Shown here piece by piece: positions 1 through 33,583 of a stretch of 33,583 nucleotides of DNA. How positions within the stretch are numbered: the stretch's first letter is position 1; the number at the start of each line of letters is the position of its first letter. Location of the stretch: positions 1 through 33,583 of IMG/VR virus record IMGVR_UViG_2684622669_000021; one strand, 5' to 3'. Position numbers and translations under genes: made by a program. The stretch comes from a virus (lineage: Duplodnaviria; Heunggongvirae; Uroviricota; Caudoviricetes). The notes beneath the pieces were generated by a model that ran no database searches, had not been told where the DNA came from, and worked only from the letters and a program-made list of their open reading frames with translations.

Positions 1-432
1 CAGTTTTTCTCCGTTATCACAGCGGAACTCGAACCCGTCAGAGCACCATCGCTGATTGCTTTCTTTCACGGCCACTCTGCCTGTATGTGCCCGTTTCGAT
101 GGCGGTACAGCAGGTTTTCGCTCAAGCAACAGCGCATTCTGGCGCATGATCCGGTAAACACGTTTGGCATTGATCGCAGGCATACCATCAAGTTCTGCCT
201 GTCTGCGAAGCAGCGCCCATACCCGACGATAACCATACGTGGGCAGCTCCCCGATAACATGGTGTATACGGAGAAGCACATCCGTATCATCAGTGTGACG
301 ACTGCGGCGGCCATCCATCCAGTCATCGGTTCGTCTGAGAATGACGTGCAACTGCGCACGCGACACCCGGAGACAACGGCTGACTAAGCTTACTCCCCAT
401 CCCCGGGCAATAAGGGCGCGTGCGCTATCCAC
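1..432 (-). CDS. insD: IS2 transposase OrfB (InsD, DDE catalytic subunit), truncated by window edge
   Basis: An open minus-strand frame to position 1 translates ...[99 protein letters not shown]..., matching IS2 InsD. It is absent from the ORF track because it has no in-window stop. Confidence 0.85.
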
Positions 433-755
433 TTTTTTGCCCGTCCATATTCAACGGCTTCTTTGAGGAGTTCATTTTCCATCGTTTTCTTGCCGAGCAG
501 GCGCTGGAGTTCTTTAATCTGCTTCATTGCGGCAGCAAGTTCAGAGGCAGGAACAACCTGTTCTCCGGCGGCCACAGCAGTAAGACTTCCTTCCTGGTAT
601 TGCTTACGCCAGAGAAATAACTGGCTGGCTGCTACACCATGTTGCCGGGCAACGAGGGAGACCGTCATCCCCGGTTCAAAGCTCTGCTGAACAATTGCGA
701 TCTTTTCCTGTGTGGTACGCCGTCTGCGTTTCTCCGGCCCTAAGACATCAATCAT
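390..755 (-). CDS. insC: IS2 transposase OrfA (InsC), HTH DNA-binding subunit
   Basis: Translation [56 protein letters not shown]... recognised as IS2 InsC. The track ORF 390..800 carries a 15-aa extension; the ATG at 753-755 is the likely start. Confidence 0.85.
432..438 (-). other. A6G slippery heptamer, candidate -1 programmed frameshift site joining InsC and InsD
   Basis: Minus-strand AAAAAAG (plus-strand CTTTTTT at 432-438) lies in the orfA/orfB overlap. This is the IS3-family frameshift motif. Confidence 0.6.
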
Positions 756-896
756 CTGTTCTCCAATGACTAGTCTAAAAACTAGTATTAAGACTATCAC
801 TTAAATAAGTGATACTGGTTGTCTGGAGATTCAGGGGGCCAGTCTAAACCCACCAAAAATTATCACACTCAAAATAATTAAAAACACAACACTTCC

Positions 897-3371
897 TTAT
901 TGCGGAGTGACATCCTGAGGTCGCCACCAGTATGTCTGGTTAAACTCTTTCTTCGAACGTTGCTCCATTTTACGCAAATAACCTGGTGAAAAATACTCCT
1001 GCATCTGGTTAAAGATCATGTGATCGAGAGCCGCCTTTAAGTACCAGAGATTCGCACCTGGCATCAGACCTTTCCCCAGCTTGACCAGATCACCACCAGT
1101 CTGCTCATTCTTCCCTTCCACAGCATTTAACGGTATGCCCTGAGCAATCTTCACTACGTCATCAACCAGACCAGCTACCGGGCCAAGCATCGACGCCAGC
1201 GCGCCGCTTCCGTACCTAGTGTGATCTGACAATAAAAAGTCACCGTAAAGGCCAAGACCACCACCTTTCAGTAGAGCACCAAGCCAAAATTTAGCAGCAT
1301 CTTCTCCTGTCATCTCACGAGGATTACGACCAGACGCAAGGTCGTTAAGTTGCTGCGACAAAGCGCCAAGAATGGTCGTACTGGCAATAAACGTCGCAAT
1401 ATATGCCGCACGCCCACCAGCAGACGGCATACCCATAGCGCGTGACCAGTGACGCATAACCACCGAGATAGGGAACGATTTAAACAGGAAAACACTTCTC
1501 GTTAATTCACCTTTCCATGTTCCACGCTGAATACCAGAACCGGTTATCAGTTGCTCACGTGCTCCCGGTGTAATAACAGCCATATCAACTTCTTCAGTTA
1601 CGGCACCGAGCAGTTTACGCATTGCCTCAAATTTCACGCGTTCAGGCTCACCAAGATGTTTAACTGCTGAATCAGGGATACGCATAATGCTTTCCGGTGT
1701 CAGCATCGTATTATTACCGTTCCCCCAGTCCTCCTGTTGCGCCAGCTTCCATACTCTCCAGTCTGTGTCAGTAATTCCTTTGCTTTTCAGGATACGAAAA
1801 TCAGAGTCATCGAGGCTACGAAGGTCTGGTGTCCGTGACACTACTTCTCCCAGGCTTCCCATCATGGTTACGCCATAGGCGCGCTTGTGTGCATCTGACC
1901 ATGCTGTAAGCCCACTGGCACGCATTACCGCCGTTGCCGCCCAGCGAGACACTGACGGCCCCATATTATCCATCGCCCAGCGGTTAACGCTGCCAAGTAG
2001 AGATTCCATCGCCAGACCAGCGCGGCGCGCCCGCGCAAGTTCTGTACGGTTCGTTGGGTCCATAGCTTCAAGCTGGTTGCGGAATAACTGGTTCATTGGA
2101 AGGTTGGTAACCTTCGCAGACAGATACATGGTTCCAAGATCAGAGAACGATGACAGCAACGCGGATCCGAGTCTGCTGGCAACCAGCCAGTTGCGGATAT
2201 TGTCAGACCATCGCGCGATGTGCGGATTTGCTACAGGCTGTGTCTTTCCGGAAATAAAGTTGTACAGATTCTCTGTGTTGTTCGCCAGCCGCTCGACTTT
2301 ACCGGTTTTACTCGGGTTAGCTGTTGCCGTTTCTGCCTTCACCTGATCAAGAAGAGAGCGGAAAACATGATCTGGGTTTGGGCCATATGTTTCCACCAGT
2401 GCAATATCTTTACTGATACCTTCCAGGTGACCGACCATGATTTCCCATAGAGAGCGATCGCCATAAAGTTGCTGATATTGCAGATAGGAATCTGCATCTT
2501 TGAAATGTATCTGTCGTGATGCATTACCACGGTTAGCACGTGCGCCGGAAATTCGCATTCCGGTATCAGTAAGCTTATTCAGCCCACCAGTAGCGATCGT
2601 GTTATAAGCCTCTCCAAGAAATGCAGACAACTCGGCATCGTTCATCAGTTGTCCATCGGCTCGGATATAATATTTGCGATCCAGCTTACCTATAACATCG
2701 CTAACCCACTTATCCTTTGATACCGCCCCAACCTTTTCCATAGAATGATGTTGAGGGATCCCCCAGTTTTCGAGATAGCCAATGTCCCCGCCAGCATCAT
2801 TAAACCGGCGGCGCAGTAGCTCTGTCACTTCTCTCCACGCCTTAGCACCTTTTCTTGCTTTAGCATTGCCAGTATTTTGCCCTCGCATTTCATATACCAG
2901 GTCACGCACGCCAGCTTCATCTTCAAACAGGCCAAAAAAGCGAGGATCAACTGCTTCAAATGCCTCTTGCAATTGACTCAATGCATAATCACGAGTGGCT
3001 TTTGTTCTGGACTCAACAGAGAGGAAATTCGATTTACCGTCTGCATTAAAAGCAATAGTACGGTTAAGAGCGCCAAGTTTCCCATCAGCCCCTTGATAGC
3101 TATTGATAAATTTATCCAATCTCTGACGTGCGGCTATAGTGAGGGCCACACGACGTTTCTTTAATGCCGCTTCTCGCTGTAATTCTTCAGATGCCAATTG
3201 TGCTGCACGATATAGCCGCTCTGATTCGGAAAGTTGTCTCCACGACATCGGGTCATCACGAGCAATGGAGCGCATATTTCGATAAATGCGGTCTTCAATG
3301 TTCTGTATTTCTCGCGCCGTTAACGCGCGCTGCGCCGCCTGCTGGACCGCTTGTATACATTCCTGTCTCAT
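897..3371 (-). CDS. Large virion protein, putative internal/DNA-ejection protein (824 aa); last gene of the virion operon in this window
   Basis: 824-aa ORF whose start lies 5 nt downstream of the preceding gene's stop. Position after the other large virion proteins matches the gp15/gp16-type internal proteins of short-tailed phages. No tail tube, sheath or chaperone genes are nearby, so a tape-measure role is unlikely. Confidence 0.45.
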   Translation of the reverse strand: MRQECIQAVQQAAQRALTAREIQNIEDRIYRNMRSIARDDPMSWRQLSESERLYRAAQLASEELQREAALKKRRVALTIAARQRLDKFINSYQGADGKLGALNRTIAFNADGKSNFLSVESRTKATRDYALSQLQEAFEAVDPRFFGLFEDEAGVRDLVYEMRGQNTGNAKARKGAKAWREVTELLRRRFNDAGGDIGYLENWGIPQHHSMEKVGAVSKDKWVSDVIGKLDRKYYIRADGQLMNDAELSAFLGEAYNTIATGGLNKLTDTGMRISGARANRGNASRQIHFKDADSYLQYQQLYGDRSLWEIMVGHLEGISKDIALVETYGPNPDHVFRSLLDQVKAETATANPSKTGKVERLANNTENLYNFISGKTQPVANPHIARWSDNIRNWLVASRLGSALLSSFSDLGTMYLSAKVTNLPMNQLFRNQLEAMDPTNRTELARARRAGLAMESLLGSVNRWAMDNMGPSVSRWAATAVMRASGLTAWSDAHKRAYGVTMMGSLGEVVSRTPDLRSLDDSDFRILKSKGITDTDWRVWKLAQQEDWGNGNNTMLTPESIMRIPDSAVKHLGEPERVKFEAMRKLLGAVTEEVDMAVITPGAREQLITGSGIQRGTWKGELTRSVFLFKSFPISVVMRHWSRAMGMPSAGGRAAYIATFIASTTILGALSQQLNDLASGRNPREMTGEDAAKFWLGALLKGGGLGLYGDFLLSDHTRYGSGALASMLGPVAGLVDDVVKIAQGIPLNAVEGKNEQTGGDLVKLGKGLMPGANLWYLKAALDHMIFNQMQEYFSPGYLRKMEQRSKKEFNQTYWWRPQDVTPQ

Positions 3372-3376
3372 TTAAT

Positions 3377-5179
3377 TTAACCTCTCAAGAAACACGCCAC
3401 AGCGACATCAAACAGGCTGGAATCCTGTATTGCCTGCTCACTTTCCCTGTTCGCTTCATCCAGTACTTCACGCGCACTGCGCGATTGTGGATTACCATCA
3501 TCATCCAGCATGGTGATTATCATGTCAGGTGATTCAAGCAGCGAGTCTTCAGCTATGCGCAGATCAATATCTCCTGCCTGATCTGACATCATTTTTTGTT
3601 CTGTCTGTTGCAATATCTTACCGGGCTCAAAAGGAGCTACTTCGTCTGGCGTCCTGACCTCTGCTGTTTTATAGAATGAAACAGCCTGAGCATTAAGTTC
3701 ACTTTCTGCCTGCTGTCGCCGTGCCAGTTCTGCTCGAGCTTCAAAAAACTGACCGCCAGGCTCATGCGGTGCCAACGCGTTACGGGAAAATTCCAGGCGT
3801 TCTTGTGCCTGCCGGATTCGTTGGTCAATATCGCGAAGTCTGGCCTGTTTATCTGATCGAGCACGAGATAAAGCCTTACCGCTACCGGTTGGCTCTTCTG
3901 CAAGAATTTGTGCGCGCTGTTCAGTGAGATTTTCAATAATTCGTTGGCTATTAGCGATTTCAGACTGGTAAACCTGTCTATCGCCACGCGGCAAAAGCTG
4001 CGCGGCCTGTTCTTCAAGCAACAGATTTTCTATAGCGCGCGCCGTTACTTCATCATCTACAGATGACAGAGCCTCATTAACTGCCTGAGACAGCAGACTC
4101 TTGCGCCCAGGGATTTCACTGAAAGATGCAGACTCAACAATGCTGGCAACGTCTACAGGTCTCCCCTGGCTAACATCAGACATGGCTTTTCGCAGAGCCT
4201 GAATGTGCGAATTACGCGAAAGCACGTTGATCGGCACGCCGGGAGCAATATCAATTTCAGCATGATGAGCGGCATTCGCCGCCAGTGCAGCATCGATATC
4301 AACTGGTGAAAAATTTGGTGCGCTTGTAGACTCGCCGCGAGAGTTAATAAATCTGCCGACACCACCAAACGCCACCCCAAGAACAGCATCAATAGCAATT
4401 GCCTGTCGATCCAACACATCATACTGGTTAGCCATTTCGCTATAGCCACCATCACGAAGCGTTTTTGCAGTAAGCCCACGCTGTGCCATACCGAACGCAA
4501 TATTTGTACCTGCGGCATAGGCAATATCTGGCGTTGCACGTACTGCTGTTGCTGCGGCGCGTCGCACTGAACTTTCACCCGTCCGCGCAAGCTGAGCCGC
4601 CACACCTTCCGCCAGCGCACCACCAGCACGTAACCCGAGGCTCATAGGGATCAGTGTTCCGGCACCAGCAGTAATACCCTGCACTAATCCCGCTTCCTGC
4701 GCCGTCCTGAAATCAACACCCTGTGCTGTCAGCCGTTCAAACTCAGAAAAACCCTGTAGAGAAGTTACCGCCGCAGCACCTCCGACCGGACCACCGAGCG
4801 TTGTACCGACAACAGCCTGCCCGCCCATATCGAACAACCCATAAAGGACCTGCCCGGCGGTTCCGGTTGTCGCGGCATCAGGCGTCAGCCGCTTAACCTG
4901 CTGCTCTGCTAGTTTTCTCTGCTCAGCAATGTATGAAACTGAAGTGTCATTGAGCGAGGTGTTTTCGTTAACAAACTGAGCAATCGGGGATACGATTTTA
5001 TCCATCCCTGCCCAGAGCAACTGATCTGGCTTTGCCACCAGCCCGGAGTACAAACCAGACAATGCCGCTCCTACAGCATTGTCGAAAAAACCAACATCGC
5101 TGTTAAAGCCAGCTGGATTTGATGCTGCTTCGTCAAGCTGCTGATTCTGGTTTACTGGATTAAGGCCAAAGTAACTCAT
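3377..5179 (-). CDS. Putative internal virion/ejection protein (600 aa), Gly/Ala-rich N-terminal half with a coiled-coil C-terminal half
   Basis: ATGA start/stop overlap with the upstream gene. Gly/Ala-rich stretches (GTTLGGPVGGAAAVTSLQG..., GITAGAGTLIPMSLGLRAGGALAEGVAAQ) followed by a charged helical region. Confidence 0.45.
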   Translation of the reverse strand: MSYFGLNPVNQNQQLDEAASNPAGFNSDVGFFDNAVGAALSGLYSGLVAKPDQLLWAGMDKIVSPIAQFVNENTSLNDTSVSYIAEQRKLAEQQVKRLTPDAATTGTAGQVLYGLFDMGGQAVVGTTLGGPVGGAAAVTSLQGFSEFERLTAQGVDFRTAQEAGLVQGITAGAGTLIPMSLGLRAGGALAEGVAAQLARTGESSVRRAAATAVRATPDIAYAAGTNIAFGMAQRGLTAKTLRDGGYSEMANQYDVLDRQAIAIDAVLGVAFGGVGRFINSRGESTSAPNFSPVDIDAALAANAAHHAEIDIAPGVPINVLSRNSHIQALRKAMSDVSQGRPVDVASIVESASFSEIPGRKSLLSQAVNEALSSVDDEVTARAIENLLLEEQAAQLLPRGDRQVYQSEIANSQRIIENLTEQRAQILAEEPTGSGKALSRARSDKQARLRDIDQRIRQAQERLEFSRNALAPHEPGGQFFEARAELARRQQAESELNAQAVSFYKTAEVRTPDEVAPFEPGKILQQTEQKMMSDQAGDIDLRIAEDSLLESPDMIITMLDDDGNPQSRSAREVLDEANRESEQAIQDSSLFDVAVACFLRG

Positions 5180-7689
5180 TGCGGAATATCTCCGGAGAAT
5201 CTCTGACGCTTCTGTGTCAGATCAAGAACAACGGGAGAACCATCATCTTTTAGCAGATAACCAGTACCAAGTTTCACCAGGTACTGACTATCGCCGTAAC
5301 TTTGCAAACCATACTGACCAGGCGGTGTTTTTATCCCTGTGCCAACAACTTGTTCATTCCAAGCCTGATTAACCTGCTTATCGAATTGCTCTGCAGACAT
5401 TCCCCACGGCAAAAGAACATTCCCCATTCCGTTATAGTCATGCACGCCACCTGTAGCTACGTTAACAGCCTGTTTCCAGATATCATTGTCAATTTCGCCT
5501 GATACCACGCCTTTTTTCGCCATCACACCAGCGTAATAGTCCTTTGCGATCTCGTATGCCATTGATGCCCCCTGAGCATCACCAGCAAATGCATCCTTCA
5601 CCATGTCAGAAAACTCAAGGCGAAGATCAGCATCTTTAGGCATCGGAATACCTTTCGCGTCATCAGTACCTTTACGAGCCGCCGCGCCAGCAAGAATTGT
5701 CTGCGCAGCGGTTTCAGGAGACACGGAAACATCCGGATTAAACCAGTTTTTTTCTGCCAAAATACCACCTGGCTTATCCATCAGTATCCCGGCAACGGCA
5801 GCAGATGGAGCGTTGGCACTGATCTGCTGTAGTGCTGACATATACACCTGCCCACCACCAGTGCTCTGCCTGATGGTATCGAGATATGCTGCCTGTTGGG
5901 AAACGGGCGCATCACGAAAGAAAACACCGATCTGATTGGCCTCGTCTTTGGAAAAGAACGTCAGTGGAGTGCCATATGACTTAGCAAGGTCACTGACCTG
6001 AGCAGCACGCAAGGCAACGCTCTGTCCAAAGTTATCCTTATTGCTCATGTCGATAGGCTTTGCCTGTCCGGCGGCAAGAGAGAACTGTACAGGATCAGCC
6101 TGTCGCTGCTTTATCACCTGACTTGCAGCCGACACAACGTTGTCATAAAGAGCGGCTCGTGCCGCATAACCCTCCCCTGTCTCACCAGTATCCGGGCGTA
6201 ATTTCTCAACATATGCTGTAATGCTGCTTGTCGGCATGTTGCGGAAAGAGCCTATATACTGTCCGGCGATTTGCGTATTTCTGAACTCGGTATATCGCAG
6301 GTTTCCTTCTCTGACTCCATAAGCTGCAATAAAATCAGCCTCACCAGGTGGGTTAGGAAATTCAACGCCACGCATATACGCAGCTGTCGCATCGCGAACC
6401 TGGCTGTCAATCATCGTTTTATATTCAGCCTGCTGCTGCCGACGCAGTTGATCCGCCTGTCGCATAAAACTTGCCTGCGCCTCAGGAGATGCCGCATCGA
6501 ATGCTGCATTACCGGTATAGCGTTTGGTGTTGGTTGGAATTGTTGATAAACCAAGTGCTGCACTGACACCAGCAGTTAACTGCTGATCACTGTATGGCTG
6601 GCTACCGTTCTCATGATGGATAATGGCTGCACAAAGCGCCTTCAGGGTATCAGGATTAGATGCATCGAGAGGCTCATCAGCAGAAACGCCAAGTTGTTCG
6701 CACACTGCTTTGATATACGACATAGTGTCATTTTTATCAGTAGGCGGTGCCCAGCGATTAATTATCTCGCTGACTGTATCAATACCCTGCCGCTGATACG
6801 ACATCAGGTTCCGCCCTAATGCACGAATCCCGTGTTCAGGTGTTTCGAATTTAGCAAATCGACCATCATCACCGGTCTGGCCTACCCACGGATTAGTTTT
6901 GCTGTATTCGAGATTTCCTGGGTTATTGTTGCGTATGCCACGGGCACGATCGGAAGAGTCACTATCTGCTACAGCACGGCGAGCTCCAGCAGCAGTATCA
7001 CTTAACTCGCCATTACTTTGGATGAATGCGGTCGCATTGTTTGCCGACCACTGGGACAATGCGGCATCAGCAACCTTCTCTTTAAACTCTATTTTCTTGG
7101 CCTGGATTTGCTCGTCGCTCCAGCCATGCGCAATGCCGTAATCCTCAATTTGCTGGAAAGTTTGCTTATTAGCCAATACGTATGCGGCGTTGTCGCCATA
7201 CAATGCTGCGGCATTTTTACCATTGTTCAGCAGCGTCGCCTGAAACTGACCTTCTTCGTAGGCATTAATTTGCCCTATCTCGTGCCGCCCGGCCTGCGTA
7301 GTGAACTGAATGCGCTGCTGCTGCGCCTGCTGCATGAAAGCATTACGAGCCTGTTCATCCGGCAGCGACACAGCCAGTTGTTCGACCTGAGCATCAAACT
7401 GCTGCGTATACTCCTGACCTTTTCCAATAGCATTTTTCCCTTTCAGGTTAAGCAATCCTGTTTCAGGATTATTCAGCAGATCACTGCTTATCTGACTGAG
7501 GTTAAGAGATGCCTCCTGAGCCAGAGCGATATTGGCACGCTGTTTTGCCTGACCAAAAACATCAATTGCCTCTGTCCCTGCCCGAACAAAAGCATCACCA
7601 ATACCTGGCTGAGAAAACGTCTGCAAGCCTGCTGACTGAACTCCACGGCTCTGAACCTGACGGCCGGATACTGTTGGTACGACTGGCAT
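5176..7689 (-). CDS. Putative internal virion protein (837 aa) with a conserved central domain that may be cell-wall degrading
   Basis: Start reassigned to the ATG at 7687-7689 (MPVVPTVSGRQ...), which overlaps the upstream stop as TAATG and follows a GGAGGA RBS. Central segment GIRNNNPGNLEYSKTNPWVGQTGDDGRFAKFETPEHGIRALGRNLMSYQRQG looks enzyme-like; a muralytic role is inferred, not shown. Confidence 0.45.
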   Translation of the reverse strand: MPVVPTVSGRQVQSRGVQSAGLQTFSQPGIGDAFVRAGTEAIDVFGQAKQRANIALAQEASLNLSQISSDLLNNPETGLLNLKGKNAIGKGQEYTQQFDAQVEQLAVSLPDEQARNAFMQQAQQQRIQFTTQAGRHEIGQINAYEEGQFQATLLNNGKNAAALYGDNAAYVLANKQTFQQIEDYGIAHGWSDEQIQAKKIEFKEKVADAALSQWSANNATAFIQSNGELSDTAAGARRAVADSDSSDRARGIRNNNPGNLEYSKTNPWVGQTGDDGRFAKFETPEHGIRALGRNLMSYQRQGIDTVSEIINRWAPPTDKNDTMSYIKAVCEQLGVSADEPLDASNPDTLKALCAAIIHHENGSQPYSDQQLTAGVSAALGLSTIPTNTKRYTGNAAFDAASPEAQASFMRQADQLRRQQQAEYKTMIDSQVRDATAAYMRGVEFPNPPGEADFIAAYGVREGNLRYTEFRNTQIAGQYIGSFRNMPTSSITAYVEKLRPDTGETGEGYAARAALYDNVVSAASQVIKQRQADPVQFSLAAGQAKPIDMSNKDNFGQSVALRAAQVSDLAKSYGTPLTFFSKDEANQIGVFFRDAPVSQQAAYLDTIRQSTGGGQVYMSALQQISANAPSAAVAGILMDKPGGILAEKNWFNPDVSVSPETAAQTILAGAAARKGTDDAKGIPMPKDADLRLEFSDMVKDAFAGDAQGASMAYEIAKDYYAGVMAKKGVVSGEIDNDIWKQAVNVATGGVHDYNGMGNVLLPWGMSAEQFDKQVNQAWNEQVVGTGIKTPPGQYGLQSYGDSQYLVKLGTGYLLKDDGSPVVLDLTQKRQRFSGDIPQ

Positions 7690-8234
7690 TATAATCCTCC
7701 GGGTAATCTGGTTCCTGCTGCTGCCCCGATTGGCGCAGGGGTGCTTTGAGTAAACGGACTCCACGTCCCACCAAACATCTGGTACGCACCGTATGCCTTC
7801 AGAGGCGCAGTGAGCAATGTTGTTGCTGCTCCCACATTCCCCTGTTTACGGGCTGAACTGGCTTCTGCTTTATAGTTGGTAGCCTGAACCTGATAACCGT
7901 AAGCCTCGCGTTGCGCGTTATTCACCGTCGTCAGCGCATCAAGAGCGCCAAACTGAGCAGTGTCACCAAATATATCCAGCGCGTTACCGGTAGATAAATC
8001 AGCGCCGGTAGCCCCCATTGTCGCCGCTTGTGTGCCAAGCCGCTGCCGGGTCTCTCTGCGCCGTTGCTCAGCTTCAGCGTTACCTCTGTTTATTGCATCA
8101 TTTGCCTGAGCAGTGGCTATATCTGCGTTCGCTTCTGCAACCTTCGAGGCATACTTTCCCTGTTGGTACTGGGTGTATGCCTGAATGCCACTCATGGCAA
8201 GCATTGCGCCACCAGCAATAACCGGATCACACAT
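7689..8234 (-). CDS. Putative internal virion protein (181 aa), gp14-like by position
   Basis: TAATG overlap with the upstream gene. Size and position between the tail-tubular-like genes and the large internal proteins. Confidence 0.4.
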   Translation of the reverse strand: MCDPVIAGGAMLAMSGIQAYTQYQQGKYASKVAEANADIATAQANDAINRGNAEAEQRRRETRQRLGTQAATMGATGADLSTGNALDIFGDTAQFGALDALTTVNNAQREAYGYQVQATNYKAEASSARKQGNVGAATTLLTAPLKAYGAYQMFGGTWSPFTQSTPAPIGAAAGTRLPGGL

Positions 8235-8698
8235 TATTTTCTCTCCATGTGAAATCTGTGGAAATTAAGACCAAGAGCACCATAAGGCGCGGCTTCTTCA
8301 AGCCTGAATCCAAGCCAGTGCAGCCATGCTTTGGCAACATGGTTTCGCTCGTCGACGTAGTTTTCCAGGCGCGGATAAACTGCCAGCATCTGCTGCAATA
8401 CAGGGCGGCAGTGGCGCAGAAATGTCTTCTGATATTTTTCAATACGGCTGGTCCCGACCAGCCAGGGCGTACCATTGCCACCGATCATTGACGCCGGAGA
8501 TACGCCAAACATGGTTACCAGTTCTCCGTTCGCGAACCCTGACCAGGCCATAGTCGCAGTGCGCAGACCAACACGCAGCGCATCTTCGGTAGTCATCAGC
8601 GATACCGCATACAGTTCGTCAATATCAGCCTGACGAACATCCGGCAAAATCATCTGAAGATGCTCTTCGGTAGCGGGAATAATTTGAACATCGATCAT
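8234..8698 (-). CDS. Virion-associated protein (154 aa), gp13-like by position
   Basis: TGATG overlap with the upstream gene. Compact 154-aa ORF within the coupled operon. Confidence 0.35.
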   Translation of the reverse strand: MIDVQIIPATEEHLQMILPDVRQADIDELYAVSLMTTEDALRVGLRTATMAWSGFANGELVTMFGVSPASMIGGNGTPWLVGTSRIEKYQKTFLRHCRPVLQQMLAVYPRLENYVDERNHVAKAWLHWLGFRLEEAAPYGALGLNFHRFHMERK

Positions 8699-11169
8699 CA
8701 GAATCCCCCAACAGTAAAGCGAGGAATAACGGCAAGAACAGACAGCGGCAACGGGTCAAGCTGACGGATTTTTACACGTCCGTTTTTTCCCCAGTTACTG
8801 TCAAGTTTCACTTCTACTTTTCCGGTAGCGTCATCAACAGGATCATCGTAGAACTCGAATTCACGCTGTGGATATTCGTACCATTTACCGCCGGGCGTAG
8901 TCGCCCAGATGCCGCGACTGGCATTCACAACCAGAGTAACGGACAGGATCACCTGTTTTTTGTCCAGCAGCGTTTCCTGTCCGTTAATGTTGATATCCAG
9001 TGTTTCGAATTCAGCAGTTATTGGCAGGCCGATGTGCACTACAGCCCCCGGAGATTCCAGCGTGACTGCACCTCCGGAAACCACTTTCTGTGGTTCCACG
9101 TTCGCATCAGAGAGAATGTTTACGGTCTGGCCTTCAAGATGAGACAGGCCTCCAAATGTCCGGCGCGCCATCTGCCAGTTCGTGGTGGCCACATTCCTGA
9201 GGGATGGCGGGACGTTCCTGTTAGCACGAACCACTACAGCGGTATTGCTGGTTACAGAAATAATGTCGCAACGTAATTCTTTTGACACTTCATCGCCAGT
9301 ATCAGGAACAGTTCCGGTATAAGGGAACTGTAGTTGCGCACCGACATCACTACTGGTGAAGTACGCACCACCAGAAACACTGATTGTATATTCCGCGCGG
9401 TAATCCCATTCGCCAGAACCACCAGTGATTGTCATCGTTCTGTCAGACATATTTCTTCCATCATAGCTAAGGCCAGAATCAACAAAGAAAGCGTCTTCAT
9501 CGCAGGTAAATAAACGGCTGGACAGTCTCTCGATGTATCTCACTGTTTGCCCGTTAACGGTTCGGTTAACGACGAAATACACCGCATCTTCATTGCCTTC
9601 GCTGATACTGCATGTGCTTTCATATTTTCCGGTACTGGATTGTGGTGCCCATGCAAAAACCTGCTGATCACGCAAATAGGTCATCACCAGTAATTTACCG
9701 TCATCACGAATGCAGAAGGCGCTGGAGTAAGGGACAATAGAGAAGCACCAGTCAACAATGCTGTGCTTCTGAAAAAGATGATTGGCAAGGATAGTAAGGT
9801 CGTTCCCCTGATATCCGTCAACATCGAATGAGTAGGCCAGATCACGTACAACACTGCCTTTCTCCTGGACGAACAGAGCAATATTCGCCACAGCAATTGG
9901 TGGGACGTTGCTTGAGCCATTTGATCCCTGAGAGCTGAATGCAAATGATGATGGGGTTAACACTTTGTTCTGGTCGCCGGTGATGACGTACTCACCTCCG
10001 GAAGTCAGCGCCACCAGCGAACCAACATCAATCAGGTGGCGGATCTCATTAACCTGACGCCCGGCATAGGTGTAGATAATTCTGTCGTCATCCTGCGTAG
10101 GATTGCTTTTGCCAAAATCCTTATAATCCCCGGTACGGCTGGCCCAGATAGTCTGAGGGAACGCAGTCGATGCGGCGAAGTAAAGACGTTGTTGATAATA
10201 AACAACAGTGCCAGGATAACCATTAACACTGTTCCAGGCATATTTAGCCCATTTATAGCTGGCATTATCCTCGCCAACGACCTGCGAAGGGATATAGGAA
10301 ATCACCTCGGCAGTTGCAGTAGTGCCGTTTACAGCAGTGATACGGGCAATGCCAAACCCACTGTGCAGATACTCCCACTCAATGCCAGTATCATCATCAC
10401 CGGATCCGCCCCAGCCATCCCATGATGTGCCTTCTGTATGCGAAGGGCGCAAAGTGCCTGTTTTGCCTGCTGTAACGGCGCGATAGTAGTTACTGTCTGC
10501 ACGGCGAATATCGCCAATCGATGTACTCTTACTGGTTTCCCATACCGGCACTGAATCCACTGCAGGCTGTTCCAGATAGAACAATTTGCCTACCTGCTCC
10601 GCGCCAAAAATAGAGGCGCTTGCCGTTAACGTAATTGTCCCGGTGCTGGCGCTGGCATAAACCGTCACTGACTCGTCAATATTGATATCTTCAAATGGCC
10701 CGTTCTTCGTTATCACATCAACCAGTTGCCAGTTGTCATGCGCATAGCGGCGCAACTCCTTCGGCGGGTATGCCGGGTGAACCAGCGTAAGCACGTCTGC
10801 GCTTTGCGTGAATTTAATTCGGAACAGATCGGCTTCAGTATATGGCGTGGCAATTTCATAAATAACATTGCTGCTGTTCAGCACCAACGCACCATCTTTG
10901 ATAACGCGCATGTACTGGTGTCCGAACTCCAGAGCATAGGTCTGAACCGTCGAGAACTGGAACGGGATCAGACGGCATTTCCGATTTGGGTATTTGGCGG
11001 CACCGACAAAACGCGTACCAGGTCGATTCTCAACGCCGCCATACTGCCGCACGATAAAATTATCGCACTTGCGCAATGCCACCTGGTACTTCGCCATGTC
11101 GATACGTCCGTACAACGACGGTCCAATCTCACCACCAGCAAAGCTGGGCTGGATCCAACTGATAGCCAT
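8698..11169 (-). CDS. Tail tubular protein B-like (nozzle/hub) protein, 823 aa
   Basis: 823 aa, immediately downstream of the 201-aa adaptor-like gene. Size and order match T7 gp11/gp12. N-terminus MAISWIQPSFAGGEIGPSLYGR loosely resembles the gp12 N-terminus. Confidence 0.5.
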   Translation of the reverse strand: MAISWIQPSFAGGEIGPSLYGRIDMAKYQVALRKCDNFIVRQYGGVENRPGTRFVGAAKYPNRKCRLIPFQFSTVQTYALEFGHQYMRVIKDGALVLNSSNVIYEIATPYTEADLFRIKFTQSADVLTLVHPAYPPKELRRYAHDNWQLVDVITKNGPFEDINIDESVTVYASASTGTITLTASASIFGAEQVGKLFYLEQPAVDSVPVWETSKSTSIGDIRRADSNYYRAVTAGKTGTLRPSHTEGTSWDGWGGSGDDDTGIEWEYLHSGFGIARITAVNGTTATAEVISYIPSQVVGEDNASYKWAKYAWNSVNGYPGTVVYYQQRLYFAASTAFPQTIWASRTGDYKDFGKSNPTQDDDRIIYTYAGRQVNEIRHLIDVGSLVALTSGGEYVITGDQNKVLTPSSFAFSSQGSNGSSNVPPIAVANIALFVQEKGSVVRDLAYSFDVDGYQGNDLTILANHLFQKHSIVDWCFSIVPYSSAFCIRDDGKLLVMTYLRDQQVFAWAPQSSTGKYESTCSISEGNEDAVYFVVNRTVNGQTVRYIERLSSRLFTCDEDAFFVDSGLSYDGRNMSDRTMTITGGSGEWDYRAEYTISVSGGAYFTSSDVGAQLQFPYTGTVPDTGDEVSKELRCDIISVTSNTAVVVRANRNVPPSLRNVATTNWQMARRTFGGLSHLEGQTVNILSDANVEPQKVVSGGAVTLESPGAVVHIGLPITAEFETLDININGQETLLDKKQVILSVTLVVNASRGIWATTPGGKWYEYPQREFEFYDDPVDDATGKVEVKLDSNWGKNGRVKIRQLDPLPLSVLAVIPRFTVGGF

Positions 11170-11774
11170 CAGGACAACCTCGCAATGGTAAACTCATCAA
11201 CCGGTGGCTGTGGTTCCTGTGATTCATTCTGGCTATGCGAGCCAGCACTAAGAATCACGCGATTGTACATATTGAGGGCAAACGTACCGAGGTCTGCATT
11301 CCCAGTCAGCGCCATGTTAATAGCTGCCGCAAGACGCCAGGCCAGCGCCTCCATAAAAATGGCATCAAACATGTTCACATCTGTAACGCGAGAGACATAC
11401 TTGAGCCATGCCTGCGGCTGGTCTGTGTAGATCAATTTTCCTGTTCCGTTGGTGTCTGCACCAACTTCGTACTGAACGCGCATTGCTGCTGTTGGATTAC
11501 GTACACCAGGAAGCATAATTTCAGTAATGCGCAGACAATCGGACGGGTACTGGTACGCATATTCCCAGTCAGGCGGTGGATTGCTCGTATCTGCAAGCTC
11601 CACGCGTTTGGTAGCAAAGTTCCAGTCAAAATCAGAAAGAACAGCATCACGGCAGGCCTCAAAGTGCAGCGAACATTCCCCCGCTTCCTTGCTGGCTTCC
11701 GTCAGGCTGTTAATGCTGCGGCTGTTGCCAATATTGGACAGCGCACGATTGCAGATCTCTACTACAGAGGCCAT
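11169..11774 (-). CDS. Tail tubular protein A-like (adaptor/gatekeeper) protein, 201 aa
   Basis: 201 aa. The N-terminal pattern ...ICNRALSNIGNSRSINSLTEASKEAGEC...DFDWNF resembles the T7 gp11 N-terminus (...VNDILASIGEPPVSTLEGD...RGWTF). Start overlaps the upstream stop. Confidence 0.45.
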   Translation of the reverse strand: MASVVEICNRALSNIGNSRSINSLTEASKEAGECSLHFEACRDAVLSDFDWNFATKRVELADTSNPPPDWEYAYQYPSDCLRITEIMLPGVRNPTAAMRVQYEVGADTNGTGKLIYTDQPQAWLKYVSRVTDVNMFDAIFMEALAWRLAAAINMALTGNADLGTFALNMYNRVILSAGSHSQNESQEPQPPVDEFTIARLS

Positions 11775-12103
11775 TACTCCCCCCCATTGCCGTACAGAGT
11801 TTCAGCCGCTGATTTTTCTACATCCCCGGAAACAGGAGCGATCGCCATATCAGTGATCTGCAGATCGGCGCTGCGATTAACACCATCGTCAGTTTCTCTG
11901 GCAGACAGGCCTCGAATAACAGCCTTTGCAGTTATCATCACTTCTGTTCCGACGCCCTGAGGTTGCGCCTTCAGCTTATTCAATGTGTCGTTATTCAGCG
12001 TGATGCACAGCCCCCACGGGTATTCATCGCGAGTTCTGGTTTCTCCGCTCTCATCCTGGTAGCTGTCAGTGCCGGTTTTGAGGTTTACGAGTTCCATATA
12101 CAC
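11774..12103 (-). CDS. Small head/neck protein (109 aa), function unknown
   Basis: AGGAG RBS 6 nt upstream of the ATG at 12103. Lies between the capsid and tail-tubular genes. Confidence 0.5.
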   Translation of the reverse strand: MYMELVNLKTGTDSYQDESGETRTRDEYPWGLCITLNNDTLNKLKAQPQGVGTEVMITAKAVIRGLSARETDDGVNRSADLQITDMAIAPVSGDVEKSAAETLYGNGGE

Positions 12104-12147
12104 TCCTGCAATAAAGGGGCCGAAGCCCCTTGTCTGATTCGCGAGGC

Positions 12148-12483
12148 TTACACGCCCAGTTCTTTACGCTTATCTGCGATCTTCTCGCGGAGCGTTTCTG
12201 CTTTGGCGTTATGGTGTGGCTTCTCGTTAAAGAGCAATTCGTACTCTTCACGGAGCTTATCCAGTTCACCATCATCTGACGCATCGTTGATGATTTTGGT
12301 GCTGGTTGCTGCCATTGACACCTTTCCTGCAACTTTTGCTTTTGCCTGTCTGGCTGCATCGTTAACAGGTTCCAGTGCGCTACCAGGCTCACCTTCGTAT
12401 TCGATTTCTGCTCCCTCCGGCCACAGTGTGTTATGGATATGAGAGAGGCGCAGAACGCGGTATCTTGGTTTCTCACCAGACAT
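12148..12483 (-). CDS. Small charged head-associated protein (111 aa), function unknown
   Basis: Start placed at the ATG at 12481-12483, preceded by AAGGTGA. Lys/Glu-rich helical protein. The overlapping track ORF 12066..12476 in another frame is treated as spurious. Confidence 0.5.
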   Translation of the reverse strand: MSGEKPRYRVLRLSHIHNTLWPEGAEIEYEGEPGSALEPVNDAARQAKAKVAGKVSMAATSTKIINDASDDGELDKLREEYELLFNEKPHHNAKAETLREKIADKRKELGV

Positions 12484-12493
12484 CGATATCACC

Positions 12494-12931
12494 TTAACCA
12501 GTTATTTTTGAGCGGATCGGGTACGGTGTATTGGCATCAACATCCAGACTGATACCCGCAGTGAATTTGCCGGCCGTTAGTGGGCCAGTTGCGACGGAGT
12601 AGTTAACACGCAAATATCGCTGAACACCGGCAGGCACCTTTGCAGAGACAACTCGTTTACCTGCTGTCAGAGTGGCCTTTGCCAGTGCGCCACTATCATA
12701 AATAGTGGTCCAAGAGCTGTTATTCTCACTCGTCTGCAACTGGATGTTTACAGTTGCCTCACCACTTGCCGTGGCGGCTTCGTTAACCAGCGCCCAAAAC
12801 TCAAGCGGGTAACCCACGCCGATATCGCGACGGTTTCCATCAATTGGGCCGAGATCGATTACGTCAGTAGAAGCCGCGGTATCAGTTACCGCCTGTGCTT
12901 CGGAGAACATCAACAGTTTGTCGGTGATCAT
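12494..12931 (-). CDS. Putative capsid decoration/accessory protein (145 aa)
   Basis: GGAGAAAG RBS. Ser/Thr/Ala/Gly-rich composition typical of beta-rich capsid accessory proteins. Immediately downstream of the major capsid gene. Confidence 0.45.
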   Translation of the reverse strand: MITDKLLMFSEAQAVTDTAASTDVIDLGPIDGNRRDIGVGYPLEFWALVNEAATASGEATVNIQLQTSENNSSWTTIYDSGALAKATLTAGKRVVSAKVPAGVQRYLRVNYSVATGPLTAGKFTAGISLDVDANTPYPIRSKITG

Positions 12932-12982
12932 CTTCTTTCTCCATTAGTGGGTCTGTTACGACCCACAGGTTAATAACAGGCG

Positions 12983-13969
12983 TTACACCACGCGGGCTTC
13001 TGTTTCCAGAAGCGCATCAGTTTCACGGATTGGTACACCACGGAATGAAGTCCACCACTCGCCTTCAGTCTCTTTTACGCTGATAGCCAGAGATGTTTTC
13101 TCCAGAGACTGCAGATCAAGAGCCTGGCCTACAGTGCGGTTCATGTAGAACACCGGGCGGCCCATGCCACGGTTTGGAATGCGATGCAGTGCTTTAACCA
13201 TCAACTTCGCAATATTTGCGGCAGAGGAAGGTTCTGAAAGATTGCTGACATCGATGTTTGCAATGCGAACAACATAACGCCAGTCACGCAGAACAAGTCC
13301 GTTGTCCCATTTGTAATGGGTGCGATAGCCTTCGTACTTGCCGCCATTAGCATCTTCCAGTGTCACCTGGCCTTTATCTTCCATCTGAATGCCAGCCTTC
13401 TGCCCTTTCGGGAAGATGCCATGCACGGTGTTTTCTCCCCACACTACTAACCAGATTGAGGTGTTATCTGTACCCGTGCCACCAGCATCAATGATGTTCT
13501 GAGCATTACCCGCAGACAGGCTGGAATAGCGGGAGGACAGTCCCATAAACTGCTGAGGGTTAACGCTGGAATCACCATAAAACAGCGTCTGCGCCATCTG
13601 CTGATTCATCGCTTCAATAAATGCGCGGTCTTCAGACAGGCGGAATTCGGCGGTATTACCGTTCAGATCAGCCAGTGACTTATCGACTTCAGCATAGGTT
13701 TCCAGCATGCCAACGGAGTCGGTGACCTGCACTGTGGTTGATTTGCTTGGCTGTACGCCATAGTTCAGCAAACGCCAGGTAGCTGAAGGTAAACCAGAAC
13801 GAATGGTGGTTCGGTGTCCGGTAGGAAGGTTCCCTTCGACAAAAGGCATATCCTGAAGGATCGGGTTAGTTTGACCGAGAAGCTCGATAATCTTATCGAC
13901 TTTCCCGTTTTGATCGACGCGCTTACCCCAGTCAGCCAGCGTTAGCGCAGTTAAGCCTTTAACAGCCAT
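12983..13969 (-). CDS. Major capsid protein (328 aa)
   Basis: Position right after portal and scaffold. Size typical of HK97-fold capsid proteins. Strong RBS (AGAGAGGAAATAACA-ATG). Confidence 0.7.
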   Translation of the reverse strand: MAVKGLTALTLADWGKRVDQNGKVDKIIELLGQTNPILQDMPFVEGNLPTGHRTTIRSGLPSATWRLLNYGVQPSKSTTVQVTDSVGMLETYAEVDKSLADLNGNTAEFRLSEDRAFIEAMNQQMAQTLFYGDSSVNPQQFMGLSSRYSSLSAGNAQNIIDAGGTGTDNTSIWLVVWGENTVHGIFPKGQKAGIQMEDKGQVTLEDANGGKYEGYRTHYKWDNGLVLRDWRYVVRIANIDVSNLSEPSSAANIAKLMVKALHRIPNRGMGRPVFYMNRTVGQALDLQSLEKTSLAISVKETEGEWWTSFRGVPIRETDALLETEARVV

Positions 13970-13983
13970 TGTTATTTCCTCTC

Positions 13984-14679
13984 TTATTTGCCATAGAGCA
14001 CTTCGGCCGCACTACGCTGGCCTTCATTACCACCGGTGACCATGCCATCTTCAGACATCGCCTTTCCGATTTTCACGAACGTTTTGACCAGATCAGGGTG
14101 ATTACCCAGTCCGGTTGTGTTCAGATATTCTTTGAGTTCAGGTGTCCCGAACTGGTCAAGCGCACGCTGTGCGGCGCTAAGGTTAGAAATCAACTTGTCG
14201 CCACCGATTTCTTTGTCAGCTTTTACATCAGCAGCCCACTGCTCGGTCGTTTTCTGCCAGGCTTCTGCCTGACGCTGCTGCACACCTACCAGAATCTTCG
14301 GATAAGCATCAACCAGCTTTTGCGCTTGCTCGTTGGTCAGGTTAAGTTCTCGCGCTACCGGCTCGAATTCCTTCAACGCATCTGTATCCAGCTCTACGCC
14401 TTCGGCAGCATGAAATTGGTACTTCTCCGGCGCACCATCTGGTTTATCGCCGTCCTTTTTTTCATCCTGCTTATCGTTTTCAAGCTTTTTGTCATCAGCA
14501 GGTTTATCGCCATCAGCAACAGGTTGTGGCTTATCACCTTCCTGTTGTGATGGATCACCAACTGGAGCAGGGTTATCACCTGCAGGCGCTGACGGTTCTG
14601 ACGCAGCCGGAGCTGCTCCACCATCGACTGGTTGCTCATTGCAAAGACGGCGATACAGCAAACGCTCAAATAAATTCAT
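13984..14679 (-). CDS. Scaffolding protein (231 aa)
   Basis: Lies between portal and capsid. Acidic Pro/Asp/Lys-rich low-complexity N-terminus (PAASEPSAPAGDNPAPVGD...DGDKPADDKKLENDKQDEKKDGDKPDG) followed by a helical domain. Start reassigned to the ATG at 14677-14679 after an AGGAG RBS. Confidence 0.65.
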   Translation of the reverse strand: MNLFERLLYRRLCNEQPVDGGAAPAASEPSAPAGDNPAPVGDPSQQEGDKPQPVADGDKPADDKKLENDKQDEKKDGDKPDGAPEKYQFHAAEGVELDTDALKEFEPVARELNLTNEQAQKLVDAYPKILVGVQQRQAEAWQKTTEQWAADVKADKEIGGDKLISNLSAAQRALDQFGTPELKEYLNTTGLGNHPDLVKTFVKIGKAMSEDGMVTGGNEGQRSAAEVLYGK

Positions 14680-14681
14680 GA

Positions 14682-14978
14682 TCACTCCTGTTCACTGGCC
14701 TCTTTGGCCATCTTCAAATACTGTTCAGGGCAATGCGCCATAACGCGCTGAAACAGTTCCAGCGCCAGATTGCGTTGCCCCTCATTAAATGCCATTGCCA
14801 TAGCGTCCATCGGTGAGATAGCGGAAAACACACGGCCTTTCTCCAGCACCGACCAGACAACGCGACGCCCCTGTTCACTGCTCATGACAAAGCGAATGTC
14901 ATCAATTTCACGCTGTGCCATGTCACGTTGCTTACGGGCGTTTTCTTCTTTCAGTTGATCGTCTTCGTAATCTGTCAT
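14682..14978 (-). CDS. Small head-assembly-associated protein (98 aa), function unknown
   Basis: ATGA overlap with the portal stop. Acidic N-terminus. Confidence 0.5.
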   Translation of the reverse strand: MTDYEDDQLKEENARKQRDMAQREIDDIRFVMSSEQGRRVVWSVLEKGRVFSAISPMDAMAMAFNEGQRNLALELFQRVMAHCPEQYLKMAKEASEQE

Positions 14979-16654
14979 TGTGATTGCCCACCCTGACCAC
15001 TAACTGCATTCACCATAGCTGACAAAACACTCGGATCCGAAGTTTTAGCTTCGCTTAGCGTCTTGGCACCCTGTGCCGCCGCCATCCCCATCGCCATCAT
15101 TTGTTGCTGCTGTTGCTGCTGTGCCCGTTGCTGGCGAGCCTGCTCAACCTGTTCCTGCGGAACAATGACGGTTGGAGACACTCCGGACATATCAGCGAAT
15201 GCATCGATCGCCTGATCAACGTTGAGTTTGTCGAGAGCTTCTGGTTTCGCTTGCGCAAGTTGACCAATGAAGTTAACCGTGGACGCCAGACTGGACAGGC
15301 CGATAGACTTCTGCGCCTGAGCCATGACGGAAATGTATTCGACCTTCAGGGGCATGCCTTCCATCGCGTCAGGCGGTGGCGGAAGCATGTTTTTACGCAC
15401 CATCATCGAGAAAGCGCGGTCAATGAGAGGATTAAGACATTCATCGTTCAGACGCTCCAGAACCGGCCCCAACATCAGAAGTTTTTCTTCTTTCATTTCG
15501 ATCACCGCTTCAACAGGCATCGAGCGGGTATTGATGTTCTGTAACATCATGAACAGATCGACAAAGTAGGCGCTGTTAATGATTTGACGAGTGTCCTGAA
15601 TGTCTGCCACCAAATCTGCTGTACTGGGGTTAACCAGATAAGCAGGCCTGAAACCATCCTGACCAGTAATCTGATCGATATACGTGATGTCGCCAGGAAG
15701 AAGGGAGGCACGCTGATTCTTGAGGGAAGTCGGAGCAACCATCGGCGGATTGGTGGCTTTATCAATCAACTGCGACTTGCGCTTCTGGAGAAGCTGCAAT
15801 GCCTTAACAGGTCCAAGCGCCAGCATGCCCGGGCATGATGATCCATAAACATCTTCGCCGTTAACTTCCCAGCGCGGAGCCATAATTGGAAACTCATCGA
15901 ATCCGGATTCACGTAACAACTTGTCGTTGTCGCCGCCAACCTCGTAATAAACCGATTTGAATGGCTTGTTCTTGCTATCCAGCTTCGATGTATCGCGGTC
16001 AATGTTCGGGTAAACCGAATGCATAACTTCAATCCACTTCTCGTAGGTGCCGCTTTCCCACATGCTTTTTACGGATTCGCTAACGTTATTTAGCCCGAAC
16101 TCCTGAACAAGCTGACGAACAGTCATAGAGAACTTGCGAAAACAGGTGTCCACACTGCCACGAGGTGAGTTAGCCAGGTAGTAACTGCCTATCGGGAATG
16201 GCATTGTGCGAATGATGTCCTCGTCATCCTCCAGCACCGCCATTGCACCAGTGCTGTATGTACCGAGGCTTCCGTATAACTGCGGCAGCGACTGGTAGAG
16301 ATTCGACTTATTGAACATATCGTTCATGCGGTTCTGCACCGCCTCAAGCCACAACTTAACAGGTCCATAATCCATCATTTCAGGATCTGGCGTAGCCAGG
16401 CGAAACCACGGACGCGCGGGGCTTGTGATGCCTGACATCATGCCGCTGGCGAGAGTGCGCGCCGCCATAGTCCCGGTCGAATCAATAATGCGTGTATTGC
16501 GCCGATCGTTACGGTTGACCTCAGAAGTCAGAAAGCGGGAACCACGCGGGTTGATGTAATCACTCAACTCGCGCCAGTGCGGCTCGAACGACTGACGCTC
16601 GCTTTCAAGTTGTGCGAACTGTTTGTTCAATCGCTCTTTAGTTGTTTCCGCCAT
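14975..16654 (-). CDS. Portal (head-to-tail connector) protein, 559 aa
   Basis: First large gene of the head module. C-terminal Gln/Ala/Met-rich tail (...QRAQQQQQQQMMAMGMAAAQGAKTL...) resembles the T7 gp8 connector C-terminus. AGGAGT RBS. Confidence 0.8.
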   Translation of the reverse strand: MAETTKERLNKQFAQLESERQSFEPHWRELSDYINPRGSRFLTSEVNRNDRRNTRIIDSTGTMAARTLASGMMSGITSPARPWFRLATPDPEMMDYGPVKLWLEAVQNRMNDMFNKSNLYQSLPQLYGSLGTYSTGAMAVLEDDEDIIRTMPFPIGSYYLANSPRGSVDTCFRKFSMTVRQLVQEFGLNNVSESVKSMWESGTYEKWIEVMHSVYPNIDRDTSKLDSKNKPFKSVYYEVGGDNDKLLRESGFDEFPIMAPRWEVNGEDVYGSSCPGMLALGPVKALQLLQKRKSQLIDKATNPPMVAPTSLKNQRASLLPGDITYIDQITGQDGFRPAYLVNPSTADLVADIQDTRQIINSAYFVDLFMMLQNINTRSMPVEAVIEMKEEKLLMLGPVLERLNDECLNPLIDRAFSMMVRKNMLPPPPDAMEGMPLKVEYISVMAQAQKSIGLSSLASTVNFIGQLAQAKPEALDKLNVDQAIDAFADMSGVSPTVIVPQEQVEQARQQRAQQQQQQQMMAMGMAAAQGAKTLSEAKTSDPSVLSAMVNAVSGQGGQSQ

Positions 16655-16668
16655 TTCAATGACTCCTG

Positions 16669-16875
16669 TTACTGACCAAGCAGCGTTTTACCGCTGGTAT
16701 TAGCGGTTGATGTGTCGCCCTGAGAACCGGTAAGCAGCGTAGAACTACGACCAGCAGCAGCGCGACGGCGACGTGTTTCTTCGTCGCGGGCATCAACAAC
16801 GGCGGCATCCTGCTCCTGTGGTGCTGCCTGAACTTCTGGTGTTGCAGGCACTGATGGTGAGCTACCCATGCACAT
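16669..16875 (-). CDS. Small low-complexity protein (68 aa) upstream of portal
   Basis: GGAG RBS before the ATG at 16875. Ala/Pro/Gln/Arg-rich composition gives weak coding support. Confidence 0.35.
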   Translation of the reverse strand: MCMGSSPSVPATPEVQAAPQEQDAAVVDARDEETRRRRAAAGRSSTLLTGSQGDTSTANTSGKTLLGQ

Positions 16876-17301
16876 ATCAATGACTCCGTACGCAATTAAA
16901 TTATTACCAATTTAACCATATATGATTTATTTATCGTAGACAGTTGACATTTAACGCACGAATTATTACCTTTCAGGTAACTAAAGAGTTCATTCCGGTT
17001 ACTAACCTGACTGGCTTGTCGTTAAATTGAACAGGTGGAGTGAGCTTTTATTTTGAGCAGTACGGCGTATGGCACATGCGCCGATAGCGGTCTGGATACG
17101 TTTAAGGGGCACCCTCCCTTGCTCGGGCAAACGAACCAGGTAGCCGGAATGTGCAAGTCGAGCGGTTTTATTCCGCGCACAGGGTTCACCATCCCGGCGA
17201 TTCGGTGTGACACCTCGGAAGAGACGAGGGTACAACGATGAGAGCATTTATGGAGCCGCGATAAAGTGTGGTGCCTTAACAGGCTAAGTGCTCTCAGCGT
17301 T

Positions 17302-17378
17302 GTGGCATTAGCTCAGTTGGACAGAGCAACCGCCTTCTAAGCGGTTGGTCGCAGGTTCGAATCCTGCATGCCGCGCCA
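17302..17378 (+). tRNA. tRNA-Arg, anticodon UCU (reads AGA), with encoded CCA
   Basis: Manual cloverleaf: acceptor GTGGCAT/ATGCCGC (one G-U pair); D-stem GCTC/GAGC; anticodon stem ACCGC/GCGGT with loop CTTCTAA (U33, anticodon TCT, A37); variable loop TGGTC; T-arm GCAGG-TTCGAAT-CCTGC; discriminator G; CCA. Related to but distinct from chromosomal argU. Confidence 0.9.
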
Positions 17379-17421
17379 GAATCACGCCTAAGGACCGTGA
17401 TGCCAGAAGTTCCAGGGGCTT

Positions 17422-17464
17422 GGCGGTGATGGTTTCCCTTGAAGGACTATCACCGCCCTTTTTA
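17422..17464 (+). terminator. Intrinsic terminator downstream of the tRNA
   Basis: Stem GGCGGTGAT...ATCACCGCC (9 bp) followed by CTTTTT. Confidence 0.7.
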
Positions 17465-17541
17465 CAGCAGGACGCCATTGCGATGACTTCATGCTGTAAA
17501 CCAGTACAGCCACGGAAGGCATAACTCATAGCTTCCAGTTC

Positions 17542-17566
17542 GCCCGGTTCGCCGGGCATTTTTTTA
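17542..17566 (+). terminator. Second intrinsic terminator
   Basis: Hairpin CCCGG-TTCG-CCGGG followed by CATTTTTTT. Confidence 0.7.
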
Positions 17567-17635
17567 CTTGAATTTTACCCTCAACAAACCAACATAGAAC
17601 TTGGCATTTGCCATAACTTTCACAAGGAGTCAGCC

Positions 17636-17935
17636 ATGAATGGTTGGAATAGAAAAAAGACTCAATATTTAGCTGAGTGCATCCACGAACACGAAAAAGC
17701 CGACGGAGTAACCTACGATCCTAACGGTATGGTTAGCTACTGGAACACAAAATATAACCTCGTTCCTGCTGAACAGTTGCCAGCATTACAAAATCAGGTA
17801 TCTCTCGAATTAGAAGCTCTACGCGGTGCTGAGACTAACCATGTAACAATTAGCAACATTGGTGCCGCTAAGTTTGGATTCGACTCTGTAATAGGGAATC
17901 ATCTACCTAACTTCGATCCGGAGCCAGTTAAGTAA
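17636..17935 (+). CDS. Orphan moron protein (99 aa), unknown function, opposite strand to the late operon
   Basis: Strong RBS (AAGGAGTCAGCC-ATG). More AT-rich than the flanks. Ends 11 nt from the convergent terL stop. No family recognised from MNGWNRKKTQYLAECIHEHEKADGVTYDPNGMVSYWNTKYN... Confidence 0.6.
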   Translation: MNGWNRKKTQYLAECIHEHEKADGVTYDPNGMVSYWNTKYNLVPAEQLPALQNQVSLELEALRGAETNHVTISNIGAAKFGFDSVIGNHLPNFDPEPVK

Positions 17936-17946
17936 TTTGCTGACCA

Positions 17947-19422
17947 TTATGCATAAGGGTCATAATCCGTTATGGCCCTTCCCTGCTGGCTTTGCTGTCC
18001 TGGTATATTTATGCGTTTCGAGACCGGGAAAGCAAACGTCAGCAGTAGCGCATCGCCTTTACCAGGAGAACGCCCAAGACGCTCTTTGATATCTTCCTTC
18101 GGTTCGATAACGATTTTACCGTCCACACGAACTTTGTACTCTGCCGCCGACAGGTCGTCTGCAGTTTCCTGGTCATCCAGCATGCCGCCCAGCCTCAGCC
18201 ATGTCTTACATGAGTTGAACATCTCCCCACGCTTGTTAAGCATCTGCGGGTCAGTGGACGCACCGCTGAACGGAACAAGTTGCCATGTACGTCCCCAGCC
18301 ATCACCGATTGACTTCAAACCGGTTCCGTAACCGAAGTCGATGAACACCGCGTCAGCCTGGTACTGGTCTTCAAAGTCAGCGATACGCTTCGCCATAATC
18401 AGATCGTCGGTGGTCTTGTTGCCGGTCCACAGCACCTTACTGTGCAGCCCCTGCCGCAGGTATATCACCGCGTCATCAACACCGGAGTATGCAGGGTCAA
18501 CGCCGATTATCACCGGAGCATGTGCCACCTGCGCAGCAGTTACCACCCGTTTCATTGCCTCGTCAGTAAGACCGGTAGGGATAAACTGCAATTCAGATGC
18601 ATCAGGGAATATACCGCGCACACGGATTTTAACGAAGTCGCTGTCTTCCCCGTAGTCATCAACCCATTTCTGCAACTGCTGTTTGTTGGTGCCTTCCACC
18701 GTCCGGCTGTCAATCTGCGCAGTTTTCCAGCGGTGTTTATATTTGCGGAAACATTCGCGGAAACGTCCGGTATTACGCGTCGGGTTTCCGAACGCCACCC
18801 AGATAATCTCAGTGTCTTCGTCCGTTAGCGCACCCTCGGCAACTTCCCACACCAGATCCGCAATGTTCGACGCTTCATCGAATACCACGATGATGCGTTT
18901 GCGCTCGTTGTGTAGTCCGGCGAATGCCTCAGTGTTGTGCTCAGACCAGGGGATTGCGTCAGCTCGCCACCGCTTGTCGTGCCCAGGATCATTGCTGTAC
19001 ATCGCGGTAGCGGTACAGGTAAACCAGTCTTTCGTGATAGCAAGGTTCGACCACTTGATAATTTCCGGCCAGGTCTTCGTTCGTAGCTGGTTGTCGGTGT
19101 TGGCGGTCACCACGACCTTACAATCCTCGCAAGTGGACATGCCCCAGTTGATGAGCATTGAGATGAATGCGGATTTACCAATACCGTGACCAGAAGCACG
19201 TGCCAGCATAAGCGGCTGATAACGCGTCTCTGGATTCTGCAGGTGATCACGTATCTCTCGGAACGCATCGGCCTGCCACTGACGTGGACCGGTAGCATGT
19301 GCCAGTTCAGTCCCCTCTTCCCCCCAAGGGAACGCATAGAGGGCATAGCCAAGCGGATCGTGAGTGAACCCTGCAATATCTTCGATTAACTGCTCTTCAG
19401 GAGATAACGCTGCATCTGTCAC
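17947..19422 (-). CDS. Terminase large subunit (491 aa)
   Basis: Walker A-like ARASGHGIGKS, Walker B-like IIVVFDEAS, and a C-terminal nuclease-type acidic segment (IGVDPAYSG...). ATGA overlap with terS. Confidence 0.85.
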   Translation of the reverse strand: MTDAALSPEEQLIEDIAGFTHDPLGYALYAFPWGEEGTELAHATGPRQWQADAFREIRDHLQNPETRYQPLMLARASGHGIGKSAFISMLINWGMSTCEDCKVVVTANTDNQLRTKTWPEIIKWSNLAITKDWFTCTATAMYSNDPGHDKRWRADAIPWSEHNTEAFAGLHNERKRIIVVFDEASNIADLVWEVAEGALTDEDTEIIWVAFGNPTRNTGRFRECFRKYKHRWKTAQIDSRTVEGTNKQQLQKWVDDYGEDSDFVKIRVRGIFPDASELQFIPTGLTDEAMKRVVTAAQVAHAPVIIGVDPAYSGVDDAVIYLRQGLHSKVLWTGNKTTDDLIMAKRIADFEDQYQADAVFIDFGYGTGLKSIGDGWGRTWQLVPFSGASTDPQMLNKRGEMFNSCKTWLRLGGMLDDQETADDLSAAEYKVRVDGKIVIEPKEDIKERLGRSPGKGDALLLTFAFPVSKRINIPGQQSQQGRAITDYDPYA

Positions 19423-20015
19423 TGATTACCATCCTGACGTTCTTTGAGTCGCTTCCTAGCTGCCGCTATGCGATCAGCAATTGTCACATTCACATTAACA
19501 TCCAAGCGTTCTTTGAATGCGTTGACGTCGACGTGCTTACCAATCAGTTCTAGGTTCTTCACCTTGTCAGGCCATTTAATTTTTTTGAGGATTGTCTCTA
19601 TCGAGTCCTCGTTCATGTTCATGATGGTCGATGACAGATCAAAGCCGCTAAGCGTAGTGCGCCATATTTTCGGCCACTCGCGGATTGGCTTAAGGCTCCC
19701 ATCGTCGTTGAGGATATCAATCACGTCCATCTGGTCGATCTCCACCAGGCGCATGAGAACGTAATCAGCACTGACGCGCATTCGTTTGTTGCGCTCCTCC
19801 ATCAACTCGGCAATCCGTTTTTGAATGCGTTCATCGCGCATCATGACACTGGCTTTAACTGCCGCTGTATTTGGGGAGAATCCTGCGTTAATCGCAGCCT
19901 GAGTCTGGTTTTCAGGCGTTTTGATGTATGACTGGCAATAAGCCTCCTGCATTGCTGTGAGCGGCTTAAATTGCGTTGATTTGCGTTTATAGGTTTTAGG
20001 TTCAGCAGGCATCAT
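19419..20015 (-). CDS. Terminase small subunit (198 aa)
   Basis: N-terminal signature ...LTAMQEAYCQSYIKTPENQTQAAINAGFSPNTAAVKASVMMRDERIQKRIAEL matches the terminase small-subunit family pattern. Start reassigned to an internal ATG; the track ORF carries a 26-aa extension. Confidence 0.8.
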   Translation of the reverse strand: MMPAEPKTYKRKSTQFKPLTAMQEAYCQSYIKTPENQTQAAINAGFSPNTAAVKASVMMRDERIQKRIAELMEERNKRMRVSADYVLMRLVEIDQMDVIDILNDDGSLKPIREWPKIWRTTLSGFDLSSTIMNMNEDSIETILKKIKWPDKVKNLELIGKHVDVNAFKERLDVNVNVTIADRIAAARKRLKERQDGNQ

Positions 20016-20133
20016 AACCACCCTGGTAATTGTTACCGTTGTGGTAATAGTAACATGCAAAATAAAGCCGCCATAGTTGGCGACAGTATTCAAAACCCAT
20101 CAAATTCATCATGCATAATCTACTCGTGACATG

Positions 20134-20475
20134 TCACACTATTAATTTCGTTTCATGCCAGCCTTTAGTCACCCAGCATTGCGAGTCACCATTACACGGG
20201 CATGAATTAACTGGAACTCTCTCGCCGCACTTACCGCAACATTTTCTGCTGATCGATTTTATACGCCCGCGCACGCGTGCATCATCCTGGCGAATCAGTA
20301 AAGCTATATACTCACCAAATTCGTAAGGCGCACGCCCGGGGCGACGCGTGGCACAGTTACGCTCCAGCATTTCAATTTCCTGAGCATCAAGCACAATTTC
20401 CAGCTTACGCACACCAGATGCAGCTTGTCTGGCTCTCTGAGCGGCTTTGCGCTCTGCTGCTGATTTAGCCATCAA
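20134..20475 (-). CDS. Hypothetical protein (113 aa) with a C-terminal Cys-rich, Zn-ribbon-like motif
   Basis: C-terminal RKCCGKCGERVPVNSCPCNGDSQC and a basic helical N-terminus. Last gene before terS. Confidence 0.5.
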   Translation of the reverse strand: MMAKSAAERKAAQRARQAASGVRKLEIVLDAQEIEMLERNCATRRPGRAPYEFGEYIALLIRQDDARVRGRIKSISRKCCGKCGERVPVNSCPCNGDSQCWVTKGWHETKLIV

Positions 20476-20746
20476 TATTCACCTTTATCGCGTACACCTT
20501 TACCGGTTTATCGCCGAAGTGCGGATGTGTGATTGTCTTGATTTCATATCCGTCATACGGAACATCAATTCTGCGGCTGGAATCGTCGCGCTTCGGATAT
20601 CCCTTTGTGATAATCAGTCGGTCATATTCGCGGAACATAATTCGCTTATTCCAGTAGTCATTACACAGGCGATACTCTTCCGTTTTCTCTCCGCGAATCA
20701 TGGCATCGAAGTATTCACCTTTAACGGCAAGTTGCAGGTTAGCCAC
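20465..20746 (-). CDS. Small ASCH/PUA-like (DUF3850-type) domain protein (93 aa)
   Basis: MANLQLAVKGEYFDAMIRGEKTEEYR... resembles the small phage ASCH-like family. Recalled, not searched. Confidence 0.45.
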   Translation of the reverse strand: MANLQLAVKGEYFDAMIRGEKTEEYRLCNDYWNKRIMFREYDRLIITKGYPKRDDSSRRIDVPYDGYEIKTITHPHFGDKPVKVYAIKVNIDG

Positions 20747-21650
20747 GGTTAACCTCCTGTGGCGGTTCTGGTAGCGGCATCCAGTGGGTTACCTCTTTGA
20801 GATACAGGTCTTCGCCATCACCGTCATCCCAAGTGGGCTTGCCATCATTAAACCAGTCGCCATATACGCCGACCTGAGTGTTGGGGATGTTTGGTGGGTA
20901 GTTGTTTTTAAAGTCAGCTGCTAACACATAGCATTGTCGCTCTCCCATTTCAGGCATTCGCTCACTACAGCTTATCCAACTATCCGGAGTTACCGGAGAG
21001 TTGCCAGCCACTCTACGCAAAACAGCCTTAACCGCCTCAATACGGTCATCATCGTAACTTTCCGCCGTATCTATGCGGTCGAGCATGATGATGGCGTTAT
21101 CAATATCAGGATTGCCAGTCCACTCATTACTGCGATTGGATTCGGCAGCCTGGTTACCAGATGCGGGTTGATTGTCGGCCTTACCCAGTCTGTCGTCGCT
21201 GCATGAATGCCCTTCCAGCCAGGCCAATGCTTGTCGCATGAAATACGCAATATGTTTGCCGTGGTAATCGTCTTCATCGATGTGAAAAGCGATACTGCGG
21301 ATGTATTCAATTGCGTTTTCGATGGCCTCTAACGCTATCGGCGCTGGCGGAGTGGTATATAATTTTCGACATTTGTATATCCAACCGGCATGGTCAGGCG
21401 TGTCTGTAAAGCGCAAATCGTCTTCGTAGCACTCACGACTACGTTCTTTCCATTCCGTCCACGGAACACCGCTATTCCAGGTGGGGCGAGTGCAGGACTG
21501 ATACAGAACAGGCTCTGCTTCCAGCGATGCCAGCACAATTCGTGCCAGTTCTTCCGCTTCTTCTGCTGGCAGTACAACGTTGCTACCAGGTCCGTATGTT
21601 TCGCGCCACTGCTTGATTGTCAGCAGTCGCTCTTTGGTAATAGTGGTCAT
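20739..21650 (-). CDS. DUF551-domain phage protein (303 aa)
   Basis: C-terminal ...WISCSERMPEMGERQCYVLAAD...GDWFNDGKPTWDDGDGEDLYLKEVTHWMPLPEPP is the DUF551-type signature common in lambdoid prophages. ATGA overlap with the upstream gene. Confidence 0.6.
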   Translation of the reverse strand: MTTITKERLLTIKQWRETYGPGSNVVLPAEEAEELARIVLASLEAEPVLYQSCTRPTWNSGVPWTEWKERSRECYEDDLRFTDTPDHAGWIYKCRKLYTTPPAPIALEAIENAIEYIRSIAFHIDEDDYHGKHIAYFMRQALAWLEGHSCSDDRLGKADNQPASGNQAAESNRSNEWTGNPDIDNAIIMLDRIDTAESYDDDRIEAVKAVLRRVAGNSPVTPDSWISCSERMPEMGERQCYVLAADFKNNYPPNIPNTQVGVYGDWFNDGKPTWDDGDGEDLYLKEVTHWMPLPEPPQEVNRG

Positions 21651-21856
21651 GTGTTAATCCTCAAAACTTTATGCCCGGGCGCAAAAGCACGCGTTTTGTC
21701 TTTGCTTATTCGCCAGCCATCCTTGCGCGCCTCTTTTGCACAGCCAGCCCATGACGTACCGATATATTCACCGAAGTCTGGCGTTTGATATTTACCATTT
21801 GTACACTGGCGACAATCACAGTAGAGATGCATGGTGTAACTTGCGGCAATAGCCAT
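21647..21856 (-). CDS. Small Cys-containing protein (69 aa), unknown function
   Basis: ATG at 21854-21856 preceded by AAGGAGAG. Sequence MAIAASYTMHLYCDCRQCTNGKYQTPDFGEYIGTSWAGCAKEARKDG... The track ORF 21647..22018 extends into the upstream gene. Confidence 0.5.
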   Translation of the reverse strand: MAIAASYTMHLYCDCRQCTNGKYQTPDFGEYIGTSWAGCAKEARKDGWRISKDKTRAFAPGHKVLRINT

Positions 21857-21857
21857 A

Positions 21858-22628
21858 TCACTCTCCTTTGATGCGAATACCAGCAGCGCGCTCGGCTTCA
21901 CTTTGTTCCCAAAACCACTTGTGAAGCGCCATAAGCTTTTCGTCAATCGGTGCATATTTGCGATTAAAGTAGGCCTGAGCATCTTTCTCAGATTCGTCCG
22001 GTAATTCGCCAGGGCCAAACAGTGTGTTATAAATCCATGCTAGTCCGCTCTTAGCGTCGCCAGTTGCCTGCCATTCGATAATGGCAGCCTGCATGACCAG
22101 AATGTTTTTCCCGATTAATAGGTCCAGTTCTTTGTACCGGTTGCGGATGTATGCATTCTCGCTTTGTAATTTTGCGTTGCGCTTTTCTGAGGCTTCAAGT
22201 AACGCCTGCTTATCGCGTAGCGCTTCTTCCAGTTCAGCAACATGGCATTCACTATCAATAAGGTTGTTCTCTGCTGCTTCAAGCTCAACACGCAGCTTCC
22301 CAACCGTAAGCGCAATCTCCTCGTTCTCCTGATCGCGGCGTTTTATGTATTGCTGGTTTCTTTCCCGTTCATCCAGTAGTGCCAGCACGGTAGCCGGGTT
22401 AGCCTCTGCTATGAATTCAGCGTTTGCATAAGCCTGAGCATCTGTTTCAACCAGGCAGTTAACATGACATTCTGCAATCACGCCACCGGGTTCTCCTTTC
22501 CATTTTTGACAAACAAAAACTCCTGTTATATTCCCATGCTGATTGACCGATGTATGCCCTACGATGTAGCTCCCTTTCGTTGCCTTTTCTGCCGCTTCAC
22601 GCAGTGCCTGATAGTTAATTTTGCTCAC
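21858..22628 (-). CDS. ead/Ea22-like family protein, paralogue 1 (256 aa)
   Basis: GTG start after AAGGAGGCAACCA. N-terminus [18 protein letters not shown]...; central coiled coil. GTGA overlap with the upstream paralogue. Confidence 0.7.
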   Translation of the reverse strand: MSKINYQALREAAEKATKGSYIVGHTSVNQHGNITGVFVCQKWKGEPGGVIAECHVNCLVETDAQAYANAEFIAEANPATVLALLDERERNQQYIKRRDQENEEIALTVGKLRVELEAAENNLIDSECHVAELEEALRDKQALLEASEKRNAKLQSENAYIRNRYKELDLLIGKNILVMQAAIIEWQATGDAKSGLAWIYNTLFGPGELPDESEKDAQAYFNRKYAPIDEKLMALHKWFWEQSEAERAAGIRIKGE

Positions 22629-22653
22629 TGGTTGCCTCCTTTGCGAAGCTGTT
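22621..22653. repeat. Junction repeat (copy 1) shared by the Ea22-like paralogues: RBS + GTG start + stop of the upstream gene
   Basis: TTGCTCACTGGTTGCCTCCTTTGCGAAGCTGTT is identical at 22621-22653 and 23205-23237. Confidence 0.8.
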
Positions 22654-23212
22654 CAGCAATACTTACGCATATCTCTGCGCCTCTAATCAGCCCCGGAACG
22701 TTCTTGTTTGGCCCAACTTCACCATCAACAAAATCAATCATCGCGTTACGAGCCATATCCACCCCCTGCGCACGTACTTCAGCCAGGAGAGCGTCGGTAG
22801 CTGGGGTTTCCGTGAAGTTGTCCTCCCAACCGTAGTACTCCTGACGACAGAAGTTATTAAATTCCTTCTCCGACTGTTTAAGCGCCGCATTCTCCACTGC
22901 CAGCGCCGCGCACTTGGCCTCAAGAGCTGCAACCACTTCCTGATGGTCTTTGTACTTAACGTATGAGCCGGAGATGTCATCACCTTCGGTGTTTAGCCAT
23001 GCGTCATTGCAATTCACTGCGTAGGTTCTGATGCTGATGCTCTCCCGCCCCTGACAGACGCCAGGCCAGTCAATAAAGTATCCGCAATGCCTACCCTCAG
23101 ACGTGCGCGCAGGATAAATGCCGTTATGACCCGGCAAAATATATGCTACCCATTCATCTTGCGTTGCCTGTTCCGCCGCCTCGCGCAGTTCTTGATAGTC
23201 AATCTTGCTCAC
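22625..23212 (-). CDS. ead/Ea22-like family protein, paralogue 2 (195 aa)
   Basis: GTG start at 23210-23212 after AAGGAGG. N-terminus SKIDYQELREAAEQ...; C-terminus ...ETPATDALLAEVRAQ...AEQLRKGGNQ shared with paralogues 3 and 4. Confidence 0.7.
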   Translation of the reverse strand: MSKIDYQELREAAEQATQDEWVAYILPGHNGIYPARTSEGRHCGYFIDWPGVCQGRESISIRTYAVNCNDAWLNTEGDDISGSYVKYKDHQEVVAALEAKCAALAVENAALKQSEKEFNNFCRQEYYGWEDNFTETPATDALLAEVRAQGVDMARNAMIDFVDGEVGPNKNVPGLIRGAEICVSIAEQLRKGGNQ

Positions 23213-23237
23213 TGGTTGCCTCCTTTGCGAAGCTGTT
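23205..23237. repeat. Junction repeat (copy 2)
   Basis: Identical 33-mer to 22621-22653. Confidence 0.8.
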
Positions 23238-23892
23238 CCGCACAATGCAGCAGGGCGTCCGTCGCTTCTTTCACCGTAACGATGTCGCCATCGTCCAGCC
23301 CGACAACCGTCGCGTCCTTAACGAACACCGAGCAAAGGTCATTAAACGCCTGCGCCCGCACTTCAGCCAGGAAAGCGTCGGTGGCTGGCGTTTCCCGTGA
23401 ACGGTAAGACCAAACAATGTCGTCTGTTTCACTGGGTTCTTCATGAGAGCAATTTGGGCAGACAGCAGTACAACCAGCATGATCTTCTATGAGCATCTTC
23501 AGCCACGAGTTCTCCTCCGCCAGCGTCACGCGACTGGCCTCCAGTTCTGCTACGCGCTGTTTTGCAGCATCCAGTTCAATCGACAATTTTTCCAACTGCT
23601 CTTTATGCTTTTTATATTCCTGATATGCGTGCCAAGACTGACCTTTGCGCACACTATCAGTGATATCAGTAATCTGTTCTGGTGTTAGCGTGGTCAGTGG
23701 CTGTGATGGGAAAATAAGCACTTTCCCGGAATCCCAATCAAAACCAGCGTGAATTGACTGAACCTCAACTGAAGGTGTTGAACCAATGCTGCCAGGCGAA
23801 TGAACAACGATTGTTACATCCATATCGCGACGATGGCTGTGGTTGTTGGACAAAATACGATTCACCAACTCAGAAAATTTGGAAAATTTCAT
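23209..23892 (-). CDS. ead/Ea22-like C-terminal module fused to a distinct N-terminal domain (227 aa)
   Basis: ATG start. N-terminus MKFSKFSELVNRILSNNHSHRRDMDVTIVVHSPGSIG... is unrelated to the SKINYQ N-termini. C-terminus ...[15 protein letters not shown]...AEQLRKGGNQ is shared with the other paralogues. Confidence 0.65.
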   Translation of the reverse strand: MKFSKFSELVNRILSNNHSHRRDMDVTIVVHSPGSIGSTPSVEVQSIHAGFDWDSGKVLIFPSQPLTTLTPEQITDITDSVRKGQSWHAYQEYKKHKEQLEKLSIELDAAKQRVAELEASRVTLAEENSWLKMLIEDHAGCTAVCPNCSHEEPSETDDIVWSYRSRETPATDAFLAEVRAQAFNDLCSVFVKDATVVGLDDGDIVTVKEATDALLHCAEQLRKGGNQ

Positions 23893-24179
23893 GCTGATTC
23901 CCCTTTCTCTGCTCTCTCCTGTCGGAACATCACTATCATCAGGTCGCCTTTTGTCGCTATCCTCGCTGTTGTGCCTGGTTCAATGCTGCCAAGTTCAAAT
24001 GCGTCATAGAACGCTTCTAATGCCTTCTGGCGTAGTTCCTGTTTGCGCCGTTTTTTCCACTGTTTCAGGAAAATGGAACCCAGCCATCGCCATGTACGGG
24101 ACATGATGTAAAGCCAACCGAGAAGTGCCAGACCGGTATTTAGGGCCGTATCGAGCGTTATCGTGGTGTCGATATTCAC
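23889..24179 (-). CDS. Small predicted single-pass membrane protein (96 aa) inside the Ea22-like array
   Basis: GTG start after AAGGAAGCAGCCA, overlapping the upstream stop. Hydrophobic segment ALNTGLALLGWLYIMSRTWRWLGSIF followed by a basic stretch KQWKKRRKQELRQK. Confidence 0.55.
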   Translation of the reverse strand: MNIDTTITLDTALNTGLALLGWLYIMSRTWRWLGSIFLKQWKKRRKQELRQKALEAFYDAFELGSIEPGTTARIATKGDLMIVMFRQERAEKGESA

Positions 24180-24877
24180 TGGCTGCTTCCTTTGCGAATC
24201 TGTTCCGCCCATTCTTCAAGGGATTTCTCCGCATATTCACCAGACAGGCCATCAATCGGATGCGCTTCATTAGCCAACTCTTCTTTCGCTGACAAAATCA
24301 TGCGTGTAACGTCGAAAACTTCACGCAAAGACTTATTGATAAATCCGTGATTGAACGCAGCAGCAAGACGGCTGGCGGTATAGTTAATCCCCTCGTTGCG
24401 TGCTTCCGCACGAATTTCAGCCAGAAAAGCATCGGTAGCTGGAGTTTCGCTGTGGTGTAGGGCATCGTTGATAATCATTGCAGCAACACCAGCCTGCCCT
24501 GCATCCGTGACCGACACATGATCAAGAGTTACAGCCATTGCGTGTTTCAGCCCGGCGTTCTCTGCCACCAGAGCCGCGAGCTTAGTCTCAAGCGGTGCTA
24601 TTCGGCACATAGCATCAATATTTGTGTCCTCCAGGCGCTTAATTTCACCAAGTAGCTCCAGTGCAACCTTTGGGTTGAATGCGGCAATATAACGAGCGTT
24701 GTTCTCTGCGTTTTTCAGTCCATCAAAGCCGGTCCATTTGATAACATCTTCACATCGTTTATCACCGGGCGTATGCACAGCATACGTACCTGTACCCGTC
24801 GAAATAAACGCGACCCATTCGCCCTGTGTTGCCTGTTTTGCTATCTCACGTAGTGCCTGATAGTTAATTTTGCTCAC
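24176..24877 (-). CDS. ead/Ea22-like family protein, paralogue 4 (233 aa)
   Basis: GTG start at 24875-24877 after AGGAGGCAACCA. N-terminus [23 protein letters not shown]...; conserved ...[15 protein letters not shown]... segment. Confidence 0.7.
24177..24204. repeat. Junction repeat (copy 3, diverged)
   Basis: CACTGGCTGCTTCCTTTGCGAATCTGTT, a diverged copy of the same junction. Confidence 0.6.
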
Positions 24878-25616
24878 TGGTTGCCTCCTGGCAAAGCTGG
24901 GCGACAATATCGCGATATTTATTCAGCTCCCGCAGCGCGACACAGACTCGCTCCCATTTCCGGATATCACTTTTCGCCCGACGCAGTTCGCGGTTTGCCT
25001 GTCGCAGCGATGGCAGAACCAGATTATCCACTCGATTCTCAAGCGGCTGCACAATGTCTGCCACAGTTTCTGTTTTAATATCTTCCTGTGTTGCAGCTTC
25101 CTGTCCCGGTAACGCAACACCTGCTGGTTGAGGAAAGGCCTTACCATCACTTTCCGTTACCAGCGCGGCTTTCGGCTCTGCTGGTAAATTATCGCCCGGC
25201 ATGCAGTAACGAAATTTACCGTTCTGATTAACGCGTGCCAGCCGCCCCGTTGCGGTTACCACCGCCAGCGTGGAAGCAACCTTGCGAGTACTGACACCGA
25301 ACTTACCCGCCAGTTCCTCACACGTTTTAGCCCCATCCTGACCGATAAACTCAATCATCATGTCTGCGGTAACTTTTTGTTCGACCTCCCCGGTCAGCAT
25401 ATCCTGTGCTTCAGATTTTACTGGCCGCTCTTCGGTTACCCGGGATTCACCTTCGCCAGCCAGAGACCAGGTGTGACCAGTTTTATCAACAACGCCATTT
25501 CTTTTGAGTTCCCACAGCTCGTTGACAGCCTCTTCACGACTGATATCAAGTCGCGCAGCCAGTTCTACCGACGTGGCTTTTCCCATTGCTTTCAGTGCGT
25601 CAAATACAGTTTCCAT
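24864..25616 (-). CDS. Winged-helix DNA-binding protein (250 aa) with two HTH-like modules
   Basis: ATG at 25614-25616 after GGGAGGAAA. Two HTH-like segments: [28 protein letters not shown] and [31 protein letters not shown]. Recalled as a common prophage family of unknown function. Confidence 0.55.
24871..24900. repeat. Junction repeat (copy 4, diverged)
   Basis: TGCTCACTGGTTGCCTCCTGGCAAAGCTGG, a diverged copy of the same junction. Confidence 0.6.
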
Positions 25617-25638
25617 TAAAATTTCCTCCCGGTAAAAA

Positions 25639-26385
25639 TCACTTCGCAATTCCTGGCTGGACGACATTCGGACGCCAGCTCTCCCAGTTAAAATTCACCC
25701 ATCGCCCGCCGTTCATGGTCATGCGATCCATAATCCGCTCGCCGAGCAATGTTTTCATGGCCTCATAGTTCAGGTTTGTCAGCATCCCCACGCTGCGCAT
25801 CGACGCTGTCCGGCGATCAACAATCTGGTGCAGCACCACCTGCTCGTTTTTTGTCTCGCGCTGAATGCCAATTTCATCAAGAACCAGCAGATCCACTTGG
25901 CACAGTTCCCGCAAAAATTTTTCGCCTGATTGCCCGTCGTCATAGCTGGCGTGTAGAGCACTCATGACATCAGCCACGGTAACCACAATCACTGTCTGGC
26001 CATCTTTCAGCAGGCGATTCCCGATAGCCGCCGCCAGATGGTTTTTTCCGGTACCAGGTTTTCCGCTGAACGCAAAATTTGTACACCCGGTCATCAGTTC
26101 ATCAGCGATAGATTTCGCCTGGTTCAACGCGTATCGCTGACCGTCGTTCTGCACCTGGTAATTCGCAAACGAGCATTTGCGGTGCAATGGCTGGATGCCA
26201 GAGCGATTCAGAATTTTTTCCACCCGCAACTGACGATTCTGACGGTTGATCTCCTCACAACGTTTCTGGCCTTCGGAAAGTTGCCACTCGCGCCACTCCG
26301 CTACCGTTTTGAATGGGGCGGTTACATGTGGCGGGGCCAGTCTGCGGATACGTTCAAGAATGCCTCCTGCCGCAATATTTTTCAT
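25639..26385 (-). CDS. DnaC-like replicative helicase loader (AAA+ ATPase), 248 aa
   Basis: Walker [16 protein letters not shown] and Walker [10 protein letters not shown]. Lies right after the replisome-organiser gene. Confidence 0.85.
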
Positions 26386-26391
26386 GGTCAG

Positions 26392-27357
26392 TTACCCCCT
26401 GAAGCCCGGCGGAATTTCGGTATCCGGTTCAGAAATGTGATTCACACAACGCTGTACAGGCGAACGCCCCAGACGAATAACCAGCTCATCCCATTTTTCG
26501 CGAAGCTTTGACGGGCTCATGACGTTTTTTACCCAGAAGGGATCCCGCTGCACCCGACCAAACATTTCGCAAATTTGTCTGTGAGTTCTGCCATCCAGCA
26601 TCCGCATTGTGCGCACATCATTGGCCCATGCAGCCCAGTTGGGTTCTTTCGGTCGCATGATTTCGCCATCATCGCTGGCAGCCTGCTCGTAAAGACTCAC
26701 GATTCGTCCCCAGATCCACTGCGCACACGCTAAATCTTCCTGGCTACCCCACTGGCGTTTTTTCGCACTGAACACAACCGCGTCAGGGTGTCGGGTTAAA
26801 AAATCCTGTTCAGCCGTCTGCATGTCCGGTTGCGAAGCTTCCGGACGAGAAGTGTTTTTATTCTCTGTAGTGATCTCTGTTGTATTCTCTGTAAGATCAT
26901 CAGGCCATTTTGACCCGATGACATTGTGTCGTTTTGAACCAATGGAGCGTGTCATTTTGGCCTCTTCCATCGTGTCATTTTGACCTGATGGAGCGGCGCA
27001 TTTTGACCTGATGGATTCGCTCACTTTGCCACCATCTAAAAGCTCGCTCTCGTAATTAATCGTGTAAAAATTAGTCATGTCACGCTTTGATTTGTTGAGC
27101 TTTTCGCAACGCAAAAGCCCCAGCGCTTTCAGACTTGCAAATGCGCGTTTTAACGTTGACTCTGACCAGAACGGGAACTGTTCCAGCCATTGTTCTGTTG
27201 TGTTATAAATCCAGCGAACACCATCACATTCCATGCCGGAACCGGTATCTCTCAACCAGTAATGCAGCTGCTGTAACACAATGGCTTCGTTCAGACCTAT
27301 TTTCATCGCCAGCTGAGTGTTAATAACCAGTGGGCGTTCAGCAAAAAGAAGACTCAT
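26392..27357 (-). CDS. Replication initiation/replisome organiser protein (O-like), about 321 aa
   Basis: Position upstream of the DnaC-like gene. N-terminal HTH-like region. Start uncertain: ATG at 27355-27357 or TTG at 27411. Confidence 0.6.
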   Translation of the reverse strand: MSLLFAERPLVINTQLAMKIGLNEAIVLQQLHYWLRDTGSGMECDGVRWIYNTTEQWLEQFPFWSESTLKRAFASLKALGLLRCEKLNKSKRDMTNFYTINYESELLDGGKVSESIRSKCAAPSGQNDTMEEAKMTRSIGSKRHNVIGSKWPDDLTENTTEITTENKNTSRPEASQPDMQTAEQDFLTRHPDAVVFSAKKRQWGSQEDLACAQWIWGRIVSLYEQAASDDGEIMRPKEPNWAAWANDVRTMRMLDGRTHRQICEMFGRVQRDPFWVKNVMSPSKLREKWDELVIRLGRSPVQRCVNHISEPDTEIPPGFRG

Positions 27358-27859
27358 AATTCCATCCGGCTTTTTGTTGATATTGCTGACGATACGCACG
27401 CTTGAAAGCAATGGCTTTTTCTATAAGCTCGTCAGTCTCACGTTCCACAACAGCTGGATCCGCAAAAAGCAGCCCGGACTCCACCACATCGCCATATTCT
27501 TTGTTTAACCCGGCGATCATGTACGTAATGCTTTTTCCGTCAGTAATTTCACAATACAACCTGAAATCGCTGATCCGGATAGCCTCCATAATTGCCGGAA
27601 TCAGCGCCGTGAATTTTTCACGCTTATCCCTGGTGTCGATAGCTTTCCAGCGTTCGAATATCTTCACCCTGTTAACGCCCAGCGCCCGTTGATCAACCGC
27701 GCCATCATCAAACGTGACGCGATGAACATCGATGTTCGGGCGTTCTTTCAGAGCCCAGAATGCTTCCGTGATTAATATCGTCGCCTGCTCCTGCGTCATT
27801 CCTGGTCGGCATACCCAGGCATCCAGAGCCTCGCGAGCCTGCTCAGGAGTGAATATCAT
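27338..27859 (-). CDS. Hypothetical early protein at the cII/YdaT position (173 aa)
   Basis: Lies between the Cro-like gene and the replication genes. Assignment is by position only. Confidence 0.45.
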   Translation of the reverse strand: MIFTPEQAREALDAWVCRPGMTQEQATILITEAFWALKERPNIDVHRVTFDDGAVDQRALGVNRVKIFERWKAIDTRDKREKFTALIPAIMEAIRISDFRLYCEITDGKSITYMIAGLNKEYGDVVESGLLFADPAVVERETDELIEKAIAFKRAYRQQYQQKAGWNYESSFC

Positions 27860-28118
27860 TGTTCACCGCCAGTGATTCATTCGACATACACTTATTTTCA
27901 CAAGGTAGTCCATCTGTTGGGTTGGGATAAATGTCAGGGCGAAGTTCGTGGGGAGTAATTTCCCAATTCAGTAATGCACAGAGTGACGACACGCGTTCAG
28001 CAGGAACCTTGCCTTTAATGAACCACTTGCCTACGGCCTGGGAGCTAATGCCAAAGTGTTTGCCAATGTCAGTTTTCGACATTTTTTTAGAGATCTTATC
28101 GTGAATTTGATTACTCAT
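27843..28118 (-). CDS. Cro/YdaS-like HTH transcriptional regulator (91 aa)
   Basis: HTH segment SKTDIGKHFGISSQAVGKWFIKGKVPAERV. Divergent from the repressor gene. Start at the ATG at 28116-28118 after GGTGGAAAG; the track ORF extends to a GTG at 28145. Confidence 0.6.
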   Translation of the reverse strand: MSNQIHDKISKKMSKTDIGKHFGISSQAVGKWFIKGKVPAERVSSLCALLNWEITPHELRPDIYPNPTDGLPCENKCMSNESLAVNNDIHS

Positions 28119-28157
28119 ACTTTCCACCAGTACTATTAATTTCACCTACGCTACCAT

Positions 28158-28195
28158 CAAAAACTATAAGTTTCAACACAAAACCTATAGTTTTG
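28158..28195. promoter_or_regulatory. Operator-like pair of near-palindromic 14-15-bp sites between the divergent repressor and Cro-like genes
   Basis: AAAACTATAAGTTT (28160-28173) and AAACCTATAGTTTT (28181-28194) are inverted copies of one motif with a CTATAG centre. Confidence 0.55.
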
Positions 28196-28224
28196 CTGAT
28201 TGGTGAAACCTTTGGTTGTATACT
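28194..28224 (+). promoter_or_regulatory. Candidate maintenance promoter for the repressor, likely giving a leaderless mRNA
   Basis: TATACT (28219-28224) lies 6 nt upstream of the repressor ATG at 28231 with no SD. Possible -35 TTGCTG at 28194-28199. Confidence 0.35.
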
Positions 28225-28230
28225 TAAAAA

Positions 28231-28641
28231 ATGAGTAAAATAAACCATCCAATATTTGCTGAGAGAGTTCGGCAAGCAATGAGCGAACATGGCTGGTCGT
28301 TAGCCGGTCTGGCTAAAAAGGTTATGCTGTCCCATACCGCTGTGCGTAAGTGGGCAACAGGAGAAACCATTGCCAGCGGAGAAAGATTAAAAAGACTTGC
28401 CGCGGTAACAGGAAAACCAGAACATTGGTTTTTTATGCCGCTAAATGAACATTCAAAGGAAGAAGATGCACCACCACTAATCCAGCTTGACGACAAAGAA
28501 AAGGCGCTATTGTCCCTTTTTAATCAGTTGCCAGAAACGGAAAAGCTGAGACTAATCATGCACACAAAAAGCATTCTTCATGAAATGGATCTTCTAAAAA
28601 ACGATGTATACGACATAATCAATGATATTCAAAAACAATAA
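28231..28641 (+). CDS. Prophage repressor, XRE-family HTH, RacR/CI-like (136 aa)
   Basis: N-terminal HTH FAERVRQAMSEHGWSLAGLAKKVMLSHTAVRKWATGETIASGERLKRLAAVTG. Divergent from the Cro-like gene and followed by its own terminator. Confidence 0.7.
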   Translation: MSKINHPIFAERVRQAMSEHGWSLAGLAKKVMLSHTAVRKWATGETIASGERLKRLAAVTGKPEHWFFMPLNEHSKEEDAPPLIQLDDKEKALLSLFNQLPETEKLRLIMHTKSILHEMDLLKNDVYDIINDIQKQ

Positions 28642-28653
28642 GTTACATGAAAA

Positions 28654-28678
28654 AAGCGCCTCCCTGGCGCTTTTTTTA
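28654..28678. terminator. Intrinsic terminator after the repressor gene, possibly bidirectional
   Basis: AAAAAAGCGCC-TCCCT-GGCGCTTTTTTT: 6-bp GC stem flanked by an A-run and a T-run. Confidence 0.7.
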
Positions 28679-28712
28679 TCCTCACAAATAAAACTTTATG
28701 TTCCATTGCCTA

Positions 28713-28741
28713 TTGACCAATAAAACCAATAGTTTTACCAT
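28713..28741 (+). promoter_or_regulatory. Candidate early-left promoter with an embedded operator copy
   Basis: TTGACC (28713-28718), a 17-nt spacer containing AAAACCAATAGTTTT (28722-28736), then TACCAT. The operator copy is one mismatch from the 28181-28194 site. Confidence 0.4.
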
Positions 28742-28819
28742 TCATTCCATCAACAACGAACCGCATCGTTGTCAGGCTAAAGTTCCGCTACCCCGGCGTT
28801 AAGGGGAAATGAGGTCAGC

Positions 28820-28975
28820 ATGGATACTATCGATCTTGGCAACAACGAATCTCTGGTGTACGGCGTGTTTCCAAACCAGGACGGCACCTTCACCGCAATG
28901 ACGTATACCAAAAGCAAAACGTTTAAAACCGAAAATGGTGCCCGTCGCTGGCTGGAAAGAAACTCAGGTGAGTGA
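28820..28975 (+). CDS. Small early protein (51 aa), YdaF-like
   Basis: ORF below the track cutoff, read directly: MDTIDLGNNESLVYGVFPNQDGTFTAMTYTKSKTFKTENGARRWLERNSGE, with a GAGG RBS. Family assignment is from memory. Confidence 0.5.
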   Translation: MDTIDLGNNESLVYGVFPNQDGTFTAMTYTKSKTFKTENGARRWLERNSGE

Positions 28976-28976
28976 T

Positions 28977-29105
28977 ATGGATTTTGACACAATCATGGAA
29001 AAGGCTTACGAAGAATACTTCGAAGGCCTTGCCGAAGGCGAAGAAGCTCACAGCTTCAACGAATTTAAACAGGCGCTTTCCAGTTCGGCAAAATCTAACG
29101 GCTGA
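28977..29105 (+). CDS. Small acidic early protein (42 aa), YdaG-like
   Basis: MDFDTIMEKAYEEYFEGLAEGEEAHSFNEFKQALSSSAKSNG. The ATG lies 1 nt after the upstream stop. Confidence 0.45.
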   Translation: MDFDTIMEKAYEEYFEGLAEGEEAHSFNEFKQALSSSAKSNG

Positions 29106-29134
29106 TAAGCGAAACAGCACCGCGAGGAATCAGT

Positions 29135-29353
29135 ATGCAGAAACGAGAACCCGTCATCATCGCGCCAGACTATACCGATGATGAACTTTATGAGTGGATG
29201 CGCCAGAAAATTAATGCAGCGCAGGATCTGAAATGGGCCAATGAAGCCAGGGCTAAGCAGGCTGAAAATCTGTCCGCTCTGGAGCAGGATATCACCAGGC
29301 TGGAAAAAGCAGCGGCATTAAGCATTGCCAGAATGATTACATACCCGCGTTAA
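29135..29353 (+). CDS. Small early protein (72 aa), unknown function
   Basis: GAGGA RBS. Helical charged protein MQKREPVIIAPDYTDDELYEWMRQKINAAQDLKWANEARAKQ... Confidence 0.5.
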   Translation: MQKREPVIIAPDYTDDELYEWMRQKINAAQDLKWANEARAKQAENLSALEQDITRLEKAAALSIARMITYPR

Positions 29354-29375
29354 TAGCTAACCAACGAGGCTAATA

Positions 29376-29705
29376 ATGGAATTTAAAGATTTACCAATGC
29401 AATTCCAGGAAATGGCAGCGAATATAGTTCGTTCCCAACTGGCGACTCTTGACCTGAGTACCGTAGAAAAAGAAACCATCGATACTATATCCGGTAACGT
29501 GCGTCGTGCCTTTATCGGTCTGTACGAAGAGAAGCAGCTCTCTGATAACCAGGATTTACATGAAAAATACTTCCTGGATCTAATGGACATCATTAATAAG
29601 GGGTTTGGCTTGTTAATGGAAAAGAAAGGGATTCGGATAGAACCCCTTGAAAATTGCTTCGTAACAAGAAGCATCAATTCTTTTGATTCAAAACAAGAGA
29701 ATTAA
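29376..29705 (+). CDS. Hypothetical protein (109 aa), AT-rich gene
   Basis: GAGG RBS 6 nt before the ATG. Its 3' end overlaps the 3' end of the convergent minus-strand gene by about 32 nt. Confidence 0.55.
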   Translation: MEFKDLPMQFQEMAANIVRSQLATLDLSTVEKETIDTISGNVRRAFIGLYEEKQLSDNQDLHEKYFLDLMDIINKGFGLLMEKKGIRIEPLENCFVTRSINSFDSKQEN

Positions 29706-29949
29706 TTACAGATTTAACATGCTCTTTCTCATGATTGAAGCTCTCAGGGTTGAAAGTGCCCGGCTGAAGCGAGTCGATATAATCAACGAGATTCTTTCGT
29801 ACCGTTTCATCTTTATTCATGGCAGATGCAAGGTATGAAATTGCTAACAATGTTATATCACTACGCGCCGCAGCATGCTGTAGTGTTTTATCAAAATCAT
29901 TAATTTTCCGTATAAGAGAGTTAAGAGTTTCATTGACATCAAACCCCAT
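29674..29949 (-). CDS. Hypothetical protein (91 aa) on the opposite strand within the early-left operon
   Basis: Start at the ATG at 29947-29949 (MGFDVNETLNSLIRKINDFDK...) after a strong AGGAGG-ATGAA RBS. AT-rich. The track ORF 29674..30027 carries a 26-aa extension. Confidence 0.55.
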   Translation of the reverse strand: MGFDVNETLNSLIRKINDFDKTLQHAAARSDITLLAISYLASAMNKDETVRKNLVDYIDSLQPGTFNPESFNHEKEHVKSVINSLVLNQKN

Positions 29950-30062
29950 TTCATCCTCCTGAGGGTTAGTAATTAAGGAGTTCTCCACGGGTGAGGTGGA
30001 GTGCGTGCGCCGGACACGGGTGAGCATCCGGCACTGACAATACCAACGTCAACGGCGAAGAC

Positions 30063-32165
30063 ATGACTGAGATTGAGGAGAATATGCTCCTGCCGGTTTC
30101 AGGTCAGATTCTGCCTGTTCGATGGCTGGCACAGCACGGCAGCGAAAAACCGATCACACACGTTTCGCGGGGCGAACTACGCGCATTACATAACGCACAG
30201 GATGAAAAACTTCCCGCCGTTACCGCGCTGGCCATCTCAAATAAAGCAGCGCAACTCGAACCGCTGGAAATTCGCGATCTCCACAAACTGGTTCGTGACA
30301 CTGACAAAGTTTTCCCTAATCCTGGTAATTCAGACCTGGGACTGATGACTGCTTTTTTCGAAGCCTACCTGGGCGCTGACTACACCGATCGCGGTCTGCT
30401 GACAAAAGAGTGGATGAAAGGAAATCGTGTTTCACGCATCACCCGCACGGCTTCCGGTGCTAATGCCGGTGGAGGGAACAAAACCGATCGCAATCCGAAT
30501 TTAGTACACACCTTCGATACGCTGGATGTGGAGATTGCAGCGGCCACACTTCCGATGGATTTTAATATTTATGAAATTCCGGGCAGCGTTTATCGTCGCG
30601 CAAAAGAAGTCGTCCGGAAGAAAGAAAGTCCGTTCAAAGAATGGTCCGCGGCACTTCGCGCAATCCCGGGTATCCTGGATTATTCCCGCGCCGCTATTTT
30701 TGCACTTATCCGGAGCGCACACCCTGAGTTTTATCATTACCCGGGACGTCTTCAGGGGTATATCAACGCCTATTTAACAGAGACTGATCACGAGAACCCT
30801 TCCGAGGAAACTCTCGCTGCTGCACGACATACACCGGAAAAAGATATCCTGGAAGAAGTTAACCGCGAACTGGCTGCTGAACGCGAAACAGAAGAAGAAA
30901 AAAATAATGAGGAAAAATCACAACCGTCTGACGCAATGGCAGATGAACAGGCAACGGCTGAAACAATGGAACCGGATACAACTGAACATCGCCAGGACAC
31001 GCAATCGCTGGATGCTCAGGCACAGATAGATCCAGTTAATCAGGTAAAAGTTACCGCTGACGAAGTAAACAAAATTATGCAAGCAGCCAATATCAGCCAG
31101 CCTGACGCCGATAAGTTGCTTGCGGCCTCTCGCGGTGAATTTGTTGCAGGGATTAGCGACCCGAATGATCCGAAATGGGTGAAGGGGATTGAAACCCGCG
31201 ATTCTGTGAACCAGAACCAACAAGAATCGGAACAGAACGACCAGAAAGCGGAACAAAACAGCCCAAATGCGTTACAAAACGAGCCAGAAACGAAACAGCC
31301 TGAACCAGTGGCGCAACAGGAAGTGGAAAAAGTTTGCAATGCCTGCGGTCAGTCTGGCGGGGATAACTGCCCTGACTGTGGTGCGGTGATGGGCAACGCA
31401 ACATACCAGGAAACATTCGATGACGAGAATCAGGTTGAAGTTCAGGAAAATGATCCGGAGGAAATGGAAGGCGCTGAACATCCACAAAAGGAGAATGCTG
31501 GCAGCGCTCAGGACCACGCCAGCGATAATGAAACTGGCGAGACGGCAGATCCCTTAATTGCAGTGAACGGTCATCACATTATCACATCCACCAGCAGAGT
31601 GTGGTACCACCTGATGATCGACCTTGAAACAATGGGAACCAACACCAATGCGCCCATCGTGGTTATTGGTGCGGTTTTCTTCGACCCACAAACAGGGGAA
31701 ATCGGGCCAGTATTTTATATCGTTATCAGTCTGACTGACGCAATGAATACAGGGGCTGTTCCTGACGGTGGAACCATCGAATGGTGGCTGAAGCAGTCCA
31801 GTGAAGCCAGAGCTGCCATTTTAACAGACCAGGTAAAACTGAAGGATGCCCTTTCGCGGTTTCGGGAGTTCATCAACGAATACTCAGATGAAAAATTAGT
31901 TCAGGTATGGGGTAATGGTGCAACTTTCGATAACGCAATTTTGCGCACCTCATACGAACACCTGGACATCCCCTGCCCGTGGCGCTACTACAACGATCGC
32001 GATGTACGCACAATCGTTGAGCTGGGGAAAGCCATAGACTTCGATGCCAGAACGGCTATTCCATTCGAAGGTGAGCGCCATAATGCACTTGATGACGCCC
32101 GTTACCAGGCAAAATACGTTTCAGCTATCTGGCAAAAACTGATCCCGAGTCAGGCTGATTCTTAA
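30063..32165 (+). CDS. RecE-like protein: RecE N-terminal/linker region fused to a C-terminal DEDDh 3'-5' exonuclease domain (700 aa)
   Basis: N-terminus [36 protein letters not shown]..., the acidic Gln/Glu-rich linker and the Zn-ribbon [20 protein letters not shown] are recognised from RecE (exodeoxyribonuclease VIII). The C-terminal 200 aa carry DnaQ-like motifs: Exo I MIDLET, Exo [14 protein letters not shown], Exo [16 protein letters not shown]. Confidence 0.7.
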
Positions 32166-32226
32166 TGTTCAACTGTCGCCGGTTGTCGTTGATATTCTGC
32201 AACTGGCGCGTTCCGGAGTGATAGCC

Positions 32227-32496
32227 ATGAGCGAACAGTACCTGATAACGCTCGACGAGTGGAAACCAAAACGGTTCAGTCTCCCAATAACAAACACTAC
32301 CCTGGTGAAATACGGAAAACTAGGATACATCGTTCCAAGACCACAAAAAATTCGTGGGCGTTGGCTGATAGATCGCCGAGCAGTATTTGTTGGGCCTGGT
32401 GAAACGGGAATTGCGCCGGAAATTCATACTGGCGATGATGATGCACTGAAGGAGATTTTAACTCATGTCACCGAGGCCACGAAAAAACAGCACTGA
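32227..32496 (+). CDS. xis: Excisionase (Xis-like), 89 aa
   Basis: Immediately upstream of and overlapping int. Basic winged-helix-like sequence YLITLDEWKPKRFSLPITNTTLVKYGKLGYIVPRPQKIRGRWLIDRRAVF. Start at the ATG at 32227 after GGAG. Confidence 0.6.
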   Translation: MSEQYLITLDEWKPKRFSLPITNTTLVKYGKLGYIVPRPQKIRGRWLIDRRAVFVGPGETGIAPEIHTGDDDALKEILTHVTEATKKQH

Positions 32497-33583
32497 CGTA
32501 GCCGGTCTTTACGAAAAGTTTGATCGCAGAACTGGCAGAGTTTACTACCAGTATAAAAATCCTGTGACTGGAAAATTTCACGGACTCGGAACAGACAAAG
32601 GTAAGGCAGAAAAAATCGCTTCCACAGCCAATCAGCGAATAGCTGCAGCAGAAGCTGAATATTTCATGCGCAAAATTGATGAAAGTCCGTCAGCAACAAA
32701 ACGTCGGGGTATCAGATTAAAGGCATGGGTTGATCGATATCTGAAAATACAGGACACGCGACTGAAAAATGGAGATATTGCAGCTACAACTCACAAAGAA
32801 AAAGCCCGAATGGCTGCATACCTGGTTTCCCGTCTGGGAAACCACCCATTGAAAGAACTGGAAGTAAGAGACTTTGCATTAATACTGGATGAGTGGCTGG
32901 ATAAAGACATGGTCAGCACAGCGAGAGTAAATCGCGGATTATGGGTTGATATTTATAAAGAAGCACAGCATGCAGGGGAAGTCCCTCCCGGATGGAATCC
33001 TCCGGAGGCTACCCGTAAACCGATCCCTAAAGTAACCAGAGCCAGGCTCACTCTGGAAGACTGGCAAAAAATTTACAACGCAACGCCTGAAAAACACTTT
33101 ATCCGTAACGCAATGCTTCTTGCGATTGTTACTGGTCAGCGCCGTGATGACATTTGCCACATGCGTTTTTCAGATGTGTGGAACGAACACTTGCATATCA
33201 CCCAGGGAAAAACCGGAATGCGTCTGGCGTTACCGCTTACACTACGCTGTGATGCTATTGGGATAACGTTAAAAGAAGTTATTGATGGGTGCCGAGACAG
33301 AATATTAAGTCCATATCTAATCCATAGTCGGCACCAGAAACAACCGAAGCCGATGAGTAAAGACAACCTGAGCGACTACTTTGCCAAAGCACGGGATCTG
33401 GCTGGGATAATTCCACCAGCAGGAAAAACTCCGCCAACATTTCATGAACAACGCTCTCTATCAGAACGGCTGTACCGTGCACAGGGTATCGATACAAAAA
33501 CATTACTAGGACATAAAGTCCAGGCAACCACCGATCGCTATAACGATACTCGAGGTCAGGAATGGGTTAAGTTGGTTATTTGA
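32465..33583 (+). CDS. int: Lambda-family tyrosine integrase (372 aa); stop codon is the last triplet of the window
   Basis: N-terminal ...YYQYKNPVTGKFHGLGTDKGKA... and C-terminal ...TFHEQRSLSERLYRAQGIDTKTLLGHKVQATTDRYNDTRGQEWVKL parallel lambda Int (...YYCYRDPRTGKEFGLGRDRR... and ...FHELRSLSARLYEKQ...LLGHKSDTMASQYRDDRGREWDKI). The catalytic-region R, H-x-x-R and Y are present. Confidence 0.9.
   Translation: MSPRPRKNSTDVAGLYEKFDRRTGRVYYQYKNPVTGKFHGLGTDKGKAEKIASTANQRIAAAEAEYFMRKIDESPSATKRRGIRLKAWVDRYLKIQDTRLKNGDIAATTHKEKARMAAYLVSRLGNHPLKELEVRDFALILDEWLDKDMVSTARVNRGLWVDIYKEAQHAGEVPPGWNPPEATRKPIPKVTRARLTLEDWQKIYNATPEKHFIRNAMLLAIVTGQRRDDICHMRFSDVWNEHLHITQGKTGMRLALPLTLRCDAIGITLKEVIDGCRDRILSPYLIHSRHQKQPKPMSKDNLSDYFAKARDLAGIIPPAGKTPPTFHEQRSLSERLYRAQGIDTKTLLGHKVQATTDRYNDTRGQEWVKLVI

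Follow-up and report, generated by a model that had tools for sequence, protein, structure and literature searches.

The DNA analysed here (the window) comprises 33,583 nucleotides, positions 1 to 33,583 of IMG/VR record IMGVR_UViG_2684622669_000021. It contains a repressor gene that diverges from cro-like, cII-like and replication genes and lies upstream of a PL-driven recombination operon, as judged from the open reading frames, the domain matches and the RefSeq annotation of an identical locus (Table 1). The only Pfam match in the repressor is HTH_3/HTH_31 at residues 9–67, with nothing further, and an S24 peptidase/autocleavage domain is absent. The protein shares 63% identity with GfoR of Gifsy-1 over 136 aa (E=5e-67) and 30% with DicA over 100 aa (E=2e-11). 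Because of the identity to GfoR and the lack of a peptidase domain, we class it as a short Gifsy/DicA/RacR-type protein and not a cleavable lambda cI.

Table 1. Genes, promoters, putative operator sites and RNA features of the repressor region, in window coordinates.
Feature	Coordinates	Strand	Description
CII-like gene	27338..27859	-	YdaT family, 173 aa; Pfam YdaT_toxin; phrog_163 CII-like activator, E=4.6e-40
cro-like gene	27843..28118	-	YdaS family, 91 aa; Pfam YdaS_toxin, E=5.6e-10; phrog_35 transcriptional repressor, E=2e-21; RefSeq annotation
PR (predicted)	28148..28176	-	-35 TTGAAA (28176-28171), 17-nt spacer, -10 TAGCGT (28153-28148); would drive the cro-like and cII-like genes
OR1	28160..28174	none	Dyad AAAACTATAAGTTTC (GAAACTTATAGTTTT on the minus strand); overlaps PR, the leftward cro-type promoter, at its -35 and spacer; centre -64 from the repressor ATG
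OR2	28180..28194	none	Dyad AAAACCTATAGTTTT, best palindrome of the set; centre -44 from the ATG (presumed PRM start); adjoins the weak PRM -35 region
OR3	28205..28219	none	GAAACCTTTGGTTGT; occupies the PRM spacer, last base common to the TATACT -10; centre -19
PRM -10	28219..28224	+	TATACT, then 6 nt to the repressor ATG at 28231; predicted leaderless start 28231
Repressor gene	28231..28641	+	136 aa; N-terminal XRE-type HTH; Gifsy/DicA-type
Intrinsic-terminator-like hairpin and T-run	28647..28679	+	Inverted repeat AAAAAAGCGCC-TCCCT-GGCGCTTTTTTT; predicted end of the repressor transcript
OL2	28690..28704	none	AAAACTTTATGTTCC; 5' of the PL -35; 32 bp from OL1
PL	28713..28741	+	-35 TTGACC, 17-nt spacer, -10 TACCAT; predicted promoter of the ydfA-ydfB-ydfC-like/exonuclease operon
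OL1	28722..28736	none	AAAACCAATAGTTTT; within the PL spacer, last base common to the PL -10
Conserved PL leader, ~70 nt	28748..28815	+	Hairpin 1 (28753-59 with 28766-72), invariant GTTCCGC (28783-89), hairpin 2 (28791-94 with 28803-06) just 5' of the ydfA Shine-Dalgarno sequence

Promoters and the repressor start

The earlier note had proposed a candidate early-left promoter with a motif copy in its spacer, and a consensus scan agrees with it: PL is the only promoter-like match between positions 27800 and 29000, its spacer contains OL1, and it is conserved in relatives as the counterpart of dicBp in Qin. The predicted PR has a poor -10 that falls below the threshold of the same scan, and it was placed from the sequence and its positional homology to TTGAAA-17-TATGCT and TTGGAA-17-TAATCT in relatives. 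The hairpin with its T-run recurs at the terminator position in nearly all relatives.

The cro-like gene is preceded by a GGTGGA Shine-Dalgarno sequence, unlike the repressor gene, which has none 5' of its ATG. That the repressor mRNA is leaderless, as the earlier note had suggested, is supported by the distance between the -10 and the ATG and by related loci: a TAnnnT hexamer ends 5–7 nt 5' of the ATG in all 38 distinct related upstream sequences, a Shine-Dalgarno core is present in 0/38, and the N-terminal residues of the repressor family are conserved from the first ATG onward. Leaderless mRNAs have been shown by experiment for dicA and racR (PMC4681348), for the racR PracR3 transcript (PMC9638921) and for paaR2 (PMC8630535).

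Operator sites and their conservation

The five sites conform to a 15-bp dyad with the consensus RAAAC-YWWWR-GTTTY and a conserved core of AAC-N5-GTT; one half-site is degenerate in OR3 (GTTGT) and one in OL2 (GTTCC). The half-site centres are ~10 bp apart, so that both half-sites lie on one face of the helix. Three copies had been described in the earlier note, AAAACTATAAGTTT (28160-28173), AAACCTATAGTTTT (28181-28194) and AAAACCAATAGTTTT (28722-28736), and all three are real and lie exactly where it placed them, but the count was too low, with OR3 and OL2 overlooked. Its description of the motif as centred on CTATAG does not hold, as this centre occurs in one copy only and varies in the closest relatives while AAC/GTT stays; the predicted specificity core is the outer AAC/GTT. 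A sixth copy over the repressor stop codon (28632-46) is not kept in the two closest relatives and was taken as chance.

The motif copies are far beyond chance. A search of the 33.6 kb with the 15-mer, permitting up to 3 mismatches, finds only three places with 5 strand-hits, where 0.64 are expected, and none of 100 shuffles reaches 5. There are three exact copies of AAAC-N5-GTTT in the window, all at the repressor flanks, and with up to one mismatch 5 of the 20 window matches lie in the non-coding flanks of the repressor gene, which total 290 bp (binomial P ~7e-7, for a dyad pattern picked after the sites had been seen). In an unbiased test of any 4-mer dyad with any spacing in the two intergenic stretches, AAAC-N5-GTTT ranks top, with p only ~0.03 because this DNA is AT-rich (57–68% A+T). 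Neither an inverted-repeat listing nor dyad enumeration finds any other repeated dyad in the two intergenic regions.

A common layout is seen in ~85 related loci, including Gifsy-1 and K-12 Qin, with three sites where the repressor and cro-like genes diverge, then a terminator, a distal site, the -35, a site in the spacer, and the -10. In the closest relatives, loci L012 and L013 (repressors 76–80% identical), and in Gifsy-1, the sites lie at -64 to -68, -43/-44 and -18/-19 from the ATG, with two more 31–33 bp apart after the stop codon. When loci L003, L005 and L007 are also considered, equivalents of OR1 are found at -64 to -69 (L012, L013, Gifsy-1, L003 and L007), those of OR2 at -43/-44 (L012, L013 and L003), and the distal OL site 31–33 bp from the proximal one (L012, L013, Gifsy-1, L003 and L005); an OR3 equivalent at -18 to -20 and an operator within the PL spacer are present in every specificity group. 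These positions were taken from per-group site tables rather than from a dyad-symmetry profile averaged over 47 unique upstream sequences anchored at the ATG, in which there is a clear peak at -20/-19 only and those of OR1 and OR2 are smeared because their positions shift by a few bp between groups. The spacing of OR1 and OR2 is 20 bp here and 23 bp in the closest relatives, so cooperativity is not to be assumed.

Site positions are kept to within 1–4 bp in relatives whose surrounding sequence has diverged. AAC/GTT is invariant in 15/15 sites of the closest relatives, a figure that is partly circular since the search itself demanded AAC/GTT with up to one mismatch, and the dyad centre is variable. 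Between groups the half-site varies with the recognition helix of the repressor: SPQAVQQ is found with ACAAG/CTTGT, TPQAVQK with GAAAC/GTTTC, and SHTAVQN with GAAAG/CTTTC-like half-sites. The conserved positions and this covariation support the proposal of the earlier note that operators flank the repressor gene on both sides in an OR/OL layout; conservation in related immunity regions, on which that proposal had been made to depend, is found, in that the layout recurs and AAC/GTT is kept in the closest relatives. The comparison shows one fixed promoter/operator scaffold throughout the Gifsy/Qin-like repressor family, onto which different half-site specificities have been swapped.

Relationship to known switches

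The locus resembles that of Gifsy-1 (GfoR/GfoA; PMC3121763) in having a repressor of 136 aa, the same gene order (on one side of the repressor the divergent DnaC-like, O-like, cII-like and cro-like genes, on the other the terminator, PL and the exonuclease operon), AAC-N5-GTT dyads 5' of the ATG (-68 and -19) and 3' of the stop codon (+69 and +102), a nearly identical recognition helix (LSHTAVRKWATG vs LSHTSVRKWASG) and the same PL leader. It differs from Gifsy-1 and Gifsy-2 (GfoR/GtgR, antirepressors GfoA/GftA; PMC3121763) in that the DNA is only ~66% identical, and over part of the region only; its cro and cII genes belong to the YdaS/YdaT type; and a dinI-antirepressor module is not found in the window by tblastn. 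The outer half-site bases are AAAAC/GTTTT here and RRAAC/GTTYY there, and thus the immunity specificity may differ.

The dicA-dicC-dicBp region of Qin (PMC3441716, PMC10448788) likewise has a short repressor gene divergent from a cro analogue and three sequence-defined operators (Oc, Om and Oa), like the three OR sites here. The order at dicBp, with a distal operator, a TTGACC -35, an operator in the spacer and the -10, is the same, as are the downstream ydfA-ydfB-ydfC genes and leader; the dicA mRNA is leaderless (PMC4681348), and Qin has a known antirepressor, Rem. DicA is only distantly similar to the repressor (30% identity), its operator is a 20-bp repeat, TTGTTAGTCATAACTAACAA, with other half-sites and spacing, and DicC is outside the YdaS family; dicF and dicB are not found in the window.

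The racR-ydaS-ydaT and paaR2-ydaS-ydaT regions of Rac and CP-933P (PMC9638921, PMC11879457, PMC8630535) share the YdaS-type Cro, the YdaT-type CII, multiple inverted repeats over divergent promoters and a leaderless repressor transcript (predicted here, shown there by primer extension or 5' RACE), and CP-933P has an additional PL with operators. The motifs are different, TAGGC-N3-GCCTA in Rac and 18-bp GTTTAGTAA-type repeats in CP-933P, and so are the site number and the C-terminal architecture of the repressor.

The lambda cI/Cro switch is similar in its tripartite OR between divergent PR and PRM promoters, the weak PRM -35 and the operators at PL. The centres of lambda OR3, OR2 and OR1 lie at ~-19, -42 and -66 from the PRM start (here -19, -44 and -64), and 6 nt separate the -10 from the leaderless ATG, as at the present locus. 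In contrast to lambda, the dyads are 15 bp rather than 17 bp, there are two OL sites rather than three, OL is only ~0.5 kb from OR and 3' of the repressor gene on the same strand, the repressor is without a cleavable C-terminal domain, and there is no N gene after PL. The lambda analogy is thus best applied to the operator and promoter wiring and not to induction.

The proposed switch, its alternatives and the PL leader

We consider it highly probable that the locus serves a lambdoid prophage of E. coli (Gifsy/Qin/Rac type) as its immunity switch, with a repressor dimer acting on the five dyads, a leaderless PRM transcript and induction by an antirepressor. The observations behind it are the sites and their enrichment, the conserved positions, the way in which they covary with the recognition helix, the geometry of the promoters and the homology to GfoR. 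The 136-aa HTH repressor would most likely bind the 15-bp dyads as a dimer, and the YdaS-type Cro probably binds the same five sites. Occupancy of OR1 would block PR and keep the cro/cII/replication operon off. OR2 probably assists OR1 and may also activate PRM with its weak -35, as lambda cI does from OR2 and DicA from Oc, and OR3, if occupied when repressor or Cro is abundant, would stop the synthesis of repressor. OL1 and OL2 together would block the early-left operon, looping between OR and OL may contribute, and PRM transcription would start at or beside the A of the ATG, giving the leaderless mRNA.

Published data on related proteins are in keeping with this scheme. GtgR retards a fragment carrying the Gifsy-2 OR, from which its own antirepressor displaces it (PMC3121763); DicA, which binds Oc, is an activator of dicA and a repressor of both dicC and dicBp (PMC3441716, PMC10448788); and PaaR2 and YdaS have overlapping footprints, both at the intergenic repeats and at a PL (PMC8630535). 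Induction is expected to occur through a small antirepressor acting in trans and not by RecA-stimulated cleavage, since the repressor has no autocleavage domain; the antirepressor route is taken here from family membership only. Searches of the window by tblastn with GfoA, the Gifsy-1 DinI homologue, an IrsA-like protein and K-12 Rem give no match, and PHROG scans of 20 window ORFs, mostly of the immunity, early-left and post-replication regions, reveal no anti-repressor. A LexA-box pattern search of the window finds no convincing LexA-controlled gene, the only plausible LexA-like box (17494-17509) being 5' of a terminator. The antirepressor gene may be outside the window or on another prophage.

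The dyads could instead serve the Cro-like protein (YdaS) or the CII-like protein (YdaT) alone, with the repressor recognizing something else in the region. Both gene types are present at the locus, YdaT binds the racR-ydaS intergenic region in Rac (PMC11879457), and the region protected by YdaS in CP-933P is the one that the repressor also protects (PMC8630535). We regard this as unlikely, as the half-site follows the recognition helix of the repressor across groups, the sites lie in the spacers of two promoters, PR and PL, that the repressor has to keep silent in a lysogen, and there is no other repeated dyad in the two regions. Repressor and Cro share operators in both lambda and CP-933P, and binding by YdaS is more a complement to binding by the repressor than a rival to it.

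It is very improbable that the repeats arose by chance or reflect the composition of AT-rich promoter DNA (UP-element-like A/T tracts or bent DNA, for example) and have no protein that binds them specifically. The base composition of the intergenic DNA and the modest result of the unbiased dyad test are in keeping with such an origin, but no exact copy other than the three here occurs in the 33.6 kb, the site positions are retained within diverged surroundings, and other immunity groups carry a half-site that is not an A/T tract (ACAAG/CTTGT) at the same positions. A reading of the A/T tracts as an IHF site or UP element was dropped on account of these non-A-tract half-sites. A strict lambda cI-type switch, with the repressor inactivated by RecA-stimulated self-cleavage, would fit the lambda-like OR/OL wiring and leaderless PRM, but is equally improbable for a repressor of only 136 aa with HTH_3 as its sole domain, no S24 peptidase, and close similarity to GfoR, itself uncleaved and inactivated by antirepressor binding (PMC3121763).

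The most interesting by-product of the analysis of this immunity switch is a conserved and undescribed structured leader after PL. The leader is conserved at this position in Gifsy-, Qin- and Enterobacter/Klebsiella-type prophages, whatever their immunity specificity or first gene. RNAalifold predicts a 4-bp helix only, and the two-hairpin model has modest support, with 78% of cells paired compared to 26–50% when the pairing is slid. Rfam searches at gathering and at E<=5 find no family match in the region, only sub-threshold terminator look-alikes, and a second copy of the leader, as an analogue of nutR or putR, is not found in the window. Tentatively, it could be a cis-acting RNA element of the early-left transcript, such as a nut- or put-like antitermination signal or a processing or translation control site, and if so, the five-operator switch would govern entry into it.

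This E. coli immunity type is rare: 5 of 5,426 complete genomes carry it, and no sequenced phage isolate does. With its five sites and three promoters it appears to be a switch of a well-known kind with a new specificity; the operator map leaves the general understanding of such switches unchanged, and the annotation is correct and ordinary. For a rare immunity type, the map of five sites and their consensus are precise and testable, and help to predict superinfection immunity and cross-talk between co-resident prophages, for example with Gifsy-1-type repressors, whose recognition helix is near-identical.

Prophage setting of the immunity region

The window is a lambdoid prophage of E. coli, and its segment 27800-28900 matches the SLK172 chromosome at 100% identity. 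Of 5,426 complete genomes, only 5 carry the central immunity segment, and no phage isolate does. The flanking ydaT and ydfA DNA is found in thousands of E. coli genomes; a rare centre between common flanks is typical of the mosaicism of immunity regions. Downstream of the repressor gene lie the rightwards-transcribed ydfA (DUF1391), ydfB, a ydfC-like gene, small genes, a 700-aa exonuclease, excisionase and integrase.

As in Qin, ydfA, ydfB and the ydfC-like gene come first in the early-left (PL) operon; a 109-aa phrog_6937 gene also lies in this stretch (28820-30063). DicF sRNA was not detected by a Rfam gathering search, and none of the ORFs of the stretch was identified as dicB, unlike SLK172, which has the same immunity segment and carries dicB downstream. 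In the 700-aa ORF, a long, acidic, low-complexity linker joins a short N-terminal RecE (Exonuc_VIII) fragment to a Rv2179c-like 3'-5' exonuclease domain at the C-terminus; in the SLK172 annotation of this region, RecE is a pseudogene and the exonuclease has a gene of its own. Elsewhere, four tandem ead/Ea22-like paralogues match phrog_368, phrog_250, phrog_492 and phrog_614, all of unknown function; an N-terminal motif (13 protein letters) is common to three of the four, as is a C-terminal ETPATDA.LAE...QLRKGGNQ module. A tRNA gene within the prophage is followed by a LexA-box-like sequence, a terminator-like hairpin and an orphan ORF.

Coordinates of genes, predicted operators, promoters and other features in the window
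Feature	Position	Strand	Remarks
tRNA-Arg(TCT)	17302-17378
LexA-box-like sequence	17494-17509		CTGTAAACCAGTACAG
Terminator-like hairpin	~17540-17566		with T-run
Orphan ORF	17636-17935	+	99 aa; no PHROG match
ead/Ea22-like paralogues	21858-24907	-	256, 206, 227, 243 aa
DnaC-like protein	25639-26385	-	ORF and domain searches
O-like replication initiator	26392-27411	-	ORF and domain searches
YdaT/CII-like protein	27338-27859	-	ORF and domain searches
YdaS-type Cro-like protein	27843-28118	-	ORF and domain searches
PR (predicted cro-type promoter)	-35 28176-28171; -10 28153-28148	-	TTGAAA-17-TAGCGT; positional homology
OR1 (predicted operator)	28160-28174
OR2 (predicted operator)	28180-28194
OR3 (predicted operator)	28205-28219		GAAACCTTTGGTTGT
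Repressor	28231-28641	+	136-aa HTH_3 protein; ORF and domain searches
Look-alike dyad	28632-28646		AAAACAATAAGTTAC
OL2 (predicted operator)	28690-28704		AAAACTTTATGTTCC
OL1 (predicted operator)	28722-28736
PL (predicted promoter)	28713-28741		TTGACC-17-TACCAT; only promoter-like match of consensus scan in 27800-29000
PL leader	28748-28815	+	~70 nt
Leader hairpin 1	28753-59 with 28766-72		ACAACGA/TCGTTGT
Leader hairpin 2	28791-94 with 28803-06		CCCC/GGGG
First part of PL operon	28820-30063	+
ORF without family	29674-30027	opposite to PL operon	117 aa
700-aa ORF	30063-32165	+

Operator dyads and promoters

The three near-palindromes reported in an earlier note are present exactly where it placed them (OR1, OR2 and OL1), and a 15-mer search of the whole 33.6 kb allowing ≤3 mismatches matched at these three places only: it gave 5 strand-hits where 0.64 are expected, and none of 100 shuffles yielded as many. 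A 5+5+5 pattern, RAAAC-N5-GTTKY, describes the dyad best; it has 8 strand-hits in the window (0.75 expected), of which seven fall within the immunity region and mark four distinct sites. All three exact copies of the 13-bp core AAAC-N5-GTTT are at the immunity region, and 5 of its 20 window matches with ≤1 mismatch fall in the non-coding flanks of the repressor gene (290 bp; P ~7e-7, for a pattern picked post hoc); in a pattern-free test (any 4-mer dyad, any spacing, two intergenic stretches) it ranks first (p ~0.03). Two dyads had been missed: OR3, which overlaps the TATACT -10 by its initial T, and OL2, 32 bp upstream of OL1. A sixth dyad of similar sequence, spanning the stop codon of the repressor gene, is absent there in the closest relatives and is therefore probably a chance occurrence. 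The CTATAG centre proposed for the motif proved incidental, since the centre varies (TATAA, CTATA, TATTA, TTATA, TAATA, TTTTT and others) across 15 sites of the window and its closest relatives.

OL1 fills the PL spacer. We infer the placement of PR from its counterparts in relatives (TTGAAA-17-TATGCT, TTGGAA-17-TAATCT), because its -10 is poor and it falls below the consensus-scan threshold; OR1 covers the predicted -35 and spacer. The repressor promoter PRM has a TATACT -10 and a weak -35 (CTGATT), with OR3 filling its spacer and OR2 centred at -44 from the ATG; in lambda, cI bound to OR2 at about -42 activates PRM. DicA at Oc activates dicA (PMC3441716), and PaaR2 at low level activates PRM933P (PMC8630535). 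Given these precedents and the positions of the two sites, it is plausible that the repressor activates PRM when bound at OR2 and represses its own synthesis at OR3. A 25-nt inverted similarity (80% complementary) between 28197-28221 (OR3/PRM) and 28720-28744 (OL1/PL) exceeds the 15-bp dyads; possible explanations are a recognition sequence longer than the dyad or a shared origin of the two promoter-operator units.

A conserved scaffold with changing half-sites

Related immunity loci (5 from a genome-contig scan, 80 from a viral-contig scan, Gifsy-1 and K-12 Qin; L-numbers below) were aligned on the repressor ATG and stop codon, and all share one scaffold: cro-like start, PR -10, a dyad in the PR spacer overlapping a TTGAAA-type -35, a second dyad, a third adjoining a TAAAAT-type -10, 5-7 nt, ATG, repressor gene, terminator hairpin, distal dyad, PL -35, a dyad in the 17-nt PL spacer, PL -10 and a conserved leader. 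The comparison supports the proposed OR/OL-type wiring, with dyads at PR, PRM and PL at positions conserved in relatives. The five sites lie at nearly equal distances in L012 and L013/14, the closest relatives (repressors 76-80% identical to that of the window): OR1, OR2 and OR3 are centred at -64, -44 and -19 from the ATG in the window and at -66, -43 and -18 in L012 and L013, and OL2 and OL1 at +56 and +88 after the stop codon, against +63/64 and +94/95. Positions 3-5 (AAC) and 11-13 (GTT) are invariant in the 15 sites, a partly circular figure as the search itself required AAC/GTT with ≤1 mismatch; positions 7-9 are A or T only.

In other groups the scaffold is kept, and half-site and HTH recognition helix change together: ...SHTAVRKW... 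with AAAC/GTTT (window, L012, L013), ...SHTSVRKW... with AAC/GTT (Gifsy-1), ...SHTAVQNW... with GAAAG/CTTTC-like (L003 group), ...SPQAVQQW... with ACAAG/CTTGT (L005 group) and ...TPQAVQKW... with GAAAC/GTTTC (L007 group). Fixed positions with half-sites that track the DNA-reading helix are expected of heteroimmune operators, and they make the strongest case for the prediction that the repressor binds these dyads. The ACAAG-N5-CTTGT group (IMG/VR loci L005, L034-L065), whose helix carries glutamines, as does that of phage 434, has half-sites that resemble those of the 434 operator (ACAA...TTGT), with one extra spacer base. Half-site centres ~10 bp apart fit an HTH dimer on one DNA face, as expected from 434- and P22-type repressors.

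Repressor start, induction and the PL leader

That the repressor mRNA is leaderless, as proposed earlier, is a well-supported prediction. The ORF has no start codon ahead of the ATG at 28231, which lies 6 nt past TATACT without a Shine-Dalgarno sequence; the cro-like gene, by contrast, has GGTGGA ahead of its ATG. Among 38 distinct upstream sequences of relatives (60 nt each), all have a TAnnnT hexamer ending 5-7 nt from the ATG and none has a GGAG, GAGG, AGGA or AAGG core 4-18 nt upstream of it, and the N-termini are conserved from the matching ATG. The trait is already known for the dicA/racR/paaR2 family, where transcripts were mapped as leaderless by dRNA-seq (dicA, racR; PMC4681348), primer extension (racR PracR3; PMC9638921) and 5' RACE with N-terminal sequencing (paaR2; PMC8630535).

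The likeness to lambda holds for operator and promoter wiring but probably not for induction, because a Pfam search finds the HTH domain alone and the repressor is homologous to Gifsy-1 GfoR (63% identity, full length) and DicA (30%). GfoR and GtgR are uncleaved dimers that small LexA-controlled antirepressors strip from DNA (PMC3121763), and Rem relieves DicA (PMC10448788). We infer a similar antirepressor step here. A tblastn search of the window found no GfoA, DinI or Rem homologue, no anti-repressor was found among 20 of its ORFs scanned against PHROGs, and the sole LexA-like box of plausible sequence precedes a terminator. An antirepressor gene could be located beyond the window or, like FsoA for Gifsy-2, on a different prophage.

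Directly downstream of PL is a leader kept in nearly all related loci (L002 2942-3010, L089 6438-6505, most of L003-L086), across immunity types and differing first genes. It contains an invariant GTTCCGC and two hairpins, the second just 5' of the Shine-Dalgarno sequence. Most loci have GACAAC/GTTGTC as hairpin 1, whereas L021 has GACAGC/GCTGTC and K-12 Qin ACACCG/CGGTGT; hairpin 2 is elsewhere GCCC/GGGC, GCCT/GGGC, GGCCA/TGGCT or CCGG/CCGG. The changes are apparently compensatory. Both hairpins are in the minimum-free-energy fold, and the model pairs 78% of cells against 26-50% with pairing slid, a modest support; RNAalifold did not recover it. The leader matches no Rfam family, has no second copy in the window and is not mentioned in the literature searched on Gifsy/Qin-type prophages. 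It may act in antitermination, processing or translation control.

The layout, leaderless PRM, YdaS/YdaT partners and PL operators have already been described for Qin, Rac, CP-933P and Gifsy phages. Specific here are the predicted operator sequence, RAAAC-YWWWR-GTTTY, and an explicit map of five predicted operator sites, together with the finding, from locus comparison, of one fixed scaffold common to at least five specificity groups. As predicted from its sequence, the switch of this prophage is a new immunity specificity, of modest interest.

Follow-up and report, generated by a model that had tools for sequence, protein, structure and literature searches.

Why should a small gene run against an otherwise plus-strand early-left operon, tail to tail with one of the operon's own genes? 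The question is raised by a convergent pair of genes in a 33,583-nt stretch of Caudoviricetes DNA (IMG/VR record IMGVR_UViG_2684622669_000021), the whole of which is called the window here. The plus-strand member of the pair is referred to as P and the minus-strand member as M (Table 1). An initial annotation had regarded the two as an acquired cassette, possibly with a toxin-antitoxin, exclusion or defence-type function. The reading favored here, with a probability of roughly 0.6, is that M is an independently transcribed accessory gene of the lysogen type (a moron) that occupies a hypervariable slot, and that P is an ordinary gene of the operon.

The geometry of the pair is as it had been described. 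M ends with a TGA at 29674-29676 and P with a TAA at 29703-29705, so that the two genes converge with a 3' overlap of 32 nt; the ORF and stop coordinates agree with the 109-aa plus-strand gene, the 91-aa minus-strand gene and the overlap of about 32 nt given in the initial annotation. The strong AGGAGG ribosome-binding site proposed for the minus-strand gene is found 5 nt before its ATG, and the minus-strand frame of M is open over 29674-30027. The same annotation had called the region AT-rich relative to its flanks, and a G+C scan bears this out: G+C is 38.9% over the pair (29376-29949) and 36.7% over 29541-29949, which is the lowest value among all 409-nt stretches of the window (mean 49.7%, sd 3.3%).

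Table 1. Features of the convergent pair and its surroundings (positions are those of the window).
Feature	Positions	Strand	Description and basis
ydaS/ydaT-like genes	27338-28145	-	Pfam matches to YdaS_toxin and YdaT_toxin; divergent from the repressor
DicA/RacR-type HTH repressor	28231-28641	+	Pfam HTH_3, E=6.9e-10; first operon-side gene of the divergent immunity region
ydfA homologue (DUF1391)	28820-28975	+	Promoter-proximal; Pfam E=1.7e-28; DUF1391 annotation in the 100%-identical locus L001
ydfB homologue	28977-29105	+	RefSeq annotation of L001 (5678-5806), transferred by constant offset
ydfC homologue	29135-29353	+	ydfC annotation beneath the match in E. coli genomes
P	29376-29705	+	109-aa ORF
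P N-terminal module, codons 1-55	29376-29540	+	Conserved among lambdoid early-left operons; predicted helical hairpin
P C-terminal module, codons 56-109	29541-29705	+	Belongs to the low-G+C mosaic block; overlaps M over its last 10 codons
Terminator-like hairpin and U-tract	29626-29648	-	26 nt past the M stop; terminator scan; within P codons KKGIRIEPL
M	29674-29949	-	91-aa ORF, start ATG at 29949; acidic, soluble, predicted four-helix, orphan family
Remnant of the ydfC-dicF leader ("long UTR" of the dicBF transcript), 5' UTR of M	29950-30039	.	Conserved in K-12 Qin, empty-slot loci and Salmonella
Shine-Dalgarno AGGAGG of M	29955-29960	-	5 nt ahead of the ATG; sequence and slot-variant alignments
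Leader anti-SD/SD helix (M sense)	29956-29980		CUCCU pairs with Shine-Dalgarno AGGAG
Leader hairpin 2 (M sense)	29983-30001		
Leader hairpin 1 (M sense)	30007-30034		Three invariant G.U pairs (A.C mismatches if read on the operon strand)
Deletion joint	30031-30039	.	9-nt microhomology GCACTGACA, common to the leader and exonuclease codon ~112
YdfE-like exonuclease, 5'-truncated	30063-32165	+	700 of ~823 aa; Exonuc_VIII fragment and Rv2179c-like DEDDh (Pfam)

The locus is best explained as a dicBF-type early-left operon of a Qin/Rac-like lambdoid prophage, of which it covers the promoter-proximal part. Homologues of ydfA, ydfB and ydfC follow a DicA/RacR-type repressor, from which cro-like genes diverge, as such an operon would have them; DicF and dicB, which would be looked for beyond the leader, are deleted in the window and present in relatives. 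Several genomes are identical to the window over 29300-30039 (e.g., NZ_AP017610, L001), and in L001 the operon strand continues after M with DicF (Rfam, 76.7 bits), a dicB fragment, kil and an 823-aa exonuclease. DicF is found about 340 nt past the M start in four relatives (L001, L002, L004 and L060), and full-length homologues of the exonuclease are present in L001, L089 and L091. The exonuclease gene is followed by a DUF4224 (xis-like) gene and then by the integrase. In Qin, the dicBF operon consists of ydfABC, a long UTR with dicF, dicB and ydfD (PMC5069750, PMC10448788). The K-12 Qin operon is like the locus studied here in its repressor side, in ydfA/B/C and in the long leader ahead of DicF. 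It differs in that it has neither P nor M, ydfC being joined directly to the leader that precedes DicF, whereas the window has both genes but has lost DicF and dicB. Published maps of the dicBF operon omit P and the antisense genes.

The initial annotation had placed the minus-strand gene where the RecE-like gene lost its N-terminus. The truncation does adjoin the pair, but it is, judging by the alignments, a private microhomology deletion and separate from the pair. In a three-way comparison with the leader of L003 and the exonuclease gene, the window follows the leader to 30039 and the exonuclease gene from 30025 (codon ~108 on). Missing from the window are DicF, dicB, kil and the first ~120 codons of the exonuclease, and an Rfam search of the window found neither DicF nor any other sRNA close to the pair. 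The junction itself was found in none of 5426 complete E. coli genomes and in none of the 58 IMG/VR loci that carry M. A replacement of the 5' end of recE by the pair was considered and rejected on comparison with L001 and L003; relatives with the identical pair keep all of these genes, including the exonuclease of 823 aa. The joint lies 90 nt upstream of the M start and replaces a candidate -10 element, and the expression of M in the window is therefore uncertain.

Is M a gene, or an ORF that arose by chance in AT-rich DNA? Long spurious ORFs do occur in this region, for instance one of 106 aa at 29357-29677 antisense to P; the start calls made for M by PGAP/RefSeq vary between a 145-aa and a 91-aa form, and M has no PHROG. 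A chance ORF is nevertheless very improbable. The second allele of the locus (NZ_CP011416, L003) is 93% identical over the region, with 40 substitutions within the 243 non-overlapping nucleotides of M and 9 in P. Despite this nucleotide divergence of 16% the frame of M stays open, and synonymous changes are in excess in that frame (pN/pS 0.37, against 0.78 for the two remaining frames). Of the related loci, 33 of 33 and 56 of 58 have the ORF intact, length variants are confined to in-frame changes of five codons, the spacing of AGGAGG and ATG is canonical, and homologues of 28-34% identity occupy the same position in other prophages. M and P are both genuine genes under purifying selection. 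The minus-strand gene had been described as antisense to the plus-strand early-left operon, with its conservation named as a point to be checked, and on both counts the description has held.

Three lines of evidence favor the ATG at 29949 as the true start of M. The 91-aa form is the one annotated by PGAP in NZ_CP011416; the same ATG is used by three other antisense genes found at this site (M2, A77 and A92, see below), with an equivalent ATG in a fourth (A100); and the upstream extension of the ORF is variable, since some loci keep it open whereas others interrupt it.

P is best read as an ordinary, modular member of the dicBF-type operon: its helical N-terminal module is conserved, and its C-terminal module is exchangeable. 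The N-terminal module is common to phrog_6937, 1363, 2151, 9419 and 33007, and a stand-alone homologue of 52 aa in phage phi191, itself uncharacterized, was the sole match of the P model in a Foldseek search of BFVD. When the window is compared with L004, none of the 165 nucleotides of P codons 1-55 differ, whereas 23 of 135 (17%) differ in codons 56-100; this places a recombination breakpoint at codon ~55, which is also the start of the low-G+C block. Both parts are under constraint, with a pN/pS of ~0.13 for codons 1-55 and of 0.23-0.36 for codons 56-100. The predicted structure of P has three helices (overall pLDDT 71), with a pLDDT of ~86 for the N-terminal module and below 50 for residues 92-109, which are predicted to be disordered, and a Foldseek search of PDB with this model gave no fold match (best E=4.4). 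Residues 58-99 are homologous to the C-terminus of a 214-aa HTH protein of Salmonella (38% identity, E=3e-7).

The site that M occupies, between P and the DicF leader, is a hypervariable slot that holds at least four unrelated small antisense genes across E. coli prophages. Eighty IMG/VR loci with the P N-terminal module were compared, together with loci of other P variants. P of 109 or 106 aa is accompanied by M (allele 1 or 2), and P of 124 aa either by M2, an unrelated antisense gene of 73 aa (phrog_7249), or by an empty slot in which the P stop codon abuts the leader. Other variants of P are paired with other antisense genes: a 135-aa variant with the 77-aa A77 (phrog_10348; PPompW phages, O157:H7), a 133-aa variant with the 92-aa A92 (phrog_18692), with which it has a convergent overlap of 41 nt, and a 122-aa variant with the 100-aa A100 (phrog_8894). 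The ATG, the GGAGG and the upstream leader are the same in M, M2, A77 and A92. The leader of A100 has diverged: hairpin 1 and the sequence upstream of it are kept, hairpin 2 is different, and the GGAGG is its own. The variable DNA is bounded on the right by the start codon, and on the left it ends within the 3' end of P or shortly past it.

Among the 5426 complete E. coli genomes, M is present in 198 (21 records with allele 1 and 178 with allele 2), M2 in 88, A77 in 650, A92 in 127 and A100 in 65. The core of P (at least 80% coverage) is found in 727 of these genomes and the flanking sequences in about 3400. P is independent of M, because its core occurs in 727 genomes, compared with 198 that have M and 286 that have M or M2, and because empty slots exist. 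The earlier impression of an acquired cassette is borne out in that the block has low G+C, is mosaic, varies in presence and absence and is missing from K-12 Qin. A comparison of related prophages, which had been proposed as a check, confirmed the variability of the block; it did not reveal a dedicated pair, since P mostly occurs without M. For M, insertion between conserved genes, atypical composition and presence/absence polymorphism were all found, and these are among the marks of a moron.

The M protein has a pI of 5.8 and is hydrophilic (GRAVY ~-0.4; maximal 19-residue Kyte-Doolittle value 1.09), with no transmembrane segment, and its AlphaFold2 model has four helices at low confidence (pLDDT 66). 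Homologues form 11 clusters among 5.8 billion proteins, all of them from E. coli, and the two alleles are 78-80% identical at the amino acid level. One true distant relative, the Salmonella protein P0138 (E=1.3e-4, 34% identity), was found with a HMMER profile of M among 1.84 billion representative proteins. A92 belongs to the same family, with 47% identity to P0138 and 28% to M allele 2. M2, A77 and A100 have no similarity to M by BLASTP and M2 has none by hhalign either, and a homology between the M and M2 cassettes was rejected on these grounds.

Neither protein had been assigned to a recognized family in the initial annotation, and Pfam, NCBIfam, PADLOC and PHROGs give no described family for them. 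Pfam has no family for P or M at E<=0.1, and their matches in NCBIfam and PADLOC are noise. M has no PHROG family, and P and the alternative cassettes match only PHROGs without a function. The best hits in PADLOC-DB v2 are to BrxA for M (E=0.024) and to PtuA for P0138 (E=0.0045), both short and below a meaningful score; P, M2, A77, A92 and A100 have no match there. Sequence searches of PDB with profiles of M, of the M family and of P gave nothing below E=0.1, the best Foldseek match of the M model (pLDDT 66) in PDB has E=1.1, and the M-family alignment matched nothing among the GTDB species representatives. A literature search by protein accession, PHROG id and hotspot theme found no paper on these genes.

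The Salmonella relative bears on whether P and M belong together. It lies antisense to an early-left-type operon that includes an integrase, a repressor, a Cox-like gene and the 214-aa HTH gene, with an ExoVIII-type exonuclease farther along; the relative converges on the 214-aa HTH gene with a 41-nt overlap and is placed behind a homologous leader. Because the C-terminus of the 214-aa protein is homologous to P 58-99, the block made up of the P C-terminal module and an M-family gene has been inherited as a unit, and the breakpoint at P codon 55 is consistent with this. Such a block, carried as far as a homologue of 34% identity, would fit a functional pair (toxin-antitoxin or effector-immunity) in which P acts through its C-terminal module and the 3' overlap couples expression. 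The convergence of A92, of the M family, on another P variant points the same way, as does the presence of P in all 58 IMG/VR loci with M. We consider a functional pair quite unlikely, however. The P core and C-terminal module mostly occur without M (727 vs 198 genomes), the slot then being empty or filled by the unrelated M2, and the tail of P that overlaps M is predicted to be disordered. Co-inheritance is, moreover, expected from adjacency alone: the terminator-like hairpin of M sits within the codons of the C-terminal module, which offers an RNA-level reason for the two to travel together.

A toxin-antitoxin function in particular, which the initial annotation had held possible, is unlikely because the genes are convergent rather than bicistronic, their co-occurrence is not obligate, neither has a toxin, antitoxin or defence match, and neither encodes a hydrophobic peptide. 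Type II systems have co-directional genes, obligate co-occurrence and a known domain, and none of the three was found here. The small hydrophobic membrane toxin of type I systems is likewise absent from the pair: P, like M, is hydrophilic (GRAVY ~-0.4) and has no transmembrane segment, and its maximal 19-residue Kyte-Doolittle value is 0.53, compared with 1.09 for M. Type I toxin-antitoxin loci with convergent, 3'-overlapping transcripts are known from Bacillus prophages (bsrG/SR4 and txpA/RatA); these pair a non-coding RNA with a toxin gene whose product is a small, hydrophobic peptide of the membrane. The pair is like these loci in being convergent with overlapping 3' ends in a prophage, but it differs in that P and M are both selected protein genes whose products are hydrophilic and lack transmembrane segments.

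A moron has a promoter and a terminator of its own and is expressed from the repressed prophage. Around M there are a terminator-like hairpin on the downstream side and a weak promoter candidate upstream. Downstream, the terminator-like hairpin reads AAGGGGTTCTATCCGAATCCCTT and then TCTTTTCC on the M strand (29648-29626). An equivalent hairpin is found 20 nt past the stop of the Salmonella M homologue (L084 549-572), and in P the stem arms encode conserved KG and EPL residues of the C-terminal module. The terminator scan that detected this element was not enriched over shuffled sequences (4 vs 2.4 +/- 1.6). The embedding of the hairpin in P codons, together with compaction at the cassette boundary, would account for the 32-nt overlap of the two genes.

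Upstream, the leader is predicted to be structured in the M sense, with a helix that would sequester the Shine-Dalgarno sequence (Table 1). The z score of the RNA fold is -1.5 for the window's own leader and reaches -4.8 in relatives. In the leader alignment 95.5% of cells are paired and there are 3 compensatory pairs, a weak statistic, since as many as three covarying pairs also arise in 72 of 500 shuffles. Conservation of the leader is just as strong in K-12 and in the empty loci, which have no antisense gene, and may serve the dicBF transcript and not M. A consensus sigma-70 scan returned no minus-strand promoter upstream of M, neither in the window nor, as far as DicF, in an intact relative. 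The best promoter candidate, TTTTCA-17-TAAACT, was picked by eye and agrees with the consensus at only 8 of 12 positions; in the window the deletion disrupts it. Its TAAACT, a weak candidate for a -10 element (TGTTATTAT in Salmonella), lies just 5' of hairpin 1 in relatives.

Could the antisense unit instead be mainly cis-regulatory, so that convergent transcription or antisense RNA would damp read-through into P and dicF/dicB, the peptide being secondary? Cassettes unrelated in protein share their orientation, their leader and a position just upstream of DicF/dicB, and a transcript of M would terminate within P. Overexpression of the dicBF operon is toxic, and a subpopulation of cells turns its promoter on spontaneously (PMC10448788). 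A role in cis only is less likely because the four unrelated protein families of the slot are under purifying selection (pN/pS 0.37 for M and 0.17 for M2), with indels that are in-frame throughout. In addition, K-12 Qin and many other prophages do without any antisense gene, and the window has lost DicF/dicB yet keeps an intact M ORF. This explanation is thus judged unlikely.

The preferred reading, in which M is an independently transcribed accessory gene, sees in it a self-contained antisense unit: a ribosome-binding site and start shared with other cassettes, a structured leader, a selected ORF and a terminator-like hairpin. Because M faces an operon that is held off by the prophage repressor, it could be made in the lysogen. 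Derepression of the operon would then bring about convergent transcription and shut M down, by the same logic as for sieB in Rac. The product would most likely bind a protein partner and act as a lysogen-benefit factor in exclusion, defence or regulation; because M has no family, defence-model or fold match, it is its position and orientation that suggest an exclusion or lysogen-benefit role.

sieB of Rac is the closest known arrangement and is best read as a positional analogue of M. In both, a single gene runs against the early-left operon with overlapping 3' ends, and an sRNA, an FtsZ inhibitor and an exonuclease follow. The order in Rac is ydaF (DUF1391), the convergent sieB (4-nt overlap), KilS, kilR and recE; in the lineage of M it is ydfABC, P, the convergent M, DicF, dicB/kil and the exonuclease. 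The two are not equivalent in detail. The gene facing sieB is the DUF1391 gene ydaF itself; the one facing M is P, which comes three genes after ydfA, the DUF1391 gene of that operon. The proteins have no sequence similarity (BLASTP E=9), and M has no Pfam SieB match. SieB is a protein of 162 aa with transmembrane segments (maximal 19-residue Kyte-Doolittle value 2.19), whereas M is soluble and has 91 aa (1.09).

The slot also resembles morons and the hotspots of other prophages (e.g., P2/P4, PMC9122126) in its low G+C, in the presence/absence and replacement polymorphism at a fixed site and in its small genes without a known function. As in morons, M has a terminator-like element of its own and the site is bounded by conserved sequences. 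It differs from the hotspots in that PADLOC finds no known defence protein between P and DicF, and in that each cassette is a single gene of 73-100 aa. A more ambitious proposal would make the slot an undescribed diversity hotspot of lysogen-expressed effectors (exclusion or anti-phage proteins, or modulators of DicF/DicB), with a leader that sequesters the Shine-Dalgarno sequence and with M and the P C-terminal module as co-evolving partners; taken as a whole, this proposal is doubtful.

As it stands, M is an orphan accessory gene in a mosaic prophage region, which is a common situation. The slot is, on the other hand, widespread: one or another cassette is present in ~1100 of the 5426 complete E. 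coli genomes (about a fifth), O157:H7 included, and it lies immediately beside the well-studied toxic module DicF/DicB. If the cassettes are expressed in lysogens, the slot would yield new small prophage effectors from a compact locus that is easy to test. For the annotation of such loci, the analysis argues against a toxin-antitoxin label for the pair, places the start of M at the ATG at 29949 and separates the pair from the truncation of the exonuclease, an event that also removed DicF and dicB.

Two smaller observations concern the 3' ends of the genes. A terminator-like hairpin on the plus strand (29655-29673) lacks conservation in allele 2 and was therefore disregarded. The 32-nt overlap would let the mRNAs of P and M pair with each other.

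The operon of the window, a dicBF-type early-left operon as in Qin/Rac-like prophages, carries a deletion beside M (the 91-aa minus-strand gene that converges on P, the 109-aa plus-strand gene). The deletion lies between two copies of GCACTGACA, and its joint separates the remnant of the conserved ydfC–dicF leader from the exonuclease gene downstream. It took out DicF, dicB and kil together with the remainder of the DicF leader and ~120 exonuclease codons; the operon is therefore without both its division-inhibitor genes. The window's 30039/30040 junction was found in 0 of 5426 complete E. coli genomes and in 0 of 58 IMG/VR loci. The "RecE-like" gene bordering the joint encodes a YdfE-type protein that combines an N-terminal fragment of Exonuc_VIII with a DEDDh 3'-5' exonuclease domain of the Rv2179c-like kind. 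No match to a RecE-type nuclease domain was found in this protein, and the names recE and "RecE family" are solely a RefSeq label on homologous DNA.

Coordinates of features in the window and in related loci (L-numbers)
Feature	Sequence	Coordinates	Strand
tRNA gene	window	17302-17375	+
106-aa ORF	window	29357-29677	-
N-terminal module of P	window	29376-29540	+
Terminator-like hairpin	window	29626-29648	
Terminator-like hairpin	L084 (Salmonella)	549-572	
Leader remnant	window	29950-30039	- (M sense)
Deletion between repeat copies	window	30025-30063	
YdfE-type gene	window	30063-32165	
Inconsistent slot annotation	L001 (NZ_AP017610)	6375-6812	
Inconsistent slot annotation	L003 (NZ_CP011416)	2875-3150	
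isrK/C4 and Rha-or-derepression-gene regions	L003	3730-4578 and 3781-3966	
isrK/C4 and Rha-or-derepression-gene regions	L086	5338-5602	

Read in the sense of M, the leader (alignment A7) folds into two hairpins and an anti-SD/SD helix. Hairpin 1 contains three invariant G.U pairs, which are workable on the M-sense strand only, and compensatory changes occur at three pairs of the leader, in Salmonella and in the related locus L091, with weak statistics. The leader is also conserved at loci that have no antisense gene. In some relatives, the DicF position is taken by two antisense RNAs, isrK and C4, accompanied by a Rha or derepression gene. In L003, a relBE pair has been inserted, with the repressor on one side and ydfA on the other.

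The slot between P and the leader, which holds different antisense cassettes in different prophages, is inconsistently annotated in RefSeq (also in hits H73-H75): one genome gives M a length of 145 aa, another 91 aa, and the 100-aa cassette A100 is unannotated in its best matches. The C-terminal third of M carries a 15-nt tandem repeat encoding HESFN, and one such unit has been gained or lost in frame in alleles of 96 and 86 aa (among L147, L148, L021 and L037). The antisense gene's terminator-like hairpin is formed by those codons of the converging gene that specify its most strongly conserved residues, KG...EPL, an apparent dual constraint on RNA and protein. Residues 1-55 of P, its N-terminal part, constitute a module of their own, which is present in five PHROGs, stands alone as a 52-aa protein in phage phi191 and is fused to at least four different C-terminal modules across prophages. 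The 106-aa ORF, antisense over nearly all of P, looks like a chance ORF; no ribosome-binding site was noticed for it, and the substitution comparison over P covered the three plus-strand frames only. Elsewhere in the prophage lies a tRNA gene (Rfam, 69.4 bits), on the opposite strand to the large late-gene ORFs around it.

Follow-up and report, generated by a model that had tools for sequence, protein, structure and literature searches.

RecE carries a PD-(D/E)XK nuclease domain at residues 564-866, and its N-terminal region has no assigned function and can be removed without loss of nuclease activity (PMC11611040). T4 DexA (PDB 8KEL/8KEN), a characterised 3'-5' DNA exonuclease (PMC12153337; note in the T4 record), is a stand-alone protein of 227 aa. 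The PF16473 (DexA-like) family further includes EcD/HREX (PMC12153337), a stand-alone E. coli protein of 189 aa, and its founder Rv2179c of M. tuberculosis, which by its Pfam description is a stand-alone exoribonuclease from a non-phage context. Among E. coli lambdoid prophages, exonucleases combining PF06630 with PF16473 (PHROG 2082, 20376 and 607) occur for instance in mEp460 and Tritos and as WP_406865668.1. The window analysed here, a stretch of virus DNA of 33,583 nucleotides, contains the same gene with the same xis and int neighbours, but its copy lacks the first 121 codons, and dicF, dicB and ydfD are absent as well.

The remaining exonuclease ORF (30063..32165, + strand) comprises 700 codons plus a stop; over all 700 aa, its product is 100% identical to residues 122-821 of P0001, an intact relative of 821 aa. 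With a probability of roughly 0.7, we regard it as the 5'-deleted remnant of a standard early-left gene of mEp460/Qin-type prophages, encoding a DexA-like DNA exonuclease on a RecE-type scaffold. In such a protein, the 5'-3' PD-(D/E)XK nuclease of RecE is replaced by a DEDDh 3'-5' exonuclease on 590 homologous, non-catalytic residues.

Domains of the window protein

The initial annotation described a RecE scaffold on which a DEDDh domain takes the place of the canonical nuclease, and profile searches bear this out. Residues 1-500 match the NCBIfam RecE model NF007259 at positions 122-603 of its 877 (E=1.7e-210), residues 516-690 match PF16473, and the RecE nuclease family PF12684 has no Pfam match in the window protein, nor is a RecE nuclease chain found among its PDB sequence matches. 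The E-values of the RecE-like part and of the PF16473 domain exclude chance. At 701 bits, the NF007259 score lies under the curated cut-off of 1269, so that the RecE equivalog threshold is not reached. Alignment to Rac RecE confirmed the relationship: full-length P0001 is 57% identical to RecE residues 50-591 by BLASTP (about 560 non-catalytic N-terminal residues), and homology ends at ...ETGE(T/V)ADP(L/V)I, just ahead of the RecE nuclease domain. The PF06630 scaffold thus has two alternative C-terminal partners, PF12684 or PF16473. Intact alleles carry the full PF06630 region, of which only model positions 142-203 of 203 are left in the window copy (E=4.4e-14, above the cut-off).

The intact 821-aa protein begins with domain 1, a small alpha/beta domain (aa 1-100), and continues with the helical domain 2 (~120-400), a long acidic linker with a knuckle, and the DEDDh exonuclease. 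The two domains of the RecE-type N-terminal region are confidently modelled and have no relative among solved structures. Domain 2 is encoded at 30063..30902 (+ strand; window aa 1-280, P0001 122-401) and is predicted with pLDDT mostly >90; it likewise finds no relative among solved structures. The acidic Q/E-rich linker and the CxxC...CxxC motif that had been read from the sequence were both located. The E/Q/A/D-rich linker (30912..31592, + strand; aa 284-510), with its net charge of -35, is predicted to be disordered and is common to RecE. Within it, a zinc-knuckle-like CxxC-x8-CxxC motif (31335..31379, + strand; aa 425-439) is kept in Rac RecE; the sole Pfam match of this region is a weak one to DZR (E=0.048), and model confidence is low.

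The DEDDh 3'-5' exonuclease domain (31608..32132, + strand; aa 516-690) matches PF16473 (Rv2179c/DexA-like) over model positions 2-177 of 177 (E=2.1e-69, 233 bits vs a cut-off of 27), so that the model of the Rv2179c family is covered in full. Its best PDB sequence match is T4 DexA (E=1.5e-8). Structure prediction upheld the proposed DEDD fold: P0001 has the identical domain, and its AF2 model shows a DnaQ-like fold there (pLDDT >95 at aa 633-815), with DexA 8KEL as the best Foldseek match (E=4e-9, TM about 0.7); REXO2, Orn and RNase T come next, and ERI is also a significant structural neighbour. All five DEDDh residues are intact on the + strand, namely D520 (31620-22), E522 (31626-28), D623 (31929-31), H673 (32079-81) and D678 (32094-96), aligning with DexA D7, E9, D119, H186 and D191. 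From these sequence features the protein is probably a metal-dependent 3'-5' exonuclease. Exonuclease domains of this kind also abound as stand-alone proteins of 180-195 aa, and the domain is likely able to fold and act alone. Identity to DexA is only 22-28%, and DexA has extra loops.

The nature of the substrate was weighed on the same evidence. One alternative is a 3'-5' exoribonuclease comparable to Rv2179c, Orn or RNase T, with which the phage would process or degrade short oligoribonucleotides or the transcripts of host or phage. The name of PF16473 derives from the Rv2179c exoribonuclease, many members are called '3'-5' exoribonuclease' by NCBI, and the structural proximity of Orn, REXO2, RNase T and ERI makes an RNA substrate possible, which speaks against our main reading. 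However, the closest relative in both sequence and fold is a DNA exonuclease, the scaffold is common to the DNA-end-processing enzyme RecE, and the exoribonuclease names in databases are transferred from the family label. We therefore consider an RNA-directed role unlikely.

A further alternative is a nuclease of the HREX type, serving anti-phage defence or superinfection exclusion, which would degrade the 5hmC DNA of incoming T-even phages. EcD, an E. coli homologue of DexA, is reported to digest T4 DNA and to protect cells from T4 (PMC12153337). A 189-aa IMG/VR protein that fits the EcD primers given in that paper and shows the reported Ala78 is homologous to the exonuclease domain along its entire length (36% identity, E=3e-35), with an alignment that is ungapped over the first 78 domain residues, and the gene studied here is prophage-borne. 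Against this, the DexA residues that the paper links to 5hmC recognition, W152 and D169, are replaced by Tyr643 and Ala657 in the window protein, the alignment of the D169 loop being less certain. The tetramer-forming Asp that is lost in the dimeric 5hmC-only form (DexA D90, EcD A78) is kept here as D595. At these three positions the EcD-like protein has Ala78, Trp (at Y643) and Glu (at A657), in contrast to Asp, Tyr and Ala in the window protein, and on these residue tests (Tyr643, Ala657, Asp595) we rejected membership in HREX. Moreover, the gene lies in an early-left operon that is repressed in lysogens and is not placed for expression by the lysogen. PADLOC returned one marginal match of 23 residues only, which we did not accept as evidence for a known defence system. 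Overall, a defence role of this kind appears quite improbable.

A deletion between direct repeats removed the start of the gene

The N-terminal truncation noted in the initial annotation is substantiated by the identity with P0001, although the gene was not cut at an internal Met as had been supposed. Instead, comparison with an intact relative (L002) revealed that 1,275 bp have been deleted between two direct repeats of 9 bp. The 9-mer GCACTGACA is present twice in L002, at 4086-4094 and 5361-5369, 1,275 bp apart, and in one copy at the deletion junction in the window (30031..30039, no strand given). Between the repeats, L002 carries DicF (4338-4389), dicB, DUF1482/ydfD and the beginning of the exonuclease gene, whose start is at L002 5030. 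The deletion removed dicF, dicB and ydfD together with about the first 112-121 codons of the exonuclease gene, which code for domain 1 and its linker. DicF, found in the intact relative, is accordingly absent from the window, and the native start and Shine-Dalgarno (SD) sequence of the exonuclease gene are gone. In the AlphaFold model of an intact relative, the deletion follows the domain boundaries. As had been described, the frame upstream of the ORF is open back to an in-frame TGA (30021..30023, + strand), which lies to the left of the junction in DNA that is intergenic and upstream of dicF in intact relatives. The repeat junction is clean, at 9 bp. The deletion could be an assembly artefact.

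The deleted allele was found only in the source of the window. Of 5,426 complete E. coli genomes, at least 1,072 possess the greater part of the region, labelled "exonuclease" or "3'-5' exoribonuclease", and none of the 5,426 contains the junction in one piece. A 693-aa product is on record in one contig and assembly only, that from which the window derives, and a 700-aa product starting at ATG 30063 was found in no contig searched. Together with the 100% identity to P0001, this pattern suggests that the deleted allele is rare and recent. The window copy presumably represents ordinary prophage decay, a recent by-product of the deletion. Conjecturally, the deletion may have been favoured by ridding the strain of the toxic division inhibitors DicF and DicB.

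What remains of the gene is free of stops and frameshifts, and no decay is visible. ATG 30063 has no SD sequence. A fortuitous internal ribosome-binding site (30075..30086, + strand) consists of GAGGAG (30075-80), AAT and ATG 30084, the codon of Met8, with a predicted anti-SD pairing of -8.1 kcal/mol at ATG 30084 vs -2.1 at ATG 30063. The gene caller used ATG 30084 as the start in the source assembly, giving the 693-aa product. A promoter and terminator scan of 28100-32600 yielded counts at or below the shuffled background, and transcription of the remnant ORF is presumed only from the layout of the operon. The remnant would still be translatable from Met8, preceded by GAGGAG, when early-left transcription reads through, and the product of 693 aa would comprise domain 2 and the linker as well as an exonuclease whose catalytic residues are intact.

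Alternatively, the ORF may be a dead remnant that yields no stable or active protein, its open frame persisting only because the deletion is recent. The loss of the native start and SD, the lack of an SD at ATG 30063, the 141 of 203 PF06630 model positions that are missing and the occurrence of the allele in a single assembly all fit this explanation, and identity of 100% to intact alleles implies that selection has not yet had time to take effect. It is tempered, however, by the strong SD-like GAGGAG before Met8, the start chosen by the gene caller, by the removal of an entire predicted domain plus a flexible linker, which leaves domain 2 and the exonuclease domain whole, and by the abundance of stand-alone exonuclease domains, which makes it likely that this one folds and acts by itself. 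We regard a dead remnant as possible but doubtful. Conversely, since stops and frameshifts are lacking, an SD and ATG are found at Met8 and one whole domain was removed cleanly, it is possible that the truncated product is functional, or even selected. In the source strain, the product without domain 1 might still be active, or it might be deregulated.

Gene neighbourhood and putative function of the intact protein

Downstream of the exonuclease ORF directly follows the excisionase gene xis (32218..32496, + strand) and then the integrase gene int (32465..33583, + strand). The host genes potC and potD sit just past the end of the window. The order exonuclease-xis-int is common to the viable phages mEp460 and Tritos and to about 20 Enterobacteriaceae loci. 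In mEp460/Qin-type lambdoid prophages, the early-left operon runs from a cI-like repressor through small ORFs, dicF, dicB, ydfD and the exonuclease to xis and int. The small conserved neighbours vary by genus: E. coli has dicB and ydfD, other genera an Rrf2-like winged-helix protein. The Rac RecE gene is likewise a prophage gene adjoining xis/int; in contrast to it, the window gene is not followed by recT.

The lack of a RecT partner, with xis as the next gene, had been pointed out from the sequence alone. In PHROGs searches, none of 20 early-region ORFs matched the RecT, Bet, Erf or Sak families, and a tblastn search with Rac RecT as query, for which Rac served as positive control, gave no match in the window at E<=1. 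The observation holds, but the absence is no local peculiarity: a RecT/Bet/Erf/Sak-like gene is absent from the window, the SLK172 prophage, mEp460, Tritos and about 20 other loci alike, and its absence is the norm for the whole family.

This distribution bears on whether the protein could act in recombination with an annealing or strand-exchange protein supplied from elsewhere, be it host RecA or an unrecognised phage protein, as a RecE analogue of reversed polarity. RecA and annealases load on 3' tails, which 3'-5' resection destroys. Such resection would consequently remove the very substrate of the presumed partner, no annealase-like gene is found at any of the loci listed above, and the small conserved neighbours differ between genera. 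Pointing the other way, about 590 residues are held in common with RecE, the gene adjoins xis/int, where lambdoid recombination genes sit, and T4 DexA participates in the homing of introns, which depends on recombination (PMC12153337). On balance, we give this alternative little credence, and it is reasonable to assume a role other than RecET recombination, as the initial annotation had suggested.

The most likely function, judged from the combined analyses, is DexA-like 3'-5' trimming of DNA ends in lytic growth without an annealing partner. The intact protein would trim DNA 3' ends in a metal-dependent manner, would need no single-strand-annealing partner, and its RecE-type N-terminal region would act as a tether or targeting module. 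A broader and rather unlikely extension of this proposal is that the RecE-type N-terminal region is a portable targeting module, coupled to nucleases of either polarity in enterobacterial temperate phages, and that the DEDDh version functions independently of an annealing protein. Candidate roles for the DEDDh version may include the removal of 3' tails to control host recombination, or the degradation of DNA made by defence systems.

A common prophage gene family

The fusion of PF06630 and PF16473 is already known as a common, catalogued and annotated prophage gene family, which occurs in many Enterobacteriaceae genera. The window protein matches PHROG 2082/20376 with E=1e-222 and 2e-206. Intact alleles measure 818-822 aa, and the versions of mEp460 and Tritos 823 aa. 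In the literature searched, we found no paper on the fusion of a RecE scaffold with a DEDDh domain. The initial annotation correctly read the sequence as what is here an annotated and common prophage gene with its 5' end missing, and the finding in itself matters little. Labels such as "exodeoxyribonuclease VIII" or "RecE family" are frequent among members of the family, although these have neither a RecE nuclease nor RecT, and it would be a mistake to treat PF06630+PF16473 proteins of this kind as RecET recombineering systems. The coupling of a single scaffold to nucleases of opposite polarity is a sensible starting point for approaching what the N-terminal region of RecE does.

A RecE-type scaffold with a DEDDh exonuclease domain

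The remnant ORF (30063..32165, + strand, 700 codons) is preceded by an in-frame TGA at 30021-30023, and the frame between the two is open, with the same codons that the initial annotation had read there. In profile searches, the NCBIfam RecE equivalog model (877 positions) matches residues 1-500 of the product with its positions 122-603 (E=1.7e-210), at a score of 701 bits that lies under the curated cut-off of 1269, and only the last third of PF06630, the RecE N-terminal family, is represented (positions 142-203 of 203). Residues 516-690 cover the whole PF16473 model (Rv2179c-like 3'-5' exoribonuclease domain; E=2.1e-69), with a weaker Pfam match to the general RNase_T/DEDDh family and none to the PD-(D/E)XK nuclease family of RecE, which bears out the proposal that a DEDDh domain stands where RecE has its nuclease. 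The only solved structures matched by sequence were entries 8KEL and 8KEN of DexA, exonuclease A of T4.

For alignment, the domain was set beside stand-alone homologues and the DexA sequence given in the T4 genome record. D520, E522, D623, H673 and D678 correspond to DexA D7, E9, D119, H186 and D191, and the domain has the intact catalytic set of a DEDDh exonuclease. The DEDD fold expected from the motifs was recovered by structure prediction: the AlphaFold2 model of a full-length relative, identical over the exonuclease domain, has pLDDT >95 in that domain, and Foldseek against the PDB placed DexA first (E=4e-9, target TM 0.67-0.75), ahead of REXO2, RNase T, ERI and oligoribonucleases. In two fused members among the cluster representatives, P0131 and P0152, catalytic positions are substituted (E643K; D744A or D744N; D799G in P0152; numbering of P0001, an intact 821-aa relative), and their exonuclease domains may be inactive with the scaffold kept.

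The recE and recT sequences came from the MG1655 Rac prophage, and RecE was set against P0001. Residues 58-620 of P0001 align to RecE 50-591 at 57% identity, a stretch that takes in the acidic linker and the motif beginning CNACGQ(S/T), so that the RecE homology claimed for the N-terminal and linker part, including its start region and Cys motif, holds in a real alignment. The homology stops abruptly at ETGE(T/V)ADP(L/V)I. As the RecE nuclease domain comprises residues 564-866 (review, PMC11611040), an end at RecE 591 puts the swap point in the N-terminal ~30 residues of the assigned domain, and nearly the whole nuclease domain has thus been replaced. The scaffold is common to RecE and the window family, whereas RecE's own PD-(D/E)XK domain is absent from the window protein; PF06630 pairs with either PF12684 (RecE type) or PF16473 (window type). 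The N-terminal region of RecE is a domain of unknown function, dispensable for nuclease activity, that aids linear-linear recombination (PMC11611040).

Origin and rarity of the deleted allele

Intact homologues in a large protein collection are 818-822 aa long and carry PF06630 and PF16473. P0001 occurs on 89 contigs, and the window product is 100% identical to it over all 700 residues. Window DNA up to 30039 aligns with an intact reference locus (L002) up to 4094, and from 30025 onward with L002 from 5355; the 9-mer GCACTGACA is found twice in L002 (4086-4094, 5361-5369) and in a single copy in the window (30031-30039). Judged from these alignments, the truncation appears to have come from a deletion of 1,275 bp at short direct repeats, in which dicF, dicB, ydfD and the 5' part of the exonuclease gene were lost. 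The initial annotation was therefore right about the N-terminal truncation but not about a cut at an internal Met: the cause is the repeat-flanked deletion, and ATG 30063 is the codon for residue 122 of the full-length protein.

The AlphaFold model divides the intact protein into an alpha/beta domain 1 (aa 1-100, pLDDT >90) and a helical domain 2 (aa ~120-400), joined by a linker of low confidence (aa 102-113); the exonuclease domain comes after an acidic, disordered stretch that spans aa 405-630. With these boundaries, the deletion is predicted to take out domain 1 and the linker cleanly, leaving both absent from the window copy. The junction is adjoined on its left by a minus-strand ORF (29674-30027, -), convergent to the early-left operon, which has no PHROG match and in relatives is given as a hypothetical protein of about 92 aa (start near 29949).

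ATG 30063 is without a Shine-Dalgarno sequence (anti-SD pairing -2.1 kcal/mol); ATG 30084 (Met8) has GAGGAG upstream at 3-nt spacing, and its -8.1 kcal/mol resembles real genes of the window. The 700-aa product has no database record, and the 693-aa product from Met8 has one in a single contig only, BBWB01000018.1 (GCA_001515025.1), whose first 33,583 bases are the window. Together with this single-contig record, the lack of any complete E. coli genome covering the deletion junction in a single aligned piece suggests that the deleted allele is rare, and its 100% identity to intact alleles suggests that it is recent. The truncated remnant may be expressed; a promoter and terminator scan of 28100-32600 gave counts no higher than in shuffled sequence.

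A widespread family without an annealing partner

The initial annotation had also noted a missing RecT partner, and none emerged here. No RecT, Bet, Erf or Sak was found among the 20 early-region ORFs (19.4-30.0 kb) compared with PHROGs, which comprise regulators, replication proteins, ea22-like proteins and unknowns; tblastn with Rac RecT over the window and 24 related loci matched Rac alone, and the annotation of the nearly identical prophage of E. coli SLK172 holds no annealing-protein gene. In mEp460 and Tritos, both viable temperate phages, the order is cI ... dicF-dicB-ydfD-exonuclease(823 aa)-xis-int. Full-length fused homologues occur in Klebsiella, Citrobacter, Kluyvera, Enterobacter, Leclercia, Kosakonia, Phytobacter, Pluralibacter and others (one genome per species), and at 19 of the 20 fused loci examined (all but L056) two ORFs come after the exonuclease gene, one of 80-95 aa (111 aa in L080) and then one of 355-431 aa, which fit xis and int in size. 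An exonuclease with no annealing partner is normal for the fused family.

Outside Escherichia, a conserved 112-123-aa ORF with the Rrf2-like winged-helix signature SYLEQIFxKLR...RGPGGGY lies 5' of the fused gene, in place of dicB and ydfD (L012 4428-4796; L016 4224-4592; L021 4428-4796; L024 4459-4806; L017 4462-4797; L052 4499-4837). Within the window prophage, a tRNA-Arg gene (anticodon TCT; 17302-17378, +; Rfam, 69 bits, and ARAGORN) is flanked by morphogenesis genes and the early region. In the early region (19419-26385, -), the replication genes (O-like, 26392-27411; DnaC-like, 25639-26385) are followed by four ea22-like paralogues (21858-24907, each matching phrog_368/250/492) and then directly by a small terminase (19419-20093). 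Between the replication genes and the small terminase, neither a Q antiterminator nor a lysis cassette was seen; the SLK172 prophage differs.

Some match to the region is present in 4,779 of 5,426 complete E. coli genomes, and at least 80% of it in 1,072. The gene falls in PHROGs families 20376, 2082 and 607, and NCBI names the proteins 'exonuclease', '3'-5' exoribonuclease (domain-containing protein)' or 'exodeoxyribonuclease VIII / RecE family', the last of which is misleading. When 1.84 billion cluster representatives were searched exhaustively with HMMER, 11,787 matched at E<=1e-3; the best 150 of these include 18 with both parts, 62 with the RecE-type part only and 70 exonuclease-only proteins, mostly stand-alone and 180-195 aa long. 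This is an old and diverse architecture that databases already list; our literature search found no paper discussing it.

In SLK172 (NZ_CP017631.1, L001), RefSeq splits the gene into a 'RecE family' pseudogene (3817-4182) and a 536-aa 'exonuclease' (4531-6141); nothing interrupts the frame between a point before 3706 and 6141, an 821-aa product (P0001) is on record for the same chromosome, and the split looks like an annotation inconsistency. A full-length homologue (83% identity) in a MAG labelled Veillonella parvula (L009, JAGZPX010000007.1) and stand-alone domains (55-60% identity) in assemblies labelled Chryseobacterium sp. 18061 (L058/L071) and Actinomycetes (a MAG, L045) look like binning or contamination errors and not real host range.

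Putative function

Most likely, the intact protein is a metal-dependent 3'-5' exonuclease that would trim DNA 3' ends in lytic development, a reading drawn from T4 DexA, a 3'-5' DNA exonuclease, as the nearest relative in sequence and fold, from the scaffold common to a DNA-end-processing enzyme and from the position beside xis and int in the early-left operon. The substrate may instead be RNA, as suggested by the PF16473 family name and by Orn, REXO2 and RNase T as structural neighbours. A minority reading is an anti-T4 defence role of the HREX type, in which EcD, an E. coli DexA homologue, digests 5hmC-containing T4 DNA and protects against T4 (2025 paper, PMC12153337). Using the published EcD primers, we recovered from viral contigs a 189-aa EcD-like protein whose sequence opens with MIDTET, whose residue 78 is Ala as reported for EcD, and whose 3' end matches; its identity to the window domain is only 36%. 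DexA W152 and D169 serve 5hmC recognition and D90 tetramer formation (PMC12153337); these are Trp, Glu and Ala78 in the EcD-like protein but Tyr643, Ala657 and a retained Asp595 in the window protein. These residue differences, and the location of the gene in a repressed operon, make the defence role the lesser reading. In the main reading, the RecE-type region would act as a tether or targeting module. The truncated copy probably arose as a side effect of the deletion, which took DicF and DicB, toxic inhibitors of division, with it.

The observation of the initial annotation is confirmed and its description supported, and what the locus holds is a 5'-deleted allele, specific to the strain, of a prophage gene family that is common and has been annotated before. 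Its interest lies at the level of this family and is not peculiar to the window locus: one scaffold has been joined to nucleases of opposite polarity, and the putative function of the exonuclease family is a second such point.
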